The position numbers and the translations under genes were made by a program. Positions 1 through 64,000 of a stretch of 64,000 bases of DNA are shown piece by piece (position 1 is the first letter of the stretch; every line of letters begins with the position of its first letter). The DNA lies in NCBI GenBank assembly GCA_963828395.1, contig CAWHED010000010.1:2355-66354 (forward strand), in the 5' to 3' direction. This DNA comes from an uncultured Bacteroidales bacterium (GTDB lineage: Bacteria; Bacteroidota; Bacteroidia; Bacteroidales; VadinHA17). The notes under the pieces were generated by a model. The model did no database searches. It saw only the letters and a list, made by a program, of their open reading frames with translations, and was not told the DNA's origin.

Positions 1-1
1 T

Positions 2-1450
2 ATTGTCGAAGCCAATGAGCGTGCTGTGGAGACCTACGGCTTCCCGCGCGATAAGCTCATCGGAATGAGTATGACCGATATACGGACACCTGAGGAAGTT
101 CCTATGCTTGCCAAACATGTCCAGGAGCTTAATAACAAAGGTTCATCTTATATAGAAACTGTTCACACACGAAGTGACGGGACGACATTTCCCATTGAGA
201 TCAGCGCCTATACCGTTGAGGTGGATGGTGCACGGTTCTATCAGAGCATCGGCCGTAATATCGCTGAACGCAAGCGTGCCGAGGAGGAGATGAAAGAGAG
301 CAACAAAAAACTGAGCACCATTATCAATAACCTCCGGGGTGTTGTATTCCGCTGTGACAATGATCCTGAATGGACCATGCAGTATATCAGCGACGGCATC
401 TATGAGCTTGCCGGTTATCTTCCCAACGAATTCATTGACAATAAGATAAGGTCATTCGCCTCCATCGTTGACCCTGAAGACAGGGAAAGGGTATGGAAAG
501 AGATCCATACTGCCCTCAGTACGGGTTATCTCTATACCATTGAATACCGTATCATAACTTCTGCAGGCCAGAAAAGATGGGTTTGGGAGAGAGGCCGCGG
601 CTATTATGAAAGCGACAAGCTGGTAGCCATGGAAGGCTTTATATCAGACATAACCGACAGGAAACGTATTGAGGAAGAGCTGATCAGGGCCAGGGATAAG
701 GCAGAACAGAGCGACAAGCTCAAGACAGCCTTCCTGCATAATATCTCGCATGAGATACGCACTCCCATGAACGCCATCGTGGGTTTCACAACACTGCTTG
801 ATTCACCTGACACTACAGACGAGAGCCGCAGACAATACATTGACATTATTTACCAGTCAAGCAACCAGCTTCTTTCAATCATAACGGATATCGTTGACAT
901 CTCCAATATTGAGACCGGACTGGTGAAAGTATCGCGCACCAACGTCAACCTTAATACCCTTATCAGGAATCTCTACGACCAGTACAGTATGCGCGCACAG
1001 CAGCAGGGGCTGGTATTGCAGTTCACATCCCATCTCGATGAAAGTCAGTCAAATGTTCTCACTGATGAGACCAAGATCATACAAATCTTCTCCAATCTTC
1101 TGAACAATGCTCTCAGGTTCACCCGCGAAGGAAGAATTGAGTTTGGCTATGTCCTCAGGGGAGAAACAGTGGAGTTCTTTGTAAGCGATACCGGGATAGG
1201 CATCGCTCCGGAGCACCAGGTAAAGGTCTTCGACCGCTTTTACCAGGTTGAAACTCCAAGCTCGAAACAGTTCAGCGGTACAGGCCTGGGGCTCTCGATC
1301 TCAAAAGCCTATGTGGAGCTCCTCGGCGGTTCAATATGGCTCATCTCGACACCCGGGGAAGGTTCACTTTTCTGCTTCTCAATACCTTATACCAAACCCC
1401 TGGAAGCCGAGCCTCCGAAGAAAAAAACTGTCCGTAAAACCAAAGCTTAA
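2..1450 (+). CDS. PAS-domain sensor histidine kinase, 5'-truncated by the window edge
   Basis: The frame stays open from nt 2, so the listed GTG at 26 is internal. There are two PAS-like modules followed by 'AERKRAEEE' and 'DITDRKRIEEEL' linkers. H-box '[14 protein letters not shown]'; ATP-lid motifs 'DTGIGI' and 'GTGLGLSISK'. Confidence 0.85.
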   Translation: MVEANERAVETYGFPRDKLIGMSMTDIRTPEEVPMLAKHVQELNNKGSSYIETVHTRSDGTTFPIEISAYTVEVDGARFYQSIGRNIAERKRAEEEMKESNKKLSTIINNLRGVVFRCDNDPEWTMQYISDGIYELAGYLPNEFIDNKIRSFASIVDPEDRERVWKEIHTALSTGYLYTIEYRIITSAGQKRWVWERGRGYYESDKLVAMEGFISDITDRKRIEEELIRARDKAEQSDKLKTAFLHNISHEIRTPMNAIVGFTTLLDSPDTTDESRRQYIDIIYQSSNQLLSIITDIVDISNIETGLVKVSRTNVNLNTLIRNLYDQYSMRAQQQGLVLQFTSHLDESQSNVLTDETKIIQIFSNLLNNALRFTREGRIEFGYVLRGETVEFFVSDTGIGIAPEHQVKVFDRFYQVETPSSKQFSGTGLGLSISKAYVELLGGSIWLISTPGEGSLFCFSIPYTKPLEAEPPKKKTVRKTKA

Positions 1451-1535
1451 TATTACCTGGGAAGGCTGACCAAAGGCCTGATGAAGGCATTAAATTCCCT
1501 AATCAGGTTTCAATTACTTCTGTGCTTTCCTGCAA

Positions 1536-3293
1536 CTACTTCTCCTTCTTCTTAATTTCTATTCCCAGCTCGTCAAGCTGCTCCTGCTTTATTGTCGAAG
1601 GGGTGTCGATCATAACATCACGTGCCTGGTTATTTTTCGGGAAGGCGATGAAGTCACGGATGGTATCCGAACCCCCCATTATCGCAGTCCACCTGTCAAA
1701 TCCAAAGGCGATTCCTCCATGCGGCGGAGCCCCAAACCTGAAGGCATTAAGAAGGAAGCCAAACTGTTTCCGGGCTTCTTCTTCAGTGAACCCGAGTGTT
1801 TTAAACATGAGAGACTGTGTTTCAGGATCATGTATACGGATCGATCCTCCGCCTATCTCAGTGCCGTTGATCACCAGGTCGTAAGCATTTGCATGCACCC
1901 TTGCCGGATCGCTCTCCATATACTGAAGATCTTCAGGCTTGGGAGCAGTGAATGGATGGTGCTTTGCATAAAACCGGCGTGTCTCCTCATCCCACTCCAG
2001 CAGCGGGAAGTCGGTTACCCACAGCGGAGCATATTCTGAAGCATCCCTGAAACCCATGCGACGACCCATTTCAAGGCGCAACTCTCCAAGGGCGGTGAGC
2101 GTCTTTTCCTTATCACCAGAAATAATCAATATAAGATCACCTGCCCCGGCCTGCATCATCCCGGCAAGACGCTTCAGGTCATCTGCATTATAGAACTTAT
2201 CAATTGAGGACTTCACTGACCCGTCAGTCTCCACGCGTGCATAGACAAGTCCCTTTGCCCCTATCTGCGGACGTTTGACATACTCAGTAAGTTCGTCGAG
2301 CTGCTTACGCGTATAGTTGGCACAACCTGGTGCACAAATACCGCCAATATATTCAGCGCTGTCAAAGACCGCAAAATTCCTTCCCCTTACTGCCTCAGTG
2401 ATTTCAGTTATGCACATTCCGAAACGTATGTCGGGTTTGTCCGAGCCATAGAGTTTCATCGCCTCGTCATAGGATATGCGCGGGAACGGGTCATTAAAAT
2501 CAATCCCTTTCATCTCATGGAACAAATGCCTGGCCAGGCCTTCAAAAGTATTCAGGATGTCTTCCTGGTGTATGAACGACATCTCGCAGTCTATCTGTGT
2601 GAATTCGGGCTGACGGTCAGCACGCAGATCCTCATCGCGGAAGCATTTTACTATCTGGAAATATTTGTCGAAACCGGCGATCATCAGCAGCTGCTTGAAT
2701 GTCTGAGGGCTCTGGGGAAGTGCATAAAACTCTCCGTGATGGAGTCGTGACGGAACAACGAAGTCGCGTGCACCCTCAGGGGTGGATTTGATCAGCACCG
2801 GCGTCTCAACCTCAATAAAACCCTGGCCATCGAGATACCGTCTGACCTCCTGTGCCATCCTGTGTCTCAGAATGATATTCGAACGCACATTCTGCCGGCG
2901 GAGATCAAGATACCGGTATTTCATACGCAGCTCATCACCCCCGTCAGTGTTTTCTTCAATTGTGAATGGAGGCAGGTCCGAGGTATTCAGCACCGTTATT
3001 TTTTCCACAATTATCTCGATGTCTCCCGTGGCAAGCTTAGGATTTTTATTGCTCCGTTCCTCCACCGTGCCGGTGACCTGTACAACGAACTCACGGCCAA
3101 GTTTCCTGGCCTGCATGCAGAGATCAGGATTGGATTCCATATTAAAGACCAGCTGTGTGATCCCATAACGGTCACGCAGGTCAATAAATGTCATTCCGCC
3201 CAGATCCCTTGAACGCTGAACCCATCCTGCCAAGGTAACTCTCTCCCCTTTATTGCTGATTATCAGCTCTCCGCATGTGTGTGTCCTATACAT
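1536..3293 (-). CDS. aspS: aspartate--tRNA ligase
   Basis: 585 aa with a typical bacterial AspRS layout: '[10 protein letters not shown]' N-terminus, '[24 protein letters not shown]', 'GGGSIRIH' and '[12 protein letters not shown]'. Confidence 0.97.
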
Positions 3294-3413
3294 TTCATTT
3301 TTATTGTGGTAACAAAAATAAGAATTATTCCCGGTAATAAACGGTAATAACTTTCAGCAGCATTTTCATGTGTTTTTTTCTAAAATTGCAGAAATTCCGA
3401 CTTATTCCTTATA

Positions 3414-4269
3414 ATGGCCAACACCCTGAAAACAAAGACAGCAAGGCTTTCGGTGATGTCAAATACTTTGCTCATCGTCATGAAGCTTGTTGTCGGTCTG
3501 GTGACCAATTCGGTCAGTATCCTTTCAGAAGCCATTCACTCGGCGCTTGATCTTGTGGCAGCCATAATAGCCTTCTTTGCAGTAAGGATATCCGGTAATC
3601 CTGCAGACGAAAGACATCCCTATGGCCACGGTAAAACTGAAAACGTATCAGGTGTCATAGAGGCAGGACTTATTTTCATTGCATCGGCATGGATCATCTA
3701 CGAGGCGGTTCGCAAACTCATTCATCCTGAAGAGCCCAGTGTGCTGGGACTTGGAGTGCTCGTCATGGCTATTTCGGCTGTAGTGAACACTTTCGTCTCG
3801 CGCAGACTATACAAAGTAGCACGTATCACCGATTCTGTTGCCCTGGAAGCCGATGCCCTCCATCTCAAGACTGACGTCATCACCTCTGTTGGTGTCGCCA
3901 TTGGGCTGGCCCTTTTGTGGATCACCGGATGGCATATCCTTGACCCTATCATTGCCCTGGGAGTGGCAATGCTCATTATATATGAATCATGGATGCTCCT
4001 GAAAAAAGCTTTCTCGCCGCTTGCTTGACACTGCCATCTCGCCCGATGAGCTGAAAAGAGTGGAAGCCATCCTTAAAGATATGAATGCATCCTACCACAG
4101 TCTGCGTACACGTGCGGCCGGTCATCAGAGATTTGTCGAGTTCCACCTCGAGGTACCGGCCAACGAAACCATCGAGGTCATCCACAGGCAGTGTGACCGC
4201 ATAGAGGAGAGGCTCGAGGACGAATTCAGGGACATAAGTGTCGTCATACATCCTGAACCAAAAAGCTGA
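3414..4269 (+). pseudogene. cation diffusion facilitator (CDF) transporter, split by a 1-nt frame break
   Basis: ORFs 3414-4028 and 4021-4269 are two parts of one CDF protein. The first is the TM domain ('HPYGHGKTENVSG'). The second is the cytoplasmic C-terminal domain ('LRTRAAGHQRFVEFHLEVP'). Reading 'ccg ctt g ctt gac' shows a surplus base near 4019-4022 ('KKAFSPL|LDTAISPDE'). Confidence 0.8.
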
Positions 4270-4300
4270 TGCCGTGAAACCCGGAGATGATGAATATTTT

Positions 4301-4717
4301 ATGCAAATGGCGCTTGCCGAAGCGCAAAAGGCAGCTGACCGTGATGAAGTACCTGTAGGTGCAGTCATTGTAGCCGGGAAGGTCATCATTTCGCGTGCGC
4401 ATAACCTGACGGAAACGCTCAATGACCCGACAGCCCACGCTGAGATGCAGGCTATTACCGCCGCAGCATCGTACCTCGGGGGAAAATACCTGACTGATTG
4501 CACCATCTACGTTACCGTGGAACCCTGTATCATGTGCGCCGGTGCACTGGCATGGAGCCAGATTTCGGTAATAGTCTACGGCGCCTCTGATGAGAAGAAA
4601 GGATACACGACCACAGGTGTGCAGATCCTCCACCCGAAAACAGTGGTCCGCAGCGGAGTAATGGCAAAAGAGTGTTCACTGATGATGAAAAAGTTCTTCA
4701 GGAAAAAGAGAGAGTAA
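4301..4717 (+). CDS. tadA: tRNA-specific adenosine deaminase (CMP/dCMP deaminase fold)
   Basis: Zinc motifs 'HAEMQAI' and 'PCIMCAGAL'. The listed ORF starts at 4238, but the ATG at 4301 ('MQMALAEAQKA') avoids overlap with the CDF gene. Confidence 0.88.
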   Translation: MQMALAEAQKAADRDEVPVGAVIVAGKVIISRAHNLTETLNDPTAHAEMQAITAAASYLGGKYLTDCTIYVTVEPCIMCAGALAWSQISVIVYGASDEKKGYTTTGVQILHPKTVVRSGVMAKECSLMMKKFFRKKRE

Positions 4718-4778
4718 CCCTGATCATCACCTGGTTGATTTAAAAGAAATTTCTTAGATTTGTTTAAATGAAAAGATT

Positions 4779-5261
4779 ATGACTATCGATAACGGTCAGA
4801 AAATTGTGGCGTTCAGGCTGATTGGATTCATAGCAACCGTGATATATGTTTTATATGTCTTCATGGCATATTTCCCGAAGATCTTCCAGAATATAATGTC
4901 TGAGAACAATGTCCATATCATGACCGCCGCCATAACTGTAATTTATCTGCTTCTTATCTTCTATCCGGCTATAATGAAATTCAGATACATTTATTTCTCT
5001 GCTGATGAACGGGGTATCACTCTCAGATGGTACAAGACAGGCCTTATCCCGGGCGACAGCAAAAGCGTTGAGATCCCGGCATTACAATTTGCCGGCTACG
5101 AAATCACGACCGGGATGATGGGTATGCACCATTATCTCATTCTTTATCAAAGGGTACAGGGTCAGAAAGCCGGCTACAGCCCGGTAAGCATTACAGCTCT
5201 GTCAGCCATCCAGAGAGCAAAAATAGAAGAGGTTCTTAAAACCTATAAATCAGCAGGTTAA
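4779..5261 (+). CDS. hypothetical membrane protein
   Basis: 160-aa ORF with two hydrophobic helices followed by a soluble tail. I recognise no family. Confidence 0.5.
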   Translation: MTIDNGQKIVAFRLIGFIATVIYVLYVFMAYFPKIFQNIMSENNVHIMTAAITVIYLLLIFYPAIMKFRYIYFSADERGITLRWYKTGLIPGDSKSVEIPALQFAGYEITTGMMGMHHYLILYQRVQGQKAGYSPVSITALSAIQRAKIEEVLKTYKSAG

Positions 5262-5282
5262 TCCTGTAAGCTTAAAACATGA

Positions 5283-6707
<1,425 letters not shown>

Positions 6708-6728
6708 TAACCTGATCTGACATATTTA

Positions 6729-6773
6729 CACCGTGGCCCTCAAGCTTACACTGAGGGTTACGGTGTTTTTTTT
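6729..6773. terminator. hairpin plus T-run between convergent gdhA and dprA
   Basis: CACCGTgGCCCTCA (6729-6742) pairs with cTGAGGGttACGGTG (6751-6765) and is followed by TTTTTTTT. Confidence 0.6.
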
Positions 6774-7881
6774 ATCTGATTTTGTAAACACTGCCCGGGC
6801 ACGGCGTGATCAGCCCTGCCAGTTCCATCTGGAGCAACACTGTGGAAAGTTTGTATACAGGAATTCCCAGCGCCCGTGCCAGTGTGTCGATGGTCAGGTC
6901 GCCCTCTGACTTCAGCGCTTCATAGACTTTCTTCTCATTGTCTGTCATTGCCGGAAAGAGTTCCGGTTGCACTGTCGGTGCCGAAAATGCGGAGGGCTTC
7001 CAACCCAGCAGGTACTCAATATTCTCACAGTTTTCAACCAGCGCTGCCTTATTGCACCTTATGAGAGCATTGCATCCTGCAGACCACTCATCACCCGGGC
7101 GCCCTGGAACAGCCATGACATCGCGGTTATATGAGGCAGCGATATCTGCAGTTATCAATGCACCTCCCTTGATCCCGGATTCAATTATCAGCGTGGCATC
7201 AGAGATTCCTGCGATGATCCTGTTGCGTCTGATAAAATTATTCCTTTCGGGAAGGGTATCAGAAGAAAAATCAGTCAGATGCCCCCCCTTCTCAGGCATC
7301 GATCTGGCAACGCCGGCATGAATGGAAGGGTAGATCGTTTTAAGACCATGACCCAGAACTGCTATTGTGGGCAGGCCGTTTGCAAGTGCTGCCTTGTGCG
7401 CGGCGATATCAATCCCGTATGCCAGTCCGCTAATAATCAGCATTTCCGGAAAATGAACTGATAAGCCTGCAACAATTTTCTGGCAGAGTTCACGACCCCG
7501 TTGCGTTGCATTGCGGGTACCCACTATGCTTAAGATGTGTGATGCGTTGAGGTCGGCATTGCCTCTGAAATAAAAAGTGACAGGGGAATCTTCACACTGA
7601 CGAAGCCGGAAAGGGTAATCTTCATCGAGGTAGTGGAATACTTTGATACCTTGTTTTTCGACATAATCAGCCTCCCTGGCTGCCGCTTCAAGGTAATCAT
7701 GCCCGGCGACAGCTTTTGCCAGGGTCTCTCCCACACCGGGAATTTTTGTCAGGTTCCGGAATGGTTCACTGAAGACTGCCTCCACACTTCCGGAGTATGA
7801 GACAAGTTTTCGGGCGGTGATATCTCCCACACCCGGAATCATTCCGAGTGCAATCTTGTGCACAAGAGATGTTCGTGACAT
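6772..7881 (-). CDS. dprA: DNA-processing protein DprA (Smf)
   Basis: 369 aa; 'IVGTRNATQRGRE', 'ISGLAYGIDIAAHKAAL', 'TIAVLGHGL', and a C-terminal winged-helix-like tail. Confidence 0.9.
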   Translation of the reverse strand: MSRTSLVHKIALGMIPGVGDITARKLVSYSGSVEAVFSEPFRNLTKIPGVGETLAKAVAGHDYLEAAAREADYVEKQGIKVFHYLDEDYPFRLRQCEDSPVTFYFRGNADLNASHILSIVGTRNATQRGRELCQKIVAGLSVHFPEMLIISGLAYGIDIAAHKAALANGLPTIAVLGHGLKTIYPSIHAGVARSMPEKGGHLTDFSSDTLPERNNFIRRNRIIAGISDATLIIESGIKGGALITADIAASYNRDVMAVPGRPGDEWSAGCNALIRCNKAALVENCENIEYLLGWKPSAFSAPTVQPELFPAMTDNEKKVYEALKSEGDLTIDTLARALGIPVYKLSTVLLQMELAGLITPCPGSVYKIR

Positions 7882-7935
7882 AATAAAAGCGTTTGCGAGA
7901 CACTATAAAGGTAAAAAAAATAAGGCAAGAGGCAA

Positions 7936-8023
7936 TTGGCATCAGGCAATAGTGATACAAAATGAAAAATGGTTCAGCAATTGGCCTTAGCCATACTCGA
8001 CTATTGCCTATTGCCTAATGCCA
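7936..8023. repeat. 16-nt inverted repeat in the dprA/tatD divergent intergenic region
   Basis: TTGGCATCAGGCAATA (7936-7951) matches the reverse complement of TATTGCCTAATGCCAA (8008-8023) with 1 mismatch. The TATTGCC motif is also duplicated in tandem at 8002-8015. Confidence 0.5.
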
Positions 8024-8051
8024 ACTACCTGAAAAAAGCTAATTTTGCCAA

Positions 8052-8819
8052 ATGCAGATTGTTGATACTCATTGCCACATTTACCTGCCTGAGTTTGATG
8101 CTGACCGCGATGAGGTGGTCAAAAGATCAATTGCTGCGGGAGTACGGACCATCCTGATGCCCAACATTGACTCCTCTTCGGTGGCTCCAATGCTTGCTGT
8201 GGAAGAGAGCTTTCCGGGGATCTGTCTTCCGATGATGGCTCTGCATCCGACGTCTGTGAGGGAGAATTACCTGCAGGAGCTTGAAGAGGTTGAAGCGAGG
8301 CTTGCTGAACATAAATACTACGGTATTGGAGAGACCGGTATCGATCTTTACTGGGACAAGACCTTTATTGATGACCAGCTGATCTCCTTCAGGCGTCACC
8401 TTGAGCTTGCTGAGGATTACGATTTGCCTGTTGTAATACATGCACGCGAGTCACTTGATGTTATCATCCGCGAATTAAATGCCTTCGGTTCCGGTCGGGT
8501 CACAGGTGTTTTTCATGCTTTCCCGGGAAATGCAGAGGAAGCGAATCAGGTTATCGGGATGGGATTTCTGATCGGTATTGGCGGTGTGATCACCTTCCGG
8601 AACAGTCGTCTTGGCGAAGCGGCAATAGAGGCCGGTATAAATAAAATTGTCATTGAGACTGACGCTCCCTACCTGGCCCCGGTACCATACCGCGGGAAAA
8701 GGAATGAGAGCAGTCACCTGACACTGGTAATCGATAAGTTATCAGAGTTGCTGGCCATAAGTCCCGCAGAAGTTGCTGACAGATCTACTGCCAACGCAAA
8801 AAAACTCTTTAGAATTTAA
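8052..8819 (+). CDS. TatD-family metal-dependent hydrolase
   Basis: 255 aa; 'IVDTHCHI', 'GETGIDLYW', 'VIHARES', 'ETDAPYL'. Confidence 0.9.
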   Translation: MQIVDTHCHIYLPEFDADRDEVVKRSIAAGVRTILMPNIDSSSVAPMLAVEESFPGICLPMMALHPTSVRENYLQELEEVEARLAEHKYYGIGETGIDLYWDKTFIDDQLISFRRHLELAEDYDLPVVIHARESLDVIIRELNAFGSGRVTGVFHAFPGNAEEANQVIGMGFLIGIGGVITFRNSRLGEAAIEAGINKIVIETDAPYLAPVPYRGKRNESSHLTLVIDKLSELLAISPAEVADRSTANAKKLFRI

Positions 8820-8822
8820 TGG

Positions 8823-9851
8823 ATGGAAAAGAGCATATCAATTCTTATAATATATACCGGAGGCACCATAGGGATGGTCAATGACCCTGTGACAGGTACA
8901 CTTGTGCCCATCGACTTCAGGCATATTTCAGACCAGGTGCCGGAGCTGCAGCGGTTTGGATTTAACCTCGAGACCGTTACTTTCGATCCGGTGATTGACT
9001 CTTCGGATGTCAGTCCTGATACATGGATCAGAATTGCAAACACCATTTTCGAAGAATATGATCATTTTGACGGTTTCGTGGTGTTACACGGAACTGACAC
9101 CATGTCATATTCAGCCTCCGCCCTGAGCTTTATGCTCTCAGGTCTTGAGAAACCTGTCATCTTTACCGGTGCCCAGCTGCCGATCGGTGTGCTTCGTACC
9201 GACGGGAAGGAGAATCTGATCACTGCCATCGAGATTGCCGCTGCCTGTGAGAACGGGCTGCCGGTTGTACCTGAGGTTTGTATCTACTTCGAGAACAAAT
9301 TATTACGAGGCAACAGGACCATCAAGTTCAGCGCCGAACATTTTAATGCTTTCACTTCACCTAATCTGCCGGCACTGGCAGAGGCGGGTCTGCAGATACG
9401 CTATAACCGTAACCTGATAAGATATCCGACGGTAAGGCGTCCTCTGAAAGTCTCAGCTGAATTTGATACCGGTGTGGCAGTGCTGAGGCTCTTTCCGGGT
9501 ATCGGGCAGGGTGTTGTCTCGTCCATGCTCAGAACCAAGGGGTTGCATGGACTCATTCTTGAGACTTACGGTACCGGTAACGCGCCGACGCTGGGCTGGT
9601 TCCTCGGGGAGATCCGTTCATTCATAGCCGGAGGAGGTATTGTGCTTAATGTCACTCAATGTCTGGCCGGAAGTGTTGAGATGGGCTTGTATGAGACTTC
9701 CGCAGGACTGCGTACTGCAGGAGTTATCAGTGGCAGGGATATTACCGCCGAGGCTGCCGTGACGAAGATGATGATTCTTCTTGGCAGCTCATTGCCAAAA
9801 GCGAAAATCGAGACCCTGCTGTCGCAATCCCTCAGCGGTGAAATGAGCTGA
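8823..9851 (+). CDS. ansA: type I L-asparaginase
   Basis: 342 aa; 'IYTGGTIGM' active-site threonine motif, 'HGTDTM', 'TYGTGNAP'. Confidence 0.9.
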   Translation: MEKSISILIIYTGGTIGMVNDPVTGTLVPIDFRHISDQVPELQRFGFNLETVTFDPVIDSSDVSPDTWIRIANTIFEEYDHFDGFVVLHGTDTMSYSASALSFMLSGLEKPVIFTGAQLPIGVLRTDGKENLITAIEIAAACENGLPVVPEVCIYFENKLLRGNRTIKFSAEHFNAFTSPNLPALAEAGLQIRYNRNLIRYPTVRRPLKVSAEFDTGVAVLRLFPGIGQGVVSSMLRTKGLHGLILETYGTGNAPTLGWFLGEIRSFIAGGGIVLNVTQCLAGSVEMGLYETSAGLRTAGVISGRDITAEAAVTKMMILLGSSLPKAKIETLLSQSLSGEMS

Positions 9852-9986
9852 ACTTGCTGCTGTCGCAATCCCTCAGCGGTGAAATGAGCTGAACTTGCTG
9901 CTTCGCAATCCCTCAGCGGTGAAATGAGCTGAACTCGCTGCTGTCGCAATCCCTCAGCGGTGAAATGAGCTGAACTTGCTGCTGTC
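9816..9986 (+). repeat. 41-bp tandem repeat, 4 copies plus an 8-nt partial copy; copy 1 is the ansA 3' end including its stop codon
   Basis: The unit is CTGCTGTCGCAATCCCTCAGCGGTGAAATGAGCTGAACTTG. Copies lie at 9816-9856, 9857-9897, 9898-9937 (40 nt, 2 changes) and 9938-9978. A partial CTGCTGTC follows at 9979-9986. Confidence 0.95.
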
Positions 9987-10018
9987 ATCATTTTTTTTGT
10001 AAATTGCGCCGTTTTTCC

Positions 10019-10106
10019 GGAGAGATGCAGGAGTGGCTTAACTGGCACGCCTGGAAAGCGTGTGTACCTCAAAAGGGTACCGGGGGTTCGAATCCCTTTC
10101 TCTCCG
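10019..10106 (+). tRNA. tRNA-Ser (anticodon GGA), class II with a long variable arm
   Basis: Acceptor GGAGAGA/TCTCTCC. Anticodon arm CACGC-CTGGAAA-GCGTG. Variable arm GTACC..GGTAC. T-arm GGGGG-TTCGAAT-CCCTT. CCA is not encoded. Confidence 0.95.
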
Positions 10107-10298
10107 CAGACCATATCACTCCCGTCAGCCTTCTGGCTGACGGGTTTTTTATTTTACGGCGGACCGAACCGGGCTTGCCCGGGTGAGGGCTGACGGAAAA
10201 TAAAAATACTCATGTGCGCAGCACATGAGGGTGATATGGTCTGCAGGTTCCTCCCCCGGGGATCATGAACGAAGCGAATAATCCCCCTCTCTCCGCAA
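10106..10298. other. palindrome-dense segment bounded by 14-nt inverted repeats, followed by a degenerate copy of the tRNA-Ser 3' end
   Basis: GCAGACCATATCAC (10106-10119) is the reverse complement of GTGATATGGTCTGC (10231-10244). Internal palindromes are CCGGGCTTGCCCGG (10169-10182) and CTCATGTGC-GCA-GCACATGAG (10209-10229). CGAATAATCCCCCTCTCTCCGCA (about 10275-10298) resembles the tRNA 3' end TTCGAATCCCTTTCTCTCCGCA. Confidence 0.55.
10121..10150 (+). terminator. intrinsic terminator after tRNA-Ser
   Basis: CCCGTCAGCC-TTCT-GGCTGACGGG followed by TTTTTTATTTT. Confidence 0.7.
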
Positions 10299-10373
10299 CA
10301 GCATGACTGACCCTGCCAAATACCTTCAGCATTTCCATAATACATCATAGTCACTACATTCTTAAAACTTTCA

Positions 10374-11567
10374 TCAAAACCGAATCCCCAGAACAAGAAT
10401 GTCATCTGTCTGAACTAAATCACCTTTCCACTGATTAAGTTCTTTTATAAGGATTTCCTTTTGCTGGATCATAGTTTTGTTTTGATTTCCAAGAAGTATT
10501 CCTTTTAGATGTTTGATCATAAAACGTTTGTTTTTGGGTCCACCAAATTGATCAATTATCCCATCAGAAAACAGATAAATCGTGTCGTTATTTTCAATAT
10601 CTATTTCATGAATTGTAAATTTCCCGGTTACGTCATAAAATCCTATTGGAATTCTGTCTGCTTTTATATCAAAGATTTCGGCTTTATGTAAAAAAATTAG
10701 TGGACTAAAAGAACCGGAGTACTGAAGCTTTTTCGATACGGAATCATAACAGATGACTGAACCTTCAATTCCATCTCTAAATTTATCGATCCCCTTTTTT
10801 TGCCCGAGAGCCCTGATGATCTTGTGACGAAGACTTTCAAGAATTTTATCAGGTTGTAAAATATGATCATGTAAGACAATTTCATTTAATAACGTAATTC
10901 CCATAATACTCATGAGGGCTCCCGGTACTCCATGTCCCGTACAATCCATAATGGCGATTAAAAATTTCTTGCCAACTTTATATAACCGGTAAAAATCACC
11001 GCTGAGAATATCTTTTGGAAGGTTTACAATAAAATGTTCCGGTAAGTATTTTAAGTTTTTTTCTGATATGCTTATAATAGCATTTTGAATATATTTGCCA
11101 TACTCAATGCTTTTACTGATATTTTTGTTTCGTTCCTCAATTTCGTACAGATAATGATTAATCTGTTCCTGTGATTTTTTAATATTTATTTGTGTTCTGA
11201 TTCTGATCAGTAATTCACTTTTTATGAAGGGTTTTGCAATATAGTCTACTGCACCAGTCTCAAATCCCCTGATGATACTCCCGGAATCTGTTTTTGCGGT
11301 AATAAAAATGATGGGAATCTCATTATATGCAGAGTTTTTCCTGATTTGGGAACATACCTCAAATCCATCTATGCCGTGCATCATGATGTCAAGGAGAATA
11401 AGGTCAAATTTTTGCTTCTCCAACCAACTTAGTGCAGAAATACCATCAAGAGCAAATTCGACAATCATTCTCTCCTTCTGTAAAAACGATCCCAGAATCT
11501 GAAGATTTTTTAGATTATCGTCGACAATTAAAACTGATGGCAGATTTAAAACATATTCTTGGTTCAT
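10374..11567 (-). CDS. response regulator with a PP2C/SpoIIE-type phosphatase output domain
   Basis: Receiver motifs 'VLIVDDNLKN' and 'DLILLDIMMHGIDGFEV'. The C-terminal half 'SGDFYRLY...MDCTGHGVPGALMS...DGIIDQFGG...DDILVLGIRF' is a SpoIIE/RsbU-like fold. Confidence 0.85.
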   Translation of the reverse strand: MNQEYVLNLPSVLIVDDNLKNLQILGSFLQKERMIVEFALDGISALSWLEKQKFDLILLDIMMHGIDGFEVCSQIRKNSAYNEIPIIFITAKTDSGSIIRGFETGAVDYIAKPFIKSELLIRIRTQINIKKSQEQINHYLYEIEERNKNISKSIEYGKYIQNAIISISEKNLKYLPEHFIVNLPKDILSGDFYRLYKVGKKFLIAIMDCTGHGVPGALMSIMGITLLNEIVLHDHILQPDKILESLRHKIIRALGQKKGIDKFRDGIEGSVICYDSVSKKLQYSGSFSPLIFLHKAEIFDIKADRIPIGFYDVTGKFTIHEIDIENNDTIYLFSDGIIDQFGGPKNKRFMIKHLKGILLGNQNKTMIQQKEILIKELNQWKGDLVQTDDILVLGIRF

Positions 11568-11609
11568 CAGAGAGTTTTAGAATTTCTCAAGTAATGTTTC
11601 TATTGTCTT

Positions 11610-12798
11610 TCATTCCACAATAGTTTTTTGAAACAATAGCTTTACAGAAGCGCCACCTGCAGGATTATTGCCAATAATTATATTCCCGCCATGTGCTTCC
11701 ATGATCATTCTGGCAATAGGGATACCTATCCCGGTAAAATTATCTTTGCACGCATTGCCCATAGTAAATAGTTCAAATAAATGGTCAATAGCTCCTATTG
11801 CGAATCCTGGTCCATTATCTTTAATTTCACATATAATAGCTTGATTTTCAACATAAGTGTTGATTTCAATGGTACCGTCTTGCGGAGAAAAAAGTATTGC
11901 ATTATCGAGTATATGGCAAATACATTTTTTTATCAGTTCGGCTTCACCAGGAATTAAATACCGGGTTATTTCATCGTTTCTTTTAATCTGAATATTTCCT
12001 GATTGAAATTTTTCCTTTACCTTTTCTATAACTTCATTAATCAGGTTTGAGAGATGAATTCTATCTTTTCTTATTTCCAACTGTTTTGTTTTAAGTCTTG
12101 TAATCAGAAGGGCATTTATGGCAAACCTCTCCAGTCTTTTGACAGACATATCAAGGATGTCAACCAGTTCACTTATCTGACCGGTAGAAACAACCTCTTT
12201 TAGTAGCTCCAATGGACCAATTATCCCGTTAAGTGGCGTACGGATCTCATGGCTGATCAGGTTCAGGAATTCTGTCTTTGCCCTGTCGAGATCGAGCAAT
12301 TTGAGGTTTGTGGCCTCCAGCATACTATTTGCTTCTTTCAGTTGTTGCGTTCGTTCAAGTACTTTTTCTTCGAGTGATTTGTTAAGCTTTTCCAGTTTTT
12401 CAAGACTATCTTTCAGGACAAGATGCGTCCTGACTCTTACAAGCAGTTCCCTGCTATCGAATGGTTTGGTAAGGTAATCCTGCGCCCCAAGTTCTAATCC
12501 CTTTAAAATGCTTTCTCTATCGGACTCTGCCGATAGAAAAATAACAGGAACTTTATTCATATCAGGGTTTGAACGTATTTTGCTGCATACTTCAAATCCA
12601 TTCATGCCGGGCATGTTTATATCAAGTAATATTAGATCGAATTGCCTGATATTCAGCCACTCCAGGGCTGCCTGGCCGTTGATGGCAAATTCGATTTCAT
12701 ACTTGTTTTTCTGTAATAATTTACCTAATACCTGAACATTCTGAAGATTATCATCAACAATCAGAATTGCAGGGGAAACTGATTGTGTAATATCCAGA

Positions 12799-12806
<8 letters not shown>
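11610..12806 (-). CDS. receiver-histidine kinase fusion protein
   Basis: Receiver 'ILIVDDNLQN...DLILLDINMPGMNGFEV', then a coiled coil, H-box 'ISHEIRTPLNGI' and HATPase 'DNGPGF...GIGIPIARMI'. The likely ATG is at 12806 ('MTSLDITQ'). The ORF track extends to 12863. Confidence 0.85.
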
Positions 12807-16534
<3,728 letters not shown>

Positions 16535-16542
16535 ATTTTCTG

Positions 16543-16839
16543 TTACAATTGAATTCCGTCAGGCGTATCAGCTTTTCCCGACATTTCGGCGATCACAATA
16601 TTAATATTCTTAAGATCGTAAGCTTTGCGTAGAAAATAATCAGATCCTGCCTCAAGACACCTCTTTTTATATTGAGGATAAGGGTAACTTGTTAGCATAC
16701 AGGTTTTAACTTCCATTTTCAACTTCCTGATTTTTTTCAATATTTCGATGCCATTCATTTCCGGCATCCCGATATCAATAGTTATACTTTTAATTCTATC
16801 TCTCCATTGAGAGGAATCATCTGCAATAACAATTTTCAT
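16543..16839 (-). CDS. degenerate single-domain receiver protein with an apparent internal deletion
   Basis: 98 aa. 'MKIVIADDS' and 'DIGMPEMNGIEILKKIR' lie only about 20 residues apart, versus about 50 in normal receivers. The beta2/alpha2 region appears to be missing. Confidence 0.55.
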   Translation of the reverse strand: MKIVIADDSSQWRDRIKSITIDIGMPEMNGIEILKKIRKLKMEVKTCMLTSYPYPQYKKRCLEAGSDYFLRKAYDLKNINIVIAEMSGKADTPDGIQL

Positions 16840-17110
16840 ATACAGTTTTTTTTTATCAGGTCAGGGGTCATTATATTTTAATGTTTCCCCAAGAAGTAAA
16901 TATTTTTACAGCAGATTACCTAAAGGTATAAAGATTTAACCTATTCGGGTGTAAAAGAAATGATAATTTTGTGTAAGGGATTCAACTATAAAACCACAAC
17001 CTGAACTGATCTGGCCGCTGGTCGGGATTTCGACACGGTTAATGGAAATGTCAATAGAGGTTATTCTGGAAATCCAATTTAAATTTTATCAAAGCAAACT
17101 TCCCTTATTT

Positions 17111-17250
17111 CCGGGAGTTGAGCCGGGAGTTGAGCCGGGAGTGAGCCGGGAGTTGAGCCGGGAGTTGAGCCGGGAGTTGAGCCGGGAGTTGACCGGGAGT
17201 TGAGCGGGAATTGAGCCGGGAGTTGAGCCGGGAGTTGAGCTGGGAATTAG
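17111..17250. repeat. 12-bp GC-rich minisatellite (CCGGGAGTTGAG), about 11 copies, non-coding
   Basis: The tandem copies are visible directly. Several carry 1-nt indels (CCGGGAGTGAG, CCGGGAGTTGA-, GCGGGAATTGAG), so no reading frame is maintained. Confidence 0.95.
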
Positions 17251-17265
17251 GTAATTACGAGATTT

Positions 17266-17499
17266 TTACTCTATAAGAATATTCTTTATGGCATAATTTG
17301 AGAGGGATGCATTTTTCTTCATACCCATCTTTTCGAGGATACGGGGCCGATATGTGCTGACAGTTTTATCTGACATAAAAGTTTCTTTAGCAATTTCGGT
17401 AACAGATTTCCCTTTTGCTAACATTGACATTACCTGAAATTCACTTTCCGAAAGTATTTCCTGAGGCTTACAAGTATAATTTAAGTTAGTACTTTTAGT
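17266..17499 (-). pseudogene. orphan LuxR/GerE-type HTH fragment, a remnant of a NarL-family response regulator
   Basis: The minus-strand translation is 'PQEILSESEFQVMSMLAKGKSVTEIAKETFMSDKTVSTYRPRILEKMGMKKNASLSNYAIKNILIE*'. An in-frame TAG lies at 17500-17502. No ATG, GTG or TTG precedes helix 1, and no receiver domain lies upstream. Confidence 0.65.
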
Positions 17500-17551
17500 C
17501 TAGTTTCTTAAGGGCGCAGAAAAACTCCATTGCACCTTTTACATTTTTTTT

Positions 17552-17559
17552 TATTTTTG
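17552..17559 (+). promoter_or_regulatory. candidate Bacteroidota -7 box upstream of exbB
   Basis: TATTTTTG matches TAnnTTTG and lies 29 nt upstream of the ATG at 17588. Confidence 0.3.
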
Positions 17560-17587
17560 TTGAGATTTCCATAAATAACCGACATAA

Positions 17588-18364
17588 ATGAAAAGAGTTT
17601 TCCTTCTTATGGTTTTTGCAGCCCTGCTCGTGATGGGCACCACACAGACCTCACAGGCACAGACAGACCAGACTGCAACTACAACCCAGCAACTTACCGA
17701 ACAGACACAAACAACACCCGTCCAGGGCGAAAAAGTCCTCCATAAAGAGATCAAAAGACTCTTCATTGAGGGCGGTGCAGGGTTTATGTCTTCTATCCTT
17801 CTCTGTCTGATCATAGGCCTTGCCATTGTTATTGAGAGGATTATCTACCTTAACCTGGCCACCACGAACACTGATAAACTGCTGGCAAAGATTGACAAAG
17901 CACTGCAGGAAAAGGATATAAACACTGCTAAGGAAGTATGCCGTAACACCAGGGGACCGGTGGCAAGTATCTTCTACCAGGGCCTTGACAGATCCCATGA
18001 AGGGGTTGAAATGGCAGAAAAATCAGTCGTTGCCTACGGTGGCGTTCAGGCAGGTCTTCTCGAGAAGAACCTCTCATGGATATCGCTCTTCATTGCTCTT
18101 GCTCCAATGCTCGGGTTCCTCGGAACAGTTATCGGTATGATCCAGGCTTTCGATGCCATTGAACAGGCAGGAACAGTTTCTGCCACCATCGTTGCCGGCG
18201 GTATCAAGGTCGCCCTTATTACGACTGTGTTCGGTCTTGTGGTTGCAATAATCCTGCAGATTTTCTACAATTACATCCTCTCAAAAATCGATTCCATTTC
18301 AAACCAGATGGAAGATTCTTCGATCGCGCTTATAGATATGCTGGCCAGATACACTCAAAAATAA
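17588..18364 (+). CDS. exbB: MotA/TolQ/ExbB proton-channel family protein
   Basis: 258 aa with a signal-like N-terminus. C-terminal TM pair 'LAPMLGFLGTVIGMIQAF...TTVFGLVVAI'. Confidence 0.9.
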   Translation: MKRVFLLMVFAALLVMGTTQTSQAQTDQTATTTQQLTEQTQTTPVQGEKVLHKEIKRLFIEGGAGFMSSILLCLIIGLAIVIERIIYLNLATTNTDKLLAKIDKALQEKDINTAKEVCRNTRGPVASIFYQGLDRSHEGVEMAEKSVVAYGGVQAGLLEKNLSWISLFIALAPMLGFLGTVIGMIQAFDAIEQAGTVSATIVAGGIKVALITTVFGLVVAIILQIFYNYILSKIDSISNQMEDSSIALIDMLARYTQK

Positions 18365-18370
18365 CCTGTC

Positions 18371-18832
18371 ATGTCGGCAAAAATAAATAAGCTAATATTG
18401 ATCCTGCTGTGGGTCCTGATGGGCCTTACAGCGATCTTCGTCCTGATCTTCTTCATCGGAGGAGTGGTCCCGGGCACTGAAGGGACAAGATATGAAGAGC
18501 CGCGAATAACCAACTCTTTCATCATTTATGCATATATATTATTAGGTATAGCCGTTTTCATTACCCTCTTCTTTACTGTCAGGAATTTTGTGCTTAATCC
18601 TAAAAGTCTCAGGCTTTCCCTTATTGCACTGGCCATTGGTGTCGTTCTTATAGGTATCGCAGCATTACTGGCTGATAACACTGTCCTCGACCTGCCTCAT
18701 TATAAGGGCAAGGACAATGTACCACGCACGCTATTTCTGACTGACATAGGACTCTTCGTTGCCTACTTCCTGTTTGTCCTTTCCTTCCTGGCAATAATCT
18801 ATTCAGTGATATCCAGGTATTTCAAAAAATAA
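18371..18832 (+). CDS. hypothetical polytopic membrane protein between exbB and exbD
   Basis: 153 aa with four hydrophobic segments. It is tightly packed in the operon, 6 nt after exbB. Confidence 0.6.
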   Translation: MSAKINKLILILLWVLMGLTAIFVLIFFIGGVVPGTEGTRYEEPRITNSFIIYAYILLGIAVFITLFFTVRNFVLNPKSLRLSLIALAIGVVLIGIAALLADNTVLDLPHYKGKDNVPRTLFLTDIGLFVAYFLFVLSFLAIIYSVISRYFKK

Positions 18833-18871
18833 CCAAAACATCACCCAGGTAAGGATTAAAAGATATATCAG

Positions 18872-19456
18872 ATGGCAAGAAAAAGAAGGCAAGTACCGGA
18901 GATTAATGCGAGCTCGATGGCTGACATTGCGTTCCTCCTTCTTATATTTTTCCTGGCTGTTACAACAATGGACACAGATACGGGACTAATGCGTCAACTG
19001 CCAGCAATCCCGGATCCCAATGTACCACAGGATGTCAATAAGATCAACGACAGGAATATCCTTGAGGTGAAAGTCAACAAAGACAACCTGTTACTGGTAG
19101 AGGGAGAACTGACTGAATTCAGCCAGTTGAGGGAGATTGCGAGCAGGTTTATTGTAAACGCTACCAATCAGCCTAATATGCCTGAAAAAGAGATAGTTAA
19201 TATTCCCTATTTCGGCAGCGTGCCGGTGACAAAGGCGGTAATCTCACTGCAGAATGATATCGGAACAAAGTACGGGGTTTATATTGCAGTACAAAATGAG
19301 CTTATTGCTGCAAGGTCAAAACTACGTGAGGACCTTGCCAGGGAGCAATTCGGAATGTCTTATGAAAAACTTGGTGAGGATAGAAAAAGCGCCGTTGATG
19401 AGTTCTATAAGGTGCCTATCTCAGAGGCTGAACCAAAAAGGATAGGAGAAAAATAA
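18872..19456 (+). CDS. exbD: ExbD/TolR biopolymer transport protein
   Basis: 'EINASSMADIAFLLLIFFL' is the typical ExbD N-terminal TM segment; 194 aa. Confidence 0.85.
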   Translation: MARKRRQVPEINASSMADIAFLLLIFFLAVTTMDTDTGLMRQLPAIPDPNVPQDVNKINDRNILEVKVNKDNLLLVEGELTEFSQLREIASRFIVNATNQPNMPEKEIVNIPYFGSVPVTKAVISLQNDIGTKYGVYIAVQNELIAARSKLREDLAREQFGMSYEKLGEDRKSAVDEFYKVPISEAEPKRIGEK

Positions 19457-19457
19457 A

Positions 19458-19941
19458 ATGGCCAGGTTCATTAAAACAGGTGAAAAATCAGTGAAGGCGA
19501 TCAGCACCGCCTCTCTCCCTGATATAGTATTCATAACACTCTTTTTCTTCATGGCTATCACTACGATGCGTGAGACAGATGTAATGGTAAAAGTACGCCT
19601 GCCTGAAGCCACTGAAGGAAAGGTGCTTGAGAAAAAGTCGCTGGCCAGCTTTATATACATCGGTGAGCCCCTCAGCAAACTTACAGACATTGTACGGGAC
19701 GGAGCCTAAGATACAGCTCAATGATACCTTCAGGGAGATAAATGATATCCAGGATTTCATTGCCCAGGAACGTGAACAGCTCAGCGAAGCTGACAAAACA
19801 AAGATGCTCGTGGTGCTAAAGATCGACAAGGACGCCCGGATGGGTATTGTCACTGAAGTAAAACAGGCTCTGCGCCGGGCCAGCGCCCTGAAGATAATGT
19901 ATGCCGACGTCAACGTTGACAGGATAACATTTTCACAATAG
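19458..19941 (+). pseudogene. second ExbD/TolR paralogue with one frame break
   Basis: ORF 19458-19709 ('ISTASLPDIVFITLFFFM...') and ORF 19627-19941 ('...TEPKIQLNDTF...VVLKIDKDARMGIVTEVKQAL') are the two halves of one ExbD. The frames switch between about 19660 and 19700. Confidence 0.75.
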
Positions 19942-19970
19942 CAAACTTCACCAGAGGAAAATGTAGCTTT

Positions 19971-21413
19971 ATGTCTTCCGCGCCCTTAACCTCTGAAGGT
20001 GACCCTAAGAACACGGGTAAAAACAACAAGGTTCCTAAACGATATCTCCTTTTTCTTCTGGCAACTATTTTTATTGCTTCATTACTTACAATAGTCAACC
20101 ACTACAACATTCTCAGTATCAGCAATACAGTCTTACTGATTTCCAGGTTGATTGCAATAGCCGTAATAGTTGGTTATGCCTTGTATAAAAAATCTCTCAC
20201 CACCTGGATACTGATAAGTATGATCCTTGGTGCTGAATTCGGACATGATCTGCCACAAATAGCTGTCAAAATGCAGGTTGTAAGTATGATCTTCCTGCGC
20301 CTGATTAAAACTATTATTGCTCCCCTGCTCTTTGCCACACTGGTGGTCGGAATAGCCGGTCATTCCAACCTGAAACAGGTAGGAAGAATGGGATGGAAAT
20401 CGCTGGTTTATTTTGAAATTGTTTCGACACTTGCCCTCTTCATCGGATTGCTTGCAATTAATATCAGCAAGGCAGGTATCGGGGTAAAAGTTCCGGAGGC
20501 TGTCAACCAGGTTGATATTCCGGCAGCTACAGTGACAAAAGGCACTGATCTGATCCTCCACATATTCCCGGAGAATATAGCAAAAGCCATCTATGAGGGA
20601 CAGGTTTTACAAATCGTTGTGTTCAGCATTATTTTCGGAATAGCTGTGGCAATGATCAAGGATAAATATAAAAACCCGATGATCAGGTTTACAGAAGCAC
20701 TTGCCGAGACGATGTTCAAGTTCACACAGCTGATAATGTATTTTGCTCCTTTTGCAGTGTTTGCAGCAATTGCTTACAGCACTGGTCACATGGGTCTCGA
20801 TATACTTTATAATTTGCTTAAACTTCTTGCCACCCTATATGTTTCTCTGATCATCTTCCTGCTACTGGTGCTCCTTCCGGTAGCACTATTATTCAGAATC
20901 CCGGTAAAGAAATTTATTAAAGCAATCTCCGAACCTGTCGTTATAGCATTCTCCACAACCAGTTCTGAAGCAGCCCTGCCCATTGCGATGGAACGCATGG
21001 AAGAGTTTGGTGTTCCGCGTAAGATAGTTGCCTTTGTAATGCCTACCGGATACAGTTTTAATCTGGATGGAACAACACTGTATCTTTCACTTGCGACCAT
21101 TTTTCTTGCACAGATATCCGGCATTGATCTTCCAATTGAAAAACAGCTCCTGATAGTTTTTACTCTGATGCTGACAAGCAAGGGAGTTGCCGGTGTACCC
21201 CGGGCATCACTGGTGATCCTGCTTGGGACTGCTGCAAGTTTCGGGCTTCCGACCTGGCCAATTTATATTATCCTGGGCATTGATGAATTAATGGACATGG
21301 CCCGGACATCAGTAAACGTACTGGGCAATTGCCTTGCGACTGCTGTTATAGCCCGCTGGGAAGGTGAACTTAATCTGCAGCAAGAACCTGACAGTAAATT
21401 AAAACCGCTGTAA
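19971..21413 (+). CDS. dicarboxylate/amino acid:cation symporter (DAACS/GltP family)
   Basis: 480 aa; 'FLRLIKTIIAPLLFATLVVGIAG', 'SSEAALP', 'PTGYSFNLDGT', 'DMARTSVNVLGN'. Confidence 0.9.
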   Translation: MSSAPLTSEGDPKNTGKNNKVPKRYLLFLLATIFIASLLTIVNHYNILSISNTVLLISRLIAIAVIVGYALYKKSLTTWILISMILGAEFGHDLPQIAVKMQVVSMIFLRLIKTIIAPLLFATLVVGIAGHSNLKQVGRMGWKSLVYFEIVSTLALFIGLLAINISKAGIGVKVPEAVNQVDIPAATVTKGTDLILHIFPENIAKAIYEGQVLQIVVFSIIFGIAVAMIKDKYKNPMIRFTEALAETMFKFTQLIMYFAPFAVFAAIAYSTGHMGLDILYNLLKLLATLYVSLIIFLLLVLLPVALLFRIPVKKFIKAISEPVVIAFSTTSSEAALPIAMERMEEFGVPRKIVAFVMPTGYSFNLDGTTLYLSLATIFLAQISGIDLPIEKQLLIVFTLMLTSKGVAGVPRASLVILLGTAASFGLPTWPIYIILGIDELMDMARTSVNVLGNCLATAVIARWEGELNLQQEPDSKLKPL

Positions 21414-21437
21414 ATAAATTACTTACAGCGGCTATTG

Positions 21438-21510
21438 TGATCCCGGGGCGACTCGAACGCCCAACCAACAGAACCGGAATCTGTCATTCTATCCATTGAA
21501 CTACGGGACC
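21438..21510 (-). tRNA. tRNA-Arg (anticodon CCG)
   Basis: The reverse complement gives a 73-nt cloverleaf. Acceptor GGTCCCG/CGGGATC. Anticodon arm ACAGA-TTCCGGT-TCTGT. T-arm GGGCG-TTCGAGT-CGCCC. Discriminator A. Confidence 0.9.
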
Positions 21511-21651
21511 GTTACGCCTGCAAAAGTAACCCGACATCCGCACTTTTCAAAACTTATCCCGGAAATATGACGCGCTCATCCCTCTCTCCTGCGGTTTTTT
21601 TGCCAAAGTTTCCTAATTTTGCGACCCATAAGCCCAAACCTGAAAAAGGAA

Positions 21652-24310
21652 ATGAAGGATTACAATTTCAGCGAGATCGAAAAAAAATGGCAGGAGTACT
21701 GGGAACAGAACAAAACCTTCAGAACTACTGATGATATATCAAACCCCAGGAAGTTCTATGTCCTTGACATGTACCCCTACCCGTCAGGGGCAGGATTGCA
21801 TGTAGGGCACCCTGAGGGCTATACCGCTACAGACATAGTTGCACGTTACAAGCGTATGAAGGGCTTTAACGTCCTTCACCCCATGGGCTGGGATGCATTT
21901 GGTCTCCCTGCCGAACAGTATGCCATCCAGACAGGCACACACCCCTCTGTCACCACCCGGCAAAACTGCGACACCTTCCGCAGACAGATAAAGGAACTGG
22001 GACTGAGCTATGACTGGGAACGTGAGATAAATACCACAGACCCGGGATATGTCAAATGGACACAGTGGATCTTTATCAAGCTATATAACACCTGGTACGA
22101 TCCGCAGACCGACCGCGGGCGCGATATCAATGAGCTTCCCATCCCTCTCGATGTGCTTAAGGCCGGAGATGAGGCAAGAAAAAAATATATTGACTCAAAA
22201 CGACTGGCATATTATGACGATGCACAGATCTGGTACTGTCCGTCATGTCGTATCGTCTGCGCCAATGAAGAGGTGCTGAACGACGGAACGCATGAAAAAT
22301 GCGGTAACAGGGTGGTACGCCGAAATCTTAAGCAGTGGATGCTCCGCATCCCAACGTACGCCGAAAGACTGCTCAGCGGACTTGATGACCTCGACTGGCC
22401 GGAAGGCATCAAAGAGATGCAGCGTAACTGGATTGGACGGTCAACTGGCGCTGAGGTCGATTTTAAAGTCGATGGACAAGAAACCATTATAAGCGTCTAC
22501 ACCACCCGTCCTGACACTCTCTTCGGTGCTACATATATGGTTCTGGCCCCTGAACACCAGCTGGTTGCGAAATTAACAACCACCGGGAAGAGCAATGAGG
22601 TGGAAGCGTATATTGTCGCCGCATCGCTGAAGTCTGACCTCGACCGCACTGATCTCGCTAAGGAAAAATCCGGCGTATTCACCGGAGCATGGGCCGTCAA
22701 TCCTGTCAATAACAAAAAAATACCCGTATGGGTAGCCGATTATGTTCTGATGGGCTATGGCACAGGTGCGATCATGGCCGTGCCGGCTCATGACGAACGC
22801 GACTTTGAATTTGCCGAAAAATTCGGCCTGGAGATAAATTGCATCCTCTCCCCTGATGTCACTGACGAAGCACAGAAGCAGAGGATAATAGCCGGCAGGG
22901 AATGCTGGACAGGCGACGGTGAGTACATCAATTCATCATCCGCAGAGACGGGTATCACGCTCGACGGTCTGAACATGGAAGAAGGCATAAAAACCATCAC
23001 CGGCTGGATCGAACAAAGGAATATTGGCACGCACCGTGTCAACTACAAACTGCGTGACTGGCTCTTCAGCCGCCAGCGTTACTGGGGTGAGCCGTTCCCT
23101 GTCATTCACTGGGATGACGGCCGTATTACACTCCTCGATGAGAGTGAGCTGCCCCTTAATCTACCTGACCTTGAGGTGTATGAACCGGGTGAGAACGGGG
23201 AATCACCTCTGTCAAACGCTGCCGGATGGCTGTATGTCACTGACAAAGATGGCCGCCGGGGAAGACGCGAGACGAATACCATGCCACAGTGGGCAGGCTC
23301 ATGCTGGTACTACCTCCGGTTCATCGACCCGAAAAACGACAAAGTTATCTTTGATAAAGCCAGAGAAAAGTACTGGATGCCAGTCGACCTCTATATCGGA
23401 GGAGCTGAACATGCAGTGCTGCATCTCCTTTACAGCCGCTTCTGGCATAAGGTGCTCTTTGACCTGGGGATAGCTTCAACCGATGAGCCCTTCGCCAAGC
23501 TGTTCAACCAGGGCATGATACTGGCTTTTGCGTACGAGACAACGACAGGCGCCAAGGTGTCATCGGACCAGATCACCGAACGCGACGGCCAGTATTTCAA
23601 TAAGGAAACAGGCGAGGAGCTCAGACAGATTGTGGCCAAAATGTCAAAGAGTCTCAAAAATGTCATCAATCCCGACGATGTGATCAAAAACTATGGAGCC
23701 GAACTCTCTGCGCCTCTATGAGATGTTCCTGGGTCCGCTCGAAGCCACAAAGCCGTGGGACGAAAAGGGCGTCAAGGGAGTGCTCGGTTTTCTCTCAAGG
23801 GCATACCGTCTGATAGCAAACAGAGAGAATATTATTGACGGAGATGAAGACCCCGAGATACTCAGGGCGCTTCACCAGACCATAAAAAAGGTGACAGACG
23901 ATATTGAAAATCTGCACTTCAACACAGCCGTTTCAGCAATGATGATATTCCTGAATACTGCAATGAAAAAGGGAAAGATCACCCGTGAGACAGCTTCGGT
24001 TTTCATAAAGATCCTGTCGCCATTTGCTCCTCACCTCGGAGAGGAGCTCTGGCATCTCACAGGAAATAAAAATACGCTGGCGTACGAGCACTGGCCGCAG
24101 TTTGAGGAGAAATATCTTAAGACCGATACCTTTGAATGTCCCGTGTCAGTCAATGGGAAAATGAGGTTTAAAATCGAACTCCCCGTTGATTTGCCCGTAG
24201 AAGAGGTTAAAAGAATTGTGATGTCGGACGAAAGGGCAATCAGGTGGATCGGCACTGCCACACCAAAAATAATCGTAGTTCCCAACCGTATTGTAAATAT
24301 TGTTGTATGA
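21652..24310 (+). pseudogene. leuS: leucine--tRNA ligase with a 1-nt frame break, probably a sequence error
   Basis: ORFs 21619-23721 and 23693-24310 together give a complete LeuRS ('[16 protein letters not shown]', 'KMSKSLKN'). The join is 'NYGA|(D)[12 protein letters not shown]', with a surplus base in 'gccgaactct' near 23701-23703. The likely ATG is at 21652 ('[14 protein letters not shown]'). Confidence 0.9.
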
Positions 24311-25561
24311 GGATCCCGGAGATCAGATTCGTACTTCTTGCAGTCTTCTGTCTTGCACTGGCCTCATGCATCGGTAATGCGCCGGCGGAGCCGCTCATTG
24401 TGGCCGGCGTGGCAGATTCATCAGCATCTTCTGCTGCAACGCCTGATACCGTTAACCTCATCCACGGCATCCCGGTTGATTCTTATAATGTAGTGACAGG
24501 AAGGGTGAAGACGGAACCAGTTTATCTCCTCCATCCTTGCCTCCTATAATGTGCCGTGGAACACCATTGAAGAGCTGCTGAGAGAGAACAGGGGTGTGTT
24601 TGATCCAAGGAAGGTGCGCACCGGAAGCAGTTACTCGGTGTTCCTGACAAAGGACACTGCGAACAGGGCAGATTATTTTATCTATGAACATGACCCCACT
24701 GTCAGTTATATTTTCTCACTGAAGGACACTCTTACCGTTTACAGGTATGATGCTGAAGTGAAGAAAATACTCAGGTATTCATCAGGTTCTATTTCAACCT
24801 CCCTCTGGGAAGCAGCTTTGGAAAACCAGCTCAACCCCAACCTCTCGGCTGAACTTTCAGAGATATATGCATGGACAATAGACTTCTTCGGCCTGCAGCA
24901 GGGAGACAGGTTCAAGGTCATCTATGAGGAGGAATTCATCGGCGAAGAAAGCATCGGCATCAGAAAAATACATGCAGCACTGTTCGAGCACGCAGGTAAC
25001 TCCATATATGCCATACCGTATATCCAGGACAGCACGATGTCGTTCTATGATACCACCGGTGCCAGCCTGCGGAAAGCATTTCTTAAGGCACCACTGCGAT
25101 ATTCACGCATCAGTTCACGCTTCTCAGGGGCAAGATACCATCCTGTTCTTAAGATAGTCAGACCGCATCATGGTGTTGACTATGCTGCCCCGATTGGCAC
25201 GCCGGTAGTATCCATAGGCGACGGCAGGGTGACACAGACAGCATTCGAGAACGGATCCGGAAGGATAGTGCGTGTGACACATAACAGCGTATATTCAACT
25301 GCCTATATGCACCTGTCGCGTTTTGGACCGGGGATATCACCCGGTGTCTATGTGAAACAGGGACAGGTGATCGGATATGTTGGCAGCTCGGGATTATCGA
25401 CCGGTCCCCATCTTGATTTCAGGTTCTACCGTAACGGATCAGCAGTTGATCCGCTGAGGGTGGAAGCCCCGCCTGTGAACCCTGTCGCGCAGGAAGAAAT
25501 GGATGGATTTGAGAAGGTAGCCCGGGGTTATATAAGCCTCTTCGAGACCATAAGCTACTAA
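24308..25561 (+). pseudogene. M23/LytM-family peptidoglycan metallopeptidase (lipoprotein) with one frame break
   Basis: The ATG at 24308 overlaps the leuS stop (ATGA). Signal 'LLAVFCLALASC'. The frame switches near 24511-24516 ('GRVK|NQFISSILASYNVPWN'). Catalytic region 'HHGVDYAAPIGTPV...GSSGLSTGPHLDFRF'. Confidence 0.8.
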
Positions 25562-26133
25562 TCAGGCAGAGTATCAATAACGTTGCTTATCACAGCAGGA
25601 TAATGTTCATATTCAAGGGCATGCACTCTTGAAGCCAGGGCGTCTGCATCATCACCGGGCAATACGGGGCATCTCGCCTGAAAAATAATATCACCGGAGT
25701 CATAGTGCTCATTCACAAAATGAATTGTTATACCGCTCTCTGTGCAATGGGCGTCAAGTACGGCTTTATGCACCCTGTCACCATACATTCCCATGCCTCC
25801 GAAACCGGGCAGAAGAGCAGGATGAATATTGACAATCCTTCCTTTGTAAGCTTCAATTATCTGTGAGGGAACAAGCCATAGAAAACCTGCCAGAACGATC
25901 AGATCAGTGTTTCTCCTTTGCAGGATAAAGAAGACCTCTTCCGTCTCGTAAAACTGTCTCCGGTCGAAAAAAAACACATCAATGCCGAGTGCGGCAGCCC
26001 TTTCCAGTGCCTTAGCCTGAGGCTTGTTCGACAGAACAAGGACAACTTTTGCTTTCTTTTCGTTCGAAAAGTATCTGATTATATTTTCCGCATTTGTTCC
26101 GGCTCCTGAGGCAAAAATGACTATGTTCTTCAT
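25558..26133 (-). CDS. purN: phosphoribosylglycinamide formyltransferase
   Basis: 'IVIFASGAGTNAENI', 'NIHPALLPGFGGMGMYG', 'ESGITIHFVNEHYDSGDII'. The likely ATG is at 26133. Confidence 0.92.
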   Translation of the reverse strand: MKNIVIFASGAGTNAENIIRYFSNEKKAKVVLVLSNKPQAKALERAAALGIDVFFFDRRQFYETEEVFFILQRRNTDLIVLAGFLWLVPSQIIEAYKGRIVNIHPALLPGFGGMGMYGDRVHKAVLDAHCTESGITIHFVNEHYDSGDIIFQARCPVLPGDDADALASRVHALEYEHYPAVISNVIDTLPD

Positions 26134-26318
26134 TGTCTGGTATTTACTATTATAATTTGCATAAGGAGCCATCGCCTCATTTTATAAGTTAAAATATTGA
26201 ATTACTTTGGCTTATATTTGTGCCGATATAAATTTCCGGCAATTTGCTTGAATAATATGGTACAAATATATTTCTTTGCGTAGTTTTTAAAACGAGTATT
26301 AACGTAAAATTGAATAGT

Positions 26319-26555
26319 ATGTCTGACATTTCAACACGGGTAAAAAAGATCATCGTTGAGAAGCTTGGCGTTGACGAAGCAGAGGTTACCACTGAAGCAC
26401 ATTTCACAAATGACCTCGGAGCAGATTCTCTTGACACCGTTGAGCTGATCATGGAATTCGAAAAGGAATTTAATATAGGAATTCCAGATGACCAGGCAGA
26501 AAGTATCAGCACAGTAGGCGAAGCTATTAAGTATATAGAAGAAAACGCAAAGTAG
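26319..26555 (+). CDS. acpP: acyl carrier protein
   Basis: '[17 protein letters not shown]' phosphopantetheine-attachment motif; 78 aa from the ATG at 26319. Confidence 0.95.
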
Positions 26556-26575
26556 TTTTCTTCCAATAACCTATA

Positions 26576-27823
26576 ATGAGGCGGGTCGTAGTTACCGGGA
26601 TGGGGGCCCTGACCCCCATCGGCAACACTCTGCAGGATTACTGGAAAGGTCTTGTTGAAGGGGTCAGCGGGGCTGGCCTTATCACTCATTTTGACACCAC
26701 GAAGTTCAAGACGAAATTTGCCTGTGAAGTCAAGGGCTTTGATCCCGCCAGCTTTTTTGACAGAAAGGAAGCCCGCAAAATGGATCGTTACGCCCAGTAT
26801 GCCTTTGTAGCTGCTGACGAAGCGATCAAAGATGCCAAGCTTGATCCCGATGCTGCCGACAAAGACCGTTGTGGTGTAATATGGGCATCAGGTATAGGCG
26901 GAATTGAGACAATCCTCGAAGAAGTGAAAGGGTATGCAATAGGTGATGGAACTCCCCGTTTCAGCCCTTTCTTTATTCCTAAAATGATAAGTGACATTGC
27001 TGCCGGGATGCTATCCATCAAGTATGGCTTCCGGGGTCCCAACTTTGCCACTGTGTCAGCCTGTGCATCCTCAACAAATGCTCTCATAGACGCCTATTAT
27101 TATATTCTCCTCGGAAAAGCTGATCTTTTTATTGCCGGAGGTTCTGAGGCAGCTGTCACTATTCCAGGCGTGGGAGGATTCAATTCGATGCAGGCCCTGT
27201 CAACCAACAATGAAGAGTACGCCACCGCATCGCGTCCGTTCGATGTTACCAGGGATGGCTTCGTCATCGGCGAAGGTGCCGGAGGACTGATTCTGGAGGA
27301 ATATGAGCATGCCAGGGCAAGGGGTGCCAGGATCTATGCTGAAATCATAGGAACAGGTCTGACCGCAGACGCATACCACATCACCGCTCCCCATCCTGAC
27401 GGCATGGGAGCATTCAATGTGATGAAACAGGCTATCCTTGAGGCAAAACTCACACCGGCAGATGTTGATTACGTCAATGTCCACGGTACTTCAACACCTC
27501 TCGGTGACATAGCAGAAACCAAAGCCATTGTATCGGTCTTCGGAGAACATGCTTACACAATGAATATCAGCTCCACCAAATCAATGACCGGACACCTGCT
27601 GGGCGCTGCCGGTGCCATTGAAGCCATTGCGTCAATTATGGCAGTGGTTAATGACATTGTCCCTCCAACTATCAACTTCAGGAACCCTGACCCTGCCATA
27701 GATCAGAATCTGAACCTGACTGTCAACAAGGCACAGCACCGGCCTGTGAAGGTGGCGCTGAGTAATACCTTCGGTTTCGGAGGGCATAATGCCTCGATTT
27801 TGATCAGGAAATTCGAAGAATAG
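26576..27823 (+). CDS. fabF: beta-ketoacyl-ACP synthase II
   Basis: 415 aa; active-site 'ATVSACASS', 'NVHGTSTPLGD', 'NTFGFGGHNASI'. Confidence 0.95.
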   Translation: MRRVVVTGMGALTPIGNTLQDYWKGLVEGVSGAGLITHFDTTKFKTKFACEVKGFDPASFFDRKEARKMDRYAQYAFVAADEAIKDAKLDPDAADKDRCGVIWASGIGGIETILEEVKGYAIGDGTPRFSPFFIPKMISDIAAGMLSIKYGFRGPNFATVSACASSTNALIDAYYYILLGKADLFIAGGSEAAVTIPGVGGFNSMQALSTNNEEYATASRPFDVTRDGFVIGEGAGGLILEEYEHARARGARIYAEIIGTGLTADAYHITAPHPDGMGAFNVMKQAILEAKLTPADVDYVNVHGTSTPLGDIAETKAIVSVFGEHAYTMNISSTKSMTGHLLGAAGAIEAIASIMAVVNDIVPPTINFRNPDPAIDQNLNLTVNKAQHRPVKVALSNTFGFGGHNASILIRKFEE

Positions 27824-28560
27824 TGTTCCTCCTTCGCAGGAAAGAAAACAACACTCTTGTACATGACAGACGTGACTTTCGCTTGCGTCTGAAGAAATTA
27901 CTTGGCCGTAAGCCGTCAAACCTGCGCCTCTATGAAATGGCTTTCATTCACCGATCCGCGTCATACACCCTGCCTGACGGCACCAGGGTAAACAACGAGA
28001 GACTCGAATATCTTGGCGATGCTATTATTGACGGTATTATTTCCGACTATCTTTTCCATCATTACCCTGAGGCATCTGAAGGCCTTCTGACAAAGACCAG
28101 GGCACGCATCGTCAGCAGGGAGACACTCAATCAGCTAGGTATCTCAATGAATCTCGACAACCTGATAGTATCAAACCTGTCGTCAGCAATCACGCCGCCC
28201 AACCTGTTCGGAAACGCTCTCGAAGCACTCATCGGGGCACTTTTTATTGATACCGGATATATCCGTACACGCCGCTTCTTTATTGAGAAAGTCCTGATGA
28301 AGTACCTTAACCTTGATGAAGTGCTGACATCGGAGACTGATTACAAGAGTTCTCATCCTTGAGTATTGCCAGAAAAACAAGCTGAAGCTTCACTATTCGT
28401 TTCAGGAAAGTACTCAGCAGAATAATTCCCATCCCCTGTTCATGGTTACCCTCGAGTTAAACGGTGAGACCATAGCTCATGGTGAAGGAGCATCAAAGAA
28501 AGAAGCCGAACAGGAAGCATCAATGATTGCCTGGAACAAAACCGTAACAGCACAGATATG
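27823..28560 (+). pseudogene. rnc: ribonuclease III with a 1-nt frame break, probably a sequence error
   Basis: ORF 27823-28362 carries 'ERLEYLGDAI'. The dsRNA-binding domain ('LILEYCQKNKLKL...ETIAHGEGASKKEAEQEAS') continues in another frame to the TGA at 28558-28560. There is a surplus base near 28350-28351 ('DYKS|LILEYCQ'). Confidence 0.85.
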
Positions 28561-28986
28561 AGCCCGTCAGGAAAAATAACAAAACACATCATCAAAGCCG
28601 AAGAGACACCTGCGTTCCTGTTCCTGGGAATTGTCTCCACAGAACCGGACTACCGGCTCTCGGTGATGCTGAACAGGCATCTTGGCATCGATCTGCGGAA
28701 AAAGCCGGAAGAGATAACCGAAATCTCAGGTGATAAAACTCATTCCTATTCGGTATTTACAACCGCACCTTTAACATTCTCCCTTATTTCCAACAGGAGC
28801 ATGGGGGGAACGCTTTTAAGGAAACTTAAAAATATAGACTTCCTGCTCCACATACACGGCACGCCTGACAGGAAGCAGGCGGAAAAACTGGCCGCCTCAT
28901 TAAGGAGCATCCCGGAAGTAACGGCAGTATTCCTGTTTGACAGCAGAGATCTCAGCGATAGAAACATCGCTTTGCTGGTATTGTAA
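28558..28986 (+). CDS. IPExxxVDY-family protein (Bacteroidota-specific, function unknown)
   Basis: 142 aa. 'FLFLGIVSTEPDYRLSVMLNRHLGIDL' resembles that family's N-terminal motif. The start overlaps the rnc stop (ATGA). Confidence 0.55.
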   Translation: MSPSGKITKHIIKAEETPAFLFLGIVSTEPDYRLSVMLNRHLGIDLRKKPEEITEISGDKTHSYSVFTTAPLTFSLISNRSMGGTLLRKLKNIDFLLHIHGTPDRKQAEKLAASLRSIPEVTAVFLFDSRDLSDRNIALLVL

Positions 28987-29260
28987 AAGAGGAAGAGGAG
29001 ACAATTTCTTGCCTCCTCTTCAGTGTTAACCCTAAAACTAACCTAACCTATGAAAAAAACTCCAAATCTATTAACACAATTTTCGTGCCATTGGCGATGT
29101 AAATATGGAAGAAATTTCCCGGTTTCTTTCTTAAGGATATGTTATTTTATTGATTTTTAACACTTTTTTAACTTTTATGATACCTGAATTTTTTTTTAAT
29201 AGTTTTTAAAATTCGTTAAATCACTGCATTAAACCCCTTAAGAGTTACTTTTGTCATAAG

Positions 29261-30799
29261 ATGAAGCGTGAGTACACAGTCCTTTTAGCAATCTTTTTCT
29301 TTTTAGCCATTTCGGCATTGGTATTCATCCAGGTCAGGTGGATAAACAGTGTATCCGGCGCTGAAGACCAGGCTTTCAGGTTCGGTGTCAACGATGCGTT
29401 GAAAGAAGTTGTTCTGGAACTTGAAAAAACAGAGACATATAACCGAATAATAAATGAAATTAACCCGGCTCCGCCAGAAGATCCGGAGGATGATTTAAGG
29501 AGTGAGTTGGAAGAACAGTCGGCGGAGGCAAGGCTGCTGGAGAAATATGGCTTCAATCCGGGTGTCATGTCGGTAGTCATAAACAGGGCAGGTCGAACAT
29601 ATCTTCTGCGTTCCGACAGTATACTGTCTGAATTCTCCGTCGGCGACACCGAAACTGAAGCAGTGAGCCTTACCGTCGGTGCCACAACCCGTATGACCAG
29701 TAAGGTTGTATCCATTGAGAACATTGTCAGCCGTATCCTGCATGAGACACCTCCTCTGCGCGACCGGTTCACTTCCGATGAACTTAATCAGCAAATAAGG
29801 AAATCACTTGATGCCGTTGGCATTCACCTTGGCTACGAGTGTGCCGTCAGGGGCGATTTGGGCGGATTAATATACCGGACGCCAGACTATAGTGAGAGGT
29901 CCGGGGCAAACAAATACCTCCGTCAGCTCTTCCCGAATGATCCTGTTCCCGGCAACAACATCCTGTCTATATATTTCCCTGACGAGGAAAAGTATAAATT
30001 CAGCCGTATAGCCTTCATGGCAATCGCTTCAATGCTTATTGCACTCTTACTGATTATCCTCTCTACAAGTACATTCATTGTCATCTTCCGCCAGAAAAAG
30101 CTCTCCGAGATCAAAGGTGACTTCATAAACAATATGACGCACGAGCTGAAAACCCCGATAGCAACCATCTCCCTGGCGTCGCAGATGCTCGCTGATCCTA
30201 AAATTCCGGAGAAATCACGAGACACAAAAGGACTTGCCTTCGTCATCAATGAGGAGAGCAACAGATTGAGGATCCTGGTTGAAAAAGTACTTCAGACCGC
30301 AATTTTTGAAAAGACCAGGATTGAACTGGATAAGAACAAAACGGATATTCACGAAGTGATCCTCAGAGCTGTTGATGCGTTTAAACTGCAGGTTAACGGC
30401 CGTGGCGGAGTGATATCCACCTTCCTTGACGCAGCGGATCCGATGGTGTACATCGATGAACCCAATTTCTTCAATGTCTTCATAAACCTGATCGACAATG
30501 CTCTCAAGTACACCACCCGGGTACCTGAGATCACCATTTCCACCGGAACTTATAACAAGGGAATTACCATTACTGTTTCTGATAATGGCATCGGTATCCC
30601 CAGGGAACATCAGAAGCATATTTTTGAGAGATTCTACAGGGTGCCTTCAGGTAATACCCATAATATTAAAGGATTCGGCCTGGGTCTCAGCTTTGTCAGG
30701 AAAATCGTTGACGAACACAATGGCACGATAAAAGTTGACAGCCAGATCAACAAAGGCACAAGAATAATTATTCATCTTCCAAAAGATCAGCCAAAATGA
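29261..30799 (+). CDS. membrane sensor histidine kinase (two-component)
   Basis: Two TM segments, H-box 'MTHELKTPIATI', 'NLIDNALKYT', 'DNGIGI', 'GFGLGLSFV'. Confidence 0.88.
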   Translation: MKREYTVLLAIFFFLAISALVFIQVRWINSVSGAEDQAFRFGVNDALKEVVLELEKTETYNRIINEINPAPPEDPEDDLRSELEEQSAEARLLEKYGFNPGVMSVVINRAGRTYLLRSDSILSEFSVGDTETEAVSLTVGATTRMTSKVVSIENIVSRILHETPPLRDRFTSDELNQQIRKSLDAVGIHLGYECAVRGDLGGLIYRTPDYSERSGANKYLRQLFPNDPVPGNNILSIYFPDEEKYKFSRIAFMAIASMLIALLLIILSTSTFIVIFRQKKLSEIKGDFINNMTHELKTPIATISLASQMLADPKIPEKSRDTKGLAFVINEESNRLRILVEKVLQTAIFEKTRIELDKNKTDIHEVILRAVDAFKLQVNGRGGVISTFLDAADPMVYIDEPNFFNVFINLIDNALKYTTRVPEITISTGTYNKGITITVSDNGIGIPREHQKHIFERFYRVPSGNTHNIKGFGLGLSFVRKIVDEHNGTIKVDSQINKGTRIIIHLPKDQPK

Positions 30800-31482
30800 A
30801 AAGAGTAGCCATTTTACTTGCTGAGGACGATCCCAATCTGGGTCAGCTGCTGAAAAATTACCTTGTCGTGAAAGAGTACGACCCTGTGTTGGTCACGGAC
30901 GGGGCCCAGGCGCTGAAGCTTTTCAGAAAAAATAAATTCAACATCTGTCTTCTTGATGTGATGATGCCTGAGATGGACGGTTTTACGCTGGCAAAAGAGA
31001 TAAGAGCGATAGACCCGAATATCCCGGTTATCTTCCTCACAGCCAAGAACCTCAAGCAGGATGTTTATGAAGGCTTCAAGTCAGGAGCTGATGATTACCT
31101 GACCAAACCATTTGCAATGGAGGAGCTTGTGTACCGCATAGAAGCCATCCTGCGACGTTCATCCAAACGTGAGTCTGAAGCGCCCATGGATCAGTATATC
31201 ATCGGTGGATTCACTTATGACGTCGTAAAACAGCTCCTGACATTTAAAGGACAGTCACAGAAACTGACTACCAAGGAATCCGAGCTCCTCGAACTGCTAT
31301 GCCGCAACCGTAACCAGGTGCTCGAACGCAACTTTGCCCTTAAGTCGATATGGATTGACGATAACTACTTTAATGCCAGGAGTATGGATGTCTATATCAC
31401 CAAGCTGCGGAAGTACCTAAGCAAGGATCAGCAGGTGGAGATATTAAATATTCACGGTAAGGGATACAAGCTGCTCTGCTAA
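30796..31482 (+). CDS. OmpR-family response regulator transcription factor
   Basis: Receiver 'ILLAEDDPNL...ICLLDVMMPEMDGF' plus a winged-helix output 'LTTKESELLELL...VYITKLRKYL...GKGYKL'. There is a 4-nt overlap with the kinase gene. Confidence 0.92.
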   Translation: MKRVAILLAEDDPNLGQLLKNYLVVKEYDPVLVTDGAQALKLFRKNKFNICLLDVMMPEMDGFTLAKEIRAIDPNIPVIFLTAKNLKQDVYEGFKSGADDYLTKPFAMEELVYRIEAILRRSSKRESEAPMDQYIIGGFTYDVVKQLLTFKGQSQKLTTKESELLELLCRNRNQVLERNFALKSIWIDDNYFNARSMDVYITKLRKYLSKDQQVEILNIHGKGYKLLC

Positions 31483-31517
31483 AAAGATACCCCGCACGAA
31501 AATATCGCACGGGGTAT
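31481..31517 (-). terminator. hairpin plus U-run downstream of lepA
   Basis: On the minus strand, ATACCCCG..CGGGGTAT is followed by CTTTTTAG. Confidence 0.5.
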
Positions 31518-31540
31518 TAGTTCAAAATGTCATTCTCATA

Positions 31541-33328
31541 TCAGTCGAGCTTCAGCACCGCAAGAAAAGCCTGCTGAGGTACCTCCACATTCCCGATCTG
31601 CCTCATCCGTTTCTTACCCTTCTTCTGCTTCTCGAGGAGTTTTCTTTTACGGGTGATATCGCCTCCGTAGCACTTGGCAGTGACATCCTTGCGCACAGCC
31701 TTGACAGTCTCCCGTGCAATGATCTTTGCACCGATTGCTGCCTGGATGGCAATATCAAACTGTTGTCTTGGTATAAGTTCACGCAGTTTCTCACACATCC
31801 TCCTGCCAAAATCATAGGCATGGCCCCGATGGATAAGCGTTGAGAGAGCGTCAACCATCTCGCCGTTAAGCAGTATATCAAGCCTTACAAGATCCGCTTT
31901 CCTGTAATCCGTGATATGATAGTCGAAAGATGCATAACCCTTGGATATGCTCTTCAGCTTGTCATAGAAATCAAACACTATTTCTGACAGTGGCATGTCA
32001 AATGTCACCTCCACCCTGTCGCTTGTCAGGTAAACCTGGTTCTTCATGGTGCCTCTCTTGTCAATACAGAGCTTTAAGATCGGACCAAGATACTCTGATT
32101 TTGAAATGACCTGGGCGTAGATGTACGGCTCCTCTATCTCATCAATGGTGGTTACCGGTGGCATACCCGATGGATTATGCACATCAATGATGTCACCCTT
32201 TGTTGTGAGAACCCTGAATGAAACGTTGGGCACAGTGGTGATGACATCCATATCAAACTCCCTGTCGAGGCGTTCCTGGACAATCTCCATATGCAGCAAA
32301 CCCAGGAAGCCGCAACGGAAACCGAAGCCAAGGGCAGCAGACGATTCCGGGACAAAAGTCAGGGAAGCATCGTTGAGCTGAAGCTTTTCTATTGATGCCC
32401 GGAGATCTTCGTAATCATCGGCATCAACAGGATAAATACCCGCAAAGACCATCGGCTTTACATCTGCAAATCCTGATATCGCCAGCTGGCACGGACGGTC
32501 AACATGAGTTATGGTATCCCCCACCTTAACCTCGACTGAGTTTTTTATTCCTGAAATAATGTATCCTACATCGCCTGCGCTGAGGACAACTCTCGGTTCC
32601 CGTTTTATCTTGAGCACCCCTATCTCATCAGCATCATATTCACTGCCCGTGTTTACAAATTTCACCTTGTCATGTGTATGTACAGTGCCGTTGGCGATTT
32701 TGAAATATGCAATGATGCCCCTGAAGGAGTTGAACACCGAGTCAAAGATGAGTGCCTGCAACGGAGCTTCAGGATCACCCTTGGGAGGGGGTATCTTCGA
32801 GATGATATCTTCCATGATACGGTCAACCCCCATACCTGTACGTGCACTGGCTTCGATGATGTCGTCACGCTTGCACCCGATAAGATCAACTATCTGGTCC
32901 TTGACATCTTCAGGCATGGCGCTGGGAGAATCCATCTTGTTCAGCACGGGTATTATCTCAAGACCGTGCTCAATGGCCATGTAAAGATTGGAGATAGTCT
33001 GCGCCTGGATACCCTGTGTGGCATCAACCACCAGCAGGGCACCTTCACAGGCTGCTATCGACCGTGAAACCTCATACGAGAAATCAACATGCCCCGGGGT
33101 GTCAATGAGATTAAGAAAGTATTTCCTGCCGTCCTGCTCGTAATCCATCTGTATGGCATGACTTTTAATTGTGATGCCCCTTTCCCTCTCAAGATCCATA
33201 TCATCCAGAACCTGGTTCTGGAATTCACGCGCATCAACTGTCTTCGTCTTCTCAAGCAACCTGTCGGCAAGAGTGCTCTTCCCGTGATCAATATGTGCAA
33301 TGATGCAAAAGTTGCGTATGGTATCCAT
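31541..33328 (-). CDS. lepA: elongation factor 4 (translational GTPase LepA)
   Basis: '[20 protein letters not shown]', '[10 protein letters not shown]', and a LepA-specific C-terminal domain. The likely ATG is at 33328. Confidence 0.96.
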
Positions 33329-33451
33329 TTGGCCTGGCCGGTTCATTTCAGGTGCAAATATAGATAATTTGACCCTTTATTTATTGACTCCGGCAGAGGT
33401 TCGCGCTCTGCTCCTTTTTATTTATTTTAGCAGATTACAAAAACAGGTGCT

Positions 33452-34930
33452 ATGATTACCCTGATTGCTGCATTCACTCTTCTAATCCTTGGATATATTT
33501 TCTACGGAAGGATAGCTGAGAGATTTTTTGGGATGGATCCTGCGCGAACAACCCCGGCCTTTTCCAGATCAGATGGCGTTGATTATGTACCTATGAAGGG
33601 ATGGCGTGTATTCATGATACAATTCCTGAACATTGCCGGCCTCGGCCCTATTTTCGGTGCCATCCTGGGAGCCATGTACGGCCCCGTGGTATATATATGG
33701 ATTGTACTTGGGTGCATCTTCATGGGAGCCACTCATGATTATTTCGGCGGAATGCTATCGCTCCGCCTTGGCGGGGCCAGCCTGCCGGAGATGGTGGGAA
33801 CCTACCTGGGGAAAAATATGAGGGCTTTTATGAGGGTCTTTACGCTGTTTCTGCTTGTGTTCGTAGGCGTGGCCTTTGTAAGCGGTCCCGCCAAGTTGCT
33901 TTATACCATGTCCGGCTTCAGCCTGCCGTTCTGGCTGGGCCTCATCTTTCTGTACTACATTCTTGCTACTCTTCTTCCCATTGACAAGATAATAGGCTAT
34001 CTATACCCCTTCTTCGGAGGAGCGTTGATTTTCATGGCCATCGGTATACTGGCAGTCATTGTGGTAAAATGGGCCGGAGGCAGTCTCTCCCTCATGGAGC
34101 TCACCCCGGCCGTAATGAGAAACTTTCAGCCCGATGCCGCCACCAACACTATCTTCCCGTTTCTTTTTATCGTAGTCTCGTGCGGTGCCATTTCAGGATT
34201 TCATGCTACACAATCGCCTCTCATGGCACGGTGCATGAAATCAGAAAAACAGGGAAGGCAGATTTTCTATGGCGCCATGGTTGCTGAAGGCATTGTAGCA
34301 ATAATATGGGCTACTGCTGCCATGAACTATATGGGTGATGTCCATGGACTTAACTACACTCTCACCCATCCGCTGGCAGATAATCCGGCTGTAAGGCCTG
34401 ATCCTGCATGGCTTGTAAACGAAATCTGCAGATCATGGCTTGGAAAAACCGGGGCAATCATTGCAATAATCGGGGTGGTTGCCTGCCCGGTCACTTCCGG
34501 TGACACGGCTTTCAGAAGCGCCAGGCTGACAATAGCTGACATGCTGAAAATTCCTCAGAAAAAGATTTCATCAAGACTTCTTATAACTGTTCCGGTATTT
34601 GCGATTGCTTTTATCCTGACTTTCCTTATGCAGGATGAATTTGCCCGTGTATGGAAATTCGTAGGCATATCAAACCAGACCCTGGCTGCAATAACATGCT
34701 GGACCATAGCCATGTATCTTGCCCTTAACGGGAAGAATCACCTGATGCTGTCGATACCGGCTTTATTTCTTACAGCGGTTTGTATCACATATATACTAAC
34801 TGCGCCTCATTCAGGAGGAGGCCTTGCTTTTCCGCTTCGGGTCTCGCTGGCTGTTGCGGCGGCAGCAACGCTAACCGTATTGGCGGTGTTCCTGATCGCA
34901 GTAAAGAAAAAGAAAAACAAAGGCCGGTAA
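33452..34930 (+). CDS. cstA: carbon starvation protein A (CstA family transporter)
   Basis: 492-aa polytopic protein; 'FLNIAGLGPIFGAILGAMYGP', 'SCGAISGFHATQSPLMARC'. Confidence 0.85.
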   Translation: MITLIAAFTLLILGYIFYGRIAERFFGMDPARTTPAFSRSDGVDYVPMKGWRVFMIQFLNIAGLGPIFGAILGAMYGPVVYIWIVLGCIFMGATHDYFGGMLSLRLGGASLPEMVGTYLGKNMRAFMRVFTLFLLVFVGVAFVSGPAKLLYTMSGFSLPFWLGLIFLYYILATLLPIDKIIGYLYPFFGGALIFMAIGILAVIVVKWAGGSLSLMELTPAVMRNFQPDAATNTIFPFLFIVVSCGAISGFHATQSPLMARCMKSEKQGRQIFYGAMVAEGIVAIIWATAAMNYMGDVHGLNYTLTHPLADNPAVRPDPAWLVNEICRSWLGKTGAIIAIIGVVACPVTSGDTAFRSARLTIADMLKIPQKKISSRLLITVPVFAIAFILTFLMQDEFARVWKFVGISNQTLAAITCWTIAMYLALNGKNHLMLSIPALFLTAVCITYILTAPHSGGGLAFPLRVSLAVAAAATLTVLAVFLIAVKKKKNKGR

Positions 34931-34950
34931 CTGACTCCCGGCACTTACAG

Positions 34951-36327
34951 CTACTGTCCCAAAGAATCTGTAGCGGGGATCACGCATTTGAGCTTTCTCA
35001 GCTCATTCCGGAAAAAGATGTAAGTGATTACAGCAGCTACCAGGTCTGATATGGGGTTGGCTATCCAGACACCCGCCACGCCCCAGAATTTCGGAAGAAG
35101 CAGGATCAGCGGCAACAATACTATTATCTGTCTCAGCAGCGAAAGGAAGGTAGCAAGCTTGGCCTTGCCGATGGCCTGGAAGTAGCTGGAAGCGATTATC
35201 TGGAAGCCTACAACCGGCAGGACGGCGCAATAAATGCGCAGACCCAATACACCGGCCTCCCTGAGCTCCATATTATCATGGTTAAAGATACTTATCACGA
35301 GTCCCGGGATCAGCATACATATCAGCCACCCTCCTGTGGCAACGAGGGTGCCGTACCTGATCGCCTTTACCACAGTCTCTTTGACACGGCAGTAGAGCCC
35401 TGCACCGTAATTGAACCCGATAATTGGCTGGATAGCCATATTAATTGATATTATTGTCATTACCATCATCATGGTGGTGCTGCTTACAATACCCATTGCA
35501 CCCACGGCGATGTCACCGCCGTGTTTAATGAACTGCGTGTTCATTATGGCTGTGACAATACTCGCTGCCACATTCATGGCAAATGGAGCAAAACCTATTG
35601 AAATAATATGTTTAATAATGTACGGGTCGGGGTAAATGTTCGGAATGTACAGTTTAACAATGCTCTTTTTACCGCGGAAATGAATTAAGACCCAGACAAA
35701 AAGGACGAACTGCGAGAATATTGTCGCATAGGCTGCTCCCCTGACACCCATATGAAAACCGAAGATAAGTATTGGATCAAGTATGATATTTATCCCGGCG
35801 CTGATGAAAACTGATACCATCGCGATGCGCGGATTACCCTCTGCCCTGATGATGTTGTTGAGTGCGTAGCCTGTCATAGCGAATGGTATCCCGGCCAGGA
35901 TGATAACAAAGTAATCAGAAGCGTATTTTAATGTCTCCGGTCCTGCACCGAATATCATGAGTACCTTGTCACGGACCAGGAAACCTGTTATCATCAGAAC
36001 GATGCCCAGGGTGAATGCGAGGAACAGGGCGTTTCCCAGTATTCTGTTCGCCCTTTGGTAATCCTTTTCCCCCAGGCTGAGTGAAATGCGCACTGCCGAC
36101 CCCATGCCTACCAGCATCCCGAAAGCCATTATGATGATCATAAGGGGGAAGATCACGCTGAGGCCCGCGAGAGCAAGGGCATCAACTCCCTGGCCTATGT
36201 AGATCCGGTCGACGATGTTATAAAGGACGTTTGCCATCATAGCGGCAAAAGCAGGAACAAAATAATTCCACATCAGCTTCCCGATCTTCTCAGATTCAAG
36301 GTCTTTTACCTGTCGCGGATCCGCCAT
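34951..36327 (-). CDS. MATE-family efflux transporter
   Basis: 458 aa, 12 hydrophobic segments, 'YNIVDRIYIGQG', 'NNIIRAEGNPRIAM'. Confidence 0.9.
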   Translation of the reverse strand: MADPRQVKDLESEKIGKLMWNYFVPAFAAMMANVLYNIVDRIYIGQGVDALALAGLSVIFPLMIIIMAFGMLVGMGSAVRISLSLGEKDYQRANRILGNALFLAFTLGIVLMITGFLVRDKVLMIFGAGPETLKYASDYFVIILAGIPFAMTGYALNNIIRAEGNPRIAMVSVFISAGINIILDPILIFGFHMGVRGAAYATIFSQFVLFVWVLIHFRGKKSIVKLYIPNIYPDPYIIKHIISIGFAPFAMNVAASIVTAIMNTQFIKHGGDIAVGAMGIVSSTTMMMVMTIISINMAIQPIIGFNYGAGLYCRVKETVVKAIRYGTLVATGGWLICMLIPGLVISIFNHDNMELREAGVLGLRIYCAVLPVVGFQIIASSYFQAIGKAKLATFLSLLRQIIVLLPLILLLPKFWGVAGVWIANPISDLVAAVITYIFFRNELRKLKCVIPATDSLGQ

Positions 36328-36412
36328 GAATAAAAATTAATTCCGCAAAGATGAGACGAATTCCTGAACCGAACAAACAATAGTTTGTGAGCCCTGCAAA
36401 GCCTGTTAAGAA

Positions 36413-36444
36413 CAAAAAAAGCTGCCCCGTTTCCGGAGCAGCTT
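36413..36444 (-). terminator. intrinsic terminator of groES-groEL
   Basis: On the minus strand, AAGCTGC..GCAGCTT is followed by TTTTTTT, about 20 nt after the groEL stop. Confidence 0.7.
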
Positions 36445-36464
36445 ATTCATAAAGCTATCAGCTG

Positions 36465-38111
<1,647 letters not shown>

Positions 38112-38120
38112 TTACGGTTA

Positions 38121-38405
38121 TTACGAAATATAAAGGACATCAGTCTGTGAAAGAAGGAGATAGTCTGTCCCGTTAATTGTCAGTTCCTGGCCGGAGTATT
38201 TGCCATAGAGAACAACATCTCCCTTTTTGAGTTCCATCTCTTCATCCTTCTTGGCAGCACCTACAAGAATAACAGTGCCTGCGCGTGGTTTTTCCTTTGC
38301 TGAATCGGGGATAATAATACCGCTGGCGGTCTTCTCTTCTGCCTCCTGAGGCTTGATGAGAACCTTACCTGCCAGCACTTTTCCTTTTAATTGTGCCATT
38401 TTCAT
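38121..38405 (-). CDS. groS: co-chaperonin GroES
   Basis: 94 aa; '[12 protein letters not shown]', '[10 protein letters not shown]'. It lies immediately upstream of groEL. Confidence 0.95.
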
Positions 38406-38472
38406 TAGTTTTATAAGTTAAACAATATTTTTCCTGCTTGAGGATTTCATAATCTGTGCCAAATAGCTTTTT

Positions 38473-38508
38473 GCAAACAAAAAGTGTCAGTTCATGACAA
38501 ACTGACAC
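38473..38508 (-). terminator. intrinsic terminator after secG
   Basis: On the minus strand, GTGTCAGTT..AACTGACAC is followed by TTTTTGTTTG. Confidence 0.65.
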
Positions 38509-38532
38509 CTCCGTAGAATATTAATGTCATTC

Positions 38533-38883
38533 TTATTTGTTTCCACCGTCAGTCTTCGGCTCTTCCTGCGGAACAGGTGTCGGCAATGTTGGAACGGCCG
38601 TAGGATCCTGAGCTCTCTCGATTGATGACTTGATGACTGATTCCTGGCTCTGACCTCTTGGTATGGATGCGGTAGCCACAAGGCAAAGCAACACTATTGC
38701 ACCGGCGAGCGTCCATGTTGATTTCTCAAGGAAGTCAGCAGTCTTTCTGACGCCCATCGACTGGCCTGCAGATGTAAAGTTAGCAGCCAGGCCACCTCCC
38801 TTTGAATTCTGCACGAGCACAACCATGACCACAAGAACACAGGCTATAAGCACCAGGATTGAAATAAAAATATAAATGCCCAT
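38533..38883 (-). CDS. secG: preprotein translocase subunit SecG
   Basis: 116 aa; 'VVLVQNSKGGGL' motif between two TM helices. Confidence 0.9.
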   Translation of the reverse strand: MGIYIFISILVLIACVLVVMVVLVQNSKGGGLAANFTSAGQSMGVRKTADFLEKSTWTLAGAIVLLCLVATASIPRGQSQESVIKSSIERAQDPTAVPTLPTPVPQEEPKTDGGNK

Positions 38884-38890
38884 TGTTTAC

Positions 38891-40214
38891 TTATTTAATT
38901 AAATCATTAATCTTTTCAATACGGCCTGCAAAGTAAGCACTTTTTTCCGGATATTGCAAAGAGAGCTTTTCATAAATATTTATCGCTCTGCTGTAATAAC
39001 CCTGGTTTATATAAATTTTTGCCAGTGTCTCAGTTATAAAGGAACCCTTCTCATCTGCACTTGTCTCCGACAGGTCCTTTACCGGCTGGATCTCAGGAAG
39101 GGTCATCCTTTCAAGTGTCGGGCTGCTCTTTATGAACCTGTCAATCAGATCCTGGGCCGACAGCGACGGGGCGGTTAAATCTGTTGCCGGTTCACTGCCC
39201 TCAATTAACTCCATTAACTCATCAGCATCCGGCACCGGTTCTGGTTCAGGTTCTTCCTCCTCAGCAGTTACTTCCGGCACCGGTTCTGGTTCAGGTTCTT
39301 CCTCCTCAGCAGTTACTTCCGGCTCCGATTCTTCTTCTTCGACAATCTCTTCACCCACAATCGCCTCAACAGTCTCACCGGGGGGCTCAGCAATAAGTTC
39401 AAGTATTTCCTCCTTCACCGAGGCAAGTTCTTCAAGCCTTGCCTCAATCTCTGCCATGAGCTCTTCCCTGGTCCGGAGTGCCGCTTCTTCCGCAACAGGA
39501 GCTGATTCCTGCATTTCTTCCGCTACAGGAGCTGATTCCTGAACTTCTTCCGCAACTATCTGACTTCCGCAACAGGAGCTGATTCCTGCATTTCTTCCGC
39601 TACAGGAGCTGATTCCTGCATTTCTTCCGCAACAGGAGCTGATTCCTGAACTTCTTCTGCTACAGGAGCTGATTCCTGAACTTCTTCTGCTACAGGAGCT
39701 GATTCCTGAACAGCATTATCCATAATGACCGGCTCCGGGGAAATTTCTTCCTTTAAAGCTTCCTCGTGTGTTGGATCCTCAATGAGAGCCTCTTCAATGA
39801 CAGACTTCCTCAGTGTACCACTTCCTCAGGTCTCTCCTCTTCTATTGCAGCTGTTTCCGGAATCAATTCTTCATGCCTGATTTCCTCCTGCCGAACTTCT
39901 GCTTCTGAAACTGCTTCAGCGACAATTTCCTCTCTTACATCTGCGACGGGTGCAACTTCTTCCCGGACTACCTCAGGCTCCGGCGACATAAACAAATAGT
40001 GATAGAGCACCTCCCTGTCAGAAACGGAGAGGGCTGATGCCTTCAGCTGCGAATCAAACCTTACATCGGCATTCTCTTTAAGTCCCCGCAGCAGTACCAG
40101 ATGGGCGGAATGAAACCAGGGAAAAAGGACTGTCAGTTCCCTCAAACCCTCGAGATCTCCGGGGCCGGGAAGGGCACCGCCGGCAACAAACCGGTTAAAT
40201 TCATTCCTGTTCAT
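38891..40214 (-). pseudogene. conserved Bacteroidota protein with an N-terminal domain, an acidic repeat region and a C-terminal TPR-like motif; two frame breaks inside the repeats
   Basis: The N-terminal ORF 40214-39810 carries 'FPWFHSAHLVLLRGL'. The middle frame reads 'LRKSVIEEALIEDP...(VQESAPVAEE)n'. The C-terminal ORF 39514-38891 ends 'YINQGYYSRAINIYEKLSLQYPEKSAYFAGRIEKI'. The breaks are near 39812 and at the 17-nt irregular insert at about 39556-39572. Confidence 0.7.
39484..39712 (-). repeat. 30-bp tandem coding repeat (decapeptide QESAPVAEE[V/M]), 7 copies, one spacing of 47 bp
   Basis: CAGGAGCTGATTCCTG starts at 39496, 39526, 39573, 39603, 39633, 39663 and 39693. The 39526-to-39573 interval contains an extra 17 nt that partly duplicates the unit. 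A separate 45-bp x2 repeat (EVTAEEEEPEPEPVP) lies at 39229-39318. Confidence 0.9.
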
Positions 40215-40223
40215 GGGTCAGCG

Positions 40224-40748
40224 TCACCAGTTGACAAAAGCTCTGTTAAAGATATCCTCGATGAGCATCTTGCTTATCTCCTCAGACAACTCGACCTCCA
40301 CCGCACTCAGATCAAGTGAACTGTCATAATCCTGATACCTGGTGAACGTCTGCTCATAACTCAGGTCGGTGTCAACGGTGTTGACGAACCTTACCCTGAC
40401 ACTGATCGAAAAACGGTTACTGGCAGCCTGCTCATCGCCGCTGACGGTAAGAGGCTGTGTTCTGTAGTCGGTAATGTCACCCTCAAAGCTGACATCGCCC
40501 CCTGACGTTACCATATCAAGGTTCGTCTGTGCCTGGCACATATCCATAAGAGCATCTGTCAGTTTCTGTGACAGTCCGGGTTGTACAAGACTGGCCCTGT
40601 TCTGGAAGTTTGACACGCTGAAGGTCTTAACCTCAGGCGAAACGGATACCCCGGAAAAAGAGTAATTTACTTTTACACCACAGCCCTCCGTCATGACAAG
40701 GAGAATCAGTGTAAACATTATCCGCGCAATGTTACGTATCAAGACCAT
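40224..40748 (-). CDS. lptE: LptE-family LPS-assembly lipoprotein
   Basis: Lipobox 'LLVMTEGC'. The size and the position between the sigma-54 activator and secG are typical of Bacteroidota. The likely ATG is at 40748. Confidence 0.65.
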   Translation of the reverse strand: MVLIRNIARIMFTLILLVMTEGCGVKVNYSFSGVSVSPEVKTFSVSNFQNRASLVQPGLSQKLTDALMDMCQAQTNLDMVTSGGDVSFEGDITDYRTQPLTVSGDEQAASNRFSISVRVRFVNTVDTDLSYEQTFTRYQDYDSSLDLSAVEVELSEEISKMLIEDIFNRAFVNW

Positions 40749-41979
40749 ATTCCTTGATTTTTCTGTAAAGGGTTCTCTCAGAAATACCCAGCTCCGCCGC
40801 TGCCAGTTTGCGCTTACCGTTGTTCTTGTCAAGGGCTTTTATTACCAGTTCTTTTTCCCGGTCAGTCAGCGAGAGCGATTCTTCCACAACCTCTTCAGTA
40901 TCCTGTATATCGTTTCTCTCCCTGGGGGTACCGAAACTGACTGTAACCGGCCGTAACGGCTCTATGCTCTCTTTGCGTACCGCGGTGTCATTGAAAAGAT
41001 TACGTGCGGCCCTGACACCTGTCTCAGTGAGGCTGGTGACTTCCCCTCCCGAGTTGAGTATTTCATAAACAAGGTTTTTCAGGTCATGCATATCGCTCTT
41101 CATGTCGAAGAGGACCTTATATAGTATCTCCCTTTCTGAACTGAAGTTTTTTCCTTCCGGGTTTCTGATTGGAACGGGAAGGCGCCCGCTCTCAAAATTA
41201 GGCAGGTAGTGCGTCAGCATGACAGCCGTAACTTCCCGCTCCTGTTCAATAACCGATATCTGCTCTGTAATATTCTTAAGCTGCCTGACATTACCAGGCC
41301 AGTAGTAATTTATAAGCATCTCCCTGGCCGGACCATCTGGCCTGATTGCAGGCATTCGGTAACGCTCAGCGAAATCCACGGCAAATTTCCGGAACAGCAG
41401 GATTATATCTTCACCTCTCTCCCTGAGTGGCGGCACCCTGACCGGCACCGTGTTGAGCCTGTAGAACAAGTCCTCACGGAACCTGCCTGATGAAACTGCC
41501 TGTATAATATCGATATTCGTCGCAGTTATTACCCTGACATTGGTCTTCTGCACTTTTGATGACCCAACCCTGATGAATTCACCTGACTCGAGCACCCTGA
41601 GAAGTCTTACCTGCGTTGAGAGAGGGAGCTCAGCCACTTCATCAAGAAAGATGGTTCCTTCATCGGCGACCTCAAAATAACCCTTCCTGCTGTCTGTCGC
41701 TCCCGTGAAGGCGCCTTTTTCATGACCGAATAGCTCTAAATCTATTGTTCCCTCGGGTATGGCCCCGCAGTTGACTGCGATGTAAGGACCGTGCTTACGC
41801 AAACTGTAAGTGTGTATCACCTGGGGAAATACTTCCTTGCCGGTGCCGCTCTCTCCGGTAATGAGCACAGAGAGATCAGTGGGGGCTACCTGAACAGCGA
41901 TGTCAAGCGCCCTGTTAAGCCCTTCATGATTGCCGATAATCCCAAATCGCTGTTTTATGCTCTGTAACTCCATCATCAA
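40732..41979 (-). CDS. sigma-54-dependent transcriptional activator (AAA+ plus Fis-type HTH, no receiver domain)
   Basis: Walker A 'GESGTGKE', 'GAFTGA' sigma-54 contact loop, 'ELFGHEKGAFTGA', and C-terminal 'AAAELGISERTLYRKIKEYGL'. Confidence 0.92.
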   Translation of the reverse strand: MMMELQSIKQRFGIIGNHEGLNRALDIAVQVAPTDLSVLITGESGTGKEVFPQVIHTYSLRKHGPYIAVNCGAIPEGTIDLELFGHEKGAFTGATDSRKGYFEVADEGTIFLDEVAELPLSTQVRLLRVLESGEFIRVGSSKVQKTNVRVITATNIDIIQAVSSGRFREDLFYRLNTVPVRVPPLRERGEDIILLFRKFAVDFAERYRMPAIRPDGPAREMLINYYWPGNVRQLKNITEQISVIEQEREVTAVMLTHYLPNFESGRLPVPIRNPEGKNFSSEREILYKVLFDMKSDMHDLKNLVYEILNSGGEVTSLTETGVRAARNLFNDTAVRKESIEPLRPVTVSFGTPRERNDIQDTEEVVEESLSLTDREKELVIKALDKNNGKRKLAAAELGISERTLYRKIKEYGLDT

Positions 41980-42125
41980 ATACCAATGAACTGCGAATTT
42001 ACGACTTTTTTGGATTATGTTAAAGTCGATTTTTTAGTAAAACGACTGACGGAAAATGGTAACGGAAAGCGGTTATCTGTAAACTTTTACATCCTTTCAT
42101 TGTTATAATCATTGAGTTATATATC

Positions 42126-43025
42126 ATGAGAGCGATGAATGCCGGAAGCAGAACATATTCAATAAAAGATCTTGAAAACTTCTGTGGCATAAAAGCCCAC
42201 ACGATCAGGATGTGGGAGAAAAGATACGGTATACTCACGCCTGAAAGAAGCGATTCAAACATAAGACATTATACCGAAGAAGAGCTCAAGAAGCTCATTA
42301 CAGTATCCATACTTAACCGTAATGGTCTTAAAATTTCAAAGATTTCTCAACTGAACGATAATGATCTCCTGCATGAAGTACTGAGGAAAGAGTCAGGAGA
42401 CGAAACCGGCGATGGCACATTTAAGCCCGGCGACCTGATTATCTCAGCATTGAGGTTCAGCGAGGACGAATTCAGACAGAGACTTAATCTTTTTATCCGG
42501 GAATTGGGAATCCGGGAGGCTTATCTCAAAGTGTTTTACCCCCTGATGCAGAAGGCAAAGGCTCTGTGGCTGACCGGATGTATCTCGAAGCCTCAGGAGC
42601 AGTTCATCAGGCATGTGATCAGGACTGTAATTATATCGGAAGATATGGCTATGGACAATTCCCTGACCGGTCAGAACGCTGCCATAATAAACCTGGGCGA
42701 TAATGAGGCGGAGAACAACCTTGTATTCCTTAAATGCCTTCTCCGGAAAAGGGGTATTGAAGCCGTTTATACTGAAGGTACCCTGTCAGCGGAAGACATA
42801 AAGGGTATACATTCCATCAGGCCTTTTACCATCCTTGCTGTCAACCTGCCGGCTTCTGAACCTGATGATGAAGTGAAAAGACTTTCCAATGCCCTCACCC
42901 GTGAACTGAAGCTTAAGAAAATACTGGTCACCGGACGATATGACAGCAGCGGATCATGGGTCAAGGGTAAAACAGAAGCTGTCTGCTCTCCCGCCGGACT
43001 GGCAGAATGGGCAGACAGTCTATGA
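42126..43025 (+). CDS. MerR-family transcriptional regulator with a B12-binding-like C-terminal domain
   Basis: The N-terminal 'YSIKDLENFCGIKAHTIRMWEKRYGIL' is a MerR HTH. The C-terminal half resembles CarH/LitR helical-bundle plus Rossmann modules ('ALWLTGCISKPQEQF', 'AAIINLGDNEAENNL'). Confidence 0.75.
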   Translation: MRAMNAGSRTYSIKDLENFCGIKAHTIRMWEKRYGILTPERSDSNIRHYTEEELKKLITVSILNRNGLKISKISQLNDNDLLHEVLRKESGDETGDGTFKPGDLIISALRFSEDEFRQRLNLFIRELGIREAYLKVFYPLMQKAKALWLTGCISKPQEQFIRHVIRTVIISEDMAMDNSLTGQNAAIINLGDNEAENNLVFLKCLLRKRGIEAVYTEGTLSAEDIKGIHSIRPFTILAVNLPASEPDDEVKRLSNALTRELKLKKILVTGRYDSSGSWVKGKTEAVCSPAGLAEWADSL

Positions 43026-43046
43026 AAAATTCAGCCCCGGGATTAT

Positions 43047-43790
43047 CTAGAGCACTATCCTTACTACTATTGAATCTGCAATCTGCAACGCTGTTGTCAG
43101 AGTGCTGAGGTCTGTGAACAGCTCCCCCGTTTGTCCCAAAGGATGACTATGGCCTATTGGCCGCATGATGTACTTGTCACGCAGATTTTTCTGATCTGCC
43201 ATGCTCTCGTAGACAACCGCGGGTTGTGCTGAATACAGGTAGTTTTTGTCCCCCGGATATTTGTCATTAGTCCAGTAATCGTTCCAGTCCCAGTTTTGGT
43301 TTATCTCAAACATTACCCTGAACTTTGCAGGCAAGGGTCCGTCAGCGCGGGTAGCAAGTGTGAAACTGGTTGTAGGTGTGGCACCGCTGTATGCATCGGC
43401 AACAGGATTCTCCGGTTCAGGCATATAAAGTCCGTCAGAAGCTACTATACCTCTCTTGTGCGACCAGTAAGGCAGAGTCTGCGGAGCCCTTTTTGCTGCT
43501 TCAACCCATTTCCCCGAAATATCGGACCCGTATTTAAAGATGCCTGTTGCAATAGTTTTGGGCACGAACAGGGTCTGTAAATAACTACCCCGCTCATCCT
43601 CAAGCCATACGGCCATAAGCGGATAATAAAGGGACCTACCCCCGTAAAACTTCACTTCAATTGCTGGGCCGGTACCGGCAGTGTTAGTCCGTACTTCAGT
43701 AACCTTCTGCCTCTCAGTAATTTTTGACGCGGAGGGCTTTGCCGAGCATGCGGCAAGAAACACCATTAAAGCTATTATGATATATTTCAT
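43047..43790 (-). CDS. uncharacterised lipoprotein, co-oriented downstream of the TonB-dependent receptor
   Basis: Lipobox 'VFLAAC'; 247 aa. 'MAVWLEDERGSYLQTLFV' resembles DUF2271-type proteins, but I make that assignment from memory only. Confidence 0.55.
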   Translation of the reverse strand: MKYIIIALMVFLAACSAKPSASKITERQKVTEVRTNTAGTGPAIEVKFYGGRSLYYPLMAVWLEDERGSYLQTLFVPKTIATGIFKYGSDISGKWVEAAKRAPQTLPYWSHKRGIVASDGLYMPEPENPVADAYSGATPTTSFTLATRADGPLPAKFRVMFEINQNWDWNDYWTNDKYPGDKNYLYSAQPAVVYESMADQKNLRDKYIMRPIGHSHPLGQTGELFTDLSTLTTALQIADSIVVRIVL

Positions 43791-43801
43791 CTCTATCTCT
43801 T

Positions 43802-46198
43802 TTAAATTTCAATAATGATACCGACAGTTGGTAAAATGGTTCCAATGTCTGACTGAACATACTTGAGAAGGTAACGGCTTGAATCTTCAGGGTCGATCAG
43901 CGGCACACCAGCTTCATCTGTCTGCCGGATAAGCAGAGCGGGCTGTTCAGCCTTGAAGTTCAGAATGTTTTGTACGTCAGCATACAGCATCAGTGACCAT
44001 TTCTTAAAATAGAACTGCTTGTCAACCCTCAGATCAAGCTGGTTAAAAGCTGACAGCCTTTCAGTGTTGTACCTTGTGTAATCGAGGTAGCCCTGACCGG
44101 TGGCATCCCACGCTTCAATAAGCGATGATTTCTCAACATCATACGGCGTATAAGGCGCTCCTCCGACATACCTCCATTTGAACCCTAAATTCAAGGTTTC
44201 TCCAAGGTTCTTCGTTGCCGTCAGGCTTAAGAGATGCCTGTTATCCCACGCCGTGGGAATGTAATTACCGTCAGTGCCTTTAAACTCGCTCCTGACAAAA
44301 GTATATGAAAACACTGCATTCAGACCCTTCAGTTCCCTCACGCGGCCCATGAGCTCAAGGCCGTAAGCCCTGCCCGTCGAAGTGGAGACAAGCTCCTCAT
44401 CACCGAAGATCCCGTAACCGGCGCTCCTGGTAGACAATGGAACCTGATCCGCTACTGAGAATGGATAGTCATTATAGCGCTTGTAAAAACTTTCCACGGT
44501 AAACTGCAGGCTTTCTTCCGGGATAACCTCAATGCCTGCAACAATATGATCGGCATATATGTATTTGATCCCGTTTTCCTTATTGGTATAATTGCCTGAA
44601 TTGTCTTTCAGTCCGAGTGACGTATATGGCGGAAGCTGATAATAGCGCCCGGTGTTGAAATTCAGGTTGATTATGTCTGTAAGTGAATATGACACTGAAA
44701 ACCGGGGCGAAACCTGGGTAAAAGGATTTGACATTTCAGGCGAGTAACTGTTGCCGTCAGTGCGAAGCCCGATAGAAAGACTTAGCTTTTCATCAATGAA
44801 CGACCTGCTTACCTGGCCGAAGGCCGAGTACTTGAAAAAGACAAGGTTGGTGTTGTATATATCGGTTTTTAATCCGGTGTCAGTGTAGACCTTCCTGAAG
44901 GTGTCATTCCTGTAGCGCGACATCTCAGTACCGGCACCGTAGCTGATCCTGAATGTGCTGGGGTAAATCACGGTTCCCTCATACCTCAGCCTGATGTCAC
45001 CCTCTCCGCTGTTATAATCAAGGGTCTTGTTATTGGGATCTGACTCATCATTGTTAAGGTATTTGTATTGAGTGTTGTTCAGATAGTTGCGGCTTAAGAC
45101 CACAATGTCTGAACCATTTGAACGGAAGTGCCTGTAAACAGCACCCACGGTATAGCTGTACTGTTCCTGTGTCGGTATATAACTCAGGATATACCGCTGG
45201 TATTCTGTCTCATTCGCCTCAAGGTTCAGTTTGAAATCGTCCCTGGCACCCAGACCGAGTATTGTCAGCTCATTCTTCTGGTCAAAGTTGATCTTGTATT
45301 TGAACTGAAAATCGGTGTAGGTAGGGAGGAATGGGAGACCCAGCGCTCCGAACAGAAACTGCAGGTATGACCGCCGGGCAGAAACAATGATGGAGCTCTT
45401 CTCTCCTGCCGGCCCGTTATAGGTGAGACCAACATCTGAAGCACCAAGTGTTGCCCTGATCGTTTTCTTCTCTTTGTTACCGTCGATCAGGCTGAAGTTC
45501 ATGACTGAACTGAGGGCATTGCCTCTTGATGCCGGAAATGCGCCGGATAGAAAGTCAACTGATCTGACGAAATCGACATTAATTATGCCTACCGGTCCTC
45601 CCGAAGCCCCCTGGGTCGAGAAGTGGTTGAGATAAGGTATCTCCACATAATCCAGGAAGAATCTGTTTTCATTGGGCCCTCCTCCCCTGACGATAACATC
45701 ATTCCTGAACGCAGGCGTTGAGGCAACTCCCGGAAATGACTGAATAACCTTTGAGATGTCACGGTTACCACCCGGGTTCAGTTCAATCTCCTGAATGCCT
45801 ATGATCCTCACCGATACCGGACTCTCGATTTTTTTGCGGAAAGGCGATGCCTTGACAACAATATCGGAAATGCTCACAACAGTTGATTCGAGAGGGATTG
45901 TCAGGTTAACCTCGTTATTGTTGGTCACCATCACACCTTCAGTAATGTAAGGTTTGTAACCCACATATGAGACCCTCACTTCCACAAATCCGGGTTTCAG
46001 TCCGGTGAAAAGGAAATTACCGTCAAAATCGGTCATGGCACCTGTGGTGGTGTTCCATATCACAATGCTGGCAAACGGAATCGGCTCGTTGGTAGTTGCA
46101 TCCACTACCTTGCCTCGGATCGTCCCTCCGCCCGCTTGCCCGGAAAGATCCGCAAACACCATAGTAAACAGTAGTAATATTATATAATAAGTCTTCAT
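43802..46198 (-). CDS. TonB-dependent receptor with an N-terminal carboxypeptidase-regulatory-like domain
   Basis: 'GTIRGKVVDATTNEPIPFASIVI...GYKP' CarbopepD_reg fold, then plug and beta-barrel, ending in an aromatic-rich C-terminus. The likely ATG is at 46198. Confidence 0.9.
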   Translation of the reverse strand: MKTYYIILLLFTMVFADLSGQAGGGTIRGKVVDATTNEPIPFASIVIWNTTTGAMTDFDGNFLFTGLKPGFVEVRVSYVGYKPYITEGVMVTNNNEVNLTIPLESTVVSISDIVVKASPFRKKIESPVSVRIIGIQEIELNPGGNRDISKVIQSFPGVASTPAFRNDVIVRGGGPNENRFFLDYVEIPYLNHFSTQGASGGPVGIINVDFVRSVDFLSGAFPASRGNALSSVMNFSLIDGNKEKKTIRATLGASDVGLTYNGPAGEKSSIIVSARRSYLQFLFGALGLPFLPTYTDFQFKYKINFDQKNELTILGLGARDDFKLNLEANETEYQRYILSYIPTQEQYSYTVGAVYRHFRSNGSDIVVLSRNYLNNTQYKYLNNDESDPNNKTLDYNSGEGDIRLRYEGTVIYPSTFRISYGAGTEMSRYRNDTFRKVYTDTGLKTDIYNTNLVFFKYSAFGQVSRSFIDEKLSLSIGLRTDGNSYSPEMSNPFTQVSPRFSVSYSLTDIINLNFNTGRYYQLPPYTSLGLKDNSGNYTNKENGIKYIYADHIVAGIEVIPEESLQFTVESFYKRYNDYPFSVADQVPLSTRSAGYGIFGDEELVSTSTGRAYGLELMGRVRELKGLNAVFSYTFVRSEFKGTDGNYIPTAWDNRHLLSLTATKNLGETLNLGFKWRYVGGAPYTPYDVEKSSLIEAWDATGQGYLDYTRYNTERLSAFNQLDLRVDKQFYFKKWSLMLYADVQNILNFKAEQPALLIRQTDEAGVPLIDPEDSSRYLLKYVQSDIGTILPTVGIIIEI

Positions 46199-46266
46199 TA
46201 TTTGTGTAGTTTTTATGAAACAAACCACCAAACGGGCTAAAAAGTTCAGCAGATATGAAAACTTTA

Positions 46267-47244
46267 TTATAACAGCTCCCTGAAATATGTCTCCTCAGCA
46301 GCGAGATCAATGAATGGCGCTTTCGCCCTCAGCTCGTTGATCCTGTCGAGCATGGCAGCGGCAAAGGGAGCCGTTTCCCGCTTATCTCCCGTGATGCGGT
46401 GAGACTTAGCCCTGGTGATCCTTGCAGCCTCATTCCACAGGCGAAGGGCAGGACTGTCAATAAAGACCGAAGAAAATTTTTCCCATATATAATCGATGGC
46501 CGTCTCTGACGGATGAACCATATCGGCAGCATAATACCTGTAATCGCGAAGATCATCCATGAATAGCTCGTAGGCCGGGAAGTACCCCCCCACAGATGGA
46601 TGGCTCAGCAGCTCCTCAGCTGCCAGAAGAAGATGCGCCTTGCTTATCTGGTTTGCATGTGCACCGTCACCCAGGTGGCGGACAGGACTGACGGTGAACC
46701 AGACCCTCAGCGCGGGGTTGAGTTCCTCAAGACGGTCAAGCGTCTCCCTCCACCGGGCAGCGATCTCATGCGAGGCAGCCAGCCTGCGCCCGAAAAGCGA
46801 CGAGGGCAGCTTATGACAGTTGGCCACTATGGCTCCGCTCTCCCTGAGGCTGTAAACGTAGGATGTGCCGAAAGTCACAAAGAGGAATGAGGCTCTTCGG
46901 ATGAATTCAGACGCTACCCGGCTGACATTGTTGAGCCTTTCAATAAGAACATCCCGCTCATACGATGAAAAGGCAGTATGATGATCAAGGCTCATGTAAC
47001 GGTTCCGGTAGAGGTACACATCCATTTCAGTGTACTGGTGTGATGCTGCAAACCTGTCAAGGGCTCCTGCCACCGAAAAAGGATTGAAGAGCGTGCCGTG
47101 CGGGTTGGTCATCACATCGAGCTTCCCTGATGCCAGCCTGTACCCGATCTCGTTGGCAAAGCACGAACCCAGGAACATGACCGGCGTACTGAAGGTGATC
47201 TTGCCGGGTGAGACAGGAAGGGGTACCTCGGTTCGCAGTTCCAT
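46267..47244 (-). CDS. GSCFA-family protein
   Basis: Contains the eponymous 'FLGSCFANEIG' motif near the N-terminus; 325 aa. Confidence 0.85.
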   Translation of the reverse strand: MELRTEVPLPVSPGKITFSTPVMFLGSCFANEIGYRLASGKLDVMTNPHGTLFNPFSVAGALDRFAASHQYTEMDVYLYRNRYMSLDHHTAFSSYERDVLIERLNNVSRVASEFIRRASFLFVTFGTSYVYSLRESGAIVANCHKLPSSLFGRRLAASHEIAARWRETLDRLEELNPALRVWFTVSPVRHLGDGAHANQISKAHLLLAAEELLSHPSVGGYFPAYELFMDDLRDYRYYAADMVHPSETAIDYIWEKFSSVFIDSPALRLWNEAARITRAKSHRITGDKRETAPFAAAMLDRINELRAKAPFIDLAAEETYFRELL

Positions 47245-47252
47245 TTCACATA

Positions 47253-48065
47253 TTATAATAATGTGTCAATCCACTCGATGATGAACTCAAAGTGCTCCTC
47301 CCTGAGCAGATCATTATGGAGCTCATGATACCCTCCGTCCCATAGCTTCAGCGTCGCTCCGGGCGCTGCAGCAGCAACCTCCATCGTAGCTGCCGCCGAA
47401 GTGATCATGTCGTTCCTTCCGTGTACTAACAGCACCGGCAGGGTGATCTCAGAAGCACGACTAAGTACTTCTTTTGCGGCACTGGTTATCGATCTGAATA
47501 TTCCTCCTGAGATCATGCCATGAACGAGTGGATCGTTCCTGTAAGCCTCGATCACCAGGGGGTCACGTGACAGATCCTCTGTCTTTAATCCTGAAGACTG
47601 GGTCATCCCGGGCATGATCCTGCCCGCCACAGAGGCCAGCAATTGCTTGACCTTCGGAGGTTCAAATGCCAGCCTGATCCATGGTGAGGTTGCAATGGCG
47701 CCTGCCAGGGAAGGTTTCCTACGGATAAGATAGTCAAGTACGATGCCACCGCCCATACTGTGACCGTAAATTAACTGCGGGATACCTGGCAGCTCTGCAG
47801 CAATATCTTTAAGAATTATATCAATCGTTTCAAATAAAACATCAAATGGCGGCATCACCCCGCGCCTGCCATCGGACTGGCCGTGACCCGGAAGGTCAAA
47901 AGCCCTCAGCGAGACCCCCTTTTCATTGAACTTAGCCGCCCAATCCCTGTATCTGCCTGAATGCTCTCCAAAACCGTGAACAAGAAGTATGACCGCTTTC
48001 GGCGTACCGGCAGTATCAAATTTATACGTTGCTGTTTTTCCGCAAGGATATTCTTTTATCTCCAT
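47253..48065 (-). CDS. alpha/beta hydrolase (lysophospholipase/monoglyceride-lipase-like)
   Basis: 'LLVHGFGEHSGRY', nucleophile elbow 'GHSMGG', 270 aa. Confidence 0.85.
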   Translation of the reverse strand: MEIKEYPCGKTATYKFDTAGTPKAVILLVHGFGEHSGRYRDWAAKFNEKGVSLRAFDLPGHGQSDGRRGVMPPFDVLFETIDIILKDIAAELPGIPQLIYGHSMGGGIVLDYLIRRKPSLAGAIATSPWIRLAFEPPKVKQLLASVAGRIMPGMTQSSGLKTEDLSRDPLVIEAYRNDPLVHGMISGGIFRSITSAAKEVLSRASEITLPVLLVHGRNDMITSAAATMEVAAAAPGATLKLWDGGYHELHNDLLREEHFEFIIEWIDTLL

Positions 48066-48353
48066 AAGATCTTTTTTGTAAAGATAAATAAAAGATGCAT
48101 GAAGTCTCTATTCCGTTATTTCATGGCATCCAGCGACAAAACAGGCCCGGACAACGGAGTCACTTGGTAGTAAAAAAATACTTGCGTATCCTAATTTATA
48201 CAAGCGTCGACTAATAATCTCAATTTCAATTATATCCTGTTTAGAATCCCTGCTCAGAACTCATTCAAAACATATAATTAAGGATATTCGGATTTGTTTA
48301 TCTTAATTTGTTCGTTTAACTTTGTATCAACAAACAAGTAAAAATGCTGAGAA

Positions 48354-48860
48354 ATGACTGCAAATGAATTCACATCAAGCATAATAGGTCTGAAGGGAAA
48401 TCTTCAGAAGTACGCTCTCAGTCTTACATTCGACCGTGACAACGCACTTGACCTCGTTCAGGATACATTCCTGAAAGCTATACAGAACCAGGATAAGTTT
48501 GTGGATGCCACGAACCTCAAGGCCTGGATCTTCACAATAATGAAAAACACTTTCATTAATAATTACCGCAGGAAGATGAGGGAGAATACAATGATGGACG
48601 GCACGCAGGAGCTTTATTATATCAATCTTCCTTCTGACAAGGGAAGCATTTCACCCGACTCATCTTATTCAGAGAATGAGATCGAGAAAGCCATTGAGGC
48701 CCTGCATGACGATTACCGTCAACCGTTCCGCATGCATCTTAACGGATATAAATATGAAGAGATCTCAGAGAGGCTCAATCTCAAGCTTGGAACGGTAAAG
48801 AGCCGCATCTTTTTCGCACGTCAGAAGCTGATGAGCATTCTCAGGGATTATAATGGTTAG
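48354..48860 (+). CDS. ECF-type RNA polymerase sigma-70 family factor
   Basis: Region 2 'DLVQDTFLKA...AWIFTIMKNTFINNYRR' and region 4 'YEEISERLNLKLGTVKSRIFFARQKL'. Confidence 0.9.
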   Translation: MTANEFTSSIIGLKGNLQKYALSLTFDRDNALDLVQDTFLKAIQNQDKFVDATNLKAWIFTIMKNTFINNYRRKMRENTMMDGTQELYYINLPSDKGSISPDSSYSENEIEKAIEALHDDYRQPFRMHLNGYKYEEISERLNLKLGTVKSRIFFARQKLMSILRDYNG

Positions 48861-48996
48861 GTTTGAGTTTTAGGTTTATAATAAGGGAGGATCTCCGTGA
48901 GGTTCTCCCTGTTTTTATATATTAATACTGGCAGGCTTTTTGCCGATTTTCCGGGGTAATCTTCTTTTTGAATACCTTTATAAAAAAATAACAGAA

Positions 48997-50607
48997 ATGA
49001 AAAAAATCTTATTTGCAGCACTTTTGGCCCTGACATTTTCGGCATTCACGGCTGAAGGCCAGGAGAAGTATATCGCATCTGCCGTCAGCCAGGTCACTGT
49101 CTTCCGGCAGGGCGCACAGTTATACGGTGAACTGCCTTTTTCGGTACAGCCTGGCACCGTCGATATAGTTGCAGGAGGCCTTTCTCCGTACATTGACCCC
49201 AACAGCATACAGGTAAAAGGTGAGGGTGATTTCATGATCATGGGTGTAAACCACAGGAATAACTACCTCGAGAATCCAGCAGAGACAGAGGCAATTACCG
49301 TACTGAGAGAAAAGATTGAGGCACTTACTGTGAAGATTGAGAACGAACAGACTGCCGTTGATGTGCTTCTTGAGAAAGAGCTTTTTCTTAAATCGAATTA
49401 TGACGTTGTTACCAACAAATCTACCATTACTCCCGACCAGCTTAAAGTGTTAATGGATCTTTACTCGTCAAATATTGAATCTGTTAAAATGGCTGTCCTC
49501 AAAAAAAGCAGGGTAATAAAGGAATACGATGAAGAGAAGAAGAAGCTTGAGAGCCAGCTGGCAGCCACGGTCGACAAGTCGAAACTGCCTACAGGCGAGA
49601 TAGTCGTGACCGTCACCGCCACCAAAGCCGTTAGCGGCAAGCTTAAACTTTCGTATGTGGTGATGAATGCGGGCTGGTACCCGGCTTATGATATCCGTGT
49701 CGATGACATCTCATCTCCGGCATCAATAATTTACCGGGCAAATATCTGGCAGAACAGCGGTATCGACTGGAAGGATGTGAAAGTGAGCCTGTCGAATGCC
49801 TCTCCTATGACTGCCGGTGCATTGCCAACCCTGAATCCCTGGTTCGTTGACTTCTATCAGCCTTATATCTACGAACTTAATGAAGTCGTTGTCGCCAGAG
49901 GTGTAAAATCCAAACCCGCAGCCCGTGATGCCAAAGCTGAAGATGCCATGATTATGGAGCAAGAGAGTGCTCCCCTCCCCGTCACTGTCAGTGAATCAAC
50001 CATCAGCTTCAGCTTCGACGTAAATGTACCACAGACCATCCTGTCAGACGGCAAGCCGGAAGTGGTTGAACTGCAGCGACTGACAGTTCCTGCAACATAC
50101 AGCTATGCAGCCACACCCAAGCTTGCTACGTCAGCCTATCTCATAGGATACATAACAGAATGGGACAAGTATAATCTTCTTCCGGGCGAATCAAATATAT
50201 ATTTCAGCAACACCTTTACCGGTAAAGGCTATATCAACACTGCAGAACTGACTGATACCCTTCCCGTATCACTCGGGGCTGACAACAATATTACAATCAA
50301 GCGTGAGAAAAGAAAGGATTTCGCATCACAGAAGCTGATTGGCGCCAACAGGGTTGAGACAATGTCCTTCCTTATTTCGGTACGGAACAACAAGAGTCAG
50401 GTCGCTGCCGTTAAGCTCCGTGATCAGATACCCTTGTCGCAGAACAGTGACATTATCGTTGAGGCTGTTGAACTTACCGGCGGAACCCTCAACCGGGTCA
50501 CCGGAGAGATCGTCTGGGACCTTAAGGTCGAGCCCCGCCAGACAAAGGAGATTATTCTCACGTACAGCGTGAAGCACCCCAAAGACAAGAAGGTGATACT
50601 TGAATAA
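48997..50607 (+). CDS. DUF4139/DUF4140 (MuiA-like) secreted protein
   Basis: Signal peptide 'MKKILFAALLALTFSAFTAEG', a central coiled coil and a long beta-rich C-terminal part, typical of the mucoidy-inhibitor-A-like family. The likely ATG is at 48997. Confidence 0.75.
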   Translation: MKKILFAALLALTFSAFTAEGQEKYIASAVSQVTVFRQGAQLYGELPFSVQPGTVDIVAGGLSPYIDPNSIQVKGEGDFMIMGVNHRNNYLENPAETEAITVLREKIEALTVKIENEQTAVDVLLEKELFLKSNYDVVTNKSTITPDQLKVLMDLYSSNIESVKMAVLKKSRVIKEYDEEKKKLESQLAATVDKSKLPTGEIVVTVTATKAVSGKLKLSYVVMNAGWYPAYDIRVDDISSPASIIYRANIWQNSGIDWKDVKVSLSNASPMTAGALPTLNPWFVDFYQPYIYELNEVVVARGVKSKPAARDAKAEDAMIMEQESAPLPVTVSESTISFSFDVNVPQTILSDGKPEVVELQRLTVPATYSYAATPKLATSAYLIGYITEWDKYNLLPGESNIYFSNTFTGKGYINTAELTDTLPVSLGADNNITIKREKRKDFASQKLIGANRVETMSFLISVRNNKSQVAAVKLRDQIPLSQNSDIIVEAVELTGGTLNRVTGEIVWDLKVEPRQTKEIILTYSVKHPKDKKVILE

Positions 50608-50631
50608 CAGTCACTTACTCAGTACAAACAT

Positions 50632-50670
50632 GCGAGGTTATTAACTCGTGTTAATAACCTCGCTTTATTA
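50632..50670 (+). terminator. intrinsic terminator after the DUF4139 gene
   Basis: A perfect 14-bp stem, GCGAGGTTATTAAC-TCGT-GTTAATAACCTCGC, is followed by TTTATTA. Confidence 0.8.
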
Positions 50671-50761
50671 TGACTAAATACCTGATTGACAATACCTATC
50701 TATTGTTAATAAATCTGTGAATTTCCTGTTCTTTCTATTATGGCATTATTAGCACAGAATA

Positions 50762-50793
50762 TTTGGAATGGGATGGACCTCTTCCTATATTTG
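50762..50793 (+). promoter_or_regulatory. candidate Bacteroidota sigma-A promoter (-33 TTTG / -7 TAnnTTTG)
   Basis: TTTG at 50762-50765, a 20-nt spacer, then TATATTTG at 50786-50793. No protein gene follows on this strand. Confidence 0.4.
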
Positions 50794-50796
50794 TCA

Positions 50797-51397
50797 GACC
50801 ATGTGAGCGATAAAGGGTCGCTCTGAGGTTAGAAGGTTCTTTCAAATGGTTTAATTATCACTCTGAAATTACATCAGACTTCAGGGTCTCACGCTGAAAG
50901 ATCACGGTCTTTGAGCGTCCGTCACGGGTGCAGGCTGAGAGGCCTTCCCATCCTGGCGGTCTGACGGGGGCAATCTTCAAACGGTGTAACAATCGTGCGA
51001 TGAGAGCAACACAAACGCAGGCTGAAAGCTAATAAAGCAGCGCAAGTGCCCGCTTAGAGAAAGGAACATCATGCCATCCAAACCGGCGAGGATCGGATGG
51101 AGATGGTCCGGGCAGGACAGCAGCTATCCCTTCGGGGAGTGTCCGGTCTCAGGGGTTCATGGCTCCGTGTTCCAGTATGCGCTTCGTAAAAACCGCAAGG
51201 TGATGAAAAAGTACAGAAATAACACCGGAACAAAGTCCGCACTCAGCCTCACGGCCGGGACCGACAGACTTCGGAAAGGCAGGAGCAAGAGAGATGAACC
51301 GGCTGTAATAACAGTAACATGGCGCAAGTGACGGTCATGGCCGTTACTCGTCGGAATGGGAACATATACGTAAGTATGGTTCCCATTCGTGTTTTAT
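50797..51397 (+). ncRNA. candidate large (~600 nt) structured RNA, family unassigned
   Basis: ORF-poor and GC-rich relative to other spacers. It is bracketed by the promoter above and a plus-oriented terminator hairpin (51354-51388 plus GTGTTTTATA). It contains multiple GC helices with UUCG/GNRA-type loops. See the findings. Confidence 0.4.
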
Positions 51398-51419
51398 ACC
51401 CCTGCCATAAAAAAAGGGC

Positions 51420-52202
51420 TTAACGCCCCCTTGTGACTCCTCTTTCAGAAGTCCTGAAAAAATTAATTATGAGATCTCTTTCATCAGTCGGCGGAAAGGT
51501 CTCTTCAAGATACTTAAGAGACTGAGTCCGATTCTTCCCCGTATTGTAAATAACTCTGTATATCTCATGTATCTCGGTTATCTTCTCCTTGCTGAAACCC
51601 CTGCGCTCAAGCCCCACCGAATTGATTCCCATGAAAGAAAGCGGGCTCCTGCCTGCCCTGACGTATGGCGGGATATCCATGACTGCAATTGACCCCCCTG
51701 CCATCATCGAATGTGCCCCTATTCGCACAAACTGATGGGCCCCGCTGCCTCCTCCGATAATAGCCCAGTCATCAACCCTCACTTCACCTCCAAGCATTGT
51801 CTGAACAACCATGATCACATTGTTGCCTATGATACAGTCGTGTGCTACATGTGCATAAGCCATGAACAGGCAATTGTTCCCGATGACCGTCTTCCCTTTC
51901 GCAGCTGTACCCCTGTTAAGTGTTGCAAATTCTCTTACAGTGGTGTTATCACCAATTTCAATTGTGGTCTTTTCTCCGCGGAACTTAAGGTCCTGCGGTA
52001 TTGATGAGACCGAGGCCCCGTTAAAAATACGACAGTTGCTTCCTATACGTGCACCGTCATATATAACGGCGTTGGATCCTATCCAGGTGTTGTCGCCGAT
52101 AATGACATCACCGGCAATGGAAGCGAAAGGCTCAACAGTTACATTTGCACCCAGCTGTGCCTTCGGATCAACATTTGCCAAAGAGGAAATCAAATTCATC
52201 AC
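51420..52202 (-). CDS. lpxA: acyl-ACP--UDP-N-acetylglucosamine O-acyltransferase
   Basis: 260 aa; left-handed beta-helix hexapeptide repeats and 'RGFSKEKITEI' in the C-terminal helical domain. It follows lpxC/fabZ with a 4-nt overlap. Confidence 0.95.
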   Translation of the reverse strand: MMNLISSLANVDPKAQLGANVTVEPFASIAGDVIIGDNTWIGSNAVIYDGARIGSNCRIFNGASVSSIPQDLKFRGEKTTIEIGDNTTVREFATLNRGTAAKGKTVIGNNCLFMAYAHVAHDCIIGNNVIMVVQTMLGGEVRVDDWAIIGGGSGAHQFVRIGAHSMMAGGSIAVMDIPPYVRAGRSPLSFMGINSVGLERRGFSKEKITEIHEIYRVIYNTGKNRTQSLKYLEETFPPTDERDLIINFFRTSERGVTRGR

Positions 52203-53593
52203 TTATTTTTTATAACCTGTGCAGTCAGTTCACCTTCAGCGACAATTTTTTCGCCCACAAAAGCCTGGGCGTACATGGTAACCATGTTTCTGCGTATAGG
52301 TTCATTCATGTCACACCTGAGTACAAGAATATCTCCCGGCACAACCTTATTCCTGAACTTGAGCCTGTCAATTTTTACAAAATAGGTCGAATATTTCTCC
52401 GGTTCCTCCACATTGTTCAGAACAAGTATGCCGCCGGCCTGCGCCATTGCTTCAACAACCAGAACCCCCGGGAAGATATGTTCATCAGGGAAATGGCCCT
52501 GGAAAAAGGCTTCGTTGTAGGTAACATTCTTGATACCGATAACATGATTTAATGTCAGTTCCAGGATGCGGTCAACCAGCAGGAAGGGAAAACGGTGAGG
52601 GAGAAGTCTTTTCACCTGCTCAATGTCCATCACTGCCGGCTTCGTAGTATCAAGCAGTGGTATCTCCTTCTTTGTCGTCTGCCTCTTAATCTCCTGGCGG
52701 ATCAGCCTGGCAAGCCTGGTGTTTGAATAATGGCCCGGGCGTGTGGCAACAACCTTGCCTTTAATGGGCTGACCTACCAGCGCCAGGTCACCGATCAGGT
52801 CAAGCAGCTTATGCCTGGCAGGCTCATTGGGGTGCCTGAGTTTCGTGTTGTTGAGAACACCTTCATGATGTTCAGTGAAGGCTGGTTTTTTAAAAAGCCT
52901 GGCTATGCGGTCTATCTCACCCTGTTCCACTTCCTTTTCCAGTAGCACGACAGCATTGTCAAGGTCTCCGCCCTTGATCATCCCTTTCAAAAATAATGGC
53001 TCCAGCTCATGAAAGAAAACAAAGGTGCGGTTTGAGCTGATCTCCTTCTCAAAATCGCTGATGTTATCAAGGATGGCGTACTGGTTTCCGAGGATCTTGG
53101 AATTATAGTCGATCAGCACATGAGCGCTGAAATGATCATCAGGATAAACAATCAGGTCAACACCGTGCTCTTCATCGGAAAAGGTGATTTTCTCCCTTAT
53201 AACGTAATAGTTACGGTCTTCCTTCAGCTCTTTGATTCCCGCTTCTTTTATGGCTTCAACAAACATGTGTGAGCTGCCATTCATGATAGGCGCCTCCTGA
53301 GCATTTATCTCAAAAAAAGCATTGTCAACCCGCATCCCTGAAAAAGCTGCCAGAACATGCTCTATTGTCGACACTGAAGCCACACCCTGCACCAGGGTGG
53401 TGCCTCGTGATGTCTCTGTCACATTGTCAGCTATGGCATCTATAATTGGTCTACCGGGCAGATCAGTACGGCAAAACTTATAGCCGCTGTTTGCAGGTGC
53501 CGGTTTGAAAGTTATTGTGACATCAACTCCTGTATGCAACCCCTTGCCCCGGAGACTGATCTCGTTAGACAGGGTTGTCTGCTTTTCACTCAT
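52199..53593 (-). CDS. lpxC/fabZ: bifunctional UDP-3-O-acyl-GlcNAc deacetylase / 3-hydroxyacyl-ACP dehydratase
   Basis: 464 aa. The N-terminal LpxC part has 'GKGLHTG...TIEHVLAA...HKLLDLIGDL'. The C-terminal FabZ hot-dog part has 'LPHRFPFLLVD...FFQGHFP...PGVL'. Confidence 0.95.
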   Translation of the reverse strand: MSEKQTTLSNEISLRGKGLHTGVDVTITFKPAPANSGYKFCRTDLPGRPIIDAIADNVTETSRGTTLVQGVASVSTIEHVLAAFSGMRVDNAFFEINAQEAPIMNGSSHMFVEAIKEAGIKELKEDRNYYVIREKITFSDEEHGVDLIVYPDDHFSAHVLIDYNSKILGNQYAILDNISDFEKEISSNRTFVFFHELEPLFLKGMIKGGDLDNAVVLLEKEVEQGEIDRIARLFKKPAFTEHHEGVLNNTKLRHPNEPARHKLLDLIGDLALVGQPIKGKVVATRPGHYSNTRLARLIRQEIKRQTTKKEIPLLDTTKPAVMDIEQVKRLLPHRFPFLLVDRILELTLNHVIGIKNVTYNEAFFQGHFPDEHIFPGVLVVEAMAQAGGILVLNNVEEPEKYSTYFVKIDRLKFRNKVVPGDILVLRCDMNEPIRRNMVTMYAQAFVGEKIVAEGELTAQVIKNK

Positions 53594-53706
53594 CGATAAC
53601 TTTTTAGAAAACGGTACAAATAAAATGAAAATTTTCCGAATGCTCCAAATGAAAAGAATATACCTGTATGAGATTCAAACGATTTACTTTGGAACGCCTT
53701 GGAAAA

Positions 53707-54744
53707 CTACTTGTTTTTCAGGGAATCAACTGTTTTTATCAGGTCGTCCAGTTTGTTATTCATTTCAGGAAGCCTGATGAAGCAGATAAAGCTTCGCATA
53801 TACTTCTTGCTGTCAATAGCCGGTGAGCCCAGGAGAGTGACGTTCTCCTCCTTAATGTTTCCGGCTATCCCGGATTGAGCAGCAATCTTGCATCCGTCAG
53901 CAATACTTAAATGGCCCGCTAACCCTACCTGCCCTCCCATCATGCAGTTCTTTCCCACTTTTGTTGAACCTGCAATGCCCGACTGCGCTGCCATGACTGT
54001 GTTTTCACCTACCACCACATTATGCCCGATCTGTACCAGGTTATCAAGCTTGGCGCCCCTCTGTACCACAGTAGATCCCATGGTAGCCCTGTCAATGCAG
54101 GTGTTTGCTCCTATCTCCACATCGTCTTCCAGTATGACGTTTCCGATCTGCTGGATTTTCATATAATCCTTTCCGCCAGCCGGCGCAAAACCGAAACCGT
54201 CAGCGCCTATCACCGCGCCGGCATGCACTATACAGTTATTGCCTATTATACACTCTTTATAAATTTTCACGCCGGCGTACAGTGTGCAGTTGCTGCCTAT
54301 TTTCACATTGTCTCCGATGAAGACATGCGGATAAAGGCTGCAGCCGTCACCTATTGCAACATTCTCTGATATCACGGCATAAGCTCCGATATAAATATCG
54401 CTTCCCACCCTTGCATTCTCCTCGATTACTGCCGTAGGGTGTATCCCCTTTTTCACCGGCTTTGCCTGCTCGTACATTGCAAGCAGGCGTGCCAGGGCCT
54501 GATAAGGATCGTCCACCCTGACCATTGTCGCTTTTACGCTGCCGGCAGGTTTGAAATCCAATCCTACAAGCACAATTGATGAATCAGTCGTATAAATATA
54601 GTGTTCGTACTTTGGATTAGCCAGGAATGAAATGGCACCTTTGTGTCCTTCTTCAATCTTGGCGAAAGTATTAACCGTTATTTCCGGATCCCCTTCTACT
54701 GTTCCGTTCAGCGCCAGGGCTATCATTTTGGCCGTGAATTCCAT
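53707..54744 (-). CDS. lpxD: UDP-3-O-(3-hydroxymyristoyl)glucosamine N-acyltransferase
   Basis: 345 aa; N-terminal 'ISFLANPKY' followed by long hexapeptide repeats. Confidence 0.95.
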
Positions 54745-54755
54745 TTAAGTATATT

Positions 54756-55991
54756 TTATTTCGATAATATTTCTTTCGGGTAACAGAGGAAGTACTTCGT
54801 CACTTTCTCTGAAAGCGCATCTTTGTCAAAAAGATCGGATACGGCAGTAATATCTTTTATCGTACCATTCTTAAGGCGGATGCGTACCTCCGGTGTACCG
54901 GGTGCATAGGTCTGGTTATAAACGTCTCCGGTGTTGACGTAAAACCTTACCTCGTCATCCCGGAGACGCAGGATATCTTTTGCCTTTTTTGCCAGTTCAG
55001 TCACCACTTTTTCGTCAAATGGACTGTTTTGCAGTTCAATACCCAGAAGGTCCCTGGTTATAAAGCGCCGGCATAAGTCGGCAAGCACTTTGTCGTCTGA
55101 GGTCATCCACACCTTCGTCGAGGCCATTATATCACTCTCATCAAGCTCCAGAAACCGGCTGGTCATTTCGGTTGTATTCTCACCGCTGCCGGGACGGTGA
55201 CGCTGTTGAAGGAAATAGGCCAGGGCGGGTGTGGCAAAGAGTGTGGTTCCCCCGGCTGTCACTTCACGCGCCCTTATCAGGAGGTCTGTAAGCAGGTTCT
55301 CAGCAGACACGACAGTACGGTGGTTATATACCTGCCAGTACATCATCCGCCTGGCTATCAGAAACTTTTCAACAGAGTAAATGCCTTTCTCATCCACCAC
55401 CAGGCGATCATCAGCCACATTAAGCATCCTGATAATCCTGTCAGACCCTACCGACCCTTCAATGACCCCGGTAAAGAAACTGTCGCGCCTGAGATAATCC
55501 ATACGGTCCATATCCATCTGTCCCGTCACAAGATCATGAAAAAATTTCTTCGGATAGGTGCCGTTGAAGACAGCAATGGCGTCTGTAAGCCTGCCATCAA
55601 ACTGACTGTTAAGCTCCTCCATGATCAAAAGTGACATCATCTCGTGAGGCATATCCTCTATCAGAGAGTGTTCAAGCGCATGTGAGAACGGTCCGTGCCC
55701 TATGTCATGCAAAAGTATGGCTGCCAGCACTGCCTCCTCCTCTTCCTGTGTAATATCAATATTCTTTGTCCGAAGAGTGTGTACCGCCTGTGTGGTCAGA
55801 TACATGGCTCCCAGGCTGTGCTGAAAGCGGCTGTGTACCGCACCCGGATATACATAACTGGAAAGCCCCAGCTGCCTTATGTTTCTCAGCCGCTGAAACC
55901 ACGGGTGGCTCACAAGGTCAAAAATGAGATCACTGGGCATAGAGATAAATCCATATACCGGATCGTTGATGATCTTGTTCTTGTTAGTCAA
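54756..55991 (-). CDS. HD-domain phosphohydrolase (dNTPase-like)
   Basis: 'RFQHSLGAMYL' and 'LLHDIGHGPFSH'; 411 aa. The position upstream of lpxD is conserved in Bacteroidota. Confidence 0.85.
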   Translation of the reverse strand: MTNKNKIINDPVYGFISMPSDLIFDLVSHPWFQRLRNIRQLGLSSYVYPGAVHSRFQHSLGAMYLTTQAVHTLRTKNIDITQEEEEAVLAAILLHDIGHGPFSHALEHSLIEDMPHEMMSLLIMEELNSQFDGRLTDAIAVFNGTYPKKFFHDLVTGQMDMDRMDYLRRDSFFTGVIEGSVGSDRIIRMLNVADDRLVVDEKGIYSVEKFLIARRMMYWQVYNHRTVVSAENLLTDLLIRAREVTAGGTTLFATPALAYFLQQRHRPGSGENTTEMTSRFLELDESDIMASTKVWMTSDDKVLADLCRRFITRDLLGIELQNSPFDEKVVTELAKKAKDILRLRDDEVRFYVNTGDVYNQTYAPGTPEVRIRLKNGTIKDITAVSDLFDKDALSEKVTKYFLCYPKEILSK

Positions 55992-56091
55992 ATGCCGCTG
56001 ATTTAATTTTTAAAATAATTACCTGTCCTCAAAATTACTTCAGAAAACCTTTACATACAAAGCAATTGTTGAATATTCGCACCCTGCTGCA

Positions 56092-56121
56092 TTTGTTATT
56101 TAAAAAATGATGTTATCTTTG
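56092..56121 (+). promoter_or_regulatory. candidate promoter of the rimP-nusA-infB operon
   Basis: TTTG at 56092-56095, an 18-nt spacer, then TATCTTTG at 56114-56121. Confidence 0.35.
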
Positions 56122-56150
56122 CACCGGAATAGAAGGGGGTACGACTGGCC

Positions 56151-56177
56151 TAGGGGACAAAAGTCCCCTATTTTGTT
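56151..56177 (+). terminator. terminator-like hairpin inside the rimP leader (possible attenuator)
   Basis: TAGGGGAC-AAAA-GTCCCCTA is followed by TTTTGTT and ends 15 nt before the rimP ATG. There is no U-run in the opposite orientation. Confidence 0.55.
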
Positions 56178-56192
56178 ATCAAAAAACAGACT

Positions 56193-56648
56193 ATGATTAC
56201 AAAAGACCATATAAGGAAGCTTGCAGAGAGCCACATCAGTGGCACCGGGATCTTTCTGGTTGATGTAAGGCTGAGCAGCACCGGCAGGATCACTGTCCTC
56301 ATCGACAGGAATGAGGGGGTGACCATTGACGATTGCGCTTCGATGAGCAGATTTATCAGAAATGAGCTGGGAGAAGCCGTTGGAGATTATGAACTTAATG
56401 TCTCTTCACCGGGACTTGAAATGCCTTTTCTTGTGATTGAGCAATACCGCAAGAACGAGGGTCGCCTGGTCGAGGTTATTTCAAATGACGGCTCCCTTGA
56501 GAAGGGTACGCTCATGAATATTACCCATGGCGGCTTTGACCTGAGAGTTGACACAAAAGAGAAGAAGAAAAAGGAAGTCACCTCAGTGATCAGATCGTTT
56601 AACTATGAGGATGTTAAGTCAGTTAAAGTAATAATATCATTCAAATAA
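56193..56648 (+). CDS. rimP: ribosome maturation factor RimP
   Basis: 151 aa; 'ELNVSSPGLEMPF' motif. It lies immediately upstream of nusA. Confidence 0.9.
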   Translation: MITKDHIRKLAESHISGTGIFLVDVRLSSTGRITVLIDRNEGVTIDDCASMSRFIRNELGEAVGDYELNVSSPGLEMPFLVIEQYRKNEGRLVEVISNDGSLEKGTLMNITHGGFDLRVDTKEKKKKEVTSVIRSFNYEDVKSVKVIISFK

Positions 56649-56665
56649 CAGAATTCATTACCACA

Positions 56666-57910
56666 ATGGAAAACGTCAATTTAATCGATACCTTTTCAGA
56701 ATTCAAGGAGCTGAAGAATATAGACAGGCCCACCATGATGAGTGTGCTCGAGGATGTATTCAGGGGTATGCTCGCCAAAAAATACGGTGCGGCAGAAAAC
56801 TTTGACATTATTGTCAACATCGATAAGGGTGACTTTGAGATCTGGCGAAACCGCGAGGTTGTTGACGATGAGGCATTCACCGATCCCAATACCCAGATAC
56901 CCCTTTCAGAAGCTCATAAGATAGATGAGGACTATGAGGTTGGAGAAGAGGTCTCTGATGAGGTCAAATTCCTGGACTTCGGCCGCAGGGCTATCCTGGC
57001 CCTCAGACAGAACCTTGTTGCGCGTATCCTTGACCTGGAAAAAAACAATATATATCTCAAATATAAAGACCGTATCGGAGATATCGTCACCGGCGAGGTG
57101 TACCAGGTATGGAAACGTGAAACCCTGGTCCTTGATGATGACGGCAACGAGCTGATCCTTCCGAAAGGAGAACAGATCCCCTCCGATCACTTTCGCAAGG
57201 GTGATACCATCCGCGCTGTAGTCATCAGGGTAGAGATGAAGAATAATACTCCCAACATCATTCTCAGCCGTACATCACCCGTCTTCCTTGAAAGACTATT
57301 CGAACTGGAGGTGCCGGAGATATTTGACGGACTGATCACCATCAGAAAGATCGTAAGGGTACCCGGCGAGAGAGCCAAGGTGGCAGTTGAATCCTATGAT
57401 GAGCGCATTGACCCTGTCGGAGCATGCGTGGGCATGAAAGGATCAAGGATACACGGTATCGTACGCGAGCTGCGCAATGAGAACATTGATGTCATAAACT
57501 TCACTTCAAACAATCAACTGTTCATCACCAGGGCACTCAACCCCGCAAAAATATCCTCGATCAAACTTATCGAATCAGAAAAGAAAGCAGAGATATACCT
57601 TAAACCCAGTGAGGTCTCCCTGGCCATTGGCAAGGGCGGGCTGAACATCAAGCTGGCAGGACAGCTTACCGGGTATGATATAGAGGTGTATCGCGAACCG
57701 GATAATGAGGATGAGGAAGACGTCTCTCTGGATGAATTTGCAGATGAGATTGAAGGATGGGTCATTGATGCCCTGAAAGCCATCGGTTGCGACACTGCCC
57801 GTAGCGTGCTCAGGCTGACTGTACACGACCTTGCCAAGAGAACAGACCTTGAAGAGGAAACAATAAAGGAGGTTGTGAATATCCTCAAGGCGGAATTAGA
57901 TAAAGAATAA
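56666..57910 (+). CDS. nusA: transcription termination/antitermination factor NusA
   Basis: S1 domain 'GDIVTGEVYQV' and KH domains 'DPVGACVGMKGSRI' and 'LAIGKGGLNIKLA'. Confidence 0.97.
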   Translation: MENVNLIDTFSEFKELKNIDRPTMMSVLEDVFRGMLAKKYGAAENFDIIVNIDKGDFEIWRNREVVDDEAFTDPNTQIPLSEAHKIDEDYEVGEEVSDEVKFLDFGRRAILALRQNLVARILDLEKNNIYLKYKDRIGDIVTGEVYQVWKRETLVLDDDGNELILPKGEQIPSDHFRKGDTIRAVVIRVEMKNNTPNIILSRTSPVFLERLFELEVPEIFDGLITIRKIVRVPGERAKVAVESYDERIDPVGACVGMKGSRIHGIVRELRNENIDVINFTSNNQLFITRALNPAKISSIKLIESEKKAEIYLKPSEVSLAIGKGGLNIKLAGQLTGYDIEVYREPDNEDEEDVSLDEFADEIEGWVIDALKAIGCDTARSVLRLTVHDLAKRTDLEEETIKEVVNILKAELDKE

Positions 57911-57973
57911 TCTTCTCCCGTAAAAAGAAGAAAAGACTGAATACTTATTTAAGAGGTTACTATAAAGGGATTT

Positions 57974-60886
57974 ATGACTGAAGACAAGAAGGCCATACGT
58001 TTAAGCAAAGCAGCCCGCGAATTTAATGTCGGGATACAGACTATTGTTGATTTCCTCCACAAAAAGGGAATTGAGATCAGTCATGACCCCAACGGGAAAA
58101 TTCCTCCTGAGGCATATACGCTGATACTGAAAGAGTACAGCAGTGACCTCAGTGTTAAAAAGGATGCCGAGAAACTGGCTCTCAAAGAGAAGGTTACTCT
58201 CAAGAAGTCGCTCTCCATCGATGATATGGAGACGGTTAAGGAAGGTGATTCATCAGAGCCGGATGAAGATTTCCTTATTACCGACATCTCGGGGTTAAAA
58301 AAGCATATTGATCTGCATACCGAGGTTAAGAAACCGGAGATAAAGACCGTTGGAAAGATTGATCTTGCTCCTCCTGTCAAAACGGTGAAGAAAGAGACGG
58401 CAGTAACGCCGGAAAAGAGCAAAGCGTCTGAACCGGCAGTTTCGAAAGTCACCCCAGTGGAACCAGAGGCTGAAGCAGCCGGAGCTAAGAAAGAACCAAA
58501 GGTCGTCGGCCAGGTTGATCTTGCAAAGCTCACCGGCAAGCCGGAAAAGGGTACTAAGAAAACCTCCCCTGCAACGGCTGCCCGGGAGGTTGACAAAGCT
58601 GAACCTGTGACAGAACCTGTGACAGATCAGCCCGCAGCCAGGACAGAACCGCCGGAAGCCTCTGTTATAACTCCTGTTACCCATGAACCCAAAGAGGCTG
58701 AGATCTACCGTCCCGGGTATGAAAAGCTTACCGGGCCGAAGATCATTGATAAAATAGAACTGGTGCCTGAAATCAAGAAGACTAAGGAGCAGGTAGCCGA
58801 AGCGCGGCAGAAGCATGATGACAGGAAAAAGCGTGAGAGGATAAAAGCCAAACCGAGGGAAAAAGTTGCTCTCGACCAGGCACCGGGCCAGGTCGCCGAA
58901 GTCAAGAAAGACAAGAAGCCGGTGAGCGGCGGTCCCAGGGATCATCGCCCCGACAGGAAGAAAACTTTCCGGGCATTGCGGCCGGAAGTTGACAAGGAGG
59001 ATGTCTCCAAGAACATCAGGGACGTGAACCTGCTCATGAGCAAGAGCAAATCCAAGGTTGCCAAATACCGCCGTGACAAGAGAGATGCCGTCAGCCAGAG
59101 AATGAGGGATGACACTGAGAAGAAAGAGCTCGAAAAGAGCGTACTGAAAGTTACTGAGTTTGTCTCTGTGAACGAGCTGGCGACCATGATGGACGTGCCG
59201 GTGATTGATATTATATCAACCTGTATGAGCCTCGGCCTTATTGTGTCAATAAACCAGAGGCTTGATGCCGAGACGATGGCTATGGTAGCGGAGGAATTCG
59301 GTTTCACCGTTGAGTTTGTCAGCGCCGAGCTGCAGGAAGCGGTCAGGGAAGAGGAAGATGATCAGTCTAACCTCGCTCCGCGCCCACCGATAGTCACCGT
59401 AATGGGTCATGTCGACCACGGTAAGACAAAACTTCTTGACTATATCCGCAACACCAACGTGATCGCGGGTGAAGCAGGAGGAATAACACAGCATATAGGT
59501 GCCTATAGCGTGTCTCTTAATAATGGAAAGATCATCACTTTCCTTGACACCCCGGGTCACGAGGCTTTCACAGCCATGCGTGCAAGAGGCGCACAGATAA
59601 CTGATATCGTTATTATTGTTGTGGCTGCCGATGATGGCGTCATGCCTCAGACACGTGAGGCAATAAACCATGCACATGCTGCTGGTGTGCCTATAATATT
59701 TGCCATCAACAAGATTGATAAACAGACTGCTAATCCTGACAGGATACGTGAAGAGCTTGCCTCAATGAATTTCCTCGTTGAGGAATGGGGTGGCAAGTAC
59801 CAGTCGCAGGAAATTTCAGCCAAGAGCGGACTCAACATTGACCTGCTTCTTGAAAAGATCCTCCTGCAGGCTGAGATGCTTGACCTGAAAGCCAATCCTG
59901 ACAAGCTCGCCCTCGGAACCATCCTCGAGTCTTCTCTGGATAAGGGACGCGGCTTTATGGCTACCATACTCGTGAAAGCAGGAACCCTTCATCTTGGTGA
60001 AGTTGTTCTTGCAGGTGCATCATTCGGACATGTTAAGGCTATGTACAACGAACGTAACCAGAAGGTGGATGAAGCCGGCCCGTCAGCGCCGGTGCTCATC
60101 GTCGGTCTCAACGGCGCTCCGCAGGCAGGTGACAAGTTCAATGTCATGGAATCTCCTAATGAGGCTAAAGAGATAGCCACCAAGAGAGCACAACTGCAGA
60201 GAGAGCAGGGATTACGCACCCAGAAACATATCACGCTTGATGAGATCGGACGCCGTATAGCTATTGGAAACTTCCAGGAGCTTAATATCATTGTCAAGGG
60301 CGACGTGGACGGTTCAGTCGAAGCTCTGAGCGATTCTCTTATCAAACTCTCAACTGAGGAGATACAGGTTAACATCATCCATAAGGCTGTGGGACAGATA
60401 TCTGAATCGGATATCCTGCTTGCTGCTGCATCCAATGCAGTAGTGGTTGGCTTCCAGGTAAGACCCTCGTTCAGTGCCAGGAAACTTGCCGAGAAGGAAG
60501 GTATTGACATCCGCCTCTACTCAATTATATACGATGCTATCGAGGAGATCAGGGCAGCAATGGAAGGCATGCTTTCACCTGAGATCAAGGAAGAGATAGT
60601 GGCAACAATTGAGGTACGGGAAGTATTCAAGATCGGTAAGGTCGGTACCATAGCCGGATGCTTTGTCCGCGAAGGCAAGATCACACGTAACACCAAGGTG
60701 AGGGTCATACGTGACGGCATCGTGGTTCACACTGGTGAACTTGGCTCACTCAAACGGTTCAAGGATGATGTGAAAGAAGTTACCTCAGGCTACGAATGCG
60801 GACTGAATATCAACGATTTCAATGACATCAATGTCGGGGATATTGTTGAAGGTTACCAGACGGTTAAGGTGAAAAAAACATTGTAG
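57974..60886 (+). CDS. infB: translation initiation factor IF-2
   Basis: 970 aa; low-complexity basic N-terminal region and a G domain '[16 protein letters not shown]...DTPGHEAF...NKID'. Confidence 0.97.
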
Positions 60887-60945
60887 ATTTTCGATTTCCG
60901 ATTTTCGATTTAGGATATCTCAATCGCAAATCGCAAATCGCAAAT

Positions 60946-60987
60946 AAAAGAGGGCGTCCCATTTTCTAATTTGAGACACCCTCTTTT
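60946..60987. terminator. bidirectional terminator between convergent infB and gcvH
   Basis: AAAAGAGGGcGTC (60946-60958) pairs with GACaCCCTCTTTT (60975-60987), with A/T runs on both sides. Confidence 0.7.
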
Positions 60988-61005
60988 ATATCATTATGTA
61001 TTAGT

Positions 61006-61386
61006 CTACGCCCCGATCAGTTTCTTATATGCCTCGGCATCAAGCAGTGTATCTATCTCTGATGCATCATCGACAGCCACTTTAATCATCCAGCCCTTGC
61101 CGTAAGGATCGCTGTTGACCAGCTCGGCTGCATCGTCAAGTTCCGCGTTCTTCATTGTTACAGTGCCGCTTACAGGCATGAAAAGATCAGACACTGTTTT
61201 TACTGCCTCCACAGTGCCAAAGACTTCACCGTGTCCAAGCTTCTCTCCCAGAGTTTCTATCTCAATGAAAACTATATCGCCAAGCTCGCGCTGTGCAAAG
61301 TCAGTAATGCCAATAGTAGCCTCTTTGCCTTCAACAAGAACCCACTCATGATCCTTGGTGTACTTCAGATTTGCAGGAACATTCAT
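61006..61386 (-). CDS. gcvH: glycine cleavage system protein H
   Basis: Lipoyl-attachment motif '[16 protein letters not shown]' and 'YTKDHEWV'. Confidence 0.95.
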
Positions 61387-61502
61387 CACTTTATGATTTA
61401 ATTAGTTTAACTGGCCCGGGTAAATGTCAGGATTTCAAAAATACATCTTTTTTAATATTAAAAAACTGATTTACGGAATATTTAACCTTACTCCTGAGGC
61501 CG

Positions 61503-64000
61503 TTACTGTACAAGGGTAAACCTGAGTGTGAAGCCAAAATTGGTATTAGAGGTAAGGAAAGTGTTAGCCACAAACGGGTCATTCAGGTTATGATCAGCAT
61601 ATATCTGCAGCATGAATCTGTCGCTCAGCACATAGTCTGCAGTGGCTCCTACGGTGAAGACCCTCTGGCCGGCGACGGGTTGGTTGACGTCTTCTATCAG
61701 TTTGCGGGCCAGGGTTTTGTTATTCCTCATCGAAAAATCAAGCCTCAGGTTCAGATCGCTCTCCAGGGCACGCTGGCCTCCGCGCGACTTAAGGGTGATT
61801 GCCACATTGTCAAACCTATAACCCGCCCCGATGGTAATCTCATCATTCCTGATATCGGCGACCTGGTTGCTTGCCAGATTAAGGGTGATGGTGCGCGATT
61901 TGCGATACTCCAGCCTGGTCGTAAGCGAGTTCTTCCATCCCAGGTCTATGTTGATCAACGGACTGAATTGCTCGTTGATAACGACAGCATTAATCTCGTA
62001 TTGCGGAACGAAGTTCGAGCTCATGTCACGTATCATACTTAACCCTGAAGCATCAGGGTCATAGTAGAGGTTGCTGTTAAATGAGCCTATGGTATAAGTT
62101 GACCTGTACTGGTGAGAGAGGCTTACAGAGTTGAATACTTTTCTTACCGCAGCAAACTTGGTGAGTCCCTCAAAATTTATTCGCCAGTTGGGCATCATAT
62201 GTACCCATGAGGGGAAAGTCCCAAGCGGGATCTTGCCCGGGTCTCTCTTAGTGTATGCGGCAAGGAAAGCCGGCACAAGAACCTCGCCTGAGGTCATGCT
62301 GTAGCCGCTTGCGTAAGGTCCTTCAACAGGCTCCCCTGTGACAGGGTCAACGTCCGGGTCATAAGAGGGGTCTGTTGCACTGCGTTCATCACCCCTCCTC
62401 TGTGAGATAATGGATGTATATTCCTTGAAATTCTCAAATGTCTGTGAGACATAATCACCTGACTTGGGTATCTTTTCGAATGCCGTACCCCATGATATCA
62501 CTGAGATAGTGAAGTTACCGGTCATACGTGTATTGCGGGTGCTGTCAGGGAAGTTGCCGTTACTGTCTGCCCTCAGGTATGACGAGATCGTCTCCGAATA
62601 ACGGCGGTCACTGGTAAGATCAATACGCAGGCCCGGGAACGGCTCGATATTAGCCCTGAGATTAATCTGCTCACGCTGACTGTAAGCCGCAGGGTTGTTA
62701 AGGAGGGTGTCCGTAGTAATCCACCCGTTCCTGACTGCCTCATCAAAGAAACGTTCATCAGTCCGGCCTGCCAGAAAACGCCATCCCGGCGCTGATATAC
62801 CCCCGTAGTTCTGCTGTCCCAGCGCTGTTGTTCCAGGAAGATATCCTGGCAATATATGTCCCTGATCGCTTGTATACGTCCCGGAGACGTTCCGTACCAT
62901 CATGAGGGCGCGGATAAGATATCGTCCGGCAACGCTGGCCATGCTGGGCTTCTTCTCTACCCTCCCCTTCACAACTATGCTTGCATCGGTGACATCTGTA
63001 TCGGGTGTATAGTCTATTCTCATATCGGAAACAATGTCGAATTTTCCGGTTACCGGAGTGCCGTCAGCTGCAGTAACAGTGACAGTGACGTCTTTGGATT
63101 TGAGGTTATGGTTAACAATTCGTGCCTTGCCGGCCTTCAGCGGCAGGCCGTTCCTGGTATGAGTGACCTCCTCGTAACCCAGGCTCATCCTGCTTTTTAC
63201 CCCGGGCTGCGTCGTTGCCTCAACCTCCTTGAGAAATTTGCTCTTGGTATAGAGATTGGTCAGATTGGCCTGTACGGTCAACTGTCCGTTGCTTGAGTTC
63301 TTAATTGTATTGCCTGTCTCAATGTTCATTGAATCGGGAAAAACTGTGCCTGCCAGCCAGTCATACCTCGCATTATAACGTAAATTGGAGGTTACCCATG
63401 ATAAAAGAGGCAGCTTGTTCACGGGAATATTATAGTTGATGTTGAACAGGTGATAGTAGTTTGTTGTCCGTCCAAAACTGGAAAGGCTAGTCATGACTGA
63501 ATCACGCCATGCATCATAGATGTCTGGATAACGTACCTTGTCAACCCCGCCCTGTGGTTCATCAATGCGCGCAATGGTGTTGGCAGTAAAATCGAACTTC
63601 AATTGTTTTGTGATATCATACTTTATGTCATAAAACCTTGACCATTGGAAGTCTTTTGTAAAGGTGGGCTGGATAAGCAGGTTGGGATTATTGATATTGC
63701 GCGTCTTGACCTCGTTGTAATAACGGTAGATGTCAGTTCTGACGGTAATATGCTTCGGAAAGAGATAGATATTAAAGTCCTTGATCAGCCTGAAGACGGG
63801 TGAGCTGAACAGTCCCGATTTCTGGAACGGAGTATGGTTCTTCGGCATCGCCTCATAGTCATATGATATACCTCCCCTGCGGGTCTTTTCAACGTCAATC
63901 TCCGTTTTGGTGCCTGAGCTGTATATCTCATTAAAGGCATAGCTTACTGACAGATTTGCAGGGTCCCATGCATGAGGTTTCTTTCCTCTTCGTGATGTAC
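61503..64000 (-). CDS. sprA: cell-surface protein SprA (T9SS translocon), C-terminal part; the gene continues beyond the window
   Basis: The frame is open to the window edge. Long beta-barrel-like sequence ends in 'NTNFGFTLRFTLVQ'. The overall similarity to SprA is recalled from memory. Confidence 0.7.
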   Translation of the reverse strand, partial: TSRRGKKPHAWDPANLSVSYAFNEIYSSGTKTEIDVEKTRRGGISYDYEAMPKNHTPFQKSGLFSSPVFRLIKDFNIYLFPKHITVRTDIYRYYNEVKTRNINNPNLLIQPTFTKDFQWSRFYDIKYDITKQLKFDFTANTIARIDEPQGGVDKVRYPDIYDAWRDSVMTSLSSFGRTTNYYHLFNINYNIPVNKLPLLSWVTSNLRYNARYDWLAGTVFPDSMNIETGNTIKNSSNGQLTVQANLTNLYTKSKFLKEVEATTQPGVKSRMSLGYEEVTHTRNGLPLKAGKARIVNHNLKSKDVTVTVTAADGTPVTGKFDIVSDMRIDYTPDTDVTDASIVVKGRVEKKPSMASVAGRYLIRALMMVRNVSGTYTSDQGHILPGYLPGTTALGQQNYGGISAPGWRFLAGRTDERFFDEAVRNGWITTDTLLNNPAAYSQREQINLRANIEPFPGLRIDLTSDRRYSETISSYLRADSNGNFPDSTRNTRMTGNFTISVISWGTAFEKIPKSGDYVSQTFENFKEYTSIISQRRGDERSATDPSYDPDVDPVTGEPVEGPYASGYSMTSGEVLVPAFLAAYTKRDPGKIPLGTFPSWVHMMPNWRINFEGLTKFAAVRKVFNSVSLSHQYRSTYTIGSFNSNLYYDPDASGLSMIRDMSSNFVPQYEINAVVINEQFSPLINIDLGWKNSLTTRLEYRKSRTITLNLASNQVADIRNDEITIGAGYRFDNVAITLKSRGGQRALESDLNLRLDFSMRNNKTLARKLIEDVNQPVAGQRVFTVGATADYVLSDRFMLQIYADHNLNDPFVANTFLTSNTNFGFTLRFTLVQ

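What the first reader, a model, noticed from the sequence alone, without database searches (positions are those of the whole stretch)
50762..51400. ORF-free, GC-rich unit of about 600 nt with its own promoter and terminator: candidate large structured RNA of unknown class
About 750 nt lie between the terminator of the DUF4139 gene (50632-50670) and the lpxA stop (51420). The six-frame track finds only one ORF of 60 aa or more in this stretch (51071-51331). That ORF is strongly basic, has no hydrophobic core and does not look protein-like.

The stretch is nevertheless not AT-rich spacer. Hand counts give 36/60 G+C at 51121-51180, versus 19/60 in the ordinary spacer line 48181-48240.

It is bracketed by two signals. 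Upstream is a Bacteroidota-type promoter: TTTG at 50762-50765, a 20-nt spacer, then TATATTTG at 50786-50793. Downstream is a hairpin oriented for the plus strand only: GAATGGGAAC/GTTCCCATTC at 51354-51388, with an inner ATAC-GTAA-GTAT tip, followed by GTGTTTTATA.

The interior is full of short GC helices with stable loops:
- GAGCGA/TCGCTC (50805-50823)
- ACGCTgAAAGA/TCTTTgAGCGT (50891-50918)
- CCGTCA/TGACGG (50919-50967)
- CCATCC/GGATGG (51074-51100)
- GGAC..TCCC-TTCG-GGGA..GTCC (51115-51144)
- AGTAAC..GGC/GCC-GTTACT (51313-51348)

I could not match it to RNase P, tmRNA, SRP, 6S or group II intron signatures.
Basis: partly seen in the sequence, partly recalled or inferred. Interest (0 to 1): 0.72.

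Follow-up and report, generated by a model that had tools for sequence, protein, structure and literature searches.

The report
New large structured RNA in Bacteroidales
A 595-base gene between two ordinary protein genes makes an extremely abundant, intricately folded RNA that matches no catalogued RNA family, so it appears to be a new class of large bacterial non-coding RNA whose function is still unknown.

Summary
Window 50798-51392 (+) is an independent transcription unit. It has a Bacteroidota promoter (TTG 50763-50765, TATATTTG 50786-50793) and a hairpin plus U-tract terminator (51354-51395).

- **Expression:** in public metatranscriptomes this stretch has summed contig depth of 1e5-1e6, against 10 or less for every other gene in 20 kb around it.
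- **Transcript ends:** the first RNA contig starts at 50798. One contig ends at 51392 followed by a poly(A) tail.
- **Homologues:** I recovered 31 full-length homologues (68-98% identity) from Bacteroidales MAGs and metagenomes. All lie in the same position: ECF sigma, DUF4139, RNA, then lpxA.
- **Conservation:** the promoter boxes are invariant, and the RNA is better conserved than the neighbouring coding DNA.
- **Structure:** the consensus fold has 139 pairs and 98.3% of cells are paired. Compensatory changes occur in 35 pairs, against 14.2±2.2 in shuffles and 5-11 in slid controls.
- **Not coding:** the 86-aa ORF is broken in 28 of 31 sequences and substitutions show no 3-nt periodicity.
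- **Not a known family:** Rfam 15 gives no match, even at E≤10. ARAGORN finds no tmRNA. Seven literature searches found no description.

It is a new large, ornate non-coding RNA. Function is inferred only; most likely it is the core of a stable ribonucleoprotein or RNA assembly.

The parts
50763..50765 (+). -33 promoter element (T)TTG
   Evidence: Invariant T14 T15 G16 in the 31-sequence alignment A2, while flanking spacer bases vary. It lies 20 nt upstream of the -7 box.
50786..50793 (+). -7 promoter box TAnnTTTG (TATATTTG), Bacteroidota type
   Evidence: T37 A38 T41-G44 are invariant in A2. One search also flags TTGGAA-17-TATATT here. The assignment to the Bacteroidota promoter consensus rests on my own knowledge of that consensus.
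50798..51392 (+). Mature transcript, 595 nt: large structured non-coding RNA
   Evidence: Sequence conservation starts at 50798. There is no RNA contig upstream of 50796; the first starts at 50798 and carries a snap-back loose end. An X27 contig ends at 51392 followed by A16. Depth is 1e5-1e6 here versus 10 or less elsewhere in 41100-61000.
50799..50804 (+). 5' strand of the closing helix (CCAUGU), pairs with 51317-51322
   Evidence: RNAalifold helix 1. It is 100% paired in 31 sequences, with U-G changing to U-A at one pair.
50805..50959 (+). 5' domain: six hairpins (helices 2-9), including the near-invariant block CACGGGUGCAGGCUGAGARGCCUUCCCAUCCUG with a GAGA loop
   Evidence: Helices 6, 7 and 8 carry compensatory changes. 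A 25-nt pattern from this block retrieved 45 metagenome contigs.
50850..50859 (+). Conserved hairpin loop UUUAAUUAUC containing the 6-nt palindrome UAAUUA
   Evidence: Invariant in 28 of 31 sequences; three have UAACUA. A kissing-loop role is speculation.
50961..51057 (+). Central multi-branch domain (helices 10-17)
   Evidence: Compensatory changes occur in helices 10, 11, 13, 14, 15, 16 and 17. For example, pair 268/295 is UA:19 CG:9 AU:3.
51063..51109 (+). Long hairpin (GGAACAUC/GAUGGUCC, then CCAUCC/GGAUGG) capped by a 15-nt loop holding the conserved CCGGCGAGG(A) motif (about 51082-51091)
   Evidence: Helix 18 has three covarying pairs. In the loop, CGGCGAGG is invariant; the flanking A, C and A are at least 90% conserved.
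51110..51149 (+). Hairpin with UUCG-type loop (helices 20 and 21)
   Evidence: Seven pairs carry compensatory changes. For example, pair 369/398 is GC:13 UG:8 UA:7 AU:3.
51154..51300 (+). 3' multi-branch domain. Contains helices 22-24, a GCAA-capped hairpin (51183-51207), helix AGUC/GACU (51234-51237 with 51267-51270) and a variable hairpin (51242-51259)
   Evidence: Helices 22 and 23 covary. The GCAA hairpin, helix B and the variable hairpin are read from the realigned sub-region and per-sequence folds. My column-wise count for them failed on register, so these three are inspection-level only.
51317..51322 (+). 3' strand of the closing helix (ACAUGG)
51323..51353 (+). Penultimate hairpin (CGCA/GUCG and GACGGU-CAUG-GCCGUU)
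   Evidence: Helices 26 and 27. Pair 582/609 is GC:14 AU:8, but 9 cells are unpaired.
51354..51395 (+). Intrinsic terminator: 14-pair hairpin GAAUGGGAAC..GUUCCCAUUC, then GUGUUUU
   Evidence: Helix 28 is almost invariant. The RNA 3' end at 51392 lies within the U tract. The scan did not list it.
51071..51331 (+). Chance ORF of 86 aa, not a gene
   Evidence: No Pfam match. It is interrupted by stops or frameshifts in 28 of 31 homologues and shows no codon periodicity.

Best explanation
Window 50798-51392 (+) is the gene for a previously uncatalogued, about 595-nt, highly structured non-coding RNA. It is inherited vertically in one lineage of environmental Bacteroidales.

**Shown:**
- It has its own conserved Bacteroidota promoter and its own intrinsic terminator.
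- The RNA accumulates to levels orders of magnitude above all neighbouring genes, with sharp ends at about 50798 and 51392.
- Its fold has roughly 28-30 helices: a long-range 5'/3' closing helix, four internal domains, many GNRA/UNCG-type loops, and then two 3' hairpins. The fold is maintained by compensatory substitutions.
- It does not code for protein.
- It matches no Rfam family.

**Inferred:**
- It acts in trans, not as a leader or UTR. lpxA is convergent and DUF4139 has its own terminator.
- Long loop and junction sequences are invariant (for example CGGCGAGG, UUUAAUUAUCA and the 33-nt GGGUGCAGGCUGAGA..CCCAUCCUG block), and the RNA is extremely abundant and stable. From this I infer that it most likely serves as the structural core of a stable complex. 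I favour a ribonucleoprotein in the manner of OLE RNA or RNase P (about 35%). An RNA-only homo-oligomer like ROOL or GOLLD comes next (about 20%).
- The biochemical function itself is not established by anything I could run.

The confidence given (0.85) is for the identity claim: a real, new, trans-acting large structured ncRNA gene. It does not apply to the mechanism.
For: **Transcription unit**
- The promoter boxes are invariant in 31 homologues and conservation begins at 50798.
- RNA contigs cover 50798-51392 only.
- An A16 tail follows 51392 on the plus strand.
- Depth is 1e5-1e6 versus 10 or less across 41100-61000.
- The RNA is present in 14 runs labelled metatranscriptomic (12 rated RNA, 2 'RNA?') from soil, sediment, estuary, lake, ice and freshwater, some with only 21-46 million letters.

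**Structure**
- The consensus has 139 pairs, and 98.3% of cells are paired.
- Thirty-five pairs have double changes, against 14.2±2.2 in shuffles (0 of 500 reach it) and 5-11 when partners are slid.

**Strand**
- There are 482 G-U cells. Pairing is 98.3% on the plus strand and 87.5% on the minus strand.

**Non-coding**
-.

**Not a known family**
- Rfam. ARAGORN. Literature.

**Conservation**
- RNA identity to the window is 81-98%. In the same loci the DUF4139 gene is 70-89% and lpxA is 66-95% at the DNA level.

**Synteny**
- The order is fixed in every one of the 30 loci wherever the flank is present, and in further lineages reached through DUF4139 homologues.
Against: - No strand-specific raw reads were available. 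All RNA runs are held as contigs, whose summed word depth is a rough and inflated measure of abundance.
- Libraries are rRNA-depleted or virome-style, which favours stable structured RNAs.
- All homologues come from one family-level clade (DUF4139 at 59% aa identity or more). Many covarying cells therefore reflect few evolutionary events, and the fixed synteny says nothing about function.
- The region 51181-51280 is only roughly modelled.
- No protein partner, oligomer or activity has been shown. The mechanism is an analogy.
Confidence: 0.85

Rival explanations
1. RNA-only homo-oligomeric assembly. The RNA self-associates into a symmetric multimer, as ROOL, GOLLD and OLE do in cryo-EM, through conserved self-complementary loops.
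For: The size, the ornate fold and the abundance resemble those RNAs (PMC12286853 for the precedent). Two conserved loops contain palindromes: UAAUUA at 50852-50857 and CCGG at 51082-51085.
Against: The UAAUUA palindrome is broken (UAACUA) in 3 of 31 homologues without compensation. A 4-nt CCGG is weak evidence. No Rfam match to ROOL, GOLLD or OLE. Nothing here tests oligomerisation.
Confidence: 0.2
2. Regulatory decoy: an abundant RNA that titrates a protein (in the style of 6S or CsrB) or an RNA.
For: Very high abundance and an independent promoter.
Against: There are no repeated short binding motifs and no 6S-like rod with a central bubble. A 595-nt multi-domain fold with invariant junctions is much more than a decoy needs. 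No 6S or CsrB hit in Rfam.
Confidence: 0.12
3. Ribozyme: the fold forms an active site for a reaction not yet assigned.
For: Sequence conservation in junctions and loops exceeds that of neighbouring protein genes, as in RNase P and group I/II introns.
Against: There is no similarity to any catalytic RNA model. There are no exon-like flanks. The recurrent junction positions in chimeric contigs are explained more simply by library artefacts.
Confidence: 0.08
4. Divergent copy of a known housekeeping RNA (RNase P RNA, tmRNA, SRP RNA or 6S) that Rfam models fail to recognise.
For: A 5'/3' closing helix is present. Short strings recall RNase P conserved regions: GAUGGUCCGGGC, AGAUGAACCGGCU and GAGAGCAAC (the resemblance rests on my recollection of the E. 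coli M1 sequence).
Against: cmscan at E<=10 gives no RNase P, tmRNA, SRP or 6S hit on the window or on four homologues. ARAGORN finds no tmRNA. The look-alike strings sit in other covarying helices (18, 20 and 22), only about 190 nt apart rather than spanning the molecule. Matches of 8 nt between sequences of about 600 and 380 nt are expected by chance.
Confidence: 0.03
5. Cis-acting or by-product RNA: a 3' UTR of the DUF4139 gene, an antisense regulator of lpxA, or a decayed pseudogene.
For: It sits directly downstream of DUF4139 on the same strand and converges on lpxA.
Against: A terminator follows DUF4139. A conserved promoter lies between them. RNA depth is zero over 50500-50795 and beyond 51402. 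There is no overlap with lpxA. In the divergent lineages an AIRS-domain gene separates the RNA from lpxA. No coding signal.
Confidence: 0.03
6. Mobile or viral sequence, for example related to ssRNA phages, because three Leviviricetes records contain pieces of it.
For: blastn hits at the extreme 5' ends of NC_073766.1, NC_074146.1 and BK014139.1.
Against: Each record carries a different fragment of the RNA. NC_073766.1 even includes 13 nt of the DNA promoter (TTATATTTGTCC) upstream of the RNA start. The RNA is chromosomal with fixed synteny in all DNA contigs. Many JGI contigs show the same kind of fusion to unrelated sequences on either side. There are no plasmid hits. These are assembly or library chimeras with a hyper-abundant RNA.
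Confidence: 0.02

Closest known systems
OLE RNA (Rfam RF01071)
   Same: About 600 nt, ornate multi-domain fold with long invariant stretches, own promoter, among the most abundant transcripts of its host, found in anaerobes, function long unknown, works as a ribonucleoprotein (PMC12054373, PMC9723947).
   Different: No covariance-model match. The host is Bacteroidales rather than Bacillota. The neighbours are an ECF sigma factor, DUF4139 and lpxA, not oapA/oapB/oapC. The helix layout is unrelated.
ROOL and GOLLD RNAs
   Same: Large (about 580 and 800 nt), highly structured bacterial RNAs of unknown function, first noticed in metagenomes and abundant in metatranscriptomes. They form RNA-only multimers (PMC5737381, PMC12286853).
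   Different: No model match. ROOL and GOLLD are often in prophages or next to tRNAs, whereas this RNA sits at a fixed chromosomal position with housekeeping genes. Multimerisation is untested.
Bacterial RNase P RNA (type A)
   Same: A 5'/3' closing helix, a multi-domain fold, sequence conservation in junctions, and high stability and abundance.
   Different: About 200 nt longer, with two extra 3' hairpins after the closing helix. No P4-type long-range pseudoknot was detected. No Rfam RF00010/RF00011 match even at E<=10.
Bacteroidales-specific Rfam motifs (Bacteroidales-1, Bacteroides-1/-2, 6S-Flavo)
   Same: Same phylum. They were discovered by the same logic of GC-rich, conserved intergenic regions.
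   Different: All are much shorter, and none matches.

Membership tests
Large ornate bacterial ncRNAs (operational category: OLE, GOLLD, ROOL, etc.) | Transcript longer than about 400 nt that does not code for protein | tested here: met
   595 nt. The ORF is broken in 28 of 31 homologues and there is no codon periodicity.
Large ornate bacterial ncRNAs (operational category: OLE, GOLLD, ROOL, etc.) | Many conserved helices supported by covariation | tested here: met
   28 helices and 139 pairs, 35 of them with compensatory changes; both controls are exceeded.
Large ornate bacterial ncRNAs (operational category: OLE, GOLLD, ROOL, etc.) | Independent, abundant transcript | tested here: met
   Conserved promoter and terminator. 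Depth is 1e5-1e6 versus 10 or less for neighbours.
OLE RNA (RF01071) | Match to the family covariance model | tested here: not met
   No hit at gathering threshold or at E<=10. No hit at E<=1 on four homologues.
OLE RNA (RF01071) | Adjacent oap genes; Bacillota host | tested here: not met
   Neighbours are Sigma70_ECF, DUF4139/DUF4140, LpxA and LpxC-FabZ. The hosts are Bacteroidales MAGs.
ROOL (RF03087) / GOLLD (RF01998) | Match to the family covariance model | tested here: not met
ROOL (RF03087) / GOLLD (RF01998) | Homo-oligomeric RNA-only cage | not testable with these tools
   Needs native gels, SEC-MALS or cryo-EM.
RNase P RNA (RF00010/RF00011) | Match to the covariance model; P4 helix formed by the conserved AGUCCGG / CCGGCU strands | tested here: not met
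   No hit. The look-alike strings are engaged in covarying helices 18, 20 and 22 instead.
tmRNA | tRNA-like domain plus tag reading frame | tested here: not met
   ARAGORN finds only two tRNAs in the window. No Rfam tmRNA hit.
Group II intron / IscB-TnpB guide RNAs (HEARO and others) | Model match and an adjacent intron-encoded protein or nuclease gene | tested here: not met
   No Rfam hit. No such ORF in 48000-54000.

The most novel reading that the evidence does not exclude
This is the founding member of a new class of large functional RNA. It would be the dominant non-ribosomal transcript of a globally distributed, mostly uncultured Bacteroidales lineage. It would either build a defined mega-assembly (RNA-only or RNP) or carry out a catalytic or housekeeping task not performed by any known RNA.
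Probability: 0.3. Interest if true: 0.9.

Novelty: new variant of a known kind. Interest (0 to 1): 0.8.

Why it matters
Only a handful of large structured bacterial RNAs beyond rRNA, RNase P and tmRNA are known (OLE, GOLLD, ROOL, HEARO, raiA and a few others). Each has opened new biology, such as RNA nanocages, RNA-guided nucleases and stress ribonucleoproteins.

This RNA is well suited to follow-up:
- It has precise ends, a strong promoter and a covariation-backed fold.
- It is extraordinarily abundant in soils, sediments, estuaries, lakes and sludge.
- At about 600 nt it is a good size for cryo-EM.

There is also a practical consequence. The RNA is so abundant that it contaminates assemblies. 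At least three public ssRNA-phage records, two of them RefSeq genomes, and many JGI contigs carry pieces of it. Gene callers also place spurious ORFs on it.

Tried and rejected
- **Single-sequence folding does not discriminate.** The z-scores are -2.9 on plus and -2.8 on minus.
- **All-against-all covariation scans were too noisy.** I ran column-pair and stack scans to look for pseudoknots. The three divergent sequences create hundreds of spurious correlated pairs, so no pseudoknot is claimed.
- **A manual pair count failed.** The count on the realigned 51181-51283 sub-region was out of register. The extra helices there rest on inspection only.
- **The protein searches did not reach beyond the clade.** Two searches with DUF4139 list only the best 120 hits, all from the same clade. 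I could not test whether more distant Bacteroidota carry a diverged copy.
- **No full-length covariance model was built.** build_rna_model takes at most 400 columns. An nhmmer profile was used instead.
- **RNase P look-alike strings, a weak C/D-box-like hit (snoR35, E=0.75) and a CCGG/CCGG pseudoknot idea were rejected.** They are either unconserved or incompatible with the covarying helices.
- **The phage or plasmid origin was rejected**.
- **Seven literature searches and one paper check found no description**.

Full report
**1. The observation**

The stretch between the DUF4139 gene (48940-50607, +) and lpxA (51420-52202, -) is as described.
- A terminator-like hairpin follows DUF4139 at 50632-50663.
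- Only one ORF of 60 aa or more lies in the gap, at 51071-51331.
- GC rises from 0.32-0.33 in the spacer to 0.50-0.56 in 50800-51300, with purine excess on the plus strand.
- Pfam confirms the neighbours: Sigma70_ECF, DUF4140+DUF4139, LpxA, LpxC-FabZ. It finds nothing in the 86-aa ORF.

**2. It is transcribed as a discrete, extremely abundant RNA**

The sequence index found the stretch in many soil, sediment, peat and freshwater metagenomes. It also found it in 14 runs labelled metatranscriptomic, 12 rated RNA and 2 'RNA?', some with only 21-46 million letters.

Laying the contigs of these runs on the window gives a clear picture.
- Summed depth is 1e5-1.8e6 over about 50810-51330 in a sediment run (X4) and an estuary run (X25), and zero over both flanking genes.
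- Across 41100-61000, no other bin exceeds about 10.
- At 4-nt resolution nothing lies upstream of 50796. The first contig starts at 50798 with a loose end that is the reverse complement of 50831-50843. That is a snap-back, as expected at an RNA 5' end.
- In X27 a 570-nt contig ends at 51392 and continues with A16, a tail absent from the DNA. This fixes the 3' end inside the U tract and puts the RNA on the plus strand.

Caveat: all RNA runs are held as contigs. Depth is therefore the assembler's word depth summed over overlapping variants, and no mate-strand information exists.

**3. Homologues and context**

- A translated-pattern scan of GTDB genomes gave five Bacteroidales MAGs, one labelled Rikenella sp..
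- A 25-nt DNA pattern from the most conserved block gave 45 metagenome contigs and 2 'viral' contigs.
- blastn shows 30 full-length copies at 98-68% identity.
- Wherever flanks are present, the order is hydrolase, ECF sigma, DUF4139, RNA, lpxA, lpxC-fabZ, lpxD.
- DUF4139 homologues from further lineages led to contigs that again carry the RNA directly downstream: L057 full length, L055 and L059 truncated by contig ends.
- In those lineages and in L048, an AIRS-domain gene lies between the RNA and lpxA.
- The window holds a single copy.
- At the DNA level the RNA is 81-98% identical to the window. In the same loci the DUF4139 gene is 70-89% and lpxA is 66-95%.

**4. Promoter, terminator and ends**

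In the 31-sequence alignment A2, the TTG at 50763-50765 and the TAnnTTTG at 50786-50793 are invariant or nearly so. The 20-nt spacer and the bases just after the box vary freely. Continuous conservation starts at 50798 and ends with GUUCCCAUUCGUGUUUU at 51395. This is the layout of a Bacteroidota sigma-A promoter (my own knowledge of the consensus) followed by an intrinsic terminator.

**5. Structure**

RNAalifold predicts 139 pairs in 28 helices.
- On A2, 98.3% of cells are standard pairs.
- Thirty-five pairs show changes on both sides, covering 134 cells.
- Shuffling partners gives 14.2±2.2 such pairs (0 of 500 reach the observed value). Sliding partners by 1-3 columns gives 5-11 pairs and 37-45% pairing.

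The architecture in window coordinates is:
- a closing helix, CCAUGU 50799-50804 with ACAUGG 51317-51322;
- a 5' domain of hairpins, 50805-50959;
- a central multi-branch domain, 50961-51057;
- a long hairpin, 51063-51109, with a conserved CCGGCGAGG(A) loop motif;
- a UUCG-capped hairpin, 51110-51149;
- a 3' multi-branch domain, 51154-51300;
- outside the closing helix, a hairpin at 51323-51353 and the terminator at 51354-51395.

Realignment and per-sequence folds of 51181-51283 show three more elements with visible compensatory changes. These are a GCAA-capped hairpin, helix AGUC/GACU and a variable hairpin. They were not quantified, because my column count was out of register.

G-U pairs fill 482 cells. 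The same structure read on the minus strand would be only 87.5% paired.

**6. Not coding**

Variable columns fall 55/55/62 on the three codon positions of the ORF (p=0.75) and 112/115/113 over the whole RNA. The ORF-aligned segment is no multiple of three in most homologues. A stop appears by codon 11 in most, and the ATG is lost in four. Only 3 of 31 keep the ORF.

**7. Not a known family**

- cmscan of the whole window at gathering thresholds finds two tRNAs only.
- At E<=10 on 50600-51450 it finds four chance matches (snoR35, rimP, mir-221, IRES_Bip) and none of RNase P, tmRNA, SRP, 6S, OLE, ROOL, GOLLD, HEARO, raiA, group I/II or the Bacteroidales motifs.
- Four homologous loci give nothing at E<=1.
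- ARAGORN finds no tmRNA.
- Short strings reminiscent of RNase P conserved regions lie in other covarying helices and are chance-level (rival 4).
- Seven full-text searches and a check of the 50-genome GC-IGR paper found no description.

**8. What it most likely does**

*Shown:* it is an independent, trans-type transcript. It is convergent with lpxA, separated from DUF4139 by a terminator and a promoter, and shows no read-through. It is very stable and abundant. Selection acts on helices and, even more strictly, on many loops and junctions.

*Inferred:* this pattern is typical of RNAs that form a precise three-dimensional object contacted by proteins or by other RNA, such as rRNA, RNase P and OLE. 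I therefore favour the structural core of a stable RNP (about 35%). Next come an RNA-only homo-oligomer as shown for ROOL, GOLLD and OLE (PMC12286853; about 20%), a titrating regulator (about 12%) and a ribozyme (about 8%).

Conserved palindromic loops (UAAUUA and CCGG) are compatible with self-association, but the evidence is weak.

The fixed neighbourhood cannot be used as a functional clue, because the whole gene order is conserved in this narrow clade. In addition, DUF4139 carries a signal peptide-like N-terminus, which makes it an unlikely cytoplasmic partner.

**9. Side findings**

Because of its abundance the RNA contaminates assemblies.
- Three distinct ssRNA-phage records, two of them RefSeq genomes (NC_073766.1, NC_074146.1) and one GenBank-only record (BK014139.1), start with different fragments of it. 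One includes 13 nt of promoter DNA.
- About twenty JGI contigs fuse fragments of it to unrelated sequences on either side. Some junction positions recur, at about RNA positions 176, 225 and 230.
- Genomic contigs often break inside it.

**10. Verdict**

It is a new family within the known category of large, ornate bacterial non-coding RNAs. Its function is unknown, and its interest for RNA biology is high.

Noticed in passing
L053 (NC_073766.1) 1-241; L054 (NC_074146.1) 1-186; BK014139.1 3-80: Three ssRNA phage (Leviviricetes) records assembled from activated-sludge metatranscriptomes, two of them also in RefSeq, begin with different fragments of this Bacteroidales RNA in plus sense, upstream of the first CDS. 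NC_073766.1 even includes 13 nt of the DNA promoter box. They look like assembly or library chimeras that should be trimmed from the records.
   Followed up: partly
L013, L016, L019, L020, L021, L024, L031, L033, L036-L038, L041, L042, L047, L051, L052: Many JGI/IMG contigs fuse 80-200 nt of the RNA to unrelated sequences, including a flagellin mRNA, a high-GC phage and others. The fusions occur on either side. L020 joins RNA positions 389-488 to 76-195. Some junction positions recur (about 176, 225 and 230). These could be template-switch or cleavage hot spots in the folded RNA.
   Followed up: partly
window 51420-52202 versus L022, L017, L001, L003: Close relatives with 93-98% identical RNA and 87-92% identical DUF4139 protein have lpxA only 66-68% identical at the protein level. 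L040 and L028 keep 95-96%. The lpxA allele therefore switches right next to the RNA gene, suggesting a recombination boundary at or near it.
   Followed up: no
L048 9637-10758; L057 5629-6669: In the divergent lineages a gene of 346-373 aa lies between the RNA and lpxA. It is an AIRS/AIRS_C-domain gene in L057 and in the P0128/P0129 contigs; the Pfam family of the L048 ORF was not checked. The RNA-lpxA adjacency is therefore not obligatory.
   Followed up: partly
L008, L010, L011, L018, L029, L050, L055, L056, L058, L059: Genomic contigs very often end inside or right at the RNA gene, as happens at rRNA operons. This is consistent with near-identical sequence shared by co-occurring strains.
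   Followed up: no
L057 5024-5449 (-); window 51071-51331 (+); L023, L048: Gene callers place hypothetical ORFs of 86-141 aa on either strand of the RNA gene. They have no Pfam family and are not conserved in frame.
   Followed up: partly
window 50964->51189, 51041->51189, 51167->51290: Rare RNA contigs (depth 9-26) skip 122-224 nt inside the RNA. These are probably reverse-transcriptase jumps across helices and not splicing.
   Followed up: no
window 51196-51233: There is a weak C/D-box-like match (snoR35, 16.8 bits, E=0.75) through GUGAUGA...CUGA-like strings. The motif is not conserved in homologues, so it is chance.
   Followed up: yes
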